The position numbers and the translations under genes are program-made. Below are positions 1 through 50,806 of a stretch of DNA of 50,806 nt, piece after piece. The notes under the pieces were generated by a model, which saw only the letters and a program-made list of their open reading frames with translations, did not search any database and was not told the DNA's origin. The DNA comes from Candidatus Pacearchaeota archaeon (lineage in GTDB: Archaea > Nanobdellota > Nanobdellia > Pacearchaeales > GW2011-AR1). Within the stretch, counting starts at the first letter, position 1. Every line of letters begins with the position of its first letter. The stretch is from NCBI GenBank assembly GCA_019662115.1, contig JAIFVW010000004.1, positions 1 to 50,806 of the forward strand, in the 5' to 3' direction.

Positions 1-3000
1 ATACAATGCCTTATTTGCATCTGTTTCTCCCTTTAGGTTTGTTGCGTTCATCTGTACATTTCCAAGGGTAATATTCTTGTTTCCTGTATTGTTTAATACA
101 AGCGGATCATTGGTTGCAGTGGAGTTTGTAGCTCCTGGAGTTATTTGGGCAAAAGTTATTCCTGATGGGCCGGAGACAAAAGCCGAAAGCTGATTATATG
201 TGAATACGGTTGACTGATTTATTCCTACTGTATTACTTGTATCGTTTATAGAGACAGAGATATTCCAACTGCCGCTGCTATCGAAATACCACATATTCAC
301 AAGGCAGGTGTAATTTGCGTAATTAGTTGCAAATGTACTTGTCCTTGAACATGAAAGATTTTGTCGTACTGTTGCGAGGCCTGTAAAGGAAACATTTACT
401 CGTGAGCTAGCATCCTTAAGATCTCCAAATCCATCTGGATCGAATGCAGTAAAGTTAATGATGACATTAGTTACCGAGTCTTCAGTTGGGTCTTGCGCAA
501 CTACTGGAGTAACAAAGGGAATTGTTGGAGCGGTATTTGTCAATGATATATGGACAGTTCTTTGCTCTGTTTGGTTCTTCACACCAAGGGTATCTACTGA
601 ATATCCAGTAAATATATGATCGCCGGCAGGTAAGGATGTAAAATTATTGTAAGCATGGTCTATATTGTCATCGTACAATGCAAGCACTTCAGTGCTTGTT
701 AATGACCTATTAAATATCATTACCTCATCAATCGATCCATTCCATACTTTACTTGTGTCTCGAGCTCTGGCACCAATGAGAACATTGAAATTTCCAAACT
801 TGGAAAAGTCAGTAGGAGTGGTATTCTTACTTCCGTTGAAGATTCCATTTACATAGAGTGTCTGCAGGCTGCCATTATACGTTCCAACTACATGGTACCA
901 TTGATCGGTATTAGGAACAAAGCTGAATACTGCATTACCTCCGGAGTCATTGTAATAGAATGAGATACGTGCACTGTCATCTAAGTACAATCCTGCTCCG
1001 GCATCGCCTGCAAAGCCTGTGTCAAGGATATATCGCGAGTTGCCGGTTGCTGCGTTATTCCTGGTGAGAAACCAAGCAGAGAAGGTGAATGAAGTATTAC
1101 TATAAAGCTTTTGTGAGTATGGCACTTCCAGGTAATCATCCACTCCATCAAATGTATAGGAGGAATTGAACTTCCCAGTACTATTGGGGAATGCCCCGCT
1201 GACATTGGTTGCATTGTTACCCCAACTAGACAAGTCAATGATTCCTCCAGTAGAATTACGATCATCCATTCGAAGCCACAATCGCAAGCTTCTGTCAAAG
1301 TCAACAAAGGTATAGTGAAGATTTACATTCGTTGAGGTGACATTCACAAAAATTGAGTCAGAAGTCTGTGTCGAGCCATTGGCCGGTGTTGGGTTTGTAA
1401 AATTGATGGTATTAGTCAAAAATTCTCCTATACTATATGTGCTCCATCCTGTTACATTGAAGCTCACATTGCCTGCATTCAATGATGTGAAATTATTGCA
1501 ACTTGGCGCAATACATACTATACCGTTGCGGAATATCTGGGGACTAAGAAACCCTGTCGATAGTCCAAAAAGAGTTACATTTGCGGTTCTGTTCAGTCCT
1601 ATGTTGGATGTAATGTTTACTGTTACATTATTATTTTCAAAACGTATATCATTGCTGAGGTTGCTTCCAGAGCCGTTAATTGATCTTAAGAATCTTATTT
1701 CTCCGTAGAGAGTGCTCTTAAAGTATACAATACCTCCACTTACTCCGAAGGAATAGTTGGCAATATAACTGTCAATGATGTATGTGTTATTGAAGTTTGT
1801 AGCTGATAGTAGAAGGTCAGGGTAAGAAATATTCGTATTGGTAATATTAAAACTAAGATTATTGAAACGAGCATTTATTCCCGTTATGTTGACTGCAGCT
1901 CCCCTATAGGTGCTATTAATTATATTTGCCACAAATGTGTTGTTTGAACTGGAATTTATGAAAATCCCTGCACTATTGTTGAACAGGCTATTTGCTGTGA
2001 TAGTGTTATTTATATTAGAGTCTACAAAATAGATTCCATATTGTCGGTTAGAATTAATTGTGTTGCTCAGAATGATATTGTGGCTGCTGTCAACAGAGGA
2101 ATAGACACCCGATTGATTATTCGAATTAATTGTATTAAGCGTAATATTGTTTTCGTTACCAACCAGCTCTAGGCCATGGACACTATTCGAATTAATTGTA
2201 TTAAGCGTAATATTGTTGTTTGTAGAAGGCAAATATATTCCTCCAAGAGAGTTGTAACTAATATTATTACCTGTCACTATTGTGTGCGTACTTATAGAAC
2301 TATCCAGCTTGAGTCCGTAACCTCCGTTGCTCACAAGCGTATTATTGATAAAGATTCCACGGCCAGAGGAGCTTACCAGAATTCCGTTGTTTGTACTTGC
2401 TTGTATTATATTGCTAACAAATAGATTAGTGCCCATATCGTCTGAACTTATTCCATCGCCGCCAGATGATGAAATAGTGTTTCTTGTTACGTTATTATTA
2501 AGAGGGTTCGTATCAAAAAATATTCCCGCAGTTGCGGGGGCTAGTATTACATTGTTATCAATTACATTAAAACTTGCTGTGGTGCCTAAAAAGATTCCAT
2601 AAGTTCCTGAGCTTAGGCTGTTATTCGCAATAAGACTATTTGTGGCTGAGCTCATGTCTATAATTCTTCCCGCCATGTCGGTAAACGTGTTATTTACAAC
2701 AGTCGCGCTGATTGCAATGACTATACCATCAGTATCTTCTGAAAATAGATTGTCTCGTATAACTGATGCGCTGCCTGACGTGGATATTGCAGTTGTGTGG
2801 CCTCCGAATGTGTTGAATATTACTGATGCAGATCCTTTCACACCAATAGTGTTTGAAGATAATGAGCTCCTGCTTATGTTAAGAAGAGTATTGTCATTAG
2901 CAGTTATACCTTCAGTATTAAAGTTGATAGTGCTGCCGTTGACTCGGTTGTTATTTCCACTTTCAAAGAAAATTCCATGATAGGTATTGGTAGCAGTCGT

Positions 3001-6000
3001 GTTAAGAACTAAAGAATTATTGGAATTTGAGAATCTTACTCCGTAGCCCTCAGTTCCAGGAGCCATCCTGACTTTACAATTTTTAATAGTGGCATTTTCG
3101 ACAGTGTCGACATAAATAGCAGAGGCTTCTAGAGTTATATTCTGTATCGAAAAGCTCTTACAATCAAAATCGACATTTGATGCGTTAATAATGAAGCAAC
3201 CAGTCGCGCCAAGATCTGAGTTATTAAGGCTTCGAGTCATTGCATATGATCCTGGAGAGGATATATTTTGACAACCATTCAGAAGAGTAGTGGGATCATA
3301 GGTAATGGTGAAATTTGTAGCATTCCAAGCCAAATTGCCTGCAGTGTCTACAGCAAGGTAGTTCCAGAAATATGTATCAAATCGTGGTAGTGTGACTGAA
3401 ATGTTTGTTGAATTTGTAGTTCCATTAACTTCCCTGAATGTGGTGTTTACAACAGATGTAGAGTTCCAGATGTATAATGTTGTATTCTTTAATTGGATAT
3501 TATCAGTAAAGTTCCCTAGGAACCCTACTACGCCTATTTTTGTCGAACTTCCATTTGGTGGGGAGATGAGCAACACAACGGGAGGAGTTGCATCAATACT
3601 AAATACAACGGATGCTGTATCATTCCTGTTTCCAGAGGTATCATTTGAATAAACTTGGAACGTATAACTCCCATCTCTGATGCTTGAGTTTGTGTAATTG
3701 AAATGTATGTTGTCAGGTGTTGTCATGGTGTAATTTGTTACCCCTCCGTTTAATGTGAATAGGACTGTTCCGCTTTCATTCAATGATACATTAAATACAA
3801 ACGAAGAGGTTGTGTAGGTAATGTTTGTTGGGACTGTTATGTTTACGACGGGAGGAGTTGTGTCGGCGACTCCGATAGTAACTGTTCTTTGTCCCGTTTG
3901 GTTTTTATTGCCCGAGGTGTCAACTGAATATCCTGTGAATGTGTGAGAGACTGTAGTTAAATTAGTGAAGTTACGGGAATACTGATTCGCTCCCGCATTG
4001 TACAACGCAAGCACCTCAGTGCTTGTTAACGACCTATTAAAGATAAGCACTTCATCAATCGATCCATTCCAGAATCGCTGCACTGTTTTTGCTTCCGCTC
4101 CTATACGCACAGGCTTATCGACCCACGAAAGTGGCGTTACATTTCTTGATCCATTATATACTCCATTAACATAAAGTGTTTGTAAGGTTCCATTATAAGT
4201 ACCCACCACATGGTACCATGTATTAGTAGCTGGTGTAAAGCTAAAGATATAATCTGATGCAGAGTCATTATAATAGAACGAAAAGCGGGATGCTGCATCA
4301 TCTAAGAATAATCCTGTTCCGCTATCTCTTGCTCTACCCATATCTAAAATGTATTTATGCTCACCGGTAGCAACACTTCTTGTATTCACCCAAGCAGATA
4401 AGGTGAAGGAGCCATTGCTGTACAAGCTTGGAGAGGAAGGGATTTCAAGATAGTCATCTATTCCATCAAATGTATAGGAGGAATTGAAGTAACCAAATTT
4501 GTTCTGGAATGCACCACTGATATTAGTTGCATTGTTGCTCCATGTTGAGAGGTCTATCACTCCTCCTGTTGAGTTTATATCATCCATTCTGAGCCAGAGT
4601 TTCAAGTCCCTATCGAAGTCGACAAACGAATAGTGCACTGAGCTGTCATTTGATGTCACATTGACAAAAATAGCTGTTGCACTCTGTGTAGATCCTGCAC
4701 TCGGGGTTGGATTGACGAATGAGATTGCTGGTGCGGAAGTATCTACTATGACGCTAAATATTACTGATGTGCTTGAATTTACATTATTGGATAAATCGAC
4801 GCAGTAATAATTTACGGTATACCCTCCGTTTGCTATGCTTCCATTGCTTGCGTTGAAATCAGTAATACCATTCTGTTGCATTGTAAAGTTATTCACTCCA
4901 GAATTAAGCGTAAAGTTACAGGTAGCATTCTCATTCAATGTGATATTAAACAGAATCGGTAATGCGTGATACGTCTGGTTCTGAGGAAGGTTAACTGTTA
5001 CACGAGGTGCTGCCAAATCAGGAGAACTTAAATTGAATACATAAACTGGAGTACCATTTTTGTTTCCAGAACTGTCAGTTACATTGATTCTCCAGTATTT
5101 CAATCCAACCGAGAGATTATATGCGTTTGCTATTGCCTCAGAAGGAAGAGACTTATTGAATATTACTATTTCATCAATTGATCCATTCCATGCTCCATTA
5201 ACTGCGCCGGCAGTGGTGTATACTTGTCCGATTCCTACTTTCATTGTTCCTCCACGTATGTTTGGAGTCATTCCTACTATGCTTCTGTTTGCTTCGAGAA
5301 TGCCGTTAAGATATAAAGAGGCGTTAGTCCAGTTTTCAACAGTATAGGCAAAGTGGTACCATTGTCCAAGGCTCAAACTTGTAGCACCAAATAAAGGAGC
5401 ATTTTGCCCTCCTCCTGTTGATCCAGAATCATTTTCAAAGTCTGCCATCAAAGCACCAGAGGTTGTATTGACACCGACAAAGAACTGAATATCTGCGGCA
5501 GTGCTTTCTGCTTCATTGACTCCTTTTCCTATAATAGGATATGCAAGTCCTGAACCTGTATTTGCACTTGTTCCATTTCCAAGCAGATATATCCATCCCA
5601 TGACTGTATAGGATTTCATGTCAAAGTCAGCCGAGTCTAAGACGCTTACATTATTATCTGATAAGACTCCGTCAAAAGTAAGTGAACCTGCAACTTTTCC
5701 AGTAGCATTCCAAAATATTGACTGCAAAGTTGCATTGTTTTGAGGTGTAGAGAAATCTTTTGCGTTGGTTATATTTTCTCCTTGCGCAGAAAGATTATCA
5801 AAGTGAAGGAGAAGAACTGTGAAGTTATCTGCTCTTAATGCTGGAGCGCTCCAGTTGAGTATTATAGTCCCATTTGGCTGGTCAATAGAATGATATACAA
5901 GATAATCGTAGATATTTACCGAGTCGTTTGAGGCGTATACAAAAATTTCTGTATGATTATTGTTATCAAATATGCTGAAGTTTAAAGCCGCCGAAGGCGC

Positions 6001-9000
6001 TGTGGTTAAATTGGTATTGTTAAGGGGAGAGTTGAATAATGCGTATGGAAGGATCTGATCAAAAATGAATGCTCTTGTTGCTGTATTATTTAGGTTGTTT
6101 ACGGAGTCCCAGCAATAATATGTTACTGTATATGTGCCATTTGCAATGCTTACATTAGTTGCATTGAAGTCCCTGTTTCCATTGTTTGTCATGCTTATGT
6201 TTGTTACTCCACTATTTAGTGTGTAATTACACGCTGTTCCATTCTCATTTAATGTTACATTGAAACTAATAGGAAGAGTGTTGGTTGCAAATGGAGGCTG
6301 GTTGATTGTTACTATAGGAGGGGTGGCATCGTAAGTTATTGTAAAGTTTGTGGCATTGAATGCGTAGTTGTTCAGAGTATCTGCCACATAATAGTTCCAG
6401 AAATAAGTGTCTCCTCTTGGGAATACAAAAGTAATGTTTGATGAGTTTCCTGTTGATGATATAGCTCTAAAAGTTGTATTGACCAATGAAGTCGAGTTCC
6501 AGATATACAATGTAGCGTTAGAAAGACCTGTATCATCAGTGAATGTTCCATTGAAACTCATTGTTGAAATGCCAGTTGTAGTTCCGTTAGTTGGAACTCG
6601 GAGATTTACAACTGGGAATTGCTCATATGTAACGTTAACGCTCATAAAGTCTACACAAAGATTGCTTGAAGCGGTTCCATTTTCCCTTAATATAACTCGC
6701 ATTGTACCATTTGCAATGAAGTTTAGGGCCATTGCTGATGTGACATTAAAGGTTGTTACATTTTCTGTATTAGCTGCTCCAACGCTATTGTTGGCACTAA
6801 ACCATGCTAATGAAGAGAAGTTCCAGATTGCAAGGTTCTTATGGTCGGTGGCCGTGGTTACATTGCTTTCTGATGTAATGAATGCGCTACTTAATGTGGC
6901 AAAAGTAGGAATTGTGAAATTAACAACAACGAATGCGTCTACTGTTGCCGATCCTAGGAATAGAGAACAGTTGTCGTCTGATTTGTTTAACTGAGTGTAT
7001 ACATTGTTTGGAGATGCTGATGCAGTTGAGAAGGTAAATGTTTGTTCACTAAGTGATCCATTTTGAGCAGGGCTAGTTCCTCCATTTGGCACTATAAAAC
7101 CAGTTGAGGGGTCTGTAATATGGTCGAATTCAACTGTCCCTCCAACAACTCTAAGATCAAATGTATCCTGGCTTCCGGAAAGGTATGGTATGATTAATGT
7201 ATTATATTGGTTTTCCTGAATATTCGTGAATTCCATAATCATGTCGGTTCCATTCATTTCATAGACCTGAACTGTAGGAGTTCCAGAAACAATCCTTGGG
7301 TAGATAGTAATATCATTTCCTTGTGTAAGATTTCTTTCAAAAGTTATCCTTACATAATGAGTGTCTGGAATTGACTCGCTCCAGACACCATCAAGATCTT
7401 TTACATCATTGTATATATCTGAGATGAATAATCGGTTATCATCAAGATGCTGTGCCCTTACTATGTTTATTATTCCATAACCAGGATCTCCTGGTGTAAG
7501 AGTAAAGTTATAAAGCTCCCCTGGAACAAGATCTGTTAAGAATATATCCCATGTCCCAAGACAGGTTCTGTTGTTATAATCCCAGTCTATACACTTGTAA
7601 ATTGTATTGCCTGTTGCCTGGATTGTTACAGTTGCACTAGTGAAATTCTCTATCTGAGGGTCAAGCGCAAATATCTTGTCGAAGCCATCAGTCTCGCTTA
7701 CATTTGTAGTCTCGTCTATGTCTATCATATTGACACTGTTTCCTGCATAGTCTGAGAGATTCAAGTCTGCAAAAACAATCTGATCGACCGAGGATATATC
7801 AAGAGGTTTGATTACAACATCATATGTGTCATTAACTGAAACTATTTGCTCATGTGTTTCGGATGTTTGGTTGTATAAAGTTGTTCCATCACTTGCAATA
7901 ATCATCACAGTGGAATTGATTAGATTTCCATCAGCATCTGTAACTGTGCTATTAACCAGGACATTAACGTCCTGTCGACTAAAGAATACTTTCTCTGTAG
8001 AATTCCTATTGCCCGCAGTATCATTTGCATATACTGTAAATATATAATTTCCTTCTGCAAGAGATTCATTTGTGTCGTTAAACAGTGTTCCGAATACTCC
8101 CTCATTACCAAGCATGCTGATGTTGGTGACTCCTCCATCGAAGCTGTAGGATACTGATCCGTTTTCATTTAAACTAACGTTAAATACAAAAGGTACTCCC
8201 TGTAATCGGACGTATGTTCTGTTTTCAGGAGACAGGATTGTTACTTGTGGGGGAGTTGTATCTCCTGATTGATATATGAGAGTGTAATTATTGGTAGCAA
8301 ACGCATAGTTGTTCTGAGTGTCAGCTACTCTATAGTTCCAGAAGTATGTTCCTGCACGCGGAAGAATAACTGTAATGTTGGTGGAATTCCCTGTTGATGA
8401 TATAGCTCTAAAAGTTGTATTGACCAATGAAGTCGAGTTCCAGATATACAATGTAGCGTTAGAAAGACCTGTATCATCAGTGAATGTTCCATTGAAGCTC
8501 ATATTTGCTATGCTTACTGTTGTTCCGTTTGCAGGAACTCTTAAAGTTACTACAGGAGACTGCTCATATGTAACATTTGCACTGATAAAGTCCACACATA
8601 GGTTGTTTGAAGCGGTTCCGTTTGCATAAACCATGACTTGCACGATATTGTTTGAGACGAAATTTGTCACAAGCGCTGATGTGATGTTGAAGTATGAGAC
8701 ATTCTCTATATTGGCTGCTGAGAGAGAGGTATTCACTCTCAACCATTTAGAGGAACTAAAGTTGAAAAGTGCAAGATCTTTCCTGTCTGTTGCAGTAACA
8801 TTAGATTCCGCAGTTATAAGAATACGATTTATAGAGGCGTATGCAGGTATTGTGAAATTGACAATAACAAATGCATCAACTGTTGCTGATCCAGTAAACA
8901 AGGCGCAACTATTATCAGAGATATTTAATTTTGCAGTTATTGCGTTTGAGGTTGTTGATGATGTTGATAAGGTAAACGTAGTTTCTGTAAGAGTTCCATT

Positions 9001-10830
9001 TGTTCCTGGATTATTGGTTGGGTTTGGAACAAGGAATCCAGTTGAAGGATCAATAATATGATCGAATTCAACTGTTCCTCCAACAATTCTTAAGTCGAAG
9101 GTATCTTGAATTCCCTGTAATCCTGAAAGATAATGCTTGTTGTATTGATTGTCCTGAATATCTGCAAACTGAGTAATAAGAATGTCTTTATCCTTTTCAT
9201 ACACCTCTATTTTAGGAGTTCCAGAAATAACTCTTGGATATATGCTAATATCATTATCTTTTGTAAGGCTCCTTTCAAAAGTTATCCTTACATAATGAGT
9301 GTCTGGAATTGACTCGCTCCAGACACCATCAAGAGCATGAACTTGGCCATAAATCTCGCTTATAAAAGATTTGTTTTGATCCAAATGCTCTGCTTTTGTT
9401 ATTATAATTATTTCAAATACTTGGTCGCTAAGATGAGGAACAACCCATTCTATTGTGTCAATAAGGGAGTTATTGTTTGTATCCTTTGCCGTAAAAGGAT
9501 GCTCTTGACGTGTACCATTTACTATCCAGTATAGCTTTATTGAATTTACATCTGCTGTTTCAGAAATTGATTCAGATGAGCTTACATTGCTGTAATGAAT
9601 TGTTTCTGGGCCATGAATAGTTATTCTTTTATGAGTGGGAGATATTACTTCTTGCGTAAGAGTAGGGGCAGGAGTTTCATAGGATATTTCATAATCTGAA
9701 CTTTCACAGCTTAATTCTTTATCTTCCTGTTTATTATTTTCCTTGCATTTAACCTCATCTTCAAGGCCAATCTTATTAGCCTTTATTTTCTCTGCCTGTT
9801 TTGGAAGTACAAGATCTTTTTTCCCATGAACTTCTTTCTTCCATACTACTGGCTTTCCAACTTCCGCTGGCCCCTGTATAAATTCTTCAAGTGAAATGTT
9901 GGATGTTTGGTTTGCTGATGTCTGGTTTGTATTATTCTGGCTCTTAGAAGGAATAGTTGTGTATGATATTGAAGAGATAGCCATATGTGCTCCATCAAGC
10001 TCTACTCTTATATTGTAATTCTTTTCAGAAAGTTCTTCCTTAGACAGATCGCATGTCTCTTCACAAATGTCTGAGAATTCACTTGAGGTAATAGTTGTAT
10101 TTTCAGAGATTGTTGTGTTTTCCTCAGAGGTATTTTCTACATTATTAGTTGTATTTTCGCTTGATGTTTCTGTCTGGTTTCCTTGAGAGAGAGGCTCCGT
10201 TTGAGAAGGGGTTTGTGGAACCTCTCCCTCGTTTGTAGGAATATCTTCCGGAGATCCAATTACTGCTCCAGTTATGCTGAATTTTTTCTTTTGATTTGAT
10301 GTATCAAGAATAAGCCTGTCATTAAGGTAAACTTTTGCAGTTCCCTCACCCTCTATTGTTCCTGAGATTTTTAATGAGGTTAAAGTTCCATCATGTTGAG
10401 GTTGCCATACATATATTGATGATTCTGTAAATTGCTGATTAATAGAGTCTGTGTATACTTCATCAGACTTGATTGCAAATCCTGTCAATGACCGACCATA
10501 GGAAAGGATTGCAACAAGAACTAACACTCCAAGAGATATGAAGATAAATGAAAGAATTTTTCTCCTTCGTATTTCCGCTTCTTCATACTGTATTCTTATG
10601 CGGCATTCAAGAATGTCTTTTTCATAATGCTCAATCCACTCCTTGAGAGTTCTTCCTTCATATTTTTCGTTTGTTTTTTGCTCATATTCAGATTGTGAAA
10701 TTTCTCGGTTCCAGCATTTATCTTTCAGCTCCTGGAGAAGTCTAATAATCTTTTTTCTTTGTTGTTCAGCGAGAAATATTCTTTTTCTATATTCCTCAAT
10801 CCTGCTTACAGCTCTGGCACCCCTTCTCAT
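1..10830 (-). CDS. Giant membrane-anchored cell-surface protein, 3' end outside the window (>=3610 codons). Order: cytoplasmic N-terminus, one TM, S/T/N/E-rich linker, duplicated module, Ig-like modules, three LamG-like domains and a PbH1/NosD-type beta-helix
   Basis: Absent from the ORF track. Plus-strand triplets in register with nt 1 contain no TTA/CTA/TCA from 1 to 10833. ATG is the reverse complement of 10828-10830, with an in-frame TAG just upstream (CTA at 10834-10836). Translation starts MRRGARAVSRIEEYRKRIFLAEQQRKK. Recognisable motifs include WNGSIDEVMIFNRSLTSTEVLALY and NNITLNTINSN. Confidence 0.9.
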   Translation of the reverse strand, partial: MRRGARAVSRIEEYRKRIFLAEQQRKKIIRLLQELKDKCWNREISQSEYEQKTNEKYEGRTLKEWIEHYEKDILECRIRIQYEEAEIRRRKILSFIFISLGVLVLVAILSYGRSLTGFAIKSDEVYTDSINQQFTESSIYVWQPQHDGTLTSLKISGTIEGEGTAKVYLNDRLILDTSNQKKKFSITGAVIGSPEDIPTNEGEVPQTPSQTEPLSQGNQTETSSENTTNNVENTSEENTTISENTTITSSEFSDICEETCDLSKEELSEKNYNIRVELDGAHMAISSISYTTIPSKSQNNTNQTSANQTSNISLEEFIQGPAEVGKPVVWKKEVHGKKDLVLPKQAEKIKANKIGLEDEVKCKENNKQEDKELSCESSDYEISYETPAPTLTQEVISPTHKRITIHGPETIHYSNVSSSESISETADVNSIKLYWIVNGTRQEHPFTAKDTNNNSLIDTIEWVVPHLSDQVFEIIIITKAEHLDQNKSFISEIYGQVHALDGVWSESIPDTHYVRITFERSLTKDNDISIYPRVISGTPKIEVYEKDKDILITQFADIQDNQYNKHYLSGLQGIQDTFDLRIVGGTVEFDHIIDPSTGFLVPNPTNNPGTNGTLTETTFTLSTSSTTSNAITAKLNISDNSCALFTGSATVDAFVIVNFTIPAYASINRILITAESNVTATDRKDLALFNFSSSKWLRVNTSLSAANIENVSYFNITSALVTNFVSNNIVQVMVYANGTASNNLCVDFISANVTYEQSPVVTLRVPANGTTVSIANMSFNGTFTDDTGLSNATLYIWNSTSLVNTTFRAISSTGNSTNITVILPRAGTYFWNYRVADTQNNYAFATNNYTLIYQSGDTTPPQVTILSPENRTYVRLQGVPFVFNVSLNENGSVSYSFDGGVTNISMLGNEGVFGTLFNDTNESLAEGNYIFTVYANDTAGNRNSTEKVFFSRQDVNVLVNSTVTDADGNLINSTVMIIASDGTTLYNQTSETHEQIVSVNDTYDVVIKPLDISSVDQIVFADLNLSDYAGNSVNMIDIDETTNVSETDGFDKIFALDPQIENFTSATVTIQATGNTIYKCIDWDYNNRTCLGTWDIFLTDLVPGELYNFTLTPGDPGYGIINIVRAQHLDDNRLFISDIYNDVKDLDGVWSESIPDTHYVRITFERNLTQGNDITIYPRIVSGTPTVQVYEMNGTDMIMEFTNIQENQYNTLIIPYLSGSQDTFDLRVVGGTVEFDHITDPSTGFIVPNGGTSPAQNGSLSEQTFTFSTASASPNNVYTQLNKSDDNCSLFLGSATVDAFVVVNFTIPTFATLSSAFITSESNVTTATDHKNLAIWNFSSLAWFSANNSVGAANTENVTTFNVTSAMALNFIANGTMRVILRENGTASSNLCVDFMSVNVTYEQFPVVNLRVPTNGTTTGISTMSFNGTFTDDTGLSNATLYIWNSTSLVNTTFRAISSTGNSSNITFVFPRGDTYFWNYYVADTLNNYAFNATNFTITYDATPPIVTINQPPFATNTLPISFNVTLNENGTACNYTLNSGVTNISMTNNGNRDFNATNVSIANGTYTVTYYCWDSVNNLNNTATRAFIFDQILPYALFNSPLNNTNLTTAPSAALNFSIFDNNNHTEIFVYASNDSVNIYDYLVYHSIDQPNGTIILNWSAPALRADNFTVLLLHFDNLSAQGENITNAKDFSTPQNNATLQSIFWNATGKVAGSLTFDGVLSDNNVSVLDSADFDMKSYTVMGWIYLLGNGTSANTGSGLAYPIIGKGVNEAESTAADIQFFVGVNTTSGALMADFENDSGSTGGGQNAPLFGATSLSLGQWYHFAYTVENWTNASLYLNGILEANRSIVGMTPNIRGGTMKVGIGQVYTTAGAVNGAWNGSIDEIVIFNKSLPSEAIANAYNLSVGLKYWRINVTDSSGNKNGTPVYVFNLSSPDLAAPRVTVNLPQNQTYHALPILFNITLNENATCNFTLNSGVNNFTMQQNGITDFNASNGSIANGGYTVNYYCVDLSNNVNSSTSVIFSVIVDTSAPAISFVNPTPSAGSTQSATAIFVNVTSNDSSVHYSFVDFDRDLKLWLRMDDINSTGGVIDLSTWSNNATNISGAFQNKFGYFNSSYTFDGIDDYLEIPSSPSLYSNGSFTLSAWVNTRSVATGEHKYILDMGRARDSGTGLFLDDAASRFSFYYNDSASDYIFSFTPATNTWYHVVGTYNGTLQTLYVNGVYNGSRNVTPLSWVDKPVRIGAEAKTVQRFWNGSIDEVLIFNRSLTSTEVLALYNAGANQYSRNFTNLTTVSHTFTGYSVDTSGNKNQTGQRTVTIGVADTTPPVVNITVPTNITYTTSSFVFNVSLNESGTVLFTLNGGVTNYTMTTPDNIHFNYTNSSIRDGSYTFQVYSNDTSGNRNDTASVVFSIDATPPVVLLISPPNGSSTKIGVVGFLGNFTDNIQLKNTTLYIWNSTSVVNTTFREVNGTTNSTNISVTLPRFDTYFWNYLAVDTAGNLAWNATNFTITYDPTTLLNGCQNISSPGSYAMTRSLNNSDLGATGCFIINASNVDFDCKSFSIQNITLEASAIYVDTVENATIKNCKVRMAPGTEGYGVRFSNSNNSLVLNTTATNTYHGIFFESGNNNRVNGSTINFNTEGITANDNTLLNISRSSLSSNTIGVKGSASVIFNTFGGHTTAISTSGSASVIRDNLFSEDTDGIVIAISATVVNNTFTDMAGRIIDMSSATNSLIANNSLSSGTYGIFLGTTASFNVIDNNVILAPATAGIFFDTNPLNNNVTRNTISSSGGDGISSDDMGTNLFVSNIIQASTNNGILVSSSGRGIFINNTLVSNGGYGLKLDSSISTHTIVTGNNISYNSLGGIYLPSTNNNITLNTINSNSVHGLELVGNENNITLNTINSNNQSGVYSSVDSSHNIILSNTINSNRQYGIYFVDSNINNTITANSLFNNSAGIFINSSSNNTFVANIINSTYRGAAVNITGINARFNNLSFNITNTNISYPDLLLSATNFNNTYIIDSYIANYSFGVSGGIVYFKSTLYGEIRFLRSINGSGSNLSNDIRFENNNVTVNITSNIGLNRTANVTLFGLSTGFLSPQIFRNGIVCIAPSCNNFTSLNAGNVSFNVTGWSTYSIGEFLTNTINFTNPTPANGSTQTSDSIFVNVTSTNVNLHYTFVDFDRSLRLWLRMDDRNSTGGIIDLSSWGNNATNVSGAFPNSTGKFNSSYTFDGVDDYLEVPYSQKLYSNTSFTFSAWFLTRNNAATGNSRYILDTGFAGDAGAGLYLDDSARISFYYNDSGGNAVFSFVPNTDQWYHVVGTYNGSLQTLYVNGIFNGSKNTTPTDFSKFGNFNVLIGARARDTSKVWNGSIDEVMIFNRSLTSTEVLALYDDNIDHAYNNFTSLPAGDHIFTGYSVDTLGVKNQTEQRTVHISLTNTAPTIPFVTPVVAQDPTEDSVTNVIINFTAFDPDGFGDLKDASSRVNVSFTGLATVRQNLSCSRTSTFATNYANYTCLVNMWYFDSSGSWNISVSINDTSNTVGINQSTVFTYNQLSAFVSGPSGITFAQITPGATNSTATNDPLVLNNTGNKNITLGNVQMNATNLKGETDANKALY
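670..1320 (-). other. LamG/concanavalin-A-like lectin domain 3
   Basis: Runs from LRLWLRMDDRNSTGG to SKVWNGSIDEVMIFNRSLTSTEVLALYDD (lines 661 and 721 translated directly). Shares the 27-nt tract tccatcaaatgtataggaggaattgaa with domain 2. Confidence 0.75.
1690..3280 (-). other. Right-handed parallel beta-helix region (PbH1/NosD-like), roughly 20 coils
   Basis: N-terminal cap reads CQNISSPGSYAMTRSLNNSDLGATGCFIINASNVDFDC. It is followed by many coils of about 22 aa of the type N-x-I-x-x-N-x-I-x-x-N-x-x-x-G-I, for example NNITLNTINSNSVHGLELVGNENNITLNTINSNNQSGVY. Confidence 0.75.
2118..2217 (-). repeat. Exact 34-nt direct repeat with 66-nt period (one beta-helix coil)
   Basis: tattcgaattaattgtattaagcgtaatattgtt occurs at 2118-2151 and at 2184-2217. 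Confidence 0.9.
3990..4640 (-). other. LamG/concanavalin-A-like lectin domain 2
   Basis: Runs from LKLWLRMDDINSTGG to QRFWNGSIDEVLIFNRSLTSTEVLALYNAG (line 4021 translated directly). Confidence 0.75.
5105..5830 (-). other. LamG/concanavalin-A-like lectin domain 1 (Laminin_G_3-like)
   Basis: Runs from LLLHFDNLS to GAVNGAWNGSIDEIVIFNKSLPSEAIANAYNL. The WNGSIDE-hydrophobic-FN-x-SL motif is the typical C-terminal strand of LamG_3 domains. Confidence 0.7.
6070..7460 (-). repeat. Copy B of the internal duplication in the giant gene
   Basis: Same evidence as copy A. The offset differs by 3 nt between the two identical tracts, so the indel is in frame. Confidence 0.85.
8000..9400 (-). repeat. Copy A of the internal duplication in the giant gene (AEHLD...DGVWSESIPDTHYVRITFER...VEFDHI module plus two Ig-like modules)
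   Basis: Collinear with 6070-7460 at an offset of 1938-1941 nt. Identical tracts are 8390-8496 = 6449-6555 (107 nt) and 9272-9334 = 7334-7396 (63 nt). Confidence 0.85.
10070..10255 (-). other. Low-complexity S/T/N/E/Q-rich stalk or linker of the giant protein
   Basis: Translation reads PEDIPTNEGEVPQTPSQTEPLSQGNQTETSSENTTNNVENTSEENTTISENTTITSSEFSD. Confidence 0.7.
10498..10557 (-). other. Single transmembrane anchor of the giant protein (ILSFIFISLGVLVLVAILSY), after about 90 cytoplasmic residues
   Basis: Direct translation of 10501-10560 gives KILSFIFISLGVLVLVAILS. It is flanked upstream by the basic stretch EIRRRK. Confidence 0.8.
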
Positions 10831-10853
10831 TGCCTAATAGGTGGAAAAGGGGC

Positions 10854-10861
10854 ATTATAAA
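10854..10861 (-). promoter_or_regulatory. Candidate TATA box of the giant gene (TTTATAAT on the minus strand), implying a leaderless or near-leaderless mRNA
   Basis: Centre lies about 27 nt upstream of the ATG at 10830. No purine-rich SD-like element lies between them. Confidence 0.5.
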
Positions 10862-10862
10862 C

Positions 10863-10965
10863 CTTATTATGTATGTAAAAATAAACTTGACTTTATGCGT
10901 TAATTACCAACTATGTATGTATCTCTACTTATTATGTATGTAGAGTTATACTTATTATGTATGTA
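10863..10965. repeat. Array of four TATGTATGTA decamers, three of them inside CTTATTATGTATGTA 15-mers, upstream of the giant gene
   Basis: 15-mers are at 10863-10877, 10928-10942 and 10951-10965. A shorter CTATGTATGTA is at 10911-10921. Decamer starts are spaced 44, 21 and 23 nt. Confidence 0.85.
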
Positions 10966-11022
10966 TAAATGAAAATGAGAAAAACAAACCGATTTTTGAT
11001 ATTTTTTTATAGGGAAATAGAA

Positions 11023-11196
11023 TTACTTAAGTTTGTGCGCGTCATCCTTTGAGACAACTCTCCAGCACTCGTGGCTTCCTGCAGGAGACTTAGTTACAGC
11101 GAAAAACCTTCCCTTCTTTTCTACAATTCTATAGCTGTTTGTTTCAAACTTCTTTTTCGTCTTAACATCGTAGAAACTTATTTTTGGTTTTTCCAT
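11023..11196 (-). CDS. Small lysine-rich protein, 57 aa, below the track cutoff; function unknown, possibly nucleic-acid binding
   Basis: ATG at 11196 and TAA at 11025-11023. Sequence is MEKPKISFYDVKTKKKFETNSYRIVEKKGRFFAVTKSPAGSHECWRVVSKDDAHKLK. A TTTATATA box on the minus strand (11223-11230) lies about 30 nt upstream. Confidence 0.6.
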   Translation of the reverse strand: MEKPKISFYDVKTKKKFETNSYRIVEKKGRFFAVTKSPAGSHECWRVVSKDDAHKLK

Positions 11197-11261
11197 GAGA
11201 TATCTGTATACAGCCGGTGGGCTATATAAATCTTTTTATAGACACTTTTTAATAAACTTCA

Positions 11262-11642
11262 ATGTTACTTCCCAACGATTCGCCATCATTGCAAGCAGCT
11301 AGGGAACATCAAAGAACATTTTCCGTCGCATTTCCAAGTCGATGGATAGATGAAGATCTTGGAACTCCAGTAAGCGTATCAAGACAGCGATATGTTATCC
11401 AATCTCAAAAAATAAAGATAGTTCTGATAAAAGACAAGCATACTGATGGAAAATATGATGCTGGAATTATAGATACAGACTTTTCTGACACTTCTTATAC
11501 TCTCTATACTCTAAGAGGGAATCAGGCCTTTTACTCAAGACATCTTTATCAGGACCTCCAGGCATTGATTGTCGGTGATCATTCAATATCTTTTGAAAAG
11601 GAGATAGTCTTTCAGAATCTTCCGGCCTTTTTATCTAAATAA
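11262..11642 (+). CDS. Hypothetical protein
   Basis: 126-aa ORF with no recognised motif. Its end overlaps the PadR gene end by 8 nt (convergent). Confidence 0.45.
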   Translation: MLLPNDSPSLQAAREHQRTFSVAFPSRWIDEDLGTPVSVSRQRYVIQSQKIKIVLIKDKHTDGKYDAGIIDTDFSDTSYTLYTLRGNQAFYSRHLYQDLQALIVGDHSISFEKEIVFQNLPAFLSK

Positions 11643-11934
11643 CATCCATAAAAGTTCTGCAGAACTTTTGCTTTGCTATCTTTAGGCTTTCTTTTCCCTC
11701 TTGCGTTATCGTATAGATTATTGTTTTTCCCTCTTTCTTTTCCTGAATGAGACCAGATTCCTTAAGGCTTTTCAGCGCAGGATATATAGTGCCCGGACTA
11801 GGGCGATCTCCCTTTCTTCTTTCAAGCTCGTCCGCTATTTCCTGCCCGTGCATCGGCTTCTTTGAGACGAGAAAAAGTATAAGAAAAGAAAGCATCCCCC
11901 TCATATCGCAGCAAGGATTTTCTTTTTTCTTCAT
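11635..11934 (-). CDS. PadR-family winged-helix transcriptional regulator
   Basis: LSFLILFLVSKKPMHGQEIADELERRKGDRPSPGTIYPALKSLKESGLI is a typical PadR wHTH. Confidence 0.8.
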   Translation of the reverse strand: MKKKENPCCDMRGMLSFLILFLVSKKPMHGQEIADELERRKGDRPSPGTIYPALKSLKESGLIQEKKEGKTIIYTITQEGKESLKIAKQKFCRTFMDVI

Positions 11935-12020
11935 TCAAATATTGGGTAACCGATATATTTAAATATAACTTCTTATTGAATATCGTATGTACGATACAAG
12001 TATGAAAGGAGGTGATAAAC

Positions 12021-12170
12021 ATGAATTGCTATTCAATGCAATATGCTGGAGCTCGACAGTTTCTCACTAAGGCAGAAAAAATCGAGATGCTGAAGGAGTA
12101 TAAGGAAGCACTCGATAATGAAACCAGAGGAGTCAGCGAGAGAATCAAGGAGCTCGAGGACCAGGATTAA
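12021..12170 (+). CDS. Small coiled-coil protein, 49 aa, divergent from the PadR gene (resembles DUF5320-type PadR partners; from memory)
   Basis: Unlisted ORF MNCYSMQYAGARQFLTKAEKIEMLKEYKEALDNETRGVSERIKELEDQD. A strong SD (GGAGGTGA, 12008-12015) lies 5 nt before the ATG. Confidence 0.6.
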   Translation: MNCYSMQYAGARQFLTKAEKIEMLKEYKEALDNETRGVSERIKELEDQD

Positions 12171-12230
12171 TTCCAATCTTTTTTTCTTTTTTTTATTAAC
12201 ATTTATATATCTATATTCTGATGTAGGGGC

Positions 12231-13691
12231 ATGACTTCAAAGATCACAATCGATGAGCTTGCCTCTTTTTGCAAGAGAAAGGGTTTTGTTTATCCTTCAG
12301 GAGAACTTTACGGAAGCCTGGCAGGATTTTGGGATTTTGGGCCGTTAGGTGTAGAGCTAAAAAACAACATCAAAAAATCATGGTGGAAGTATCATGTGCA
12401 TAAAAGAGAAGATATGGTTGGGATAGACGGCGCTATCATTACTAATCCTAAAGTATGGGAAGCATCTGGGCATGTTTCTAATTTTGTCGACATTGCAGTT
12501 GTATGTAAAAAGTGCAAGAACAAGACAAAGATTGACAAACATGAGCTGGGAAAGGTAAAATGTGAGAAATGCGGAGGAGAATTCGAAAGCAAGGGAGAGT
12601 TTAACCCAATGTTTGTCACCCATGTAGGTCCTATTCAGGAAGATGCGATCAAAGCATATCTAAGGCCTGAGACTGCACAGCTGATTTTTGCCAACTTTAA
12701 GTCTGTACAGGAAGTTTCCAGGCTAAAACTTCCATTTGGAATTGCTCAAATAGGAAAGGCTTTCAGAAATGAGATCTCTCCTAGAGAATTTATTTTTAGA
12801 TGCAGGGAGTTCGAACAGATGGAGATTGAGTACTTTATCTCCCAGGGAATGAAATGCCCATATATTGATGAAATTGGAAATATTTCCATGACTATCTACA
12901 GTGAGGAGATGCAAAAGTCAGAAAAGAAGCCCAAGGAAATGAAACTACGAGATGCCTGGAAACAGGGAATAATAAAAACTGATTGGCATGCTTACTGGCT
13001 TGCTACAGAGCTGCAGTGGTTTATACTTCTTGGAGCCAGTGAAGACAAATTCAGGGCAAGGCAACATACGAAAGAGGAAAAAAGCCATTATGCGTCAGAC
13101 ACATGGGATTTGGAGTATGAATTTCCAATGGGTTGGAGAGAGCTTCAGGGTTTTGCCAATCGGGGAGATTTTGATCTAAGACAGCATGAGAAGCATTCGA
13201 AAAAAAGTATGGAAATCAATGATCCAGAATCCGGAAAAGTAGTTCCACATGTAGTTTGCGAGCCTTCTCTGGGTGTGGAAAGAGCATTTCTAGTTTTTAT
13301 GTTGGAGGCTTATGAACATGATAAAAAAAGAGATAATATCGTGCTACATTTAAGCCCGAGACTTGCTCCATACAAAGCGGCAGTATTTCCCCTCATATCC
13401 AAGGGAGAAGTTCTTGAAATGTCTCGAGAGATTTATAGGGATTTACTTGAGGATTTTGCAGTCTTATTTGACAAATCGGGAAGCATAGGAAGGAGATATG
13501 CCAGGAATGACGAAATGGGAACTCCTTATTGTATCACAGTTGATGAAGACAGTCTGAAGGATAAAAGTGCCACCATAAGGGAGAGGGATACAACTAAACA
13601 AATTAGAGTAAAGGTATCTGAGCTCAGGGATATTTTAAGGAAACTCATACGAGATGAGATAGATTTTGAAGAAGCAGGAAAAATTGTTTGA
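12231..13691 (+). CDS. glyS: Glycyl-tRNA synthetase (class II, alpha2 archaeal/eukaryal type)
   Basis: Contains FVYPSGELYGSLAGFWDFGPLGVELKNNIK, WEASGHVSNFVD, RPETAQ, FRNEISPR and EPSLGVERAF. Confidence 0.9.
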   Translation: MTSKITIDELASFCKRKGFVYPSGELYGSLAGFWDFGPLGVELKNNIKKSWWKYHVHKREDMVGIDGAIITNPKVWEASGHVSNFVDIAVVCKKCKNKTKIDKHELGKVKCEKCGGEFESKGEFNPMFVTHVGPIQEDAIKAYLRPETAQLIFANFKSVQEVSRLKLPFGIAQIGKAFRNEISPREFIFRCREFEQMEIEYFISQGMKCPYIDEIGNISMTIYSEEMQKSEKKPKEMKLRDAWKQGIIKTDWHAYWLATELQWFILLGASEDKFRARQHTKEEKSHYASDTWDLEYEFPMGWRELQGFANRGDFDLRQHEKHSKKSMEINDPESGKVVPHVVCEPSLGVERAFLVFMLEAYEHDKKRDNIVLHLSPRLAPYKAAVFPLISKGEVLEMSREIYRDLLEDFAVLFDKSGSIGRRYARNDEMGTPYCITVDEDSLKDKSATIRERDTTKQIRVKVSELRDILRKLIRDEIDFEEAGKIV

Positions 13692-13724
13692 TATATTTAA
13701 ATAGTCAATATATTTCCTATTAAT

Positions 13725-13994
13725 ATGATTTTTAGAGATATATGGTTTTTCCCATTTGTTGTAAGCTTGGGAGCTCTAGTATTCTTACTTACCGCTATAC
13801 TTTTTGTATTCTGGATTTGGATGCTTATAGACTGCGCCCAGAGAAGATTTTTGAATAACTGGGAAAAGGTTGTTTGGCTTGTCGTGATAGTGTTTGGATG
13901 GTGGATAGGATCTCTTGTTTATTTCATTGTTGTAAGAACATACAACCCTCGTGGCATTGCACAGACACCTTCACAGCCTGTTAGACGTAGGTAA
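13725..13994 (+). CDS. Small membrane protein with PLD-nuclease N-terminal (PLDc_N)-like domain
   Basis: Two TM segments plus WIWMLIDCAQRRF...KVVWLVVIVFGWWIGSLVYFIV. Confidence 0.55.
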   Translation: MIFRDIWFFPFVVSLGALVFLLTAILFVFWIWMLIDCAQRRFLNNWEKVVWLVVIVFGWWIGSLVYFIVVRTYNPRGIAQTPSQPVRRR

Positions 13995-14024
13995 TTTTAA
14001 AAAGGCATTTTTTCTTTTTAGTTT

Positions 14025-14774
14025 ATGAATGTATGGACTTATTCTCTATTGAGCGTCTTTATTGTAAGCCTAATTTCCTTTGTTGGAGTCTTTGTTTTAG
14101 GCATAAAAGCAGAGAGGCTAAAGACTCTTCTTATATATCTTGTAAGTTTTTCTGCCGGCGCTTTATTCGGAGATGCTTTTATACACCTTTTGCCTGAAAT
14201 TGCAAAAAATCAGGGATTTTCACTTAATGTTTCTCTTTCTATATTAGGAGGAATTATTATATTCTTTATTCTGGAAAAGATAATACACTGGCAGCACTGC
14301 CATCTACCAATAACTACAACGCACGTACATCCTTTTAGCTATATGAATTTAGTTGGAGATGGAGTTCATAATTTTCTTGATGGTGCGATCATTGCCGCTG
14401 GATATTTTGTAAGCATTCCTGCTGGTATTGCTACAACTCTCGCAGTTGTTCTTCATGAGATTCCCCAGGAGATCGGAGACTTTGGTGTCCTTCTTCATGG
14501 AGGATTTTCAAAGGGAAAGGCTCTTGCCTTGAATTTCCTTTCGGCGTTAACTGCCTTTTTTGGAGCTCTTCTTGTTCTTATAATTGGAGTTGAAAGGAGC
14601 AGTCTTGTTGAGCCTTTTCTTGTTCCTCTTGCTGCAGGTGGATTTATTTACATTGCAGGCAGCGATCTAATTCCTGAGCTTCATAAGGAAACTAAATTAA
14701 GCAAATCAATCATTCAGTTGCTGTTCTTTATTTTAGGAATTGCCGTAATGTTTGCACTTATTTTTGTTGAATAG
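14025..14774 (+). CDS. ZIP-family divalent metal transporter
   Basis: Polytopic membrane protein with the HEIPQEIGDFGVLL signature. Confidence 0.8.
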   Translation: MNVWTYSLLSVFIVSLISFVGVFVLGIKAERLKTLLIYLVSFSAGALFGDAFIHLLPEIAKNQGFSLNVSLSILGGIIIFFILEKIIHWQHCHLPITTTHVHPFSYMNLVGDGVHNFLDGAIIAAGYFVSIPAGIATTLAVVLHEIPQEIGDFGVLLHGGFSKGKALALNFLSALTAFFGALLVLIIGVERSSLVEPFLVPLAAGGFIYIAGSDLIPELHKETKLSKSIIQLLFFILGIAVMFALIFVE

Positions 14775-14775
14775 G

Positions 14776-14782
14776 TTTATAA
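14776..14782 (+). promoter_or_regulatory. Candidate TATA box (TTTATAA) for tRNA-Ala
   Basis: Centre lies about 27 nt upstream of the tRNA 5' end at 14806. Confidence 0.5.
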
Positions 14783-14805
14783 GAGAGTATTTATCATCTT
14801 AACAA

Positions 14806-14876
14806 GGGCCCATGTTCTAACGGCATGATGCATCCATGGCATGGATGAAGTCCGAGTTCAATTCTCGGTGGGTCCA
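14806..14876 (+). tRNA. tRNA-Ala (anticodon GGC), 71 nt, no encoded CCA, weak D-stem
   Basis: Sequence is GGGCCCATGTTCTAACGGCATGATGCATCCATGGCATGGATGAAGTCCGAGTTCAATTCTCGGTGGGTCCA. Acceptor is GGGCCCA/TGGGTCC with the G3:U70 alanine identity pair. Anticodon arm is CATCC-ATGGCAT-GGATG and T arm is CCGAG-TTCAATT-CTCGG. U8, A14, G18G19 and A21 are present. TTTT follows immediately. Confidence 0.75.
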
Positions 14877-14919
14877 TTTTGTTAGAAACTCTTTTAAAGA
14901 GATGTTTCTTTCATTGGAG

Positions 14920-15726
14920 ATGACTAAGGCCATAGGGATTGTTTCCATAAAAGGGGGAGTGGGAAAGACCACGATTGCTTCTTCTCTTGCTGTTGATTTA
15001 GTCAATCATTATGGGAAAAAAGTTCTCTTGGTGGATGCAAATTACTCTGCTCCTAATGTTGGATTGCACATGGATATCGTAACTCCTGTAAAAACTATCC
15101 ATGATGTTCTTTCTGGAAAGGCAAGAATGCTAAGTGCAATACATACTAGATATGGGGTTGATGTGATTCCTGGGAGCTATTTCTTTTCAAAAGGAATACA
15201 GTCAATGAAGTTGAAGGATAGACTTGCTAGCGTAAAGGATAATTATGATTTTGTTGTTATAGATTCCTCTCCAGCCTTAAATGAGGAAACTCTTTCCGCT
15301 ATGCTAGCCTCTGATCATCTTTTTGTTGTAACAACTCCTGATTATCCGACTTTGAGCTGTTCTCTAAGGGCTGCCAGGTTAGCCTCTCAAAGAGGAAAAT
15401 CAATTGATGGAATTATTATCAATAAAATAAGGAATCCTGAATATGAAGTCACTCTTGATGAGATTGAGGATGTACTAGAATTGCCGGTAGTTGCAAAAAT
15501 TCCAGATGATGAAGGAGTTTTGAAGTCTTTATTTATGAGAATGCCTCCTTCCATATACAATAGAAAATCTCCCTTTGGAAAAGAGATCAACAAGCTTAGT
15601 GCAGCACTTACAAACCAGACAGAGAAAATGTCGTGGCTTAAGAGCTTTTTATTCGGATTTAAGCGTGAGGAAGTAAACAGGCAAGTGCTAAAACAAGGTT
15701 TTTATAGAAGTGCGTTTTCTTCTTAG
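14920..15726 (+). CDS. MinD/ParA-family P-loop ATPase
   Basis: MTKAIGIVSIKGGVGKTT carries the deviant Walker A. The track start at 14836 would overlap the tRNA, so an internal Met (14920, or 14902) is preferred. Confidence 0.8.
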   Translation: MTKAIGIVSIKGGVGKTTIASSLAVDLVNHYGKKVLLVDANYSAPNVGLHMDIVTPVKTIHDVLSGKARMLSAIHTRYGVDVIPGSYFFSKGIQSMKLKDRLASVKDNYDFVVIDSSPALNEETLSAMLASDHLFVVTTPDYPTLSCSLRAARLASQRGKSIDGIIINKIRNPEYEVTLDEIEDVLELPVVAKIPDDEGVLKSLFMRMPPSIYNRKSPFGKEINKLSAALTNQTEKMSWLKSFLFGFKREEVNRQVLKQGFYRSAFSS

Positions 15727-15727
15727 T

Positions 15728-16072
15728 ATGGATTGCGTGTTCTGCAAAATTGCAAGGAAAGAGATCAAGGCTGATTTTATTCATGAAAGCAACCAATTTT
15801 TTGCAATCCGAGATGCTCATCCTAAGGCTGAAGGCCATACTTTAATCATTCCAAAAAAACATTTTGTTACTCTTTTGGATATACCTCACAAGCTTGGAGA
15901 GGAATTGCTTTCATTTACAAAGGAAGTTGCTGGGAGCCTGCTAGACTCAAAACTTGCGGATGGATTTAATATTATAATGAATAATCTTGAGCCTGTCGGA
16001 CAGGTTGTAAAGCACGCCCATATACATGTCATTCCGAGAAAAGAGGGCGATGGGCTCAGGATGATTGCCTAG
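15728..16072 (+). CDS. HIT-family nucleotide hydrolase/transferase
   Basis: MDCVFCKI N-terminus and the histidine triad HAHIHVIP. Confidence 0.85.
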   Translation: MDCVFCKIARKEIKADFIHESNQFFAIRDAHPKAEGHTLIIPKKHFVTLLDIPHKLGEELLSFTKEVAGSLLDSKLADGFNIIMNNLEPVGQVVKHAHIHVIPRKEGDGLRMIA

Positions 16073-16668
16073 ACATAGGAAGTAAGAGTTGGTATTTCCG
16101 CATTCCTGGGATAAATGTTTTTTATAAGTTGATAGTCACTAGCGACAATTTTGTTTTTATTTTTAATCTCTATAATCTTCAGTGGGGACAGAGCCTTTGC
16201 AGAAACAAGGATAAGAAGGAATGAATGTATTATCTTGTCTTTCCTTTTCACATGCTCAAGAGAAATTGAGAGAATCTTTTCAAGGCCTATGGTTACATTG
16301 TATTTTGTTTTCATAATCCTTTTTGCTGCTTCTTCTATAGATTCTCCTAAAACAAGCCTTCCTCCTGGAAGACTGAACAGGCCAAGAAAAGGTCTCTTAG
16401 TTCTTTTTGAAAGGAATACTTTATTAGATTTTTTTATGCACACTAAGACTACAGGTATTACAGTCTTCTTCTCTGAAATATACGGGATAAGGTGTTCCGC
16501 AGGCTCTGCAAGCATATAGGAATCTCCTTTTTTGTCAATTATTCCCTCTTTTATGAGGCTTTTCAGATGATAGGCAACTTTATTTGAGCGGATATTGAGT
16601 GCTTTTCCAAATTGGTGGAACTTCAGTTTTTCATGCAATGTAAAAAGTTCCAGTATTTTGTCTCTCAT
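16069..16668 (-). CDS. Winged-HTH plus Nudix-fold fusion with a degenerate Nudix box (probable regulator, not a hydrolase)
   Basis: N-terminus FHQFGKALNIRSNKVAYHLKSLIKEGII looks like an ArsR/MarR-type wHTH. The Nudix box GRLVLGESIEEAAKRIMKTKYNV has RIMKTK in place of REUXEE. Confidence 0.65.
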   Translation of the reverse strand: MRDKILELFTLHEKLKFHQFGKALNIRSNKVAYHLKSLIKEGIIDKKGDSYMLAEPAEHLIPYISEKKTVIPVVLVCIKKSNKVFLSKRTKRPFLGLFSLPGGRLVLGESIEEAAKRIMKTKYNVTIGLEKILSISLEHVKRKDKIIHSFLLILVSAKALSPLKIIEIKNKNKIVASDYQLIKNIYPRNAEIPTLTSYV

Positions 16669-16707
16669 AGTCAGTTTTTTTGAGCAATAGTTTAAATATA
16701 AATATTA

Positions 16708-17205
16708 GTGTTTAAGAAAATGGATGTTGCAAAGGCACATTATATAGTTGTTACAGGCATTTTAGTAAAAGATGGCAAATACCTTATTGTGAAGCGCGCT
16801 CCGTGGGAAAAAGCTTTTCCAGGAAAGTGGACTGTGCCTGGAGGAAAACTTGAAACAAAAGATTATTCTTCTTTGCCAAAAGATACATCAGACCATTGGT
16901 ATAATGTCCTGGAAAATGTGCTTAGAAGAGAGATGAAGGAGGAAGTTGGTATCTCTATTGATAAGATAGGCTATGTTTGCAGCATGGTCTACATAAGACC
17001 TGATGGAATTCCATGCTTAATTGTCAGCTTGTATGCACATCCAGATTCACATCACGTGACTCTTTGTAAAGATCTTACCGAATATGCATGGGTTACCCTC
17101 GAAGAGGCAAAAAAATATGACTTCATGGAAGGGATGTATGATGAGTTAGTTATGCTTGAGAGCTTCTTGAAAACAGGCCAGCATATGGTATGGCGCGGTA
17201 ATTAA
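16708..17205 (+). CDS. Nudix hydrolase with a canonical catalytic box
   Basis: WTVPGGKLE...RREMKEEVGI matches the REUXEEXGU consensus. Confidence 0.8.
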   Translation: MFKKMDVAKAHYIVVTGILVKDGKYLIVKRAPWEKAFPGKWTVPGGKLETKDYSSLPKDTSDHWYNVLENVLRREMKEEVGISIDKIGYVCSMVYIRPDGIPCLIVSLYAHPDSHHVTLCKDLTEYAWVTLEEAKKYDFMEGMYDELVMLESFLKTGQHMVWRGN

Positions 17206-17206
17206 T

Positions 17207-17395
17207 CTACCATTTCTGCAGCAGACGGAGAATTGTTACGATTCCAAGCATTACCAGACCGAATGTCAAAGATGCTTTTCCAAATTCGGTGTATCTAAGC
17301 TTTTCCGATCCTATAATTATAAGAGCTGCAAGAAGCACATCAAGGCTCACAAGGATCAGCTGTATCGAAGAAAATCTTCTCCTTTGCTTATCCAT
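17207..17395 (-). CDS. Small two-TM membrane protein
   Basis: 62-aa ORF with two hydrophobic helices, directly downstream of tRNA-Met on the same strand. Confidence 0.45.
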   Translation of the reverse strand: MDKQRRRFSSIQLILVSLDVLLAALIIIGSEKLRYTEFGKASLTFGLVMLGIVTILRLLQKW

Positions 17396-17427
17396 TATCC
17401 TTTTTGTTCTATGAATTAATAAATTTA

Positions 17428-17499
17428 TGGCTCTGGGGAGAGTTGAACTCCCGACTTCGGCCTTATGAGAGCCGCACTCTACCGCTGAGTTACAGAGCC
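17428..17499 (-). tRNA. tRNA with anticodon CAT: elongator Met or Ile2, not initiator-like (G1:C72)
   Basis: Reverse complement is GGCTCTGTAACTCAGCGGTAGAGTGCGGCTCTCATAAGGCCGAAGTCGGGAGTTCAACTCTCCCCAGAGCCA. Full cloverleaf: acceptor 7 bp, D-stem ACTC/GAGT, anticodon arm CGGCT-CTCATAA-GGCCG, T arm GGGAG-TTCAACT-CTCCC. Confidence 0.9.
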
Positions 17500-17593
17500 G
17501 TATATCTACACGATTTTAGCCATTTTTAAGGCTGTTGTTTTAGTTGTTTTTTGGCACAACAATACTTATTAAGGCATCGGAAGTCAGGATTTT

Positions 17594-18085
17594 ATGGCTG
17601 AAATTACAAAAAGTAATCTCAAAGTTGTTCATAGGCAGGAGTATATCCGTTTACACCTAGACGAAATTGGATATGCGGAGGCGCCTATTTTTGACAGAAA
17701 TCCAGAAAAAATCCTTATTCCAGATATCACACAAAGTTTTGAGTTTTTTGCAAGAGCTGAAGCATTATATGAAGGGGAAATTCTCAAGGGTCGAGAAATG
17801 TATATTCCCGGCATCTTTTGCTTTGGAGAGGAAGTTCCTCTTAAAGAAGTTCTACCAACTTTATCTAAAGAAGATAAAGATTATTATAATGAGGCGGGAA
17901 GGGCAGTAAGATGTTTTGACAAATATTTCCCTTTGCTTCCAGGCTCAAAAATAGTTGCTTCCAGCCCTAAAGAGTTTCCTAATTGTCTTCCCCTTATTGA
18001 ATGGGAAAATAAGACTCCTCTTTCTCTTCTTGAAAAGGAAGTAGGATTTACTAATACCCCAAGAAAAATTATTCATGAATGCTGA
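17594..18085 (+). CDS. Hypothetical protein
   Basis: 163-aa ORF with host-like composition and no recognised motif. Confidence 0.5.
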   Translation: MAEITKSNLKVVHRQEYIRLHLDEIGYAEAPIFDRNPEKILIPDITQSFEFFARAEALYEGEILKGREMYIPGIFCFGEEVPLKEVLPTLSKEDKDYYNEAGRAVRCFDKYFPLLPGSKIVASSPKEFPNCLPLIEWENKTPLSLLEKEVGFTNTPRKIIHEC

Positions 18086-18126
18086 TTGTTGGAAAGATTA
18101 ATAAGGATAGGTAAATAAAGTAGATA

Positions 18127-18336
18127 ATGGTGGAAGATATTCTTACAACTCTTCTTGGCAATGTTGGCGGCCTTGGGAAATGGCTGCAGGCATTGGGAGT
18201 GGTTGTTGTTATAAACATCGTATTTGATGTAATTGCTTTTATTTACAACAGAAAAAGGATGCAAGAAGTATACAAAATAAAAGACGATATGAATAGGATT
18301 GAAAGGAAGATAGACCGAATTCTTAAGCAGAAATAG
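18127..18336 (+). CDS. Small membrane protein with a basic coiled C-terminus
   Basis: One TM (LGVVVVINIVFDVIAFIY) followed by NRKRMQEVYKIKDDMNRIERKIDRILKQK. Confidence 0.45.
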   Translation: MVEDILTTLLGNVGGLGKWLQALGVVVVINIVFDVIAFIYNRKRMQEVYKIKDDMNRIERKIDRILKQK

Positions 18337-18544
18337 CTTCAACCACTTTCTTTGGCTTAGGAACTTTGCCTTTTGCCTTCATCAATCGTGAAATATAGCC
18401 AGCCACTTTGTTTTGAATTGGCTTGCTTGGCATAGTGTTTTTGAGCAATTTCTTGTTATGGTTGAACTCGGTTGAGAAACTATGTTCTCCTTGCAACAGC
18501 TGTTTTGCTGCCTTCTTTACCATAAGTAGTTTTATTCTTCCCAT
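18323..18544 (-). CDS. rps17e: 30S ribosomal protein S17e
   Basis: MGRIKLLMVKKAAKQLL...FSTEFNHNKKLL...NKVAGYISRL matches the S17e N-terminal pattern. Confidence 0.8.
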   Translation of the reverse strand: MGRIKLLMVKKAAKQLLQGEHSFSTEFNHNKKLLKNTMPSKPIQNKVAGYISRLMKAKGKVPKPKKVVEAISA

Positions 18545-18593
18545 AAATCCTTCCAGCAGGTAGGTTATTTAAAGCTTACTGCCAATAACTTGT

Positions 18594-19220
18594 ATGCTTG
18601 ACAAGGCACTATATGCTTTAGAAAGAAGAGCTCTTTCTTTATTTGGAGTTGATTTCTTGTCTTTTGAAGATATTGATTCTATGATTCAAGATTTGGTTTG
18701 TAGGGTACATGATTTCTCTCCAGATGTTGTTGTAGGGATACATAGAGGCGGCCAATACCCTGGAATGAAAGTTGCCGAGTGTTTAAGTATTCCCTATAAA
18801 AGATTAAATTTGTCTAGGCCTATTTATTCAATAGGATCCCTTGAATTAAATGATATCATTGGGCTTCCAAAAGTTGTTCCTTTTTTAGTAGATTCTCCTA
18901 AGATTAATTCCTCTATTCCTCGTATTAAACACGCATCTAAAGTATTGTTGGTTGATGATGATTGTGGAACGGGAGATACATTTGGCCTTGCAAAAGAGGC
19001 GATGCTTAGAGATAATGATCTTGAAATACGTGAGGCGACATTAATTTCATATCCTTGTCAATATCAGCCAGATTATTTCGCTCAGTCAATGAATTTTATA
19101 CATCCTTTAATTAAGTCTCCAATCAGATATCCGTGGCAACCCTATTCTCCTTTTTATGAGAGATTTTGTATGTGGAGAGACTCTCAAATAGAAACTGTTT
19201 CTAGATTAGCTTTTGCTTAG
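18594..19220 (+). CDS. Phosphoribosyltransferase-fold protein
   Basis: Contains the PRPP-binding motif VLLVDDDCGTGDT. Confidence 0.65.
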   Translation: MLDKALYALERRALSLFGVDFLSFEDIDSMIQDLVCRVHDFSPDVVVGIHRGGQYPGMKVAECLSIPYKRLNLSRPIYSIGSLELNDIIGLPKVVPFLVDSPKINSSIPRIKHASKVLLVDDDCGTGDTFGLAKEAMLRDNDLEIREATLISYPCQYQPDYFAQSMNFIHPLIKSPIRYPWQPYSPFYERFCMWRDSQIETVSRLAFA

Positions 19221-20143
19221 ATCTTAGCCTTCTCGAACTTAATCAGGTTTCTCCAGGTTTTTGCATGCTCCAGAGCCTTTTTATCTATCTCACCAGGAGA
19301 TAAAATTAGGGCAGGCATCTTTTCTCCATGGGCTTTTTGGTATGCTAGTGTCAGGTCGGTCTCATTAAGTTTCTTTTTGTCTTTTGCCGTAAGCATATAT
19401 TCTTGCTTTCCAAATAACGTATCAGCACGGATTTTTGCCATGAAATCCTTTTTCTTTTCAAGAAGGATCTCTAGAACCTCTATATCTTTAGAGGCTAGAT
19501 ATGCTTTTACTCTCTCAGGGAAGGCATACTCTTCCTTCTTCTTTTTCTTTATTGGCTTTGAGACTTCTTTTTCTTCCTTTTTAGGAGACTCGTTAATTTC
19601 TTGCATTTCCTTTTCCTTTGGCAATTCCAGAATGGTTTGCGATGGAGGCATTGGCGAGGCAGAAGGAAGTGTTATCTGGGGAGCAATAAGCGGTGGCTGC
19701 AATATTTGCTGAATTTCTGAATCCTGAATTAAATGATATTTCCAGAAGTTCTTTACCTGGTCATTTTGCCTTATTTTGAGAGGTATTGCAAAGTCCTTCA
19801 GAGCTCTAAGCGCAACCCTCATCACTGGGGTCTGCTGCTCATCATCCAGCATCTTGTTTTTCTTAATAAGATGAAATGCCTCTTTTTCTTTTGGGTTAAG
19901 GTACTCTATGAAGTTTTCAAGCTGCTCTTCCTGGCCTGGAAGTATATACAAAGGCGAGCTTCCAACTTTCATATCACTTATCCTAATTTTTCCCTCTGAA
20001 TAAAGCTCTGATAGGAATGCTGAGACGAATAGAGGACTTAGATTTACACCTCTTGCAAGATGAATAGGAAGGCTGGGTCCCTTTACACTTATGAGTGAAA
20101 GTATCTTCTCTTTTATTTGTGAGGCATTTTCAGGCATTCTCAT
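19217..20143 (-). CDS. Tandem winged-helix protein with a Lys/Glu-rich linker; function unknown
   Basis: N-terminus IKEKILSLISVKGPSLPIHLARGVNLSPLFVSAFLSELYSEGKIRIS. The linker contains KEKEMQEINESPKKEEKEVSKPIKKKKKEE. Confidence 0.55.
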   Translation of the reverse strand: MRMPENASQIKEKILSLISVKGPSLPIHLARGVNLSPLFVSAFLSELYSEGKIRISDMKVGSSPLYILPGQEEQLENFIEYLNPKEKEAFHLIKKNKMLDDEQQTPVMRVALRALKDFAIPLKIRQNDQVKNFWKYHLIQDSEIQQILQPPLIAPQITLPSASPMPPSQTILELPKEKEMQEINESPKKEEKEVSKPIKKKKKEEYAFPERVKAYLASKDIEVLEILLEKKKDFMAKIRADTLFGKQEYMLTAKDKKKLNETDLTLAYQKAHGEKMPALILSPGEIDKKALEHAKTWRNLIKFEKAKI

Positions 20144-20214
20144 GAACAGAGTGTTTATGTTATAAATCTTGTTATAAAGAATAACTATATATAGGCGAAT
20201 AACTTTTTTTCCCT

Positions 20215-20634
20215 ATGGATCGGAGAGTTTCTTTGACGGTCTTGGTAATTGTACTTGCTGCCGCTATTGCTTTAGTTTTTTTGTTTCAGGGAAATAAAGA
20301 GACTGATCAATGCATGTATTCCTCTAAGAATTATACAAGCACTAGTCTTGAAGAGTGCTCAAGAATAAGATATACCTGTGCTGAGGAAATGAAACCTTTC
20401 CAAAACGATTGTGGATGTGGGTGTGAACCTGCAAGCACGGAAAAGTATTATTGTACTTCCGAAAGCAGAGATAATGAGCTGTGTATTCAGGAGTATGCAC
20501 CTGTATGCGGGTGGTTTGATCCAAAGCAGATTCAGTGCATAAAATATCCTTGCGCACAGACTTTTACTAACAGTTGTTTCTCATGCATAGACCCAAGAGT
20601 CCTGTATTGGACTGAGGGAGAGTGCCCTGCTTAA
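20215..20634 (+). CDS. Secreted or membrane-anchored Cys-rich protein with a Kazal-like motif
   Basis: N-terminal hydrophobic anchor and 14 Cys. The motif CIQEYAPVCGWF...C...C...NSCFSC is present. Confidence 0.5.
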   Translation: MDRRVSLTVLVIVLAAAIALVFLFQGNKETDQCMYSSKNYTSTSLEECSRIRYTCAEEMKPFQNDCGCGCEPASTEKYYCTSESRDNELCIQEYAPVCGWFDPKQIQCIKYPCAQTFTNSCFSCIDPRVLYWTEGECPA

Positions 20635-21143
20635 GGTTTTATCCAGGATATTTCGTAATAGGAGACATCTCCTTCTTCGTCTACTATTGCAAGGAGAAGG
20701 TTCTTCTTTGTTGAATGAGCTACTCTATTTTTTGCCGCAAAGTCACTCCAGGAAAGAGAGTCGTGTTCTTTTGCTGTATAGAGGATCCATTTTGAATGGT
20801 CTCCTCCCGGCTGAATGCCTTTGTCATAAACTCGGAAGTCCGCTCCAAATTTAAGTGCTGATTTTACTATATACCCTCTTTTTCTCAAGTCGGAGAATGC
20901 TGCAAGCTTAGTCTCTATCTTTTTGTCTATTTTCCTAATTTTTTTTATCAGCGCAGAAAGATCAATCTCTTTTGCATGGGAAAAGACTTTCATCTTCTTC
21001 TCTGAAACAAGAAAGAGAGCCTCGGAGAAAGAGTATTCTACCTTTTTATCTTTTTTTTCTCCGAACCTTGATTTCTCATAAAGGGAAAAGGCTTCGGAGG
21101 AGGATGAGCTTATCTTTTCCCCTGAAAATTGCGAGGTAATCAT
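20631..21143 (-). CDS. endA: tRNA-splicing endonuclease (tRNA-intron lyase), short homotetramer-type size
   Basis: Contains LRKRGYIVKSALKFGADFRVYDKG, GDHSKWILY and VAHSTKKNLLLAIV, which carry the Y/H/K catalytic residues. Confidence 0.85.
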   Translation of the reverse strand: MITSQFSGEKISSSSSEAFSLYEKSRFGEKKDKKVEYSFSEALFLVSEKKMKVFSHAKEIDLSALIKKIRKIDKKIETKLAAFSDLRKRGYIVKSALKFGADFRVYDKGIQPGGDHSKWILYTAKEHDSLSWSDFAAKNRVAHSTKKNLLLAIVDEEGDVSYYEISWIKP

Positions 21144-21215
21144 GCAATGGCAAGGTAAATAGTCTTTTTAAGACTTATCAGGAAAGTTTTTATATGTGTT
21201 TTTCCTAAATTAAAA

Positions 21216-21527
21216 ATGCAAAGAGGTGATAGCGGCTTGCTTTTTTCTATTCCTACTGAGTTTACCAGGCGCCTTCAGCTTCCTGTTCATCCCACATTAC
21301 TTGGAGAATTCTTGTCAAGGAAATCAATTCCGGCGCATACTAGAGTTATTAGTGGAAGGGATGAGAGATATGAACTTCTTGAGACAGACTATGGGATTTC
21401 TATCAACAGGATGTCAATAATAAATCATGGGTTTTTTTCCGACCAGCATCTGCCGGCGACTTTAGTATATGTGAATGGCGAACCAAGGCTGTGTCCTATG
21501 AGAGATCCTTCGGGTATTTTACATTGA
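21216..21527 (+). CDS. Hypothetical protein with outlier composition (10 Arg, 1 Lys)
   Basis: 103-aa ORF filling the endA/aIF-1A spacer. TTTTTATAT (21187-21195) lies about 25 nt upstream of the ATG. No motif recognised. Confidence 0.4.
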   Translation: MQRGDSGLLFSIPTEFTRRLQLPVHPTLLGEFLSRKSIPAHTRVISGRDERYELLETDYGISINRMSIINHGFFSDQHLPATLVYVNGEPRLCPMRDPSGILH

Positions 21528-21569
21528 TTTCAAAGATAGGTTTAATAACTCCTCTTTTTAATTTATTTT

Positions 21570-21926
21570 ATGGATGAAGAGTACGGAGACTTTGAAGAAG
21601 TTGTAGAAGAAGGGCAGCAGCCAACGCAAGAGGGAGAGGCGCCTATAAGAGTAAGAAAACCAAGAGATGGAGAGATTATAGGAGTAATTGTCCAGAGACT
21701 TGGAGGAAACAGGATGGAGGTCCATTGTGTTGATGGAAAAGTCAGGAATTGCAGAGTTCCAGGGAGATTCAAAAGGAGCATGTGGTTGAGACCTAAGGAT
21801 GTTGTTCTAGTGCAGCCTTGGGAATACGACAATTCTAAAGCTGATGTAGTATTCCATTATAATCCTGGAGCTGCCAATCAGCTTAGAAAACGTGGATTGC
21901 TTGATTCTATCAAAGACGAGTTCTAA
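21570..21926 (+). CDS. eif1a: Translation initiation factor aIF-1A
   Basis: GEIIGVIVQRLGGNRMEVHCVDGKVRNCRVPGRFKRSMWLRPKDVVLVQPWEY is an S1-like OB fold. TTTAATAA (21541-21548) lies upstream. Confidence 0.9.
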   Translation: MDEEYGDFEEVVEEGQQPTQEGEAPIRVRKPRDGEIIGVIVQRLGGNRMEVHCVDGKVRNCRVPGRFKRSMWLRPKDVVLVQPWEYDNSKADVVFHYNPGAANQLRKRGLLDSIKDEF

Positions 21927-21963
21927 TCATAATGTTTTTAAACCCCTTTTTGCTTTTAAAACA

Positions 21964-22542
21964 ATGAAAAGGAACGTTCTTATTGGAATAATCATTGTGG
22001 TTGTTGTCATTGTTGCATTTCTTGCCTTTGGTTTGAAGGGAGGTTCTTCTCCTTCAATTAGCGCTCCTGATCCAAAATGCGGCACTATAGATATTTCTAA
22101 GGGAAGCGAACTCATCACGGGTAAATCGAAATCCCTTATCTGCCTTTCTGACTCTGTAAAAGAATGTACAAGTTCTAGGTCAATCATTGTAGGAAATGAA
22201 ACTACCAAGGAATTGGAAGGGACATTCTCGGTAGATAATACAGGATCTACATGCGATCTCACCTTCGAGATGGAGAATTCAACCATCAGTTGCAATTATA
22301 AAAAAGAGCAATTGCAAATAGAATATGATAGTATCTCTGCTGATATAGGGCAGGAAAACGCAACCTATGTTTACGGTCTTAGCATGATTGTCGCGATGAA
22401 CCTTCAGGTAAGGCTCTCTCTTTTTGCCCAACATTTCGCTGAAGCATCTGCACCTTCTGGCGTAGAATATGTTAATATGACCTTCACTGATCCAGCTAGT
22501 GGAGATGTTGAAGAGATACCGTGCACGTTCTCCCCAAAGTAA
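21964..22542 (+). CDS. Membrane-anchored extracellular protein
   Basis: The internal start gives MKRNVLIGIIIVVVVIVAFLAFGL as a signal anchor. The track start at 21892 overlaps the aIF-1A gene. Confidence 0.5.
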   Translation: MKRNVLIGIIIVVVVIVAFLAFGLKGGSSPSISAPDPKCGTIDISKGSELITGKSKSLICLSDSVKECTSSRSIIVGNETTKELEGTFSVDNTGSTCDLTFEMENSTISCNYKKEQLQIEYDSISADIGQENATYVYGLSMIVAMNLQVRLSLFAQHFAEASAPSGVEYVNMTFTDPASGDVEEIPCTFSPK

Positions 22543-22571
22543 AGGAAAACCTTTAAATTGTTATTTTTGCT

Positions 22572-25040
22572 ATGCCTTTGATGAAAGAAACTGATTTTGC
22601 AAAAATTGAAAAGAAATGGCAGAAAGCTTGGGAAGACAAAAAGGCCTTTGAGGTAAAAGAAGACAAAAAGAAGCAGAAGTACTACGTCCTTGAAATGTTC
22701 CCTTATCCTTCTGGAACAGGATTGCATATGGGACATGCTCATAATTATAATATTGGTGATATATATTCAAGATTCAAGAGGATGCAAGGGTTCAATGTTC
22801 TACATCCTATGGGATTTGATTCTTTTGGATTGCCTGCCGAAAATGCTGCAATAAAGGCAAAGTCACATCCGAAAAAATTTACTGAGGAGGCAATTGCAAA
22901 CTTTATCAGGCAGATGAAGGATCTCGGACTAAGCTATGACTGGAGCAGGATGGTTGAGACCCACAAGCCTGACTATTATAGGTGGGATCAATGGATTTTC
23001 TTAAAGATGTATGAGAAGGGGCTTGTATACAGGAAGAAGTCTCCGGTAAATTGGTGCCCTAAATGCAACACTGTCTTGGCCAACGAACAAGTTATAGGAG
23101 GGAAGTGCTGGAGACATGAGGATACAAATGTGGAAATCAAGCATCTTGAACAGTGGTTCTTTAAGATCACTCATTATGCTGATGAAATTTACGAGGATTT
23201 GAACAAGCTGGATGACTGGCCTGAACTGATTAAGAGATTACAGAGAAATTGGATTGGCAAGAGCGAGGGAGCCGAGATAGATTTTATAATAAATAAGGAG
23301 AAATGGAAGATATTCACAACAAGGCCAGACACTATATTTGGAGTGACTTTCTTGGTTATTTCTGCTCAACATCCAAGATTGATGGATATTGTGACCTCCG
23401 AGCAGAAGGCTAAGGTTCAGGGATTTGTTAAAAAACTACATTCTGTCAAAGAGGAAGACTTGGATAAGATGGAGAAGGAAGGAGTTTTTACTGGAGCCTA
23501 TGCATCCCATCCTCTGACTGGGGAGAAAATTCCAGTCTATGCGGGGAATTTTGTTCTTGCTGATTATGGAAGTGGAATGGTAATGGGAGTTCCTGCTCAT
23601 GACGAAAGAGACTATGAGTTTGCAAAGAAATACAAGCTTCCTATAAAATATGTGGTAAAACCTGAAAAAGCTGAGAAGATAGAAGGAGCATATGAAGGTG
23701 TAGGAATCCTGGTAAATTCAGATAGCTTCAATGGACTGCAGACAGCAGAGGCAAAAGAGCACATCATTAAGGTTCTTGAAACCAAAAAATTGGGTAAAAA
23801 AGTAATTAATTTCAGATTAAGGGACTGGTTGATATCAAGACAGAGATTTTGGGGGACACCTATACCTATCGTTTATTGTGACAAGTGCGGAGTGGTGCCT
23901 GTTCCTGAAAAGGATCTTCCCATAGTCCTTCCTGAAAAAATAGAGTTCAAGGGGGTAAGCAATCCATTGCTTCAGTATAAGCCATTTTTGGAGGCAAAGT
24001 GCCCTAATTGCAAGGGTCCTGCAAGAAGGGAAACGGATACAATGGACACGTTTGTTAATTCATCATGGTATTTCTTGAGATATTGCGACTCTCATAATGA
24101 TAAAAAGATTTTTGATTCAGCAAAGGCAAATTATTGGTGCCCGATTGATGTCTATGTGGGTGGCAAAGAGCATGCATGCCTTCATCTGATATATTTTAGA
24201 TTTTATACCAAGTTCCTAAGAGACTTAGGTCTTATAAATTTTGGAGAGCCTGCTAGAAGATTGTTCAATCAGGGATTTCTTTTAGGGCCTGATGGGGAGA
24301 GGATGAGCAAATCGAAAGGCAATGTTATACTTCCTGAGGTAGTATCTAAAAAGTATGGGATAGACGTTGCCAGGTTGTTTTTGGTCTCTATAGCCTCTCC
24401 TGATAAAGACATAATGTGGAGTGATGAAGGCATTGATGGTACGTTTAGGTTCTTAAAAAGAGTATTCTCGTATGTTTCAAATATGAAGGAAGGAAAGACA
24501 AGCAAGAAGATTGAAAGCAAGATTCACAGCACGATAAAGAAAATAACTGAGGAGATTGAAAACTTCAAATATAATCTGGCAGTAATAAGATTAAGAGAAC
24601 TTTTTGAGAGTTTTGAGCATGAAAGCATTGCGAAAAGTGATTTTAATTTGTTTATCAGGCTCTTGTCACCATTTGCTCCACACCTCTCCGAGGAGCTCTG
24701 GCAAATTATCGGAAACAAAGGATTCGTTTCGCTTGCTCCATGGCCAGAGGCAGATGAAAAAAAGATTGATGAAAAATTTGAACAGGCTGAAAAATCTGCT
24801 GACAAGACAGTTTCAGACATTTTGAATGTTCTTAGAATTGTCGACGAGAAAAAAGGCAAGGCAAATAAAGTTTATGTATATGTTATGCCATTTGAACTGG
24901 AATATTATGACTCCAACGAACTCACAAAAAGAGTTGGAAAGCCAGTCATGGTGTTTTCGGTCAGTGACAAAAAGAAACATGATCCACAGGGCAAGGCAAG
25001 CAAGGCAAAGCCTGGAAAACCAGGCATCTATGTCGAGTAA
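22572..25040 (+). CDS. leuS: Leucyl-tRNA synthetase, bacterial-type architecture
   Basis: Contains MFPYPSGTGLHMGHAHNY, PMGFDSFGLPAENAA, VNWCPKCNTVLANEQV and ERMSKSKGN. Confidence 0.9.
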   Translation: MPLMKETDFAKIEKKWQKAWEDKKAFEVKEDKKKQKYYVLEMFPYPSGTGLHMGHAHNYNIGDIYSRFKRMQGFNVLHPMGFDSFGLPAENAAIKAKSHPKKFTEEAIANFIRQMKDLGLSYDWSRMVETHKPDYYRWDQWIFLKMYEKGLVYRKKSPVNWCPKCNTVLANEQVIGGKCWRHEDTNVEIKHLEQWFFKITHYADEIYEDLNKLDDWPELIKRLQRNWIGKSEGAEIDFIINKEKWKIFTTRPDTIFGVTFLVISAQHPRLMDIVTSEQKAKVQGFVKKLHSVKEEDLDKMEKEGVFTGAYASHPLTGEKIPVYAGNFVLADYGSGMVMGVPAHDERDYEFAKKYKLPIKYVVKPEKAEKIEGAYEGVGILVNSDSFNGLQTAEAKEHIIKVLETKKLGKKVINFRLRDWLISRQRFWGTPIPIVYCDKCGVVPVPEKDLPIVLPEKIEFKGVSNPLLQYKPFLEAKCPNCKGPARRETDTMDTFVNSSWYFLRYCDSHNDKKIFDSAKANYWCPIDVYVGGKEHACLHLIYFRFYTKFLRDLGLINFGEPARRLFNQGFLLGPDGERMSKSKGNVILPEVVSKKYGIDVARLFLVSIASPDKDIMWSDEGIDGTFRFLKRVFSYVSNMKEGKTSKKIESKIHSTIKKITEEIENFKYNLAVIRLRELFESFEHESIAKSDFNLFIRLLSPFAPHLSEELWQIIGNKGFVSLAPWPEADEKKIDEKFEQAEKSADKTVSDILNVLRIVDEKKGKANKVYVYVMPFELEYYDSNELTKRVGKPVMVFSVSDKKKHDPQGKASKAKPGKPGIYVE

Positions 25041-25208
25041 TTTTCTAAAATTCAAGAAAACTAATTTTATTTGTCTCTTTTAAGTTGTTCTGTCACAAAA
25101 AAGATGTTTTGTCATTGCTAAGTTGTTTCGTATAAAAGGTTGATTATAAGTAAATATATATTTCTCCAAGCGATATGAGTATTTAAATAAGAATTTGTTT
25201 TATCCGCT

Positions 25209-25451
25209 ATGAAACAGAACGAATGCGTTATACCTGAACACTGCATCGGATGCGGAAGGGTTTTTGATGTGTGGTCTTATCACTTAAACAGTAATGATAA
25301 CAGCCTAGGATTCGAAGAATTTTTCTGCGATGAGTGCCAGAAGCACGTTTCTTTGGTTGATGATGTTCTTGAGTTCGACAATGAAGAGAAGGAGTATGAA
25401 CTTGTTGAGGAATTTTTGGGAGGTGAGGATGCATCACTATCTCCTGCCTGA
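25209..25451 (+). CDS. Small CxxC...CxxC zinc-ribbon-like protein with an acidic tail (80 aa)
   Basis: Cys motifs are VIPEHCIGCGRVFDVW and FFCDECQ. Confidence 0.5.
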   Translation: MKQNECVIPEHCIGCGRVFDVWSYHLNSNDNSLGFEEFFCDECQKHVSLVDDVLEFDNEEKEYELVEEFLGGEDASLSPA

Positions 25452-25557
25452 GAAGTGTTTTGACTGCGGGGAGATTTTTGATTTATTGTATGACATGGAC
25501 TGTGCTTCTCTGGAAGAGCAGCAAATTATAATGGACTTGTGCTGGGAGTGCAGATGA
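25429..25557 (+). CDS. Small CxxC...CxxC zinc-ribbon-like protein (42 aa), paralog of the upstream ORF
   Basis: MHHYLLPEKCFDCGEIFDLLYDMDCASLEEQQIIMDLCWECR. GGAGGTGA lies just before the ATG at 25429. The ORF overlaps the end of the upstream ORF by 23 nt. Confidence 0.5.
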   Translation: MHHYLLPEKCFDCGEIFDLLYDMDCASLEEQQIIMDLCWECR

Positions 25558-25733
25558 AGGTTACAATAACTGTAACAACCGGGAAGGGAGGCGATTCGAG
25601 GGAAGAAGAGGTTCAGAAGACCCTCGAGACTATTTTTATTATTGAACGTTATTTTCAACAGACTTTAGGCCTTAGGGCTGTAAACGGAAAGGGCCATGAG
25701 GATGGCACAAGCCTTATCCTTGAACCTTATTAG
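25554..25733 (+). CDS. Small hypothetical protein (59 aa), ATGA-coupled to the preceding ORF
   Basis: MKVTITVTTGKGGDSREEEVQKTLETIFIIERYF. Start and stop overlap at 25554-25557. Confidence 0.4.
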   Translation: MKVTITVTTGKGGDSREEEVQKTLETIFIIERYFQQTLGLRAVNGKGHEDGTSLILEPY

Positions 25734-25769
25734 CTATATATTTATTAATCTGTTTTTTTCCTTGATTTA

Positions 25770-26546
25770 ATGAATGAACTTATTTCCTCTCTCATATTGG
25801 CAGTCGTGCAGGGGATAGCTGAATGGTTTCCTATATCAAGCAAAGGGCATCTTGTTCTTGTTTCGTATCTTATAGGGTTCAACAACACTCTTCAGTTTGA
25901 TGTCGCGGTCCATTTTGGGACACTAATGGCGGTTTTTGTATATTTTGGAAAGGATATAGTAGACATATTAGAAGATCTATTAAAGGGAAAATGGAAGAGT
26001 CCAAAAGCAAGGATGGGATTCTTGCTCATTGTTGCAAGCATTCCAGCGGCTTTCATAGGATATATTTTAAGACATTTCGTTGAGGAGATACTAAATAATC
26101 TTGTTGTTGTTGCTTTAGGGTTTGCCATTACAGGGATTATACTATTGATAGGAAGCCTTGACTTCAAGGTTAGAAAGCAGACTCCTAGCTTTAAGGATTC
26201 TTTTCTTATAGGACTTGCACAATCCATGGCTGTGTTTCCAGGTATCTCAAGAAGCGGGACTACTATTTCCAGCGGCCTTCTTTTGGGGTTAAATGAAAAG
26301 CAGGCAGTAAAATTTTCCTTCTTGATGGCGATTCCTGTTATTTTTGGAGCAGGAATCATAGAGATTGGAAACAATACACTTCCATCGAACTTATTATGGG
26401 CTACCCTAGTTTCATTTATCATAGGACTTGCAACTATTCATATTCTTCTGAAGTTTGTTCTTACATCTAAAAAGAATTTAAGATGGTTTGCTGCATACGC
26501 TTTCCTAATTTCGTTGGCAGTCATAGTCTATCTTTTGACAAGATGA
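25770..26546 (+). CDS. uppP: Undecaprenyl-diphosphate phosphatase (BacA/UppP)
   Basis: Contains QGIAEWFPISSKGHL and PGISRSGTTISSGLLLG. Confidence 0.9.
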   Translation: MNELISSLILAVVQGIAEWFPISSKGHLVLVSYLIGFNNTLQFDVAVHFGTLMAVFVYFGKDIVDILEDLLKGKWKSPKARMGFLLIVASIPAAFIGYILRHFVEEILNNLVVVALGFAITGIILLIGSLDFKVRKQTPSFKDSFLIGLAQSMAVFPGISRSGTTISSGLLLGLNEKQAVKFSFLMAIPVIFGAGIIEIGNNTLPSNLLWATLVSFIIGLATIHILLKFVLTSKKNLRWFAAYAFLISLAVIVYLLTR

Positions 26547-28316
26547 TTATTCTACAATTGCCTTTATTCTTCGAATTCCAGAGGCTACAGACTCTTCTTT
26601 TATTATTTTGAATCTGCCAATCTCTCGTGTATTGGATACATGGGGACCTGTGCAGATTTCCTTGCTGAACCATGTTTTCTTGTCTCCAATTGTGTAGACT
26701 GATACCAATTCAGGGTATTTTGTTCCGAATTCTGCCTGAGCTCCTGATTCGGTGGCTTGAGAGAGAGGTATCTCTTCACGGTGGACTGGAAGAGCCTCAT
26801 CTATCCTTTTGTTCACCCAGTCTTCAATTTTTTTTATCTCTTCAGGAGTAAGTTTTCTTGGAAAGTTAAAATCAAATCTCATTCTTTCAGGGGTAATGTT
26901 AGATCCTTTTTGATGTATATTTTTATCAAGAACTTTTCTTAGTGCTTCGTTAAGAAGATGAGTGGCTGTATGTAGTTTCTTTGTTGCTTCACTATTGTCG
27001 GCAAGGCCTGATTTGAATATTCCAGCTGAAGATATCCTGCTTAGATCCTGATGCTTTTTGTATTCTTCATTATATTCATCCAGATCGACCTTTATTTCTT
27101 TTTCCTCGGCCAACTCCTGAGTCATCTCAATGGGGAATCCATAGCTTTGGAATAAAAGAAAAGCCTCTTTTCCTGTAATGATCTTGTTCTTTGCAACTTC
27201 ATTGAATTTCTTCAGGCCTTTTTCAAGAGTCTCTTTAAACCTAGTTTCCTCTTCGTCTAATTCAGAAACAATGAATTTGTGATTTCTATGCAACTCTTGA
27301 TAGTCTGGATATACAGGAAGAACTGCCTTTGCAACTTTTGATGTGAAATTCTCTTCCATTCCAATCAATCGGCCGTATCTTATTGCTCTTCTTATGAGTC
27401 TCCTAAGGACATAACCCTGACCTATATTAGATGGCTTTATTCCTCTTTGATCTCCTAGGATAAAAGTCGCAGCCCTTATGTGATCTGCAATTATTCTCAT
27501 CTCTCTTTTATTTTCATCGTATTTTTTTCCGGATATCTTCTCTATTTCTCTTATTACAGGAATAAATATTGAAGTCTGGTAGTTGTCCTCTATTCCATTT
27601 AAGACGGCAAAAGTTCTTTCGACTCCCATTCCTGTATCAACGTTTTTCTGCTTTAGAGGAATATATCTTCCATCTTTTGTCTTTTCATACTGCATTAAAA
27701 CATCATTCCATATTTCTACCCAGTCATCATCATTAGGATCAAATTTCTTAGGAGCCTTCCTGCTGTTTGGCTTCCAGTAGAACATTTCAGTGTCAGGACC
27801 GCATGGACCTGTTTCCCCTGCAGGCCCCCACCAGTTGTTCTTTTTTGGAAGATATGCAATTCTTTCTTCGGGGATTCCTAGCTTTTTCCATGTTTTAGCC
27901 GACTCCTCATCTTTTGATGCATCTTTATCTCCTGCGAAAACACTTACAGCCAGCCTTTCCAATGGGAGTTTCAGGGTTTTTGTAAGAAATTCAAAGCTGT
28001 ATTCAATAGCCTCTTTCTTAAAGTAGTCTCCAAGGCTCCAGTTCCCAAGCATCTCGAAAAAAGTGTGATGCACAGTGTCTCCGACTTCCTCAATATCTTG
28101 AGTCCTGATACACTTTTGAACATCTACAAGTCTTTTCCCAAGCGAATGCTTTTGCCCTAAAAGAAAAGGAACTAAAGGATGCATTCCTGCAGTCGTGAAT
28201 AGAACAGTAGGATCATTTTCAGGAATAAGAGAGGATGAAGGAATCTCTTTATGTTCCTTAGACTTAAAGAAATCTATGTATTCTCTTATAAGATCCTGTC
28301 TTTTATCCAGTTTCAT
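26547..28316 (-). CDS. alaS: Alanyl-tRNA synthetase, short bacterial-type form ending after the editing domain (no C-Ala domain)
   Basis: Contains DPTVLFTTAGMHP, QKCIRTQDIEEVGDTVHHTFFEMLGNWSLGDYFK, TGPCGPDTEMFY, the editing motif HTATHLLNEALR and CTGPHV close to the C-terminus. Total 589 aa. Confidence 0.9.
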   Translation of the reverse strand: MKLDKRQDLIREYIDFFKSKEHKEIPSSSLIPENDPTVLFTTAGMHPLVPFLLGQKHSLGKRLVDVQKCIRTQDIEEVGDTVHHTFFEMLGNWSLGDYFKKEAIEYSFEFLTKTLKLPLERLAVSVFAGDKDASKDEESAKTWKKLGIPEERIAYLPKKNNWWGPAGETGPCGPDTEMFYWKPNSRKAPKKFDPNDDDWVEIWNDVLMQYEKTKDGRYIPLKQKNVDTGMGVERTFAVLNGIEDNYQTSIFIPVIREIEKISGKKYDENKREMRIIADHIRAATFILGDQRGIKPSNIGQGYVLRRLIRRAIRYGRLIGMEENFTSKVAKAVLPVYPDYQELHRNHKFIVSELDEEETRFKETLEKGLKKFNEVAKNKIITGKEAFLLFQSYGFPIEMTQELAEEKEIKVDLDEYNEEYKKHQDLSRISSAGIFKSGLADNSEATKKLHTATHLLNEALRKVLDKNIHQKGSNITPERMRFDFNFPRKLTPEEIKKIEDWVNKRIDEALPVHREEIPLSQATESGAQAEFGTKYPELVSVYTIGDKKTWFSKEICTGPHVSNTREIGRFKIIKEESVASGIRRIKAIVE

Positions 28317-28350
28317 GCACAGAGAGAAGGAGAGAGCTATTTAAAATTAA

Positions 28351-28686
28351 TCATGCCTGAAGACGAGAGAGCTTTTTCTTTATTTCATCCAACTCTTCTT
28401 CTATGGTGATCACATCTTTGTCAGTTATCATATCTTCCCTTATTTTTTGATTGTGGGTGACGAAGTTGCCTTTTGGAAGAATCTTACTTAGAGCTTCAAG
28501 TGAAACTATCGCATCATCTAGCTTGTTTTTTAGAGATACTCTTAATACGAGCTCTTCCTTCCTCAGCCTAATGTATTCCTTGAGGTGCTTTATATTATTA
28601 AGAAGCTCAAGCTGGGCATGAAGAAGATTTTTTTGGCCATAGAATTTTTCAGAAACTGAGATGCGGACATATTCAGAGGAACTCAT
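28351..28686 (-). CDS. Coiled-coil protein (111 aa), function unknown
   Basis: Heptad-rich sequence. Its start overlaps the upstream gene's stop by 4 nt. Confidence 0.5.
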   Translation of the reverse strand: MSSSEYVRISVSEKFYGQKNLLHAQLELLNNIKHLKEYIRLRKEELVLRVSLKNKLDDAIVSLEALSKILPKGNFVTHNQKIREDMITDKDVITIEEELDEIKKKLSRLQA

Positions 28687-29243
28687 TCTAATTTCTCAAA
28701 TATATTTTGAGTTACATCCTGTATTCTTGCTTTTATTGCAAGCATCTCTTTTTCCCATGCTGCAAGCTCCTGCTCTTCCTTTATCTTTGTCTCTCTTATT
28801 CTTTTAAGAACTTCATCTATCGACCTTAGCTTTTCCTTTGTATCCTCAAGAGATCTTCGCGCGGAATGGAATTTCTCTATCTTGATGAAAACATCTGCAC
28901 TTTTTTGGGAGGACTTTGGAAACTCTGGAGTGAATGGTTCCTGCTTTTCATCTCGAGGCTCAAATGAGGCTGGAGGGGCCTGCCATTCTTCCATCTCCAC
29001 GGTCTTAAACTGCCTTTCGTCTGTTGAGGAGTCTTCGATAGAATCATTCTCTATTGCATCTTTTATAGCTGCCTGGGAGAAGCCATGCTGCATAGCTGAA
29101 TCAGGAAATGAAGGAAGACTATGCTTCTCAACAGGTTCATCGTCTTCAGGAATTGGCCGTACTTCAACACCGCTTTGAGGCATTAACTTTAAAGGAGGAA
29201 GGTCAGGCAAACTTTTCTTTTCATCTTTTTTATCCCAAAACAT
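28683..29243 (-). CDS. Protein with an acidic, Pro-rich disordered N-terminus and a C-terminal coiled coil (186 aa), function unknown
   Basis: C-terminus reads ADVFIKIEKFHSARRSLEDTKEKLRSIDEVLKRIRETKIKEEQELAAWEKEMLAIKARIQ. Confidence 0.5.
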   Translation of the reverse strand: MFWDKKDEKKSLPDLPPLKLMPQSGVEVRPIPEDDEPVEKHSLPSFPDSAMQHGFSQAAIKDAIENDSIEDSSTDERQFKTVEMEEWQAPPASFEPRDEKQEPFTPEFPKSSQKSADVFIKIEKFHSARRSLEDTKEKLRSIDEVLKRIRETKIKEEQELAAWEKEMLAIKARIQDVTQNIFEKLE

Positions 29244-29343
29244 AAGGCTAGATTTTTAAATTAATTTATATAGGTTTATATTAATTGTATAATGGTAACA
29301 AACTCCTAGAAATCTTTTTAATGCCACTTCTTTAAGAGAGTAT

Positions 29344-30030
29344 ATGCAAGTTGACCTTCTCAAGGATATTGTCGCTTCTGTCGCAAGCAAAAACGCTGTT
29401 GGAATCGTAGATCTCCTTCATGGCAAAAAAAATGTAAATGAGTTTTTAATTGCAAAAAAACTCAACCTCACAATAAACCAAACAAGAAATATTCTTTACA
29501 AACTCTCTGATGAGGGGCTTGTCAGCTTCATAAGAAAAAAAGACAGCAAAAAGGGAGGATGGTATACCTATTTTTGGACACTTAATTCAGGAAAAAGCCT
29601 AGTCAAGTTCAGGGAAAAGCTTCTAAAGAATATAGAAGACCTAAAATCCCAGGCAGCGACGAGAAAAACGAAGCAATTCTTCTTCTGCCCTAACTGCACA
29701 ATAGAGTATACTGAGGAAAATGCCCTGTTGCATGACTATACCTGCCCTGAATGCGGAGAGATACTTCAAGTTAAGGAGAGCAGCGCAGACATAGCAGGCC
29801 TAGAAAAGGAAGTTTCAAGGCTGGAAGTGATTCTCCACAACATTAATGAAGAGATAGGTACTATTAGTAAGAAGGAAGAACAGGCTAGAGGAAGAAGATT
29901 CAAGGCAGAAGCTAAAAAGAAAGAAGAAGAAAGACTTGCCAGAAAGAAAGAAAGAGCCCGATTGAAGATCAAGGAAGAAAAAGCATCTAAAAAAGTCGCC
30001 AAGAAACCTTCCAAGAAGAAACGTTCTTAA
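29344..30030 (+). CDS. tfe: Transcription factor E (TFE-alpha/TFIIE-alpha homolog) with a basic K/E/R tail
   Basis: wHTH reads EFLIAKKLNLTINQTRNILYKLSDEGLVSFIRKKDSKKGGWYTYFWTLN. Zinc ribbon reads CPNCTIEYT...YTCPECG. Confidence 0.8.
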   Translation: MQVDLLKDIVASVASKNAVGIVDLLHGKKNVNEFLIAKKLNLTINQTRNILYKLSDEGLVSFIRKKDSKKGGWYTYFWTLNSGKSLVKFREKLLKNIEDLKSQAATRKTKQFFFCPNCTIEYTEENALLHDYTCPECGEILQVKESSADIAGLEKEVSRLEVILHNINEEIGTISKKEEQARGRRFKAEAKKKEEERLARKKERARLKIKEEKASKKVAKKPSKKKRS

Positions 30031-30034
30031 TACT

Positions 30035-30766
30035 ATGAATAATAGAGTCTATGCAATTTCAAGACCAAGAAGTATACGAGAGAGACTTTCATCCATCTCT
30101 ACTGTAGGATTGCTTATAATAATAACCACTCTCATTTCTATGATAGAGTTTACTTTGCTAGTATTTTCATCATGTGATCCTCAGTCAACCACATGTTGGG
30201 TGCTTGATTATTTCGCCTTAAAGCCAAGCAATATCCTAGCTGGAAAATATCTTTGGACTCTAGTCCTTCATATATTCTCTCATGGCGGAGCGGTGCATTT
30301 GCTTGTAAATATGTTTGTCCTGTTCTCTCTTGGAGGATTATGCGAAAAAATAATCGGGCGCAAGAGGTTCTTGTGGTTTTATATTATTTCAGGAGTATTT
30401 GCGGGGTTGCTTTCAGTAGTACTATCCATATTGTATGGGAACACACTATTAGGAGCAAAGATTTTTGGAGATCCCAGCACTTATATGCTTGGAGCTTCGG
30501 GAGCGATATTCGCAATTGCAGGACTTTTTGTAATGCTCCTTCCGAGGCTAAGATTTTCCATCATTTTCCTTCCATTTTTCTCACTGCCTGCATACATAAT
30601 GGTTCCATTGGTATTAATCTTAACATGGGTTGCAACTCTTGCATCCAATCTTCCTATAGGAAATGTAGCCCATTTTGGGGGATTTATTGCAGGCATAGCC
30701 TATGGATTTTATCTTAAAACTAAATATAGAAAGAAAGTGATGATGCTTCAGCAGATGTTTAAATGA
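30035..30766 (+). CDS. Rhomboid-family intramembrane serine protease
   Basis: Contains HLLVNM, GASGAIFAIAG and AHFGGFIAG in a polytopic membrane protein. Confidence 0.8.
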   Translation: MNNRVYAISRPRSIRERLSSISTVGLLIIITTLISMIEFTLLVFSSCDPQSTTCWVLDYFALKPSNILAGKYLWTLVLHIFSHGGAVHLLVNMFVLFSLGGLCEKIIGRKRFLWFYIISGVFAGLLSVVLSILYGNTLLGAKIFGDPSTYMLGASGAIFAIAGLFVMLLPRLRFSIIFLPFFSLPAYIMVPLVLILTWVATLASNLPIGNVAHFGGFIAGIAYGFYLKTKYRKKVMMLQQMFK

Positions 30767-31341
30767 GTAACCTAAAATTAAATACAAAAAAGCAGTGGAA
30801 TGAGGCCGTGTCTTACTTGAATGAAAGCAAATACTACATTCTTTTCATAATTGCGATTTTTCTTGTAAGTGTTTTTGCAGGGTTCTTCTATCCTGAAAAA
30901 TTTACAATGATCAATGAATTGATAAGAGATCTTATTTCGAAGACACAAGATTTGAAAGGGCCTTCTCTTATTCTTTATATATTGCAGAATAATGTGACCA
31001 GTGCATTTCTAGGACTTATTCTAGGTATCGGATTAGGAATATTCTCATTGGCAAATGCAGTAGTCAATGGAGTCGTAATAGGATATGTAATGAACAAGGT
31101 CTATGTAATTGCAGGAGCTGGAGAATTTTGGAGGCTTTTACCACATGGGATATTTGAGCTTCCAGCAATCTTCATTTCTCTTGGACTTGGATTAAAGCTT
31201 GGAATGTTCGTCTTCGCGAAAAACAAGAAAAAAGAATTAAAGACGAGATTTTACAAGTCTATGAATGCATTCCTCTTGATTGTACTTCCCCTATTAATCA
31301 TTGCAGCTATCATTGAGGGCACTTTAATCACTTTGATTTAG
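30763..31341 (+). CDS. SpoIIM-like (stage II sporulation protein M family) membrane protein
   Basis: Contains ILQNNVTSAFLGLILG and LPHGIFELPAIFISLGLGLKLG. Confidence 0.6.
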   Translation: MSNLKLNTKKQWNEAVSYLNESKYYILFIIAIFLVSVFAGFFYPEKFTMINELIRDLISKTQDLKGPSLILYILQNNVTSAFLGLILGIGLGIFSLANAVVNGVVIGYVMNKVYVIAGAGEFWRLLPHGIFELPAIFISLGLGLKLGMFVFAKNKKKELKTRFYKSMNAFLLIVLPLLIIAAIIEGTLITLI

Positions 31342-31989
31342 ATCATTCTTTCTTATCCTGCGCAAAGAGTCCTCCACAGAGATTCGACCAGCTTCGTAAA
31401 TTGCCGATATAGTATTTGTTATAAATGGTATGAATGCTGAGAGTGCAAGGAGAGCTTTGTGATTTTCAGGTTTAATAATTGGATAATAATGATTTGCTAT
31501 CCCTGCTGCCGCCAGCACTAATCCATTCACAATGGTTCCAAACATTGCACCAGCAAAACCCCATGGAAAAACATCATCGATCTTTTTCAAATCATTTCTC
31601 TCGGTTGTGGGATAGATATAGAATCTAGGCAGATATTTCACAACAGCAAAAGTTGTGGACGCTATTGGAGCTAATGTTTCTAAAATGCTTATCTTCTCTC
31701 TTGCTGATGTATGGCTTATTTCAATATTTTTTTCCATAGTTTGAGATTTTTTTCTTAATTTTCCCGTAGTATGATAATGATTCCAGTCGTATTGCTTTAG
31801 TTTTTCAGTTTCTTCAGTAGTGAGTTGCCTAGGAGCAGAGCTCTTTTCTAAATCTTTTATTTGCTGTTCTCCTATATAAGAAACAGTCGGTTCTTGATAG
31901 ACGAGTTGAGATAGAGATTTCTCTTGATAAGACTCTTGCTCTTTCTGTTTTTCTGGCCTGTACATTAGTCCTTCGTCTTCTAGAGTCAT
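31324..31989 (-). CDS. Hypothetical membrane protein
   Basis: 221-aa ORF with a hydrophilic N-terminal half and C-terminal TM helices. Confidence 0.5.
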   Translation of the reverse strand: MTLEDEGLMYRPEKQKEQESYQEKSLSQLVYQEPTVSYIGEQQIKDLEKSSAPRQLTTEETEKLKQYDWNHYHTTGKLRKKSQTMEKNIEISHTSAREKISILETLAPIASTTFAVVKYLPRFYIYPTTERNDLKKIDDVFPWGFAGAMFGTIVNGLVLAAAGIANHYYPIIKPENHKALLALSAFIPFITNTISAIYEAGRISVEDSLRRIRKNDLNQSD

Positions 31990-32059
31990 ATAAATTCACT
32001 CTTGAAACCGTATTTAAATCTATCTCAAATAGATTTTAAAACTCCTATATGGATATATA

Positions 32060-32581
32060 ATGATGGAGATAAGTAAAGGCAGTGCTGAAGAGCTGGATGA
32101 TGCTCTTGAGAAGGAAAGTACAAGAAAGATAGAGGCTGCTTTGTTTATAGCAGGTAAATTCCTGAGCGTGCAGGAGCTTGTGACACTGACTGATGTAAAC
32201 CCTATTCTCTTAAAGAAGATACTTGAAGATTTAAAGGATGATTACAAGGATTCTGGAATTGAGATTGTGCAGAAGAATAATCTTTGGAAGATGGATGTTT
32301 CCCAGGACTATGTAGGAATTGTAAACAAGCTTGCAACAGGAAGCTCTGAATTTACCAAGGCAGAACAGGAGACATTGGCAATTATTGCATATAAGCAACC
32401 CATGAAGCAGTCTGTACTCATTAAAATACGAGGGAATAAGGCTTATGACCATATAAGGAAATTTGTCGAAATGGGACTCATAACCAAGAAGAGAGTAGGG
32501 CACACTGCCGAGCTCAACTTGTCAGAGTCGTTCTATGATTATTTCCACGTTAATAAACATGACGAACTGCCTCTAGAATGA
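32060..32581 (+). CDS. scpB: Segregation and condensation protein B (ScpB)
   Basis: Contains IEAALFIAGKFLSVQEL and ETLAIIAYKQPMKQSVLIKIRGNKAYDHIRKFVEMGLI. Confidence 0.75.
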   Translation: MMEISKGSAEELDDALEKESTRKIEAALFIAGKFLSVQELVTLTDVNPILLKKILEDLKDDYKDSGIEIVQKNNLWKMDVSQDYVGIVNKLATGSSEFTKAEQETLAIIAYKQPMKQSVLIKIRGNKAYDHIRKFVEMGLITKKRVGHTAELNLSESFYDYFHVNKHDELPLE

Positions 32582-33807
32582 ACTTTTTTACTGCTCTTTA
32601 TGCCGTAATGTTCTTCTTTGGACTTTTTTTGCTCTTATTATTCCTGCTTTTGCATTATAAAAACAAGGGCAAATTGAACTACTATCAAATCCCTAAGAGA
32701 TATCCAAGCGTTTCTATACTTATTCCTGCATATAATGAGGAAGACAGTTTAGAAAATACGGTTAAGGCTTTGTTAGCTCTTAACTATCCATCTAATAAGA
32801 AAGAGATCATAATACTTAATGATGGAAGCCGGGATGGAACAAAAGAGATTGCCGATAGGCTTTCAAGGAAACACAAGGAAGTTATTGTAATTAACAAGAA
32901 GAATTCTGGGAAGGCTGATTCCCTTAATCAGGGTATTGCAATAGCAAAAGGAGAACTAATTGCTGTTGTTGATGCAGACTCCTATCCCGAGCCGGATTCT
33001 CTGGCAAGAATGGTGGGGCATTTTGAAGACAAGAAAGTTGGCGCTGTAACATCAAGAGTGCTGGTAAAAAATAAGTCCAGTATTCTAGGAAGATTCCAGG
33101 TCATGGATTATTCTATTATTGCCTGGACAAGAAAGCTTCTGGACTTTATCGACTCTGTTTACGTTACAAATGGGCCTTTAAGTGTCTATAGAACCTCAGT
33201 TGTAAAGGATATTGGAGGATTTGACAAAAAGAATCTTACAGAGGATATTGAGATTACCTGGCATCTGCTTAGTAAAGGCTACAAGACAAAAATGTCGTAT
33301 TCTGCTATTGTTTATACTACTGTTCCTGAGTCGCTTAACATATGGATAAAGCAGAGGGTAAGATGGAATCTTGGAGGGCTGCAGACAGTCAACAAATACA
33401 AGAGTTATATATTGAGGAATCCAGGAGAAATGTTTGGAAGATTTGTTATTCCGTATGTTACATTGTCATTTGCGTTTGCAATCATAGGATTCCTTCTTCT
33501 TATCAGGTTGTTCTTTGTCAAGGGAGTCTTTCATGTCCTATCTTTGTATTATGCTCTGTATGGATATAATTATCTCAAATATCTTCAGTTTAATTTCTCA
33601 TTGACTTTTCTTCTTATTATAGGAGTCATATTCATCTGCTTTTCATTCTGGTACTATAATGTGGGATTTAAGAATTCTGAGACTGGCAACAAAAGTGTTT
33701 TAAAGATACTTTTATACGTTACTGTTTATAGGACGCTTTACATAATTCCATTAATTATTGCGCTCTACAAGCTTATCAAGGGAGACTTAGGATGGTATAC
33801 AAAATAG
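32578..33807 (+). CDS. Processive family-2 glycosyltransferase (chitin/cellulose/PNAG-synthase-like)
   Basis: Contains SILIPAYNEE, VVDADS, TEDIEIT and the QRVRW motif, plus N- and C-terminal TM helices. Confidence 0.8.
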   Translation: MNFFTALYAVMFFFGLFLLLLFLLLHYKNKGKLNYYQIPKRYPSVSILIPAYNEEDSLENTVKALLALNYPSNKKEIIILNDGSRDGTKEIADRLSRKHKEVIVINKKNSGKADSLNQGIAIAKGELIAVVDADSYPEPDSLARMVGHFEDKKVGAVTSRVLVKNKSSILGRFQVMDYSIIAWTRKLLDFIDSVYVTNGPLSVYRTSVVKDIGGFDKKNLTEDIEITWHLLSKGYKTKMSYSAIVYTTVPESLNIWIKQRVRWNLGGLQTVNKYKSYILRNPGEMFGRFVIPYVTLSFAFAIIGFLLLIRLFFVKGVFHVLSLYYALYGYNYLKYLQFNFSLTFLLIIGVIFICFSFWYYNVGFKNSETGNKSVLKILLYVTVYRTLYIIPLIIALYKLIKGDLGWYTK

Positions 33808-34466
33808 TTTCAGCAAGGTACGGAATTTTCGTTGAATCCCTAGTGTTAGCCACGATTATATTCATAATTGGGTTTTCCATTGGATATTATATAGAGTCCT
33901 ATCGAGCCTCAAGCATTAGTCTCGATTATAAGAGCCAGGAGGTCCAGGCTCTAGATATCAGACTGCAAAGTGACAATATCAAGACTTTAAACAAAAGTAT
34001 GTGTGATGCAGCCGTTGAGCAGAACTTTATCCTTGCCGATAAGATATATGATACAGGGCTTACGTTACAAAAGTATGAGGAAGCAAGCCAGATAACTGAT
34101 GATTTAGTTATTGAAAAGAAAAAGTATGTACTTCTTAAGACTGAGTTATGGATGAATTCAATCAGGCTTAAGGAAAAGTGCGATACTCCATTTGACACGG
34201 TTGTATACTTCTATTCTGGAACTGCATCTGACGCTCCAACTGTAAGCGAACAGCAGATTATTTCAAACATACTCAAGAGCATCAAGGAAAAGAAGGGGAA
34301 TAAAATAATTCTTCTTCCTATTGCGGGAGATCTTGATCTTGATTCTGTTAGTTTCCAGATGAAAGTTTATAATGTTACCTCCCTTCCAAGCATTCTTATC
34401 AATGAAAAGACTGTTCTCAATGGATTCCACAGTGAAGAAGAGGTAGAATCCCATCTTCAATACTAG
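33792..34466 (+). CDS. Membrane-anchored hypothetical protein, overlapping the GT2 gene by 16 nt
   Basis: One N-terminal TM, then a soluble domain of about 190 aa with no recognised motif. Confidence 0.5.
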   Translation: MVYKIVSARYGIFVESLVLATIIFIIGFSIGYYIESYRASSISLDYKSQEVQALDIRLQSDNIKTLNKSMCDAAVEQNFILADKIYDTGLTLQKYEEASQITDDLVIEKKKYVLLKTELWMNSIRLKEKCDTPFDTVVYFYSGTASDAPTVSEQQIISNILKSIKEKKGNKIILLPIAGDLDLDSVSFQMKVYNVTSLPSILINEKTVLNGFHSEEEVESHLQY

Positions 34467-34513
34467 TGCTGAAGTGCAGTAAAGAATAAAAAGGCTTTTT
34501 AGCTTGATTTTTT

Positions 34514-35071
34514 ATGATTGATTTCATGCCTGGGGAAAAAATGGTCGATGCAATAGAAGAGGGAAAGATAGTTAGTGTATCTGAGTCTTATGCAAAGAAA
34601 GAAGGATTGATGATTCTTAGGAAGCCAAAGATAGGATATACAGCACAGGACCTTGCTGAGAGATCTATGCGAAGAAGAAAAGAGGATGAAAGGGACATGA
34701 AATTCGGGATAGATAATTTCCGAAAGCCTCTTGGATGGACAAAGAATCAGGTTGTAGGGGAATTAGTTGATAATTTCCATTGGGAGATTGTTTCTGCAAG
34801 AAAAAGAAAGAATATGACAAGGAAGCAGGTTGCTGATGCCCTTCATGAACCTGAAAATTCAATCAAGATGCTTGAGAACGGCCTTTTGCCTGCAAACGAC
34901 TTTATTCTTATTAACAAGATTCAGAGCTTCTACAGGATTAACCTTAGAAAGGATGGAAGGGATTTTCAGAAATCCGCTAGAAGCCTTGTAAAGCCATCAG
35001 AAAAGATTGAAGAGGCCAAAGAGGAGCCTACAGATCTTCCGGGCGGAGACATTCAGATTCTGGATGATTAA
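34514..35071 (+). CDS. XRE/Cro-type HTH protein (similar to the MBF1 C-terminal domain)
   Basis: ARKRKNMTRKQVADALHEPENSIKMLENG. Confidence 0.55.
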   Translation: MIDFMPGEKMVDAIEEGKIVSVSESYAKKEGLMILRKPKIGYTAQDLAERSMRRRKEDERDMKFGIDNFRKPLGWTKNQVVGELVDNFHWEIVSARKRKNMTRKQVADALHEPENSIKMLENGLLPANDFILINKIQSFYRINLRKDGRDFQKSARSLVKPSEKIEEAKEEPTDLPGGDIQILDD

Positions 35072-35072
35072 T

Positions 35073-35321
35073 ATGGGCTTAAAAGAAGAATTTTTGAGGG
35101 AGTTTAATCAATTTAAGAGAGACTCTTTAGACTACGCACATGTTTCTTCCCCTCCAAATTATAATACCTGTGCAAGCTATAGAAACATCCTAGCTATGGG
35201 AAAGGATGTTTTGCCTCTTTTGGAGGAGGCAAAGAGCTATGACAGCTCAAAAGATTTTGCCTTGCATATTGTTCAGACTCGGGGATTGCCTTCCCTTGTA
35301 GAAAGGATTTCCAGTTCTTAG
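35073..35321 (+). CDS. Hypothetical protein (82 aa)
   Basis: The ATG lies 1 nt after the upstream stop. The longer track ORF (from 35007) overlaps the upstream gene. Confidence 0.4.
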   Translation: MGLKEEFLREFNQFKRDSLDYAHVSSPPNYNTCASYRNILAMGKDVLPLLEEAKSYDSSKDFALHIVQTRGLPSLVERISSS

Positions 35322-35363
35322 CCCATTCGTTAGATTTATAAATGCTTTTTGATAGGTATTTTT

Positions 35364-35618
35364 ATGAATATTGATGTTGTCAAATCTGAGAAAAACGAGC
35401 TTGAGATAAAGATTGATAATCTTACTGTTGCAGAAATAATTAGAGTTTATCTTAATGAGCAGGGAATTGAGTTCGCTGCATGGAGAAGGGAACACCCTAC
35501 AAAGCCTGCTATTCTTAAGATTGAAAGCTCAGGAAGCACAGTAAAGAAGGCTGTAAGCGATGCCATTGCAGCTATACAGAAAGATCTTGGAAAAGTAAGC
35601 TCTGCTTTGAAGAAATAA
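35364..35618 (+). CDS. rpoL: DNA-directed RNA polymerase subunit L (Rpo11)
   Basis: MNIDVVKSEKNELEIKIDNLTVAEIIRVYLNEQGIEFAAWRREHPTKPAILKIES. Confidence 0.7.
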   Translation: MNIDVVKSEKNELEIKIDNLTVAEIIRVYLNEQGIEFAAWRREHPTKPAILKIESSGSTVKKAVSDAIAAIQKDLGKVSSALKK

Positions 35619-35629
35619 AGGTCAATTTC

Positions 35630-36037
35630 TTAAAATTCGTAAACTTCTTTTGATCCGTATTTTCTTCCGATAATCCTTAATTTTATAATTTCTGCTTCTA
35701 GTACTTCTTTAGGCGCACGCGCCATAGTAAGACATAGGCCATTAGCTGTTGATTCATTAACAATATTGTGCTCTTCCTCGAGATCTTTTAACACTTCTTG
35801 TATACACCTATATGCGCTAGGGTTAACCATTTCGCTTTTTGTGTAAATTGTTCCTCCACGGGGGTCTTTGATTTGTGAGGAGCGGCTTTTCCTATGTAAG
35901 AGTGCTTCATATTTTATTGAATTATCTATATGGGATATTTCGATACAAGCATCCATAGAATATCCAACTCCAGATTCTGCTCTTTCATTTAGAAAGGGTA
36001 GTGTTGCCTGAATTTTTTCCACAATGTCTGCTAACAT
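35630..36037 (-). CDS. Hypothetical protein
   Basis: 135-aa ORF with no recognised motif. Confidence 0.45.
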   Translation of the reverse strand: MLADIVEKIQATLPFLNERAESGVGYSMDACIEISHIDNSIKYEALLHRKSRSSQIKDPRGGTIYTKSEMVNPSAYRCIQEVLKDLEEEHNIVNESTANGLCLTMARAPKEVLEAEIIKLRIIGRKYGSKEVYEF

Positions 36038-36152
36038 ATTATTGTAGAACTATAGGGGTATAAAAATAATATGACGATCAAACATAGATATTCTTATTTA
36101 TGAATCGACACCTTTATTAACTGGTTTTTGCTTACGCTTGGAATGGAGGTGT

Positions 36153-36395
36153 ATGATGTGCAAGTGTGTTATTTGTGAGGCGATACTGGGAGCGATTATA
36201 TTAATCACAGTTATATGGCAGGGAATGCCATGGTCGCAGGGAATGCCATGGTCTGGATCTCAGTGGGTCATTGCTATTGCAGCTGTTGTCCTTATCCTTC
36301 ATTCATTCATGTATAAGAATTGTATATGCGCTAGTTGCTGGGGAAAGCATAATGAGATGATGGATATGAAGCAGATGCCTAAGAAAAGGAGATAA
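36153..36395 (+). CDS. Small Cys-rich two-TM membrane protein containing an 18-nt tandem repeat
   Basis: GGAGGTG (36145-36151) precedes the ATG at 36153. The protein begins MMCKCVICE and contains GMPWSQGMPWSG. Confidence 0.55.
   Translation: MMCKCVICEAILGAIILITVIWQGMPWSQGMPWSGSQWVIAIAAVVLILHSFMYKNCICASCWGKHNEMMDMKQMPKKRR
36219..36254 (+). repeat. 18-nt tandem repeat, two copies (cagggaatgccatggtcg / cagggaatgccatggtct)
   Basis: Read directly from the sequence; one mismatch, at the last base. Confidence 0.95.
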
Positions 36396-36455
36396 TTCTC
36401 CAAATATTTTTATTTTTTCCTATAATCTTATATAGTTTTCTTTCATTATTCTTGT

Positions 36456-37142
36456 ATGGCTAAGATATCTGCGGGAAGTTACGATCTTAACAAGTGGCTT
36501 TTTGGTGGCTATGAAGAAGAAGTTGTAACTGTGCTCTATGGCGGTTCTGGAACGGGAAAGACCACCTTCTGTCTGCTTGCCGCAGTTTCCCAGGCAAAGA
36601 AAGGGAACAAGGTGATTTATGTTGATACTGAAGGGGGCTTCAGTGTTGAAAGAGTCAAGCAGCTCGCTCCTGAAAATTCACAGGAGGTATTAAAGAATAT
36701 TCTTCTGTTGAAACCTACCAACTTTCAGGAACAGAAGAAAGCGTTTGAGACTTTATTGGAGCATGTAAAGGACGAAACAAGCCTGATTGTTGTTGATGGA
36801 CTTACAATGCTTTATCGCCTAGATTTTGCCACAGCTAGAGAGAAAGATGTTGAAGAGATACAGAAAATTAATGCTGAACTTGTTCGCCAGATTAGAACCC
36901 TTGCGGAGATTGCGAGAAAGAGGAGTATTCCAGTGATTGTTACAAGCCAGGTATATAGATGGGATGATGTCGACAAGATTGTTGGAGGAGATATCCTAAG
37001 GTACTGGGGGAAAAGCCTGATTGAGTTGACGAATGATAAGGGCAAGAGAACGGCTTATTTAAGAAAACACAGAAGCCTGCCTGAAAAAGAGCTTCAGTTT
37101 CAGATTGTGAATGAAGGCGTGAAGAAGCGCGGCTGGATTTAA
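36456..37142 (+). CDS. radB: RadB recombinase paralog (RecA/RadA family without the N-terminal HhH domain)
   Basis: 228 aa, with Walker A GGSGTGKTT and Walker B LIVVDGL. Confidence 0.8.
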   Translation: MAKISAGSYDLNKWLFGGYEEEVVTVLYGGSGTGKTTFCLLAAVSQAKKGNKVIYVDTEGGFSVERVKQLAPENSQEVLKNILLLKPTNFQEQKKAFETLLEHVKDETSLIVVDGLTMLYRLDFATAREKDVEEIQKINAELVRQIRTLAEIARKRSIPVIVTSQVYRWDDVDKIVGGDILRYWGKSLIELTNDKGKRTAYLRKHRSLPEKELQFQIVNEGVKKRGWI

Positions 37143-37176
37143 CAAGGATTAAATATCTTGATTTCTGTTAGATGGC

Positions 37177-38868
37177 ATGTTGTACTCAGAATTTGTTGAA
37201 GTATATGAAGCGCTTGCAAAAACTTCTAAGAGGCTAGAGAAAGAAAAAATACTTGCACATTTTTTGAAAAAACTCAAGGACAAAGACGATCCAAAGTGGA
37301 TTTATCTTCTTCAGGGGAAAGTTGTTCCTGAATATGATCCTAGAGAGTTTGGAATATCCAGGCAGCTTGCAATAAAAGCTATTCATGCAGGCCTAGGTGT
37401 TTCTGAAGCTGAGATAAACAAGCAATTTAACAAAATAGGAGATATAGGAGAGATAGCTGAGATGTTTGTTGCAAAGAAAAAGCAGTCATCTTTATTTTCC
37501 TCCAAGTTGCAAGTAGCAAAAGTATTTGATAATCTTACCAAGATTATGACAATTGAGGGAAAGGGATCTGTGGAAAGGAAATTGGCTTTTGTTTCTGAGC
37601 TTTTAGGATCTGCTTCCGGACTTGAAGCAAAATATATTGTTAGGACACTATTGAACGATTTACGCATAGGAGTTGCACAAGGGATTTTGCGTGACTCCTT
37701 GTCTGAAGCATTTTTTCCCGGAGAAAAAAATGAGATGGCTGAAAAGATTGAAGAGGTGTATGATTTAGTTAATGACTTGGCAATTATTTTTGAGGCTGCT
37801 TCTAAGGGTAAAAAGGCTATTGAAAAGGTAGAGATTGTACCTGGAAGGCCTGTCAAAGTAATGCTTCCTGTGAAAGTCTCTGCTATTGAGGAGGCGTTTG
37901 AAATTTGCGGAAAACCTGCAGCCTTAGAGCATAAGTATGACGGATTCCGAATGATGATTAACAAGAATGGAAAAGAAATAAGCCTTTTCACGCGAAAGCT
38001 CGAAAACGTTACAAAACAATTTCCCGATGCTGTTGAATCCGTAAAATCACATATAAAAGGCGATAGCTTTATTCTTGATTGCGAGGCTGTCGGCTATGAC
38101 CCTAAGACAAATAAATACAAGCCCTTTGAGGCCATAAGCCAGAGAATTAAAAGAAAGTATGACATAGATCTTCTGATAAAAAAATTGCCTGTAGAGCTGA
38201 ATATTTTTGATATTTTATATTACAATGGAAAAAGTCTTATTGAAATGCCTTTTTTTGAAAGAAGAAAGCTGCTTGAGAAAATAGTCAGCACAGAGAAATG
38301 GAAGATAAGGACTTCATTCCAGCTGATTACTGATAGTGAGGAAAAAGCCAAGGAGTTTTATGAGCATGCACTTGAAATAGGGGAGGAAGGAATAATGATA
38401 AAGAAGCTCGATGCTCCCTACAAGCAGGGCAGAAGAGTAGGATATATAGTAAAATTGAAGCCTTTAGTTGCTGATCTAGACCTTGTGATCGTCGGAGCGG
38501 AATATGGGTCTGGAAAGAGAGGAGGATGGCTTACAAGCTACATTGTTGCTTGCAGGTCTAATGGAGACTTTGTCGAAGTGGGAAAGGTTTCTTCAGGATT
38601 GAAGGAAAAAGGAGATGAGGGAACAAGTTATGATGAGATGACAAAACTGCTTAAGCCTTTGATCTTAGAAACCAAGGGAAATTATGTAAAAGTTTCTCCA
38701 AAAATCGTTGTTTCAGTAACTTATCAGAACATTCAAAAGAGTCCTAGCTACAGTTCAGGATATGCAATGAGGTTTCCAAGGATTACACATTACAGGCCTG
38801 ATAGGAAGACACATGACATTGCAACACTAAATGATATAGAGAAAGAAGCCAGGAGCATGATCAGATAA
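37177..38868 (+). CDS. lig: ATP-dependent DNA ligase
   Basis: Adenylation motif I EHKYDGFR, plus EGIMIKK and the conserved C-terminal OB-fold region. Confidence 0.9.
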   Translation: MLYSEFVEVYEALAKTSKRLEKEKILAHFLKKLKDKDDPKWIYLLQGKVVPEYDPREFGISRQLAIKAIHAGLGVSEAEINKQFNKIGDIGEIAEMFVAKKKQSSLFSSKLQVAKVFDNLTKIMTIEGKGSVERKLAFVSELLGSASGLEAKYIVRTLLNDLRIGVAQGILRDSLSEAFFPGEKNEMAEKIEEVYDLVNDLAIIFEAASKGKKAIEKVEIVPGRPVKVMLPVKVSAIEEAFEICGKPAALEHKYDGFRMMINKNGKEISLFTRKLENVTKQFPDAVESVKSHIKGDSFILDCEAVGYDPKTNKYKPFEAISQRIKRKYDIDLLIKKLPVELNIFDILYYNGKSLIEMPFFERRKLLEKIVSTEKWKIRTSFQLITDSEEKAKEFYEHALEIGEEGIMIKKLDAPYKQGRRVGYIVKLKPLVADLDLVIVGAEYGSGKRGGWLTSYIVACRSNGDFVEVGKVSSGLKEKGDEGTSYDEMTKLLKPLILETKGNYVKVSPKIVVSVTYQNIQKSPSYSSGYAMRFPRITHYRPDRKTHDIATLNDIEKEARSMIR

Positions 38869-39077
38869 TGGAGCAGAAATATTTTCCCCTGATTTTTTTC
38901 ATAGTGTCATTTCTTATCGTAGGGGCGCTTGCCTTTGCATACAAATTTGTTGCTGATAGGCCTTATGCAGGCAACTCGCTCACCATAATATGGGCCTCTC
39001 TGATTTTCCTTTTTATCATAATAGGAGTTATTGCAATATCCATATTCTATTCTCATTTAGAGAGGAAAAATCAATAA
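38868..39077 (+). CDS. Small two-TM membrane protein
   Basis: 69-aa hydrophobic ORF whose ATG overlaps the ligase stop codon by 1 nt (TAATG at 38866-38870). Confidence 0.45.
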   Translation: MEQKYFPLIFFIVSFLIVGALAFAYKFVADRPYAGNSLTIIWASLIFLFIIIGVIAISIFYSHLERKNQ

Positions 39078-39146
39078 AAAGAGATTAGGGAAAGCTTTAT
39101 AAATGAAAACGGCTTTATAAATAGATAAAATTGTTTTATCGCCTCA

Positions 39147-39704
39147 ATGACTGATTCCAAATCTAACCTTAAGGTACAAAATATCGTTGCCACCACATCG
39201 CTTGGGAAACCGATTTCTTTGACTAAACTTGCTCGTACGCAGAGCAACACAGAGTATAATCCAGAGCAGTTTCCAGGTTTGGTGCTAAGGATAAAAAAGC
39301 CAAAATCTGCTGTCCTAGTCTTTTCTTCAGGAAATCTTGTTTGCACAGGCACTAAGAGTGTTGCCCAGGTAAAAGAGGTAATTGATGCTGTTATCAAGCA
39401 GATAGCAAAAATAGGAGTTAAGATAACTGACAAGCCTAAAATAACAGTACAGAATATTGTGGCCTCTGGAAGCATTGATTATAATCTTAACCTTAATCTT
39501 CTTGCATTGCAGCTTGAGAACACAGAGTACGAGCCTGAGCAGTTTCCTGGATTAGTCTACAAGCTTGTTGAGCCTACTGCGACATTCCTATTATTCTCAA
39601 ACGGTAAACTTGTTTGCACAGGGACAAAGAACAAGCAGCAGCTTGAAGACGCAATGGTCCAGCTTAACAGAAATATTAAGGAAGCTACAAAGAAAGAGAC
39701 TTAA
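39147..39704 (+). CDS. tbp: TATA-box binding protein
   Basis: Two direct repeats: VQNIVATTSL...YNPEQFPGLVLRI...SGNLVCTGTKS and VQNIVASGSI...YEPEQFPGLVYKL...NGKLVCTGTKN. Confidence 0.95.
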   Translation: MTDSKSNLKVQNIVATTSLGKPISLTKLARTQSNTEYNPEQFPGLVLRIKKPKSAVLVFSSGNLVCTGTKSVAQVKEVIDAVIKQIAKIGVKITDKPKITVQNIVASGSIDYNLNLNLLALQLENTEYEPEQFPGLVYKLVEPTATFLLFSNGKLVCTGTKNKQQLEDAMVQLNRNIKEATKKET

Positions 39705-40861
39705 AAGAACTGAGATAATCTTCTTTGTTTTCCATAATTCTTCAAAAGAACCGATTTTTCTTTAAAATAATTTATAGGAATTCTAAGCCTTGATTGAATT
39801 GCATTGAATGCTTCTTCTTGTGTTGCAAATGTTTCTGGCTTTTTGCTAAAGGCATCTCTTGATATCTGTCTTAGAATTCCAACACCAAGGGGAGCGTAAT
39901 ATTCCGGCCTTATTTCCCTTATTACAATGCATATACATTGACGCTTTATCTTTTCTAAGTATTCAGCAAGAGCGAGACGGTTTGCATAGTATGCTCCTAC
40001 AACTTCTTCTGCATACTTTTTTCTAGGAAAGAATGTTTCATAGTCGTGCCATGCCTGGAAATTCTTCATTGATATTTCAATTACTTCAAAGGAAAATTTT
40101 TCAGGAAGCAGAAGAAATTCATAATGGTTCCCCAGATACTCTGCATTGAATAGCTGTATTTCACCAAGCTCCTGGAATGTTCTTATTCTTTTCAACTTTT
40201 CTTTTCCAAGAGTGTCATCAACTGCTGTAATGGACCATCTTGTAGGGACTAGCTTTCTGTCTTTTTTCATTCCAAGCAAGCCCGCTGAGAGTATTTTCAT
40301 CATGGTGGTTGATGGAATTCCAGACTTTTCTAGCTCTATTAATGCAGTCTTTGACTTTACCTCCACATCATTAACAAGATAATCAACTTTTGGCTTTATT
40401 TGAGGGTTTTCCTGAAGCCTTACTTTTTCTACTTCTGCCGCATGTGAAATGAGAGGTACTTTAGTATCATTCTCTTCATTCTTTTTTATAGCCTTTTTTA
40501 ACTTGAATTCTGTTGCAATAGACTTGTGAGTCATAGCAACTTCCTGCATAACTCCAAGAAACTGCTCCTGTAGTCTTTTAATATTGGTTTGTGCTCTCCC
40601 ATAGATTAGCTTATTTCTTAATTCAAGAATATCTGGAATAGGGAGTTTCTTTTCATGCCACTCTTCTACTGATGACATAATTTGAGTGTCGCCATGCTCT
40701 TGCGGACTTAGTATCCCTGCATAGACATTAGGATAATTCCACCTTCCTACAAATATTTCAGGAGGTGAAGAACCTGAGAATTCCTTTATCTTTACGGTTT
40801 TTCCAATTAGGAATCCATGCTTCCTACAGTTTTCCTCTCCGCAAACTTTACAGTATGTCAT
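39701..40861 (-). CDS. nreA: NreA-like archaeal DNA repair protein (Nre family)
   Basis: N-terminal Cys cluster CKVCGEENCRKH and SSPPEIFVGRWNYPNVYAGILSP. Length about 390 aa. Confidence 0.6.
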   Translation of the reverse strand: MTYCKVCGEENCRKHGFLIGKTVKIKEFSGSSPPEIFVGRWNYPNVYAGILSPQEHGDTQIMSSVEEWHEKKLPIPDILELRNKLIYGRAQTNIKRLQEQFLGVMQEVAMTHKSIATEFKLKKAIKKNEENDTKVPLISHAAEVEKVRLQENPQIKPKVDYLVNDVEVKSKTALIELEKSGIPSTTMMKILSAGLLGMKKDRKLVPTRWSITAVDDTLGKEKLKRIRTFQELGEIQLFNAEYLGNHYEFLLLPEKFSFEVIEISMKNFQAWHDYETFFPRKKYAEEVVGAYYANRLALAEYLEKIKRQCICIVIREIRPEYYAPLGVGILRQISRDAFSKKPETFATQEEAFNAIQSRLRIPINYFKEKSVLLKNYGKQRRLSQFF

Positions 40862-40900
40862 TAAAGAAGAAGGAGGCAGAACTATATATTAATTTAGAAA

Positions 40901-41135
40901 TTATTCGCCATAGATGCTTCTTATAACTTCTATCCCTTTTTGAGTAGGAGTATAGGATATTGGAGTCATTTTATTTCCATGCTCCTCAAGGAAACCTGCA
41001 GCATGCAATGCTTGTGCATAGGCAAATGGTGACACGACATCAAAATCTGGGCCTACATGTCCTTCACGTACTGCTCGTTCTAATGTACCAAGACGCTTCT
41101 ACAAACTTTTTCTGGAAGATGTTAAAATCAGTCAT
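40901..41135 (-). pseudogene. Small gene interrupted by a +1 frame change (frameshifted, recoded or sequencing error)
   Basis: The ATG at 41135 (ATGA overlap with the upstream gene) opens a 23-codon frame ending with TGA at 41066-41064. The +1 frame is open from 41098 to TAA at 40903-40901 (65 aa, KRLGTLERAVREGHVGPDFDVVSPFAYAQALHAAGFLEEHGNK...). That frame has no ATG/GTG/TTG start near its beginning. Confidence 0.35.
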
Positions 41136-41326
41136 CCTTTAAGGTCAGAAATACCAAGAAGTATGAAAAGAGCGCCAATCATTATTACAAGCCAGAATAA
41201 TCCGCCTAGGAAGAATGTTCCTGCAGCGTGCCAGAAGTCCCAGCTCCATCCTTGTGAATACCATGCGATTATAATCGCACCAATAACAAGAATCAAACCA
41301 ACAATCAATTCAGTCCACTTGTTCAT
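41132..41326 (-). CDS. Small two-TM, Trp-rich membrane protein
   Basis: MNKWTELIVGLILVIGAIIIAWYSQGWSWDFWHAAGTFFLGGLFWLVIMIGALFILLG. Confidence 0.5.
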   Translation of the reverse strand: MNKWTELIVGLILVIGAIIIAWYSQGWSWDFWHAAGTFFLGGLFWLVIMIGALFILLGISDLKG

Positions 41327-41465
41327 ACTTGTTTTACCATATTTCTGTATTTAAATATTTCTCTTGGTTTTTCACTACTTTTTTTCTGGATGATTCAAGC
41401 TCATTTGGATTATGTTCAAGCTTGTTTGAACTCTTCGATTTATTTATATAGCTAATTTATCTCAA

Positions 41466-42020
41466 ATGCCTATGAGTGACAAATATATAATGGTCGATAT
41501 GGATGATCCAAGGGCTGCGACTATCGCGGATGTGATTTCAAACAAGACTTCTAAAAAGATTCTTTTACTGCTTTCTGAAAAGGAAATGAGTGAAAGTGAG
41601 ATTGCAGATTCATTGCACTTGCCTTTAAACACAATTGGTTACAACATAAAGAAGCTTGTGCATTCTGGCCTTATTGATAAAGTTTCAGGCTTCTTGTGGA
41701 GCACAAAGGGAAAGAGGATTCACAAGTATACATTATCTGAGAAAAAGATAATAATCTCCCCTAGAAAAATGGCAAGAGGAGTTATCCCTTCGGTTCTTAT
41801 TACCGCTTTTATTGCTTTAGGAATAAAGATATACACTCAAACTAAAGCCAACACTCTTATGGCATATTCACCTACATCAAGCTCAGCAGAAATGAAAGCA
41901 ACAGCCGTCCAGCATACTTATGATGCTGTAACTTCATCCAATGCATGGGCTTGGTTCTTCATTGGTGCTCTTGCAGCTTTGAGCATCTATCTGATTTGGA
42001 ATTTTGTGAGGGAGAAATGA
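41466..42020 (+). CDS. Membrane-tethered ArsR-type wHTH regulator
   Basis: wHTH reads KKILLLLSEKEMSESEIADSLHLPLNTIGYNIKKLVHSGLI. Two C-terminal TM helices follow. Confidence 0.7.
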   Translation: MPMSDKYIMVDMDDPRAATIADVISNKTSKKILLLLSEKEMSESEIADSLHLPLNTIGYNIKKLVHSGLIDKVSGFLWSTKGKRIHKYTLSEKKIIISPRKMARGVIPSVLITAFIALGIKIYTQTKANTLMAYSPTSSSAEMKATAVQHTYDAVTSSNAWAWFFIGALAALSIYLIWNFVREK

Positions 42021-44179
42021 AATATAAAACACAACTAGGGTTATTGCTTATAGGATGTATTGTATTAGTTGGAATCATGATATCTTTCCTTAATCAGAAT
42101 GTTACATCCGAAACTAAACTAAGTAATTTCAATTCATATGATGAGATAAAGAGCTTCCTTCAGGCAGCACAAGGAATGCCTTATGGTTCTGGAGAGGGTT
42201 TGGCTAACACTCCGGCTGTTGCAAGCGCAGATTCCAAGTCCGCAGCTGGAGCAGCCTACAGCACTACCAATAATCAGGTTGATGGAGTTGATGAGGCTGA
42301 TATCGTCAAGAATGATGGCAAATACATATACACAGTGGCTGGAAATAATGTAATTATTGTTGATGCCGACCCTAATAATATGAAGATAATAGGAAATATA
42401 TCATTTGAGCAGAATGTAAGAAATATTTTCATAAATGGGGACAAACTTGTCGTCTTTCAGGATAGCTATGGGTATGCCTCACCTAAAGCTGCTGCTGTTG
42501 AAGGGGATTCTTCAGCTGCTATTACTCGTCCTTGCTTCTATGGGGGATGTGGAGGCTATGCGCAACGGACCATGATCTATGTCTATGATACTTCAGATAA
42601 GAAGAATCCAAGCCTTAAACTAAATATGTCTGCTGATGGAAACTATGTTGAATCCAGAATGATAGGCGATTATATCTATCTTATAAATTCGCAGTATGCA
42701 AACATAGATAACCCTATGCCTATGTATTCTCTTAATGGTATTGAAAAGTCAATGCCTCCCCAGGACTTTTATTATTTTGACTACCCTGATAGAGATTATG
42801 TTTTCACATCTGTTTTTGCTGTAAATATCAATGATTATAATGTTGAAAGCAAAGTTTATTTGACCGGGGCTACTGAAACAACCTTTGTCTCAGAGAACAA
42901 TATTTACATTACATCAATGAAGACTATAGATTATAATGATTATCAGAGGAGATTTGTTAATGACGCCTATCTTCCTTTATTGCCAAGTGGCGAGCAGCAG
43001 AAAATCAAGGAGATACTTAATTCTGACAAGTTGGGATATGAAAAATATAACGAGATAGACAAGACTATACAGGATTATTCACTTTCATTGAGGGGAGCTG
43101 ATAAGGATGAATTTGACAGTAAGCTGATGAAAGCACAACAGAATTTTGCAGAGAGTATACAGAAAGAGCAGGAAAGAACGGTAATACATAAGATACATAT
43201 TTCTGGGGATAACATAGAATATGTTGAGCAGGGAGAGGTGCCTGGTAGAACTCTTAATCAATTCTCTATGGATGAGTATAAGGGAAACTTAAGAATTGCA
43301 ACCACAACTGGAAACACATGGGAAGGGAAGAGCTCAAACAATTTCTATATATTAGATAAGAATATGAATGTAATCGGTAAAGTCGAAGATCTTGCAAAGG
43401 GAGAAAGCATATACTCGGCTAGATTTTTAGGTGATCGAGCTTACTTAGTTACTTTTAAGAGTATTGATCCATTATTTGTCATTGACGCAAGCAATCCTAC
43501 AAATCCTAGGGTATTAGGATATCTGAAGATTCCAGGATACTCAAACTACCTTCATCCTTATGATGAAAATCATGTAATTGGAATAGGAAAGGATGTTAAC
43601 GAAAGTATAGATGCAGATAAAGTTCATAGTGAAGGTGCGGTCTATTATACTGCTGTTGGAGGAATTAAGGTCTCATTATTTGATGTTTCAGATGTGGAAA
43701 ATCCAAAAGAGCAGGCAAAGATAGTTATTGGAGAAAGAGGAAGCGATAGTCTTGCCTTGCAGGATCATAAAGCAGTTTTGTTTGACAAGGAGAAAGGCCT
43801 TCTTGTAATTCCTGCGCTTCTGATGGAAATTAATACAACTGGAGACTATGATTATTCATTGCCGGTATGGCAAGGAGCAGTTGTACTTAATATAGACTCT
43901 TCAAGCATAAGTGAAAAAGGAAGAATCACTCATTTTGAAAATGTAAACAATACATGGGAATGGTATAGTGACCAATATAGTATTAAGAGATCGTTGTATA
44001 TTGATGATACATTGTATACTATCTCTTCAGGAATGATAAAGGCCAACGACTTGAAAGATTTGAACGAGATAGGCAATGTTACCTTTCCTTATCAACAGCA
44101 GATTTATTATGGATATGGCGGAGGCGTGGGCATTGCAGCTACGGGACCTAAGAGGGTTGAAGGCGACCCACTTGAATAG
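42017..44179 (+). CDS. Secreted beta-propeller domain protein (COG4880/Beta_propel family)
   Basis: The ATG at 42017 overlaps the ArsR stop (ATGA). A signal anchor is followed by YSTTNNQVDGVDEADIVKNDGKYIY and a C-terminal propeller region. Confidence 0.75.
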   Translation: MKYKTQLGLLLIGCIVLVGIMISFLNQNVTSETKLSNFNSYDEIKSFLQAAQGMPYGSGEGLANTPAVASADSKSAAGAAYSTTNNQVDGVDEADIVKNDGKYIYTVAGNNVIIVDADPNNMKIIGNISFEQNVRNIFINGDKLVVFQDSYGYASPKAAAVEGDSSAAITRPCFYGGCGGYAQRTMIYVYDTSDKKNPSLKLNMSADGNYVESRMIGDYIYLINSQYANIDNPMPMYSLNGIEKSMPPQDFYYFDYPDRDYVFTSVFAVNINDYNVESKVYLTGATETTFVSENNIYITSMKTIDYNDYQRRFVNDAYLPLLPSGEQQKIKEILNSDKLGYEKYNEIDKTIQDYSLSLRGADKDEFDSKLMKAQQNFAESIQKEQERTVIHKIHISGDNIEYVEQGEVPGRTLNQFSMDEYKGNLRIATTTGNTWEGKSSNNFYILDKNMNVIGKVEDLAKGESIYSARFLGDRAYLVTFKSIDPLFVIDASNPTNPRVLGYLKIPGYSNYLHPYDENHVIGIGKDVNESIDADKVHSEGAVYYTAVGGIKVSLFDVSDVENPKEQAKIVIGERGSDSLALQDHKAVLFDKEKGLLVIPALLMEINTTGDYDYSLPVWQGAVVLNIDSSSISEKGRITHFENVNNTWEWYSDQYSIKRSLYIDDTLYTISSGMIKANDLKDLNEIGNVTFPYQQQIYYGYGGGVGIAATGPKRVEGDPLE

Positions 44180-44245
44180 TTAGGAATGCTTGTAAAATCT
44201 CAAAAATAACAATAAAGTTTAAATAATAGATTTCTATGAAAGTTT

Positions 44246-45850
44246 ATGAAAAGAGCGGGTGCTGCGGCATTGATTGTTGTATGCTCTTTGTTGTGTGTTT
44301 CTCTTGCTAGTGCTTTCTGGCCTTTTGACAAGTTTACTGGATTTGCACTCTTTTCTCATAAGGCAGGTCCTATAGAAAAACAACTGAGCGATCTTGGAAT
44401 AACTAAGGAGCAACTTACTGCTATTATTGGTGAGGATCATGAAAGCGACACCGGTGGTTTTGATGTTTGGGATCCGGCAGACGTATCCGAGTGGACCAAT
44501 GCGAAGAATCCAAAGCATTACTTTGCTAAATGCACTGGTGAGAAAGAAACTTTAAAGCTTTCTGGAAAATCCATTGAAGTCTCCGACACTATTGAATTAC
44601 CTGGACAAGAATATACGGAAGGCATTTACTCTCGCACCTTTAGTGCCAAGCAATTAGGCTCTGGATTCTGTATAAAGCAGAAGATAACTTCTTTTAATCC
44701 CAAGAAAACTGCAACAAGCGCGCGATGGGTTTCAATCGATGGCTATCCTCAACTTGATATAAGATATCCATTTGTTGGCTCTGATGCATCTTATACCGAA
44801 ACATCTGAATGCTCTGACAGCGATCAGGGTATTAACTTCCATAAAGCTGGTGCTATCAAATCTGTTCGACCTGGAAGTCCTGTTCGCTATATCGGAGACT
44901 ATTGCGATGGTGATACTATTGTCGAATCATTATGCCAGAGACAATCTGTTGAGCACGGAGATGGTTATGCAGCACAATTTAGCGCAGTAGTTGGAATCCA
45001 TGTTGGTCCAGGGCACTGTGTTGCAACTGAAGCAACTATTGATGGCAAGAAGGTAAAGAGTGCAAAATGGGTTGATGAGAGAGAGGCTTCTGCAGATAAG
45101 CCGGTAAAGCTGATATTCACCAGTCCTGACTGGAATGGGCAAGATGTTACTATCGGAGGCCGTCGATACTCGGTTGGTTTATCTCCTCTTTCTAGCGGTT
45201 CGGTAACCGTTGGTGTATCAACAGGAGTAGGATTGGCTGAAGTTTCTGATGACAAGGAGATTAAGATAGGCAGCACTCAAGTTGTTAATGGTTTAACAAT
45301 TTCCGTTCTTAATATTAGTGAAACTGATAGTGGAACTACTATTATCATCAAAGTGGGTGGAAATGCTCCTTCTACTCCTTCGACAAATCCTTCATCTACG
45401 GGTTCAACGACAACTAAGAACACTACAACCGCTACAAATACTCCAACCACCACGAAACCATCAACCTCGCCTCCTCCATCGCGATGCAATGGTTATACGG
45501 CAAAAGAATCATGCATAGGGCCTGGAAATATTGATGTTGCAAAGCTTGGACAACGATGGGATGATTTTGGGTGCGGAAAGAATGTTCTCGGCAAATTCAT
45601 ACAATGCGGATGCTATTGGGAGCAGGCCAGCCTGATCGATTCAAGCCCTCATTGCACGACCGGACCTGCTACTTCCGCAACAAACTTCAAAGCATGGTTC
45701 CAGGTTGATGATAAACAAAACTGCATAGAAAAAGTAGGAACTGTTAATTTACGTATTGAAGGAAGCGTTGCAAAGTGTGCATGCCCTAGCGACACCATAC
45801 AGACCCTTGCTCCTGGAAAAGGCGGCTACTATTTGTGCTTGAAGAGATAA
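44246..45850 (+). CDS. Secreted protein: signal peptide, N-terminal domain, Thr/Pro/Ser-rich linker, 10-Cys C-terminal domain
   Basis: Signal peptide MKRAGAAALIVVCSLLCVSLASA. Linker PSTPSTNPSSTGSTTTKNTTTATNTPTTTKPSTSPPPS. GC looks higher than in neighbouring genes, and three long antisense ORFs are open there. Confidence 0.7.
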   Translation: MKRAGAAALIVVCSLLCVSLASAFWPFDKFTGFALFSHKAGPIEKQLSDLGITKEQLTAIIGEDHESDTGGFDVWDPADVSEWTNAKNPKHYFAKCTGEKETLKLSGKSIEVSDTIELPGQEYTEGIYSRTFSAKQLGSGFCIKQKITSFNPKKTATSARWVSIDGYPQLDIRYPFVGSDASYTETSECSDSDQGINFHKAGAIKSVRPGSPVRYIGDYCDGDTIVESLCQRQSVEHGDGYAAQFSAVVGIHVGPGHCVATEATIDGKKVKSAKWVDEREASADKPVKLIFTSPDWNGQDVTIGGRRYSVGLSPLSSGSVTVGVSTGVGLAEVSDDKEIKIGSTQVVNGLTISVLNISETDSGTTIIIKVGGNAPSTPSTNPSSTGSTTTKNTTTATNTPTTTKPSTSPPPSRCNGYTAKESCIGPGNIDVAKLGQRWDDFGCGKNVLGKFIQCGCYWEQASLIDSSPHCTTGPATSATNFKAWFQVDDKQNCIEKVGTVNLRIEGSVAKCACPSDTIQTLAPGKGGYYLCLKR

Positions 45851-45884
45851 GCAGGTTTAAATAGGGACAGAAAGATTTTCTCCT

Positions 45885-46949
45885 ATGTTGACTGAAACTC
45901 AGATGGAAGAGATAAAAGAGCATCTTTCCAAGGCGCAAAATCCTCTTTTCTTTTACGATAACGACGCAGATGGATTATGCAGTTTTTTGATTTTAAGAAG
46001 ATATATTGGAAGAGGAAAAGGTATTGCAGTTAGAAGCTATCCTGATTTAAATGCCTCTTATGCTAAAAGAGCGCAGGAATTAAATGCCGATTATGTTTTT
46101 GTGCTTGACAAGCCTTTGATTTCCAAGGAGTTTGTAGAAGAGATACAAAGGATGCAGCTTCCACTTGTTTGGATTGACCATCATTCTGTCTCTTTGGATA
46201 ATTTTTCTCAGGAGTTCCAGAACGTGCATATTTACAATCCTTCTCGCTTGAAAGGCAAAAACAAAAGTGAGGAACCTGTTACTTATCTTTCCTACATGAT
46301 CACCAAAAGAAAGGAAGATTTATGGATTGCTATCATGGGTTGTGTTGCAGATCATTATATGCCTTCTTTTGCCAAGGAATTTGGGAAAATGTATCCAGAA
46401 TTTTGGGCAAAAAATGTCAAAAAGCCTTTTGATGTTTATTACAGGACTGAGATAGGAAGAATTGCCCAGTCTCTTAACTTTGGATTAAAAGATTCTATAA
46501 GCCATACTGTGGCATTCCAGAATTTCCTTATTCAATGCGTTGGGCCTGAAGAGGTTTTTTCTGAAACTTTAGGAAATCATTCATTCAGGGAGAAGTATCA
46601 TGCCTTGCGCAGGAAATACGATTCGCTTCTTGCACAGGCAGAAGAGAACACTAAGAGCAAGGTCGTATTTTTTGAATATGGGGGAGATGTAAGTATGAGT
46701 TCAGAGCTTTCCAATGAACTATCATACAAATATCCCAATAAGTATATTGTCGTAGCCTACACAAACGGACCTATAACAAACATTTCTCTCCGCGGAAAAA
46801 ATGTCAAAAAAATCTTGGAGAAGATTATAGGAAATTTCGAAGGGGCTACCGGGGGAGGCCATGAAAACGCTGTAGGATCGAGAATAAAGAGCTCGGATAT
46901 AGGATTGTTCAAGGAATTATTGGAAAAGGAGAGTGGCAATGGAAGTTAG
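45885..46949 (+). CDS. DHH/DHHA1-family phosphoesterase (NrnA/RecJ-like)
   Basis: Contains YDNDADGL, WIDHHS and the DHHA1 motif GGGHENAVGS. Confidence 0.7.
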   Translation: MLTETQMEEIKEHLSKAQNPLFFYDNDADGLCSFLILRRYIGRGKGIAVRSYPDLNASYAKRAQELNADYVFVLDKPLISKEFVEEIQRMQLPLVWIDHHSVSLDNFSQEFQNVHIYNPSRLKGKNKSEEPVTYLSYMITKRKEDLWIAIMGCVADHYMPSFAKEFGKMYPEFWAKNVKKPFDVYYRTEIGRIAQSLNFGLKDSISHTVAFQNFLIQCVGPEEVFSETLGNHSFREKYHALRRKYDSLLAQAEENTKSKVVFFEYGGDVSMSSELSNELSYKYPNKYIVVAYTNGPITNISLRGKNVKKILEKIIGNFEGATGGGHENAVGSRIKSSDIGLFKELLEKESGNGS

Positions 46950-47283
46950 AGCAAAAATTTATGGAAGAGTACAAGGTGTTACATTCAGGAAGCAAGTCCA
47001 GAGCTTCGCCATAAAAGAAGATATAAGAGGATATGTTGAAAATAATGATGATGGAAGTGTGTTTGTGCTTGCTCAGGGGGCTGAAGGAAAACTTAAGAGG
47101 CTAATAGAGTGGATAAAATCTAGTCCTGGGATTTCAGAGGTAAGCAATGTTGTTTCATCCTTCAGGAAATCAACTAGACCATATTTTTCCTTTGCCATAA
47201 GAAAGAAAAGGCCTTTTTTGCAAGATCAGATGAAAAGTATTTTCCATCTTATAAAAAATTTTATTGGAGCAGGCAATGACTAA
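46939..47283 (+). CDS. acyP: Acylphosphatase with a C-terminal extension
   Basis: VRAKIYGRVQGVTFRKQVQSFAIKEDIRGYVENNDDGSV. AGGAG lies 7 nt before the ATG at 46939. Confidence 0.75.
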   Translation: MEVRAKIYGRVQGVTFRKQVQSFAIKEDIRGYVENNDDGSVFVLAQGAEGKLKRLIEWIKSSPGISEVSNVVSSFRKSTRPYFSFAIRKKRPFLQDQMKSIFHLIKNFIGAGND

Positions 47284-47965
47284 TCCCTTGCATATAGCAA
47301 TTATTCCAGATGGAAACAGAAGATGGGCGCGTCAGCATGGACTTGGAATTCTAATGGGGCACTCTGTTGGTGCAAAGAGTGAGCATTTAAAGTCACTTCT
47401 TGAGAAGGCAAAAGATCTTGGTGCCAAGTATATGAGCTTATGGGGATTTTCTACTGAAAATTGGAAAAGAGACAAGAAGGAAATTGAAAAGCTGTTCCAG
47501 ATTATTTCTGATGTTATAGATTCATTGATAGATGAAGCTCATGCAAAAAACATACGCTGTACACATATAGGCAGGAAAGACAGGATACCTGAGTTTTTAA
47601 GGAAGAAGATTGAGATGCTCCAAGAGGACACTCAGCAATATGAAGATTTTCATGTCTTAATAGGGGTTGATTACGGAGGAAGGGATGAGATTATACGTGC
47701 ATGCGCAAAAATCGCTGCAAAGCATCCTCCTCAGCTTACAGAGGAGACTTTTTCCTCCTATCTTGACACTGCAGGAATTCCCGATCCAGATCTTATAATA
47801 AGAACAGGAGGAAATAAGAGAACTTCTGGATTTATGCCTTATCAGTCAACATACTCCGAGTGGCATTTCACTGAAACCTTTTTTCCTGATTTTGGCCCTC
47901 AGGAGCTGGAGAAAGTTGTTGAAGAATTTAAGCAAAGGCAGAGAAGATTCGGCGGAACCCGCTAA
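47264..47965 (+). CDS. uppS: Undecaprenyl-diphosphate synthase-type cis-prenyltransferase
   Basis: Contains [13 protein letters not shown] and LIIRTGG, with RRFG near the C-terminus. Confidence 0.9.
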
Positions 47966-47982
47966 AGATTTATATACAAACA

Positions 47983-48978
47983 ATGAGAATTTTTGATATG
48001 GACAAGGAAAAAACTGCAAGAAAGAACTTATTGCGTGAGGGGAAAGATATTTCTGGAATTAAGATAAGAGGATATGACTTTAATGAAGGGATTGATTATC
48101 AGAAGATTCTAAAGAGTTTTTCATTTACAGGATATCAGGCAAGCAATTTCTCCAGCGCGGTAGAGATCGTTAATGCAATGATAAAAGACAAGGCAACTAT
48201 ATTTTTGGGATACACCTCTAACATGGTAAGCTCTGGATTAAGAGAGGTTTTTAGGTACTTAGTTGAACACAAGAAAGTTGACATCATAGTTACGACTGCT
48301 GGAGGAATTGAAGAGGATATAATCAAGTGCCTTGGAGATTTTATTCTTGGGGATTTCAGAGCCTCAGGAAAAGATCTTAGAAGTAAGGGAATCAATAGAA
48401 TTGGAAATATATTTGTCCCCAATTCGAGATATGTTGCATTTGAGAAATTTTTCCAGCCAATTCTAGAAGAAATGTATCAGGAGCAGGCTAGAGGGATAAG
48501 GCATTCTCCATCTGACATTATATGGAAGCTTGGAGAGAGGATCAACAATAAAGACAGTATTTGTTACTGGGCCTGGAAGAACAAAATTAGGATTTTTTGT
48601 CCAGCATTGACGGATGGAGCTTTAGGGGACAATGTTTATTTTTTCAAGTTTAAAAGGCCTCAATTCATTATTGATATTGCTGAAGACACAAAGAGGCTTA
48701 ATGATACAACTATCGGATTGAAGAAGTCTGGACTTATAATTTTAGGTTCGGGAGTGGTGAAGCACTCTATATTAAATGCCAACATGCTTAGAAATGGCGC
48801 TGATTATGCAGTTTACATAAATACCGCACAAGAATTTGATGGAAGTGATGCTGGAGCAATGCCTGAAGAGGCAGTCTCTTGGGGTAAACTCCTTGCAGGA
48901 GCCAAAGCAGTCAAAGTATTTGCAGATGTAACTATAGTATTTCCGCTCCTAGTTGCCGAGACATTTGCTAGAGGTTAG
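47983..48978 (+). CDS. dys: Deoxyhypusine synthase
   Basis: Contains [42 protein letters not shown] and EAVSWGK. Confidence 0.9.
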
Positions 48979-49009
48979 GAATGTTTTTATATCATTTTCT
49001 CTTGCTGCT

Positions 49010-50365
49010 ATGATGAAGAATGAAGGAATGATAGGGCTGGAGATACATACTTATTTGCTGACAAGAGAGAAATTGTTTTGCCCTTGCATTGCTTCTAGAA
49101 AAAAAGGACTGAAGCCGAATACCTATATATGCCCTATATGCACAGGACAGCCAGGGGCAAAGCCAATGCTTCCTAACAAGAAGGCTGTGGAGAAAGCTGT
49201 ACAAATTGGATTAATGCTAGGATGCAAAATTCATGATAATATGGTTTGGCAGAGGAAGCACTATGATTGGCCAGACCTGCCAAAGGGATATCAAAACACT
49301 CTTTCAGGCGGAAGCACTTTTCCTGTAGGGAGCAAAGGAAAGTTTTATGGTATAAATATTTCTAGCATGCATTTGGAAGAAGACCCTGCCTCATGGGACC
49401 CAGATAAAGGAGAAATAGATTATAACAGGTCAGGACTTCCTTTAGTGGAGATTGTGACTTCTCCAGATTTTACAGCTTCGGAAGAAGTTGTTGACTGGCT
49501 TAAGAGATTAACTCATGCATTATCTTACCTAAAGGCTGCTGATTCTGATGCCGGAATAAAAGTCGACGTTAATGTAAGCATAAGAGGCAAGACCCAAAGA
49601 GTAGAAGTAAAGAACATTAATTCCTTAGAAGGTGTTCAGAAGGCGATTGAGTATGAACTTGAAAGGCAGGAAAAGGAAGGAGGTATAAGGGAAACAAGAA
49701 GATTTGATGAGAAGAAAGGAAAAACTATGAAGATGAGAGAGAAGGAGAGCCAGGATGACTACAGATTCATAAGCGATCCAGACTTAATGCCTCTAGTTTT
49801 GGATGGAAAGTTCGTAGAAATTTTGAGGAAGAGCCTACCTGAATCTCCAGAGAAGAAGCTTGAAAAGCTGATTAAGAAATATCATGTTGATGAAAAGAAT
49901 GCCTCTATTCTCACCAAGCATATTGACGTTGCGGAATTTTTTGAGAAAGTAGCGGAGAAAATAGACCCTTTATTTGCCCTGCCATGGGTGACTGTTGAGC
50001 TACTTAGATTTTTGAATTATCGTTCAAAAAAGCTTGATGAGGTTGATATCAGTGTTGAGCATTTTGTCGCTCTTCTTAGTCTTGTTAAGCAGGGAAAGAT
50101 CACACCTCTAAAGGCAAAGGATATACTAAATCAGTTTTATCCTAAGAGCTTCATGCCAAAAGAGATTGAAGGAAAAATAAGCGATATAAAAGAATTGGAA
50201 AAATTTGCCAAGGAGGCTATCGCACATAATTCCAAGGCAGCTAGTGATTATAAGTCAGGAGACAAAAACGCCATCAATTTCTTGATGGGTGCAATAATGA
50301 AGATGACAAACAAAAGGGCTGATTTCGCAAAGACAAAAGAAATACTTATTAGGCTCTTAAAGTGA
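49010..50365 (+). CDS. gatB: Asp/Glu-tRNA amidotransferase subunit B
   Basis: Contains MIGLEIHTYL, KLFCPC, CPICTGQPGAKP and HLEEDP. The internal start MMKNEG avoids overlapping the dys gene. Confidence 0.85.
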   Translation: MMKNEGMIGLEIHTYLLTREKLFCPCIASRKKGLKPNTYICPICTGQPGAKPMLPNKKAVEKAVQIGLMLGCKIHDNMVWQRKHYDWPDLPKGYQNTLSGGSTFPVGSKGKFYGINISSMHLEEDPASWDPDKGEIDYNRSGLPLVEIVTSPDFTASEEVVDWLKRLTHALSYLKAADSDAGIKVDVNVSIRGKTQRVEVKNINSLEGVQKAIEYELERQEKEGGIRETRRFDEKKGKTMKMREKESQDDYRFISDPDLMPLVLDGKFVEILRKSLPESPEKKLEKLIKKYHVDEKNASILTKHIDVAEFFEKVAEKIDPLFALPWVTVELLRFLNYRSKKLDEVDISVEHFVALLSLVKQGKITPLKAKDILNQFYPKSFMPKEIEGKISDIKELEKFAKEAIAHNSKAASDYKSGDKNAINFLMGAIMKMTNKRADFAKTKEILIRLLK

Positions 50366-50806
50366 TTATTATTTCTGCTGCACTGGCACAGATGAATACT
50401 ATTATCATAATATAAGCTGATATCTTTGAATAGGGCATTGAATATTCTGGCTTTCTGTTTCCATGTTTCTTTGCCTCGCTGACCATAAGAAGAATCAGTA
50501 TTGCCGCAAGAGCTCCAGACACAACTCCTCCAATGCCTAAGATTTTGATGAAGTCTGCCTGGTTAAATATCTCTAACAATACTAGAAGGATTATCGGGAC
50601 GGAAATTGTGTAGATCCATGAACTTACTTTTCTTTTTTTCAGATCCTTATGGAATGTTTGAGTTAGAGCTATTGAAAGTGCAAGATAGGCATTGAACATT
50701 GTTATTATTCCTAAAAGGATAAATGGCTTTCCAAGTGCAATTGTTGCGAGTTTTGGGGTTTGATTTCCTTTAAATCCTATAACAAGGAAGGCAAAAATTA
50801 TGTACA
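50349..50806 (-). CDS. Polytopic membrane protein, 5' end outside the window
   Basis: The frame stays open upstream of the track Met (50699) to the window edge, reading ...YIIFAFLVIGFKGNQTPKLATIALGKPFILLGIIT-MFNAY. Confidence 0.6.
   Translation of the reverse strand, partial: YIIFAFLVIGFKGNQTPKLATIALGKPFILLGIITMFNAYLALSIALTQTFHKDLKKRKVSSWIYTISVPIILLVLLEIFNQADFIKILGIGGVVSGALAAILILLMVSEAKKHGNRKPEYSMPYSKISAYIMIIVFICASAAEIIITLRA

What the first reader, a model, noticed from the sequence alone, without database searches (positions are those of the whole stretch)
1..10830. Unlisted giant ORF: at least 3610 codons of a membrane-anchored surface protein fill the first 10.8 kb
The ORF track shows only fragments of 195 aa or less here, because this ORF has no stop inside the window. 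I read every plus-strand triplet in register with nt 1 and found no TTA, CTA or TCA between 1 and 10833. The ATG is at 10830-10828, and an in-frame TAG lies immediately upstream. The translation is coherent protein throughout. It runs from a cytoplasmic N-terminus and one TM helix into a low-complexity stalk, repeated Ig-like modules, three LamG-like lectin domains and a roughly 530-aa beta-helix. It continues past nt 1. One gene taking over 20 percent of a compact window, built from adhesin and carbohydrate-binding folds, is the kind of protein proposed to mediate cell-cell attachment in small episymbiotic archaea. The AEHLD...DGVWSESIPDTHYVRITFER...VEFDHI module does not match any family I can name.
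Basis: partly seen in the sequence, partly recalled or inferred. Interest (0 to 1): 0.85.

Follow-up and report, generated by a model that had tools for sequence, protein, structure and literature searches.

The report
Giant lectin-rich surface protein, Pacearchaeota
The first 10.8 kb of this contig encode the first 3,610 residues of a giant, sugar-coated, membrane-anchored surface protein of a tiny Pacearchaeota archaeon, built from carbohydrate-binding modules; its relatives end in a DNA-binding tail and share a conserved promoter repeat, so it may signal as well as adhere.

Summary
The minus-strand frame in register with nt 1 is open from 10833 to 1 (chance about 1e-102). It starts at ATG 10830-10828 and runs off the contig. 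The window is a whole 50,806-bp contig of a Candidatus Pacearchaeota MAG, and GenBank already lists this CDS as MBX4212008.1, a partial beta-helix repeat protein.

The domain calls hold: one N-terminal TM, three Laminin_G_3 domains, a roughly 460-aa right-handed beta-helix, and Ig-like spacers. There are 213 N-glycosylation sequons against about 90 expected.

The unnamed AEHLD...VEFDHI module has no Pfam family. It models confidently (pLDDT 93) as a CBM32/discoidin-like jelly roll. It marks a family of about 1,900 protein clusters in Woese-/Pace-/Nanoarchaeota and in CPR-like bacteria.

New here: relatives with the same cytoplasmic N-terminal head and the same C-terminal cassette end in a hydrophobic segment, a poly-Lys stretch and two sigma-70-region-4/Tfx-like HTH domains. 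Their promoters, including this one, carry direct repeats of TACATA[A/C]ATAATAAGT around the TATA box.

Best reading: a glycan-binding adhesin, probably about 3.9 kaa long. A coupling to transcription is possible but unproven, because the 3' end is missing.

The parts
10950..10965 (-). Distal copy of the promoter repeat TACATACATAATAAGT
   Evidence: Exact 14-mer and 16-mer matches. The same motif is repeated upstream of head-type relatives in more than 15 loci.
10927..10942 (-). Second copy of the promoter repeat TACATACATAATAAGT
10862..10877 (-). TATA-proximal copy of the repeat (TACATACATAATAAGG). It abuts the TATA box on its upstream (BRE) side.
   Evidence: There are only three copies in the 50.8-kb window, all at this promoter.
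10855..10861 (-). TATA-like box TTTATAA, centred about 28 nt before the ATG. This implies a leaderless or near-leaderless transcript.
   Evidence: Read from the sequence. Relatives have TTTATAAG at the same distance from their ATG. Function is inferred.
10828..10830 (-). Start codon ATG. In-frame TAG at 10834-10836.
   Evidence: The N-terminus is homologous to the N-termini of P0001, P0002 and P0008.
10558..10830 (-). Cytoplasmic head, aa 1-91. Basic, helical/coiled-coil-like, and specific to the family.
   Evidence: No Pfam family. An iterative HMM finds it at the N-terminus of 32 relatives. No sequons.
10495..10557 (-). Single transmembrane helix, aa 92-112 (signal anchor, N-in)
   Evidence: Kyte-Doolittle peak of 2.85. 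No other strong hydrophobic segment in the 3,610 aa.
9874..10494 (-). Membrane-proximal beta domain interrupted by Thr/Asn/Ser/Glu-rich low-complexity stalk, aa 113-319
   Evidence: Read from the sequence. Conserved in P0001, P0002, P0007 and P0008. No Pfam family.
9430..9873 (-). 'U' domain, aa 320-467: all-beta, with an EF-hand-like D-x-N-N-N-x-L-I-D loop
   Evidence: AF2 model of aa 320-612, pLDDT 91.4. Weak EF-hand loop matches in the PDB sequence search, E 0.006. Conserved in archaeal and CPR relatives.
9031..9429 (-). Module A copy 1 (AEHLD...VEFDHI), aa 468-600: CBM32/discoidin-like jelly roll
   Evidence: AF2 pLDDT 93.3, pTM 0.86. Foldseek top hits are CBM32, F-type lectin, muskelin discoidin domain and CBM6, with probability 1.0 and TM 0.45-0.61. 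No Pfam family.
8560..9030 (-). 'X' domain copy 1, aa 601-757, beta-rich, unnamed
   Evidence: Paralogous to aa 1247-1404. No Pfam family.
7972..8559 (-). Two Ig-like modules, aa 758-855 (type a) and 856-953 (type b, Big_13-like)
   Evidence: Internal paralogues. Sub-threshold Big_7/PKD and Big_13 hits.
7492..7971 (-). Beta-rich region preceding the second module A, aa 954-1113
   Evidence: The same arrangement is seen in P0105 and P0106. No Pfam family.
7093..7491 (-). Module A copy 2, aa 1114-1246
   Evidence: 65-68% identical to copy 1.
6031..7092 (-). X copy 2 (aa 1247-1404), Ig-like type a (1405-1500) and type b (1501-1600): second half of the roughly 480-aa super-repeat
   Evidence: 57-76% identity to aa 601-950.
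5128..5658 (-). Laminin_G_3 domain 1, aa 1725-1901
   Evidence: Pfam PF13385, 52 bits, E 1.1e-13.
4726..5022 (-). Ig-like type b module, aa 1937-2035
   Evidence: Big_13 sub-threshold.
4012..4467 (-). Laminin_G_3 domain 2, aa 2122-2273
   Evidence: Pfam PF13385, 106 bits, E 2.6e-30.
3289..3813 (-). Big_13 Ig-like module (aa 2340-2413) and Ig-like type a module (aa 2416-2514)
   Evidence: PF19077, 33.5-42.4 bits, above the cutoff of 27. Paralogy.
1858..3231 (-). Right-handed parallel beta-helix, about aa 2534-2991
   Evidence: Beta_helix 156 bits (5 stretches), NosD 105 bits, Pect-lyase_RHGA_epim 27 bits. TIGR03804 repeats. Weak AlgG epimerase match in PDB.
685..1149 (-). Laminin_G_3 domain 3, aa 3228-3382. 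The whole module aa 3142-3437 is about 65% identical to aa 2036-2336.
   Evidence: PF13385, 96 bits. Paralogy.
1..525 (-). First about 175 aa of the family's conserved C-terminal cassette (aa 3436-3610), cut by the contig end
   Evidence: 30-47% identical to the same cassette in 31 relatives, where it always lies 73-480 aa from the protein's end.

Best explanation
The feature is the 5' 10.83 kb of a real gene, cut by the contig end. It encodes a giant, heavily N-glycosylated surface protein of a Pacearchaeota (DPANN) archaeon.

A 91-aa cytoplasmic head and one TM helix anchor it N-in. Everything after the TM helix is outside the cell. The order is: a low-complexity stalk; a U domain with a probable Ca2+ loop; two CBM32-like jelly rolls (module A); Ig-like spacers; three LamG/ConA-like lectin domains; a roughly 460-aa parallel beta-helix; and the start of a conserved terminal cassette.

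The most likely function is multivalent binding of glycans on another cell's surface (a host or partner) or on polymers. In other words it is an adhesin, with the Ig-like modules acting as extenders.

It belongs to a very large, unnamed family of Woese-/Pace-/Nanoarchaeota and CPR-like bacteria defined by the U-A unit. Within that family it belongs to the subfamily whose complete members end in about 80 more cassette residues, a short hydrophobic segment, a poly-Lys stretch and two sigma-70-region-4/Tfx-like HTH domains. The full protein is therefore predicted to be about 3.9 kaa, with both ends in the cytoplasm.

Shown: the ORF, the topology signals, the domain families, the fold of module A, the family size and distribution, and the promoter repeats. 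Inferred: glycan binding, adhesion, and the missing C-terminus.
For: - ORF, start and contig end.
- Archaeal context (Nre, tRNA-splicing endonuclease, ATP-dependent ligase) and the Pacearchaeota label.
- TM at aa 92-112. There are no sequons in the first 200 aa and 213 afterwards, against about 90 expected from composition, as expected for an extracellular N-glycosylated chain.
- LamG x3, beta-helix and Big_13.
- Module A: AF2 pLDDT 93.3. Foldseek hits with probability 1.0 go to CBM32, F-type lectins, the muskelin discoidin domain and CBM6.
- Family size: 1,930 representative clusters at E<=1e-3 and 1,214 at E<=1e-30, up to 5,919 aa.
- Distribution: 252 loci in GTDB species representatives. 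The top 80 are almost all Woese-/Pace-/Nanoarchaeota, often with several paralogues per genome. In the top representatives, 116 of 140 have an N-terminal TM.
- The CPR-type member P0014 sits among NusA, trigger factor, ClpP and RNase Y.
- Relatives place module A in front of varied effector domains: LamG/DUF2341-like in P0036 and a NosD helix in P0100.
- C-terminal prediction: cassette homology, tails, and head-tail co-occurrence. Among complete genes in the loci: 12 head plus tail, 2 head only, 0 tail only, 26 neither.
Against: No ligand, localisation or expression data exist for this protein or any family member that I could find.

The fold similarity of module A is at superfamily level only (about 10% identity, TM 0.45-0.61). 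This jelly-roll fold also serves protein-protein contacts, as in IFT25 and muskelin.

The beta-helix could be catalytic rather than adhesive.

The C-terminus is absent from the window, and two of 14 complete head-type relatives lack the tail.

The hydrophobic segment before the poly-Lys stretch in relatives is short, about 12-15 residues. A Kyte-Doolittle scan flags it in only a minority of them.
Confidence: 0.75

Rival explanations
1. Contact sensor or membrane-tethered transcription factor. This extends the adhesin reading rather than excluding it. The giant ectodomain is the sensor of a two-TM protein. Its cytoplasmic C-terminal tandem HTH tail, either still tethered or released by proteolysis, binds the TACATA[A/C]ATAATAAGT repeats in its own promoter. 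Surface binding would then feed back on expression.
For: - Complete relatives with the same head end in a hydrophobic segment, a poly-Lys stretch and two HTH domains. These match Sigma70_r4_2 (3 of 6 tails above the gathering cutoff), ECF-sigma region 4 and Tfx (14 of 16 tails), and an archaeal transcription regulator in the PDB (E 1e-3).
- Head and tail co-occur: 12 of 14 complete head-type genes have the tail and 0 of 26 others do. None of the 25 MVHK-head proteins has it.
- The repeats are specific. Of 45 hits (<=2 mismatches) in 2.28 Mb scanned, 38 lie within 400 nt upstream of family genes. They occur at 17 of 26 head-type genes against 1 of 51 others, Fisher p about 1e-9.
- The layout is fixed: distal repeat, about 22 nt, TTTATAAG, 6 nt, proximal repeat, A, ATG. 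These are classic activator and repressor positions at an archaeal promoter (established knowledge).
- The window has the head, the cassette and three repeats.
- An asymmetric 16-nt site fits two tandem HTHs in one chain (inference).
Against: - The window lacks the tail.
- Nothing shows that the tail binds this motif.
- Stand-alone soluble proteins made of the same tandem HTH (146-193 aa, on contigs up to 153 kb) exist in Woesearchaeota and could be the real binders.
- Nine of 26 head-type genes show no motif at <=2 mismatches.
- In the window the arrangement differs: there is no repeat between the TATA box and the ATG.
- The C-terminal hydrophobic segment is short for a TM helix.
Confidence: 0.3
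2. Surface-tethered polysaccharide-degrading or -modifying enzyme. The beta-helix would be a catalytic lyase, hydrolase or epimerase domain, and the CBM32-like and LamG modules would target it to its substrate, for example a host cell wall or environmental glycans.
For: - The beta-helix matches NosD/Beta_helix, and sits exactly at threshold for the rhamnogalacturonase/epimerase pectate-lyase-like family (27.0 bits against a cutoff of 27).
- The only PDB sequence matches are to the alginate C5-epimerase AlgG (E 0.0095).
- CBM32 and LamG modules commonly accompany carbohydrate-active enzymes (established knowledge; the Foldseek hits are mostly CBMs of glycoside hydrolases and lyases).
- Large murein-transglycosylase proteins specific to Woese-/Pacearchaeota have been proposed to attack host walls (PMC8204110).
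Against: - There is no match to any catalytic glycoside-hydrolase, lyase or transglycosylase family above threshold.
- No catalytic residues could be assessed.
- Across the family the helix is an optional module and the U-A unit is the constant.
Confidence: 0.2
3. Structural cell-envelope (S-layer-like) protein, rather than an adhesin for another cell.
For: It is extracellular, heavily sequon-rich and membrane-anchored, like archaeal S-layer glycoproteins (established knowledge).
Against: - Several divergent paralogues occur per genome, with very different lengths (about 800 to more than 4,300 aa) and shuffled effector domains. That pattern is typical of adhesin or receptor families, not of a lattice-forming protein.
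- No S-layer family was matched.
Confidence: 0.08
4. Artefact: a chimeric or collapsed assembly, or a decaying pseudogene that happens to stay open.
For: The gene contains internal repeats and lies at a contig end, where assemblies often break.
Against: - An open frame of 3,611 codons has a chance probability of about 1e-102.
- The repeats are only 73-88% identical at DNA level.
- Every segment has homologues in the same order in independent genomes: P0105, P0106 and P0001.
- Composition is uniform.
Confidence: 0.02

Closest known systems
SPEARE proteins of Nanohaloarchaeota (Hamm et al. 2019, PMC6642349)
   Same: Both are giant (3.3-8.5 kaa) DPANN surface proteins. Both are mostly extracytoplasmic, have at least one laminin-G domain plus other adhesion domains and a single TM, and have been proposed to mediate attachment to hosts. 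One SPEARE member also has its TM near the N-terminus.
   Different: SPEARE proteins are defined by serine-protease and cytoplasmic type III restriction-endonuclease domains. Neither was found in the 3,610 aa here. In relatives of this protein the cytoplasmic tail is a tandem HTH, not a nuclease. SPEARE proteins are not reported to carry the U-A unit.
Family 32 carbohydrate-binding modules / discoidin (F5/8 type C) / F-type lectin domains (galactose-binding-domain-like jelly rolls)
   Same: The AF2 model of module A superposes on CBM32 (2v72, GH89 and GH84 CBM32s), lectinolysin and pneumococcal fucose-binding modules, the muskelin discoidin domain and CBM6. Foldseek probability is 1.0 and TM 0.45-0.61.
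   Different: Identity is only about 10%, and there is no Pfam or PDB sequence match. The conserved motifs (KAEHLD-N-R, YVRVTFE, NDITIY, QDTFDL) are specific to this family. Ligand-binding residues could not be compared.
Giant bacterial repeat adhesins (e.g. MpIBP, SiiE, LapA-type; my own knowledge, not tested here)
   Same: The same design logic: a cell-anchored end, a long run of Ig-like extender modules, and lectin-type ligand-binding modules placed distally.
   Different: There are no RTX repeats and no type I secretion signal. This protein is anchored by a TM helix, belongs to an archaeal host, and has dense N-glycosylation sequons. It is predicted to have a second anchor with a cytoplasmic DNA-binding tail.
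Membrane-bound one-component regulators (ToxR/CadC type) and the archaeal Tfx / sigma-70 region 4 HTH
   Same: In complete relatives a cytoplasmic HTH is joined through a membrane segment to an extracytoplasmic domain. The HTHs score as Sigma70_r4_2, ECF-sigma region 4 and Tfx.
   Different: ToxR and CadC carry an N-terminal winged helix and a small periplasmic sensor. Here the HTHs are C-terminal and tandem, the ectodomain is 1-5.9 kaa, and there is a second cytoplasmic element (the head). The tail is not present in the window itself.
Large Woese-/Pacearchaeota-specific extracellular murein-transglycosylase proteins (Castelle et al. 2021, PMC8204110)
   Same: The same lineages, with a proposed role in attachment to partner cell walls.
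   Different: No transglycosylase domain was detected here.

Membership tests
Laminin_G_3 / ConA-like lectin (PF13385) | Profile match above Pfam's gathering score | tested here: met
   Three separate domains score 52, 106 and 96 bits against a cutoff of 27.6.
Right-handed parallel beta-helix (PF13229 / NosD PF05048 / TIGR03804) | Repeated beta-helix coils matched above threshold | tested here: met
   Beta_helix 156 bits (5 stretches) and NosD 105 bits. TIGR03804 scores 21.3 against 19.45.
Right-handed parallel beta-helix carbohydrate-active enzymes | Catalytic residues or a catalytic family signature | tested here: inconclusive
   There is only a threshold-level Pect-lyase_RHGA_epim hit (27.0 against 27) and an AlgG match at E 0.0095. 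The active site was not assessable.
CBM32 / F5_F8_type_C | Galactose-binding-domain-like jelly-roll fold | tested here: met
   The module A model (pLDDT 93.3) hits CBM32, discoidin and F-lectin structures at probability 1.0, with a best E of 7e-4.
CBM32 / F5_F8_type_C | Sequence-profile membership | tested here: not met
   No Pfam hit on module A at E<=1. No PDB sequence hit with the profile, except on the EF-hand-like loop of the neighbouring U domain.
CBM32 / F5_F8_type_C | Carbohydrate binding | not testable with these tools
   Needs glycan arrays or ITC with recombinant module A.
SPEARE proteins | Laminin-G and other adhesion domains in a giant extracytoplasmic region | tested here: met
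   Definition taken from PMC6642349.
SPEARE proteins | Serine protease domain | tested here: not met
   No protease family in the Pfam or NCBIfam scans of the 3,610 aa.
SPEARE proteins | Cytoplasmic type III restriction-endonuclease domain (the most conserved part) | tested here: not met
   Absent from the cytoplasmic head. The C-terminus is missing from the window, but in relatives the cytoplasmic tail is a tandem HTH, not a nuclease.
Unnamed DPANN/CPR 'U-A' surface-protein family (defined here) | N-terminal TM, followed within about 300-900 aa by the U domain and module A | tested here: met
   TM at aa 92-112, U at 320-467, A at 468-600. The same order is seen in relatives.
Head / HTH-tail subfamily of that family (defined here) | Cytoplasmic head domain of about 90 aa | tested here: met
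   The head HMM was seeded with the window protein's own aa 1-92, so the window matches it by construction. The informative result is that it recovers the N-termini of 32 relatives.
Head / HTH-tail subfamily of that family (defined here) | Conserved C-terminal cassette | tested here: met
   aa 3436-3610 are 30-47% identical to the terminal cassette of 31 relatives. The cassette is cut by the contig end.
Head / HTH-tail subfamily of that family (defined here) | C-terminal hydrophobic segment, poly-Lys stretch and two sigma-70-r4/Tfx-like HTHs | not testable with these tools
   This lies beyond nt 1 of the contig. Attempts to extend the contig failed. It is predicted from 12 of 14 complete head-type relatives.
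Head / HTH-tail subfamily of that family (defined here) | Direct repeats of TACATA[A/C]ATAATAAGT flanking the TATA box | tested here: met
   Three copies at 10862-10965. There are no others in the window at <=2 mismatches.
Archaeal S-layer glycoproteins | Match to a known S-layer family, or a single dominant copy per genome | tested here: not met
   No S-layer family was matched. The family is multi-copy and variable in architecture.

The most novel reading that the evidence does not exclude
This gene represents a class of giant 'adhesin-receptors' in DPANN archaea. The protein would span the membrane twice, display a 1-6 kaa lectin-rich ectodomain, and carry a cytoplasmic tandem sigma-70-r4/Tfx-like HTH tail. 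That tail would bind the conserved TACATA[A/C]ATAATAAGT repeats in the gene's own promoter. If so, it would be a direct, one-protein link between host or partner contact and transcription in episymbiotic archaea. The U-A recognition unit would be shared across domains with CPR bacteria.
Probability: 0.3. Interest if true: 0.85.

Novelty: new variant of a known kind. Interest (0 to 1): 0.6.

Why it matters
DPANN archaea such as Pacearchaeota are uncultivated and are thought to live attached to other cells. How they recognise partners is an open question.

This gene takes up a fifth of a 50-kb contig. It is a concrete member of a family of about 1,900 clusters that no domain database names. The family's constant part is a CBM32-like module that models with high confidence, and that module is shared with CPR bacteria, the other major ultra-small episymbiont radiation.

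Two family-level observations turn a vague 'adhesin' label into testable hypotheses. The first is the HTH tail behind a second membrane segment. The second is a 16-nt repeat placed at fixed positions around the TATA box in more than 15 genomes. Three questions follow. Which glycans do module A and the LamG domains bind? Does the tail, or a soluble paralogue, bind the repeat? Does contact change expression?

If the link is only correlative, the finding is still a well-characterised but ordinary giant surface protein that GenBank already lists.

Tried and rejected
- The homologue search with the full 3,610-aa query timed out. I replaced it with the N-terminal 620 aa.
- Extending the contig failed. 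An exact look-up of the neighbouring aaRS in the assembly index found nothing. An exact 40-nt search of JGI metagenome contigs found nothing. The public record confirms that the contig ends at nt 1.
- Alignment A1 was too diverse for the locus scan. A tighter alignment, A3, worked.
- Foldseek with the two-domain U+A model gave only weak, diluted matches. Module A alone gave clear ones.
- The PDB sequence search with the whole protein gave only two marginal AlgG hits. With the U-A profile it gave only EF-hand-loop matches.
- I considered SPEARE membership and rejected it: there is no protease or nuclease.
- I considered assembly collapse in the repeats and rejected it on DNA divergence.
- I checked whether the small basic 57-aa ORF just upstream is a conserved partner. 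It has no homologue near relatives and no Pfam family.
- I looked for a second module A or an HTH-tail paralogue elsewhere in the window and found none.
- Three literature searches found no description of this family, its tail or the promoter repeat. That library is incomplete, so this is weak evidence of novelty.


Full report
**1. The observation**

Reverse-complementing window 1..10833 and translating in register gives 3,611 codons without a stop. The nearest upstream in-frame stop is TAG at 10836-10834. It is followed by one GCA codon and then ATG at 10830-10828. With the strand's base composition a random codon is a stop 6.3% of the time, so an open run this long has a probability of about 1e-102.

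The gene fills 21% of the window. The fragments of 195 aa or less that the ORF track shows in this region are off-frame ORFs.

An exact look-up shows that the same 3,610-aa sequence is NCBI MBX4212008.1, 'right-handed parallel beta-helix repeat-containing protein, partial [Candidatus Pacearchaeota archaeon]'. It sits on one contig of 50,806 bp, exactly the window length. Two neighbouring proteins map to the same contig (the sequence is also P0104). So nt 1 is a contig end. The gene is truly truncated there, and GenBank already annotates it as a partial CDS.

The context genes confirm an archaeon: Nre, tRNA-splicing endonuclease, ATP-dependent DNA ligase and aminoacyl-tRNA synthetases.

I found nothing suggesting an artefact:
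- GC is uniform.
- Internal DNA repeats are only 73-88% identical, and the longest exact repeat is 34 nt.
- The order of segments is reproduced in independent genomes.

Read mapping was not possible.

**2. Anatomy**

A Kyte-Doolittle scan finds one strong TM helix at aa 92-112, after a Lys/Arg-rich 91-aa head. There are 213 N-X-S/T sequons against about 90 expected from composition. None lies in the first 200 residues. This fits an N-in signal anchor with a glycosylated extracellular chain.

Pfam and NCBIfam results:
- Three Laminin_G_3 domains: aa 1725-1901, 2122-2273 and 3228-3382.
- A right-handed beta-helix at about aa 2534-2991, matched by Beta_helix, NosD and TIGR03804.
- One Big_13 Ig-like domain above threshold, at aa 2340-2413.

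Self-comparison shows:
- A roughly 480-aa super-repeat, aa 468-950 against 1114-1600, at 57-76% identity.
- A duplicated LamG module, aa 2036-2336 against 3142-3437, at about 65% identity.
- Two kinds of Ig-like module, present three and four times.

About half of the chain matches no Pfam family even at E<=1. The unmatched parts are the head, the membrane-proximal domain, U, A, X, aa 954-1113, aa 3000-3140 and aa 3436-3610.

**3. The unnamed AEHLD...VEFDHI module**

It occurs twice, at aa 468-600 and 1114-1246. Together with the preceding 'U' domain it is conserved in proteins labelled Pacearchaeota, Woesearchaeota and Nanoarchaeota. A distinct sequence type (KAWHLD) occurs in Staskawiczbacteria and other CPR bacteria. 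One CPR-type member, P0014, lies on a 127-kb contig between NusA, trigger factor, ClpP and RNase Y. Its context is therefore truly bacterial.

A profile of the module finds 1,930 representative clusters at E<=1e-3 and 1,214 at E<=1e-30 among 1.84 billion representatives. Many are giants, up to 5,919 aa. A scan of GTDB species representatives found 252 loci. The top 80 are nearly all Woese-/Pace-/Nanoarchaeota, including the single-cell genome AAA011-D5, and often carry several paralogues per genome. The genes run from about 800 to more than 4,300 aa. They nearly always have one N-terminal TM, with the module 300-900 aa behind it.

AlphaFold2 with a 70-80-sequence alignment gives confident all-beta models: U+A at pLDDT 91.4, and A alone at pLDDT 93.3 with pTM 0.86. 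Foldseek with A alone returns CBM32 modules, F-type lectins, the muskelin discoidin domain, IFT25 and CBM6. Probability is 1.0, the best E is 7e-4, TM is 0.45-0.61 and identity is about 10%.

Module A is therefore a divergent galactose-binding-domain-like jelly roll. Sugar binding is inferred, not shown.

The U domain carries a D-x-[DN]-x-[DN]-G-x-[IL]-D-x-x-E-W loop that weakly matches EF-hand loops (E 0.006), which suggests Ca2+ binding. Relatives place module A in front of different effector sets: LamG/DUF2341-like in P0036 and a NosD helix in P0100.

**4. What lies beyond the contig end**

The last 175 residues (aa 3436-3610) are 30-47% identical to a cassette that sits at the very end of the protein in 31 relatives. 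The number of residues after the aligned part clusters at 73-131 or 219-302.

In the longer class the sequence continues as follows:
- about 75-85 aa, ending in W-x-[IV]-K-I;
- a short hydrophobic stretch of 12-15 residues;
- a run of Lys/Arg;
- a roughly 180-aa tail with two repeats of ...E[AS][IL].KY[LM]KE......Y.EIA..LNRD.RT[IV]W..Y..A.KK.

The tails match:
- Sigma70_r4_2, with 3 of 6 above the gathering cutoff;
- ECF-sigma region 4 and the archaeal Tfx family, in 14 of 16 tails;
- an 'archaeal transcription regulator' and SigH in the PDB, at E 1e-3 to 6e-3.

The tail goes with the window protein's type of cytoplasmic head. Among complete genes in the loci there are 12 with head and tail, 2 with head only, 0 with tail only and 26 with neither. 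None of the 25 proteins with the alternative MVHKKY...GPYYYESYR head has the tail. Most 'head-only' database entries end in mid-domain, so they look like fragments.

By this association the window protein most likely continues for about 260-300 aa, ending as TM plus poly-Lys plus two HTHs, for a total of about 3.9 kaa. I put this at about 0.8. It cannot be checked, because attempts to extend the contig failed.

**5. A conserved promoter element**

Upstream of the ATG the window has three exact copies of ACATACATAATAAG. As 16-mers they lie at 10862-10877, 10927-10942 and 10950-10965 on the minus strand. There are no others in the 50.8 kb. The proximal copy abuts a TATA-like TTTATAA at 10855-10861, centred about 28 nt before the ATG.

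The same 16-mer, TACATA[A/C]ATAATAAGT, is repeated upstream of head-type relatives in many different genomes. The layout is strikingly constant: distal repeat, about 22 nt, TTTATAAG, 6 nt, proximal repeat, A, ATG. Repeat spacing is 51-53 bp.

The numbers:
- Of 45 hits (<=2 mismatches) in 2.28 Mb scanned, 38 lie within 400 nt upstream of family genes.
- 17 of 26 head-type genes have a hit, against 1 of 51 other family genes (Fisher p about 1e-9).

The TATA position implies leaderless transcripts. The proximal site lies between the TATA box and the start, where archaeal repressors act. The distal site lies upstream of BRE/TATA, where activators act (established knowledge of archaeal promoters). 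The window's layout is a variant, shared in part with L030, the locus of its closest relative P0001: one repeat sits directly at the BRE position and two lie further upstream.

This both validates the start codon and identifies a subfamily-specific cis-element. What binds it is unknown. The protein's own tandem HTH tail is an attractive candidate. However, stand-alone soluble proteins consisting of the same tandem HTH (146-193 aa, on contigs up to 153 kb) exist in Woesearchaeota. None is encoded on this contig.

**6. Interpretation**

Best supported (0.75): a giant N-glycosylated, membrane-anchored, multivalent glycan-binding surface protein. It is an adhesin of a presumably episymbiotic Pacearchaeota cell, with Ig-like extenders and lectin-type modules (two CBM32-like, three LamG and a beta-helix).

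Rivals:
- The beta-helix could make it a tethered carbohydrate-active enzyme (0.2). The evidence is a threshold-level pectate-lyase-like hit and a marginal AlgG hit, with no catalytic family match.
- An S-layer role is unlikely (0.08), given the multi-copy, shuffled family.
- An artefact is very unlikely (0.02).

The most novel reading (0.3) is compatible with adhesion. It holds that the subfamily is a contact sensor, or membrane-tethered transcription factor, that autoregulates through the repeats.

**7. Comparison with what is known**

The closest described proteins are the SPEARE proteins of Nanohaloarchaeota: giant, LamG-bearing and proposed to mediate host attachment (PMC6642349). Their defining protease and restriction-endonuclease domains are absent here, so this protein is not a member.

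Module A shares its fold with CBM32 and discoidin domains but not their sequence family. The predicted tail resembles ToxR/CadC-type membrane-bound regulators in logic only.

Three literature searches found no description of the U-A family, of the HTH-tailed subfamily, or of the promoter repeat. That library is incomplete.

**8. Verdict**

However, the gene is already annotated in GenBank as a partial CDS, and giant lectin-rich surface proteins are expected in DPANN archaea.

What raises it above the ordinary are the family-level features found here:
- a large unnamed CBM32-like module family shared with CPR bacteria;
- a two-anchor architecture with a tandem HTH tail in complete relatives;
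- a conserved, precisely positioned promoter repeat that is present in the window.

Novelty: new variant of a known kind. Interest: 0.6.

Noticed in passing
window 10855-10965 (minus strand); loci L006, L007, L011-L014, L018, L022, L028, L030, L036, L041, L051, L053, L062, L064, L068, L080: Direct repeats of TACATA[A/C]ATAATAAGT flank the TATA box of head-type family genes in many genomes, at fixed positions. Three copies lie in the window's promoter and none elsewhere in the 50.8 kb.
   Followed up: yes
loci L059, L029, L035, L077, L079 (300 nt upstream of the module-A gene): Family genes with the alternative MV[HY]KKY...GPYYYESYR cytoplasmic head carry a different repeated upstream motif, (A)GTTACACTACC(TTT). 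A similar TAGGCACTACAAA repeat lies further upstream of some head-type genes (L028, L036, L051, L053). This may be a second subfamily-specific cis-element.
   Followed up: no
P0353, P0354, P0310, P0311, P0333, P0358 (Woesearchaeota): Stand-alone soluble proteins of 146-193 aa consist of the same tandem sigma-70-r4/Tfx-like HTH pair found as the tail of giant family members. The profile search found 1,314 proteins at E<=1e-5. This looks like a DPANN transcription-factor family with both free and giant-protein-fused forms.
   Followed up: partly
window 11024-11196 (minus strand): A small basic 57-aa ORF (MEKPKISFYDVKTKKKFETNSYRIVEKKGRFFAVTKSPAGSHECWRVVSKDDAHKLK) lies directly upstream of the giant gene on the same strand. 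It has no Pfam family and no homologue near relatives in the 80 loci.
   Followed up: yes
window 14806-14876 (+): ARAGORN calls a tRNA-Ala(GGC) here, but the Rfam gathering-threshold scan reports only the tRNA-Met at 17428-17499. The call also overlaps the listed start (14836) of a ParA/MinD-like ORF. Either the tRNA is atypical or a false positive, or the ORF starts further downstream.
   Followed up: no
window 22572-25040 (+): The leucyl-tRNA synthetase carries the tRNA-synt_1_2 editing domain (222 bits). That is the bacterial-type LeuRS architecture (my own knowledge), in an archaeal genome. This exact sequence was not in the protein collection, although its neighbours were.
   Followed up: no
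window 12231-13691 (+): This class II aaRS (tRNA-synt_2b plus HGTP_anticodon) is named glycine-tRNA ligase in GenBank (MBX4212013.1). Pfam alone cannot tell Gly, Pro, His and Thr specificities apart.
   Followed up: no
giant protein aa 113-120 and 185-192; relatives P0001, P0005, P0006, P0009, P0010, P0015: A short motif [LI]TG[FRKHA]x[IV] recurs right after the N-terminal TM and at the borders of the low-complexity linkers across the family. It may mark strands of a split beta domain, or a processing site.
   Followed up: no
P0106 (3,588 aa) and L042: Some family members without the HTH tail also have a C-terminal TM. In P0106 it is followed by a repetitive Lys/Tyr-rich cytoplasmic tail of a different kind. 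Double anchoring therefore seems to have arisen with more than one type of tail.
   Followed up: no
window 41945-44179 (+) and 44246-45850 (+): A 744-aa Beta_propel (PF09826, 532 bits) protein is followed by a 534-aa ORF with no Pfam family. These may be further envelope or secreted proteins on the same contig.
   Followed up: no
loci L006, L026, L053, L066, L069, L072 (record titles): A few module-A loci sit in MAGs labelled Patescibacteria, Methanosarcinales, Bacillota, Nitrosotenuis or Nitrososphaera. Their sequences are of the DPANN type (for example, L006 is near-identical to the Nanoarchaeota SAG locus L007). These are probably binning contaminants rather than true occurrences.
   Followed up: partly
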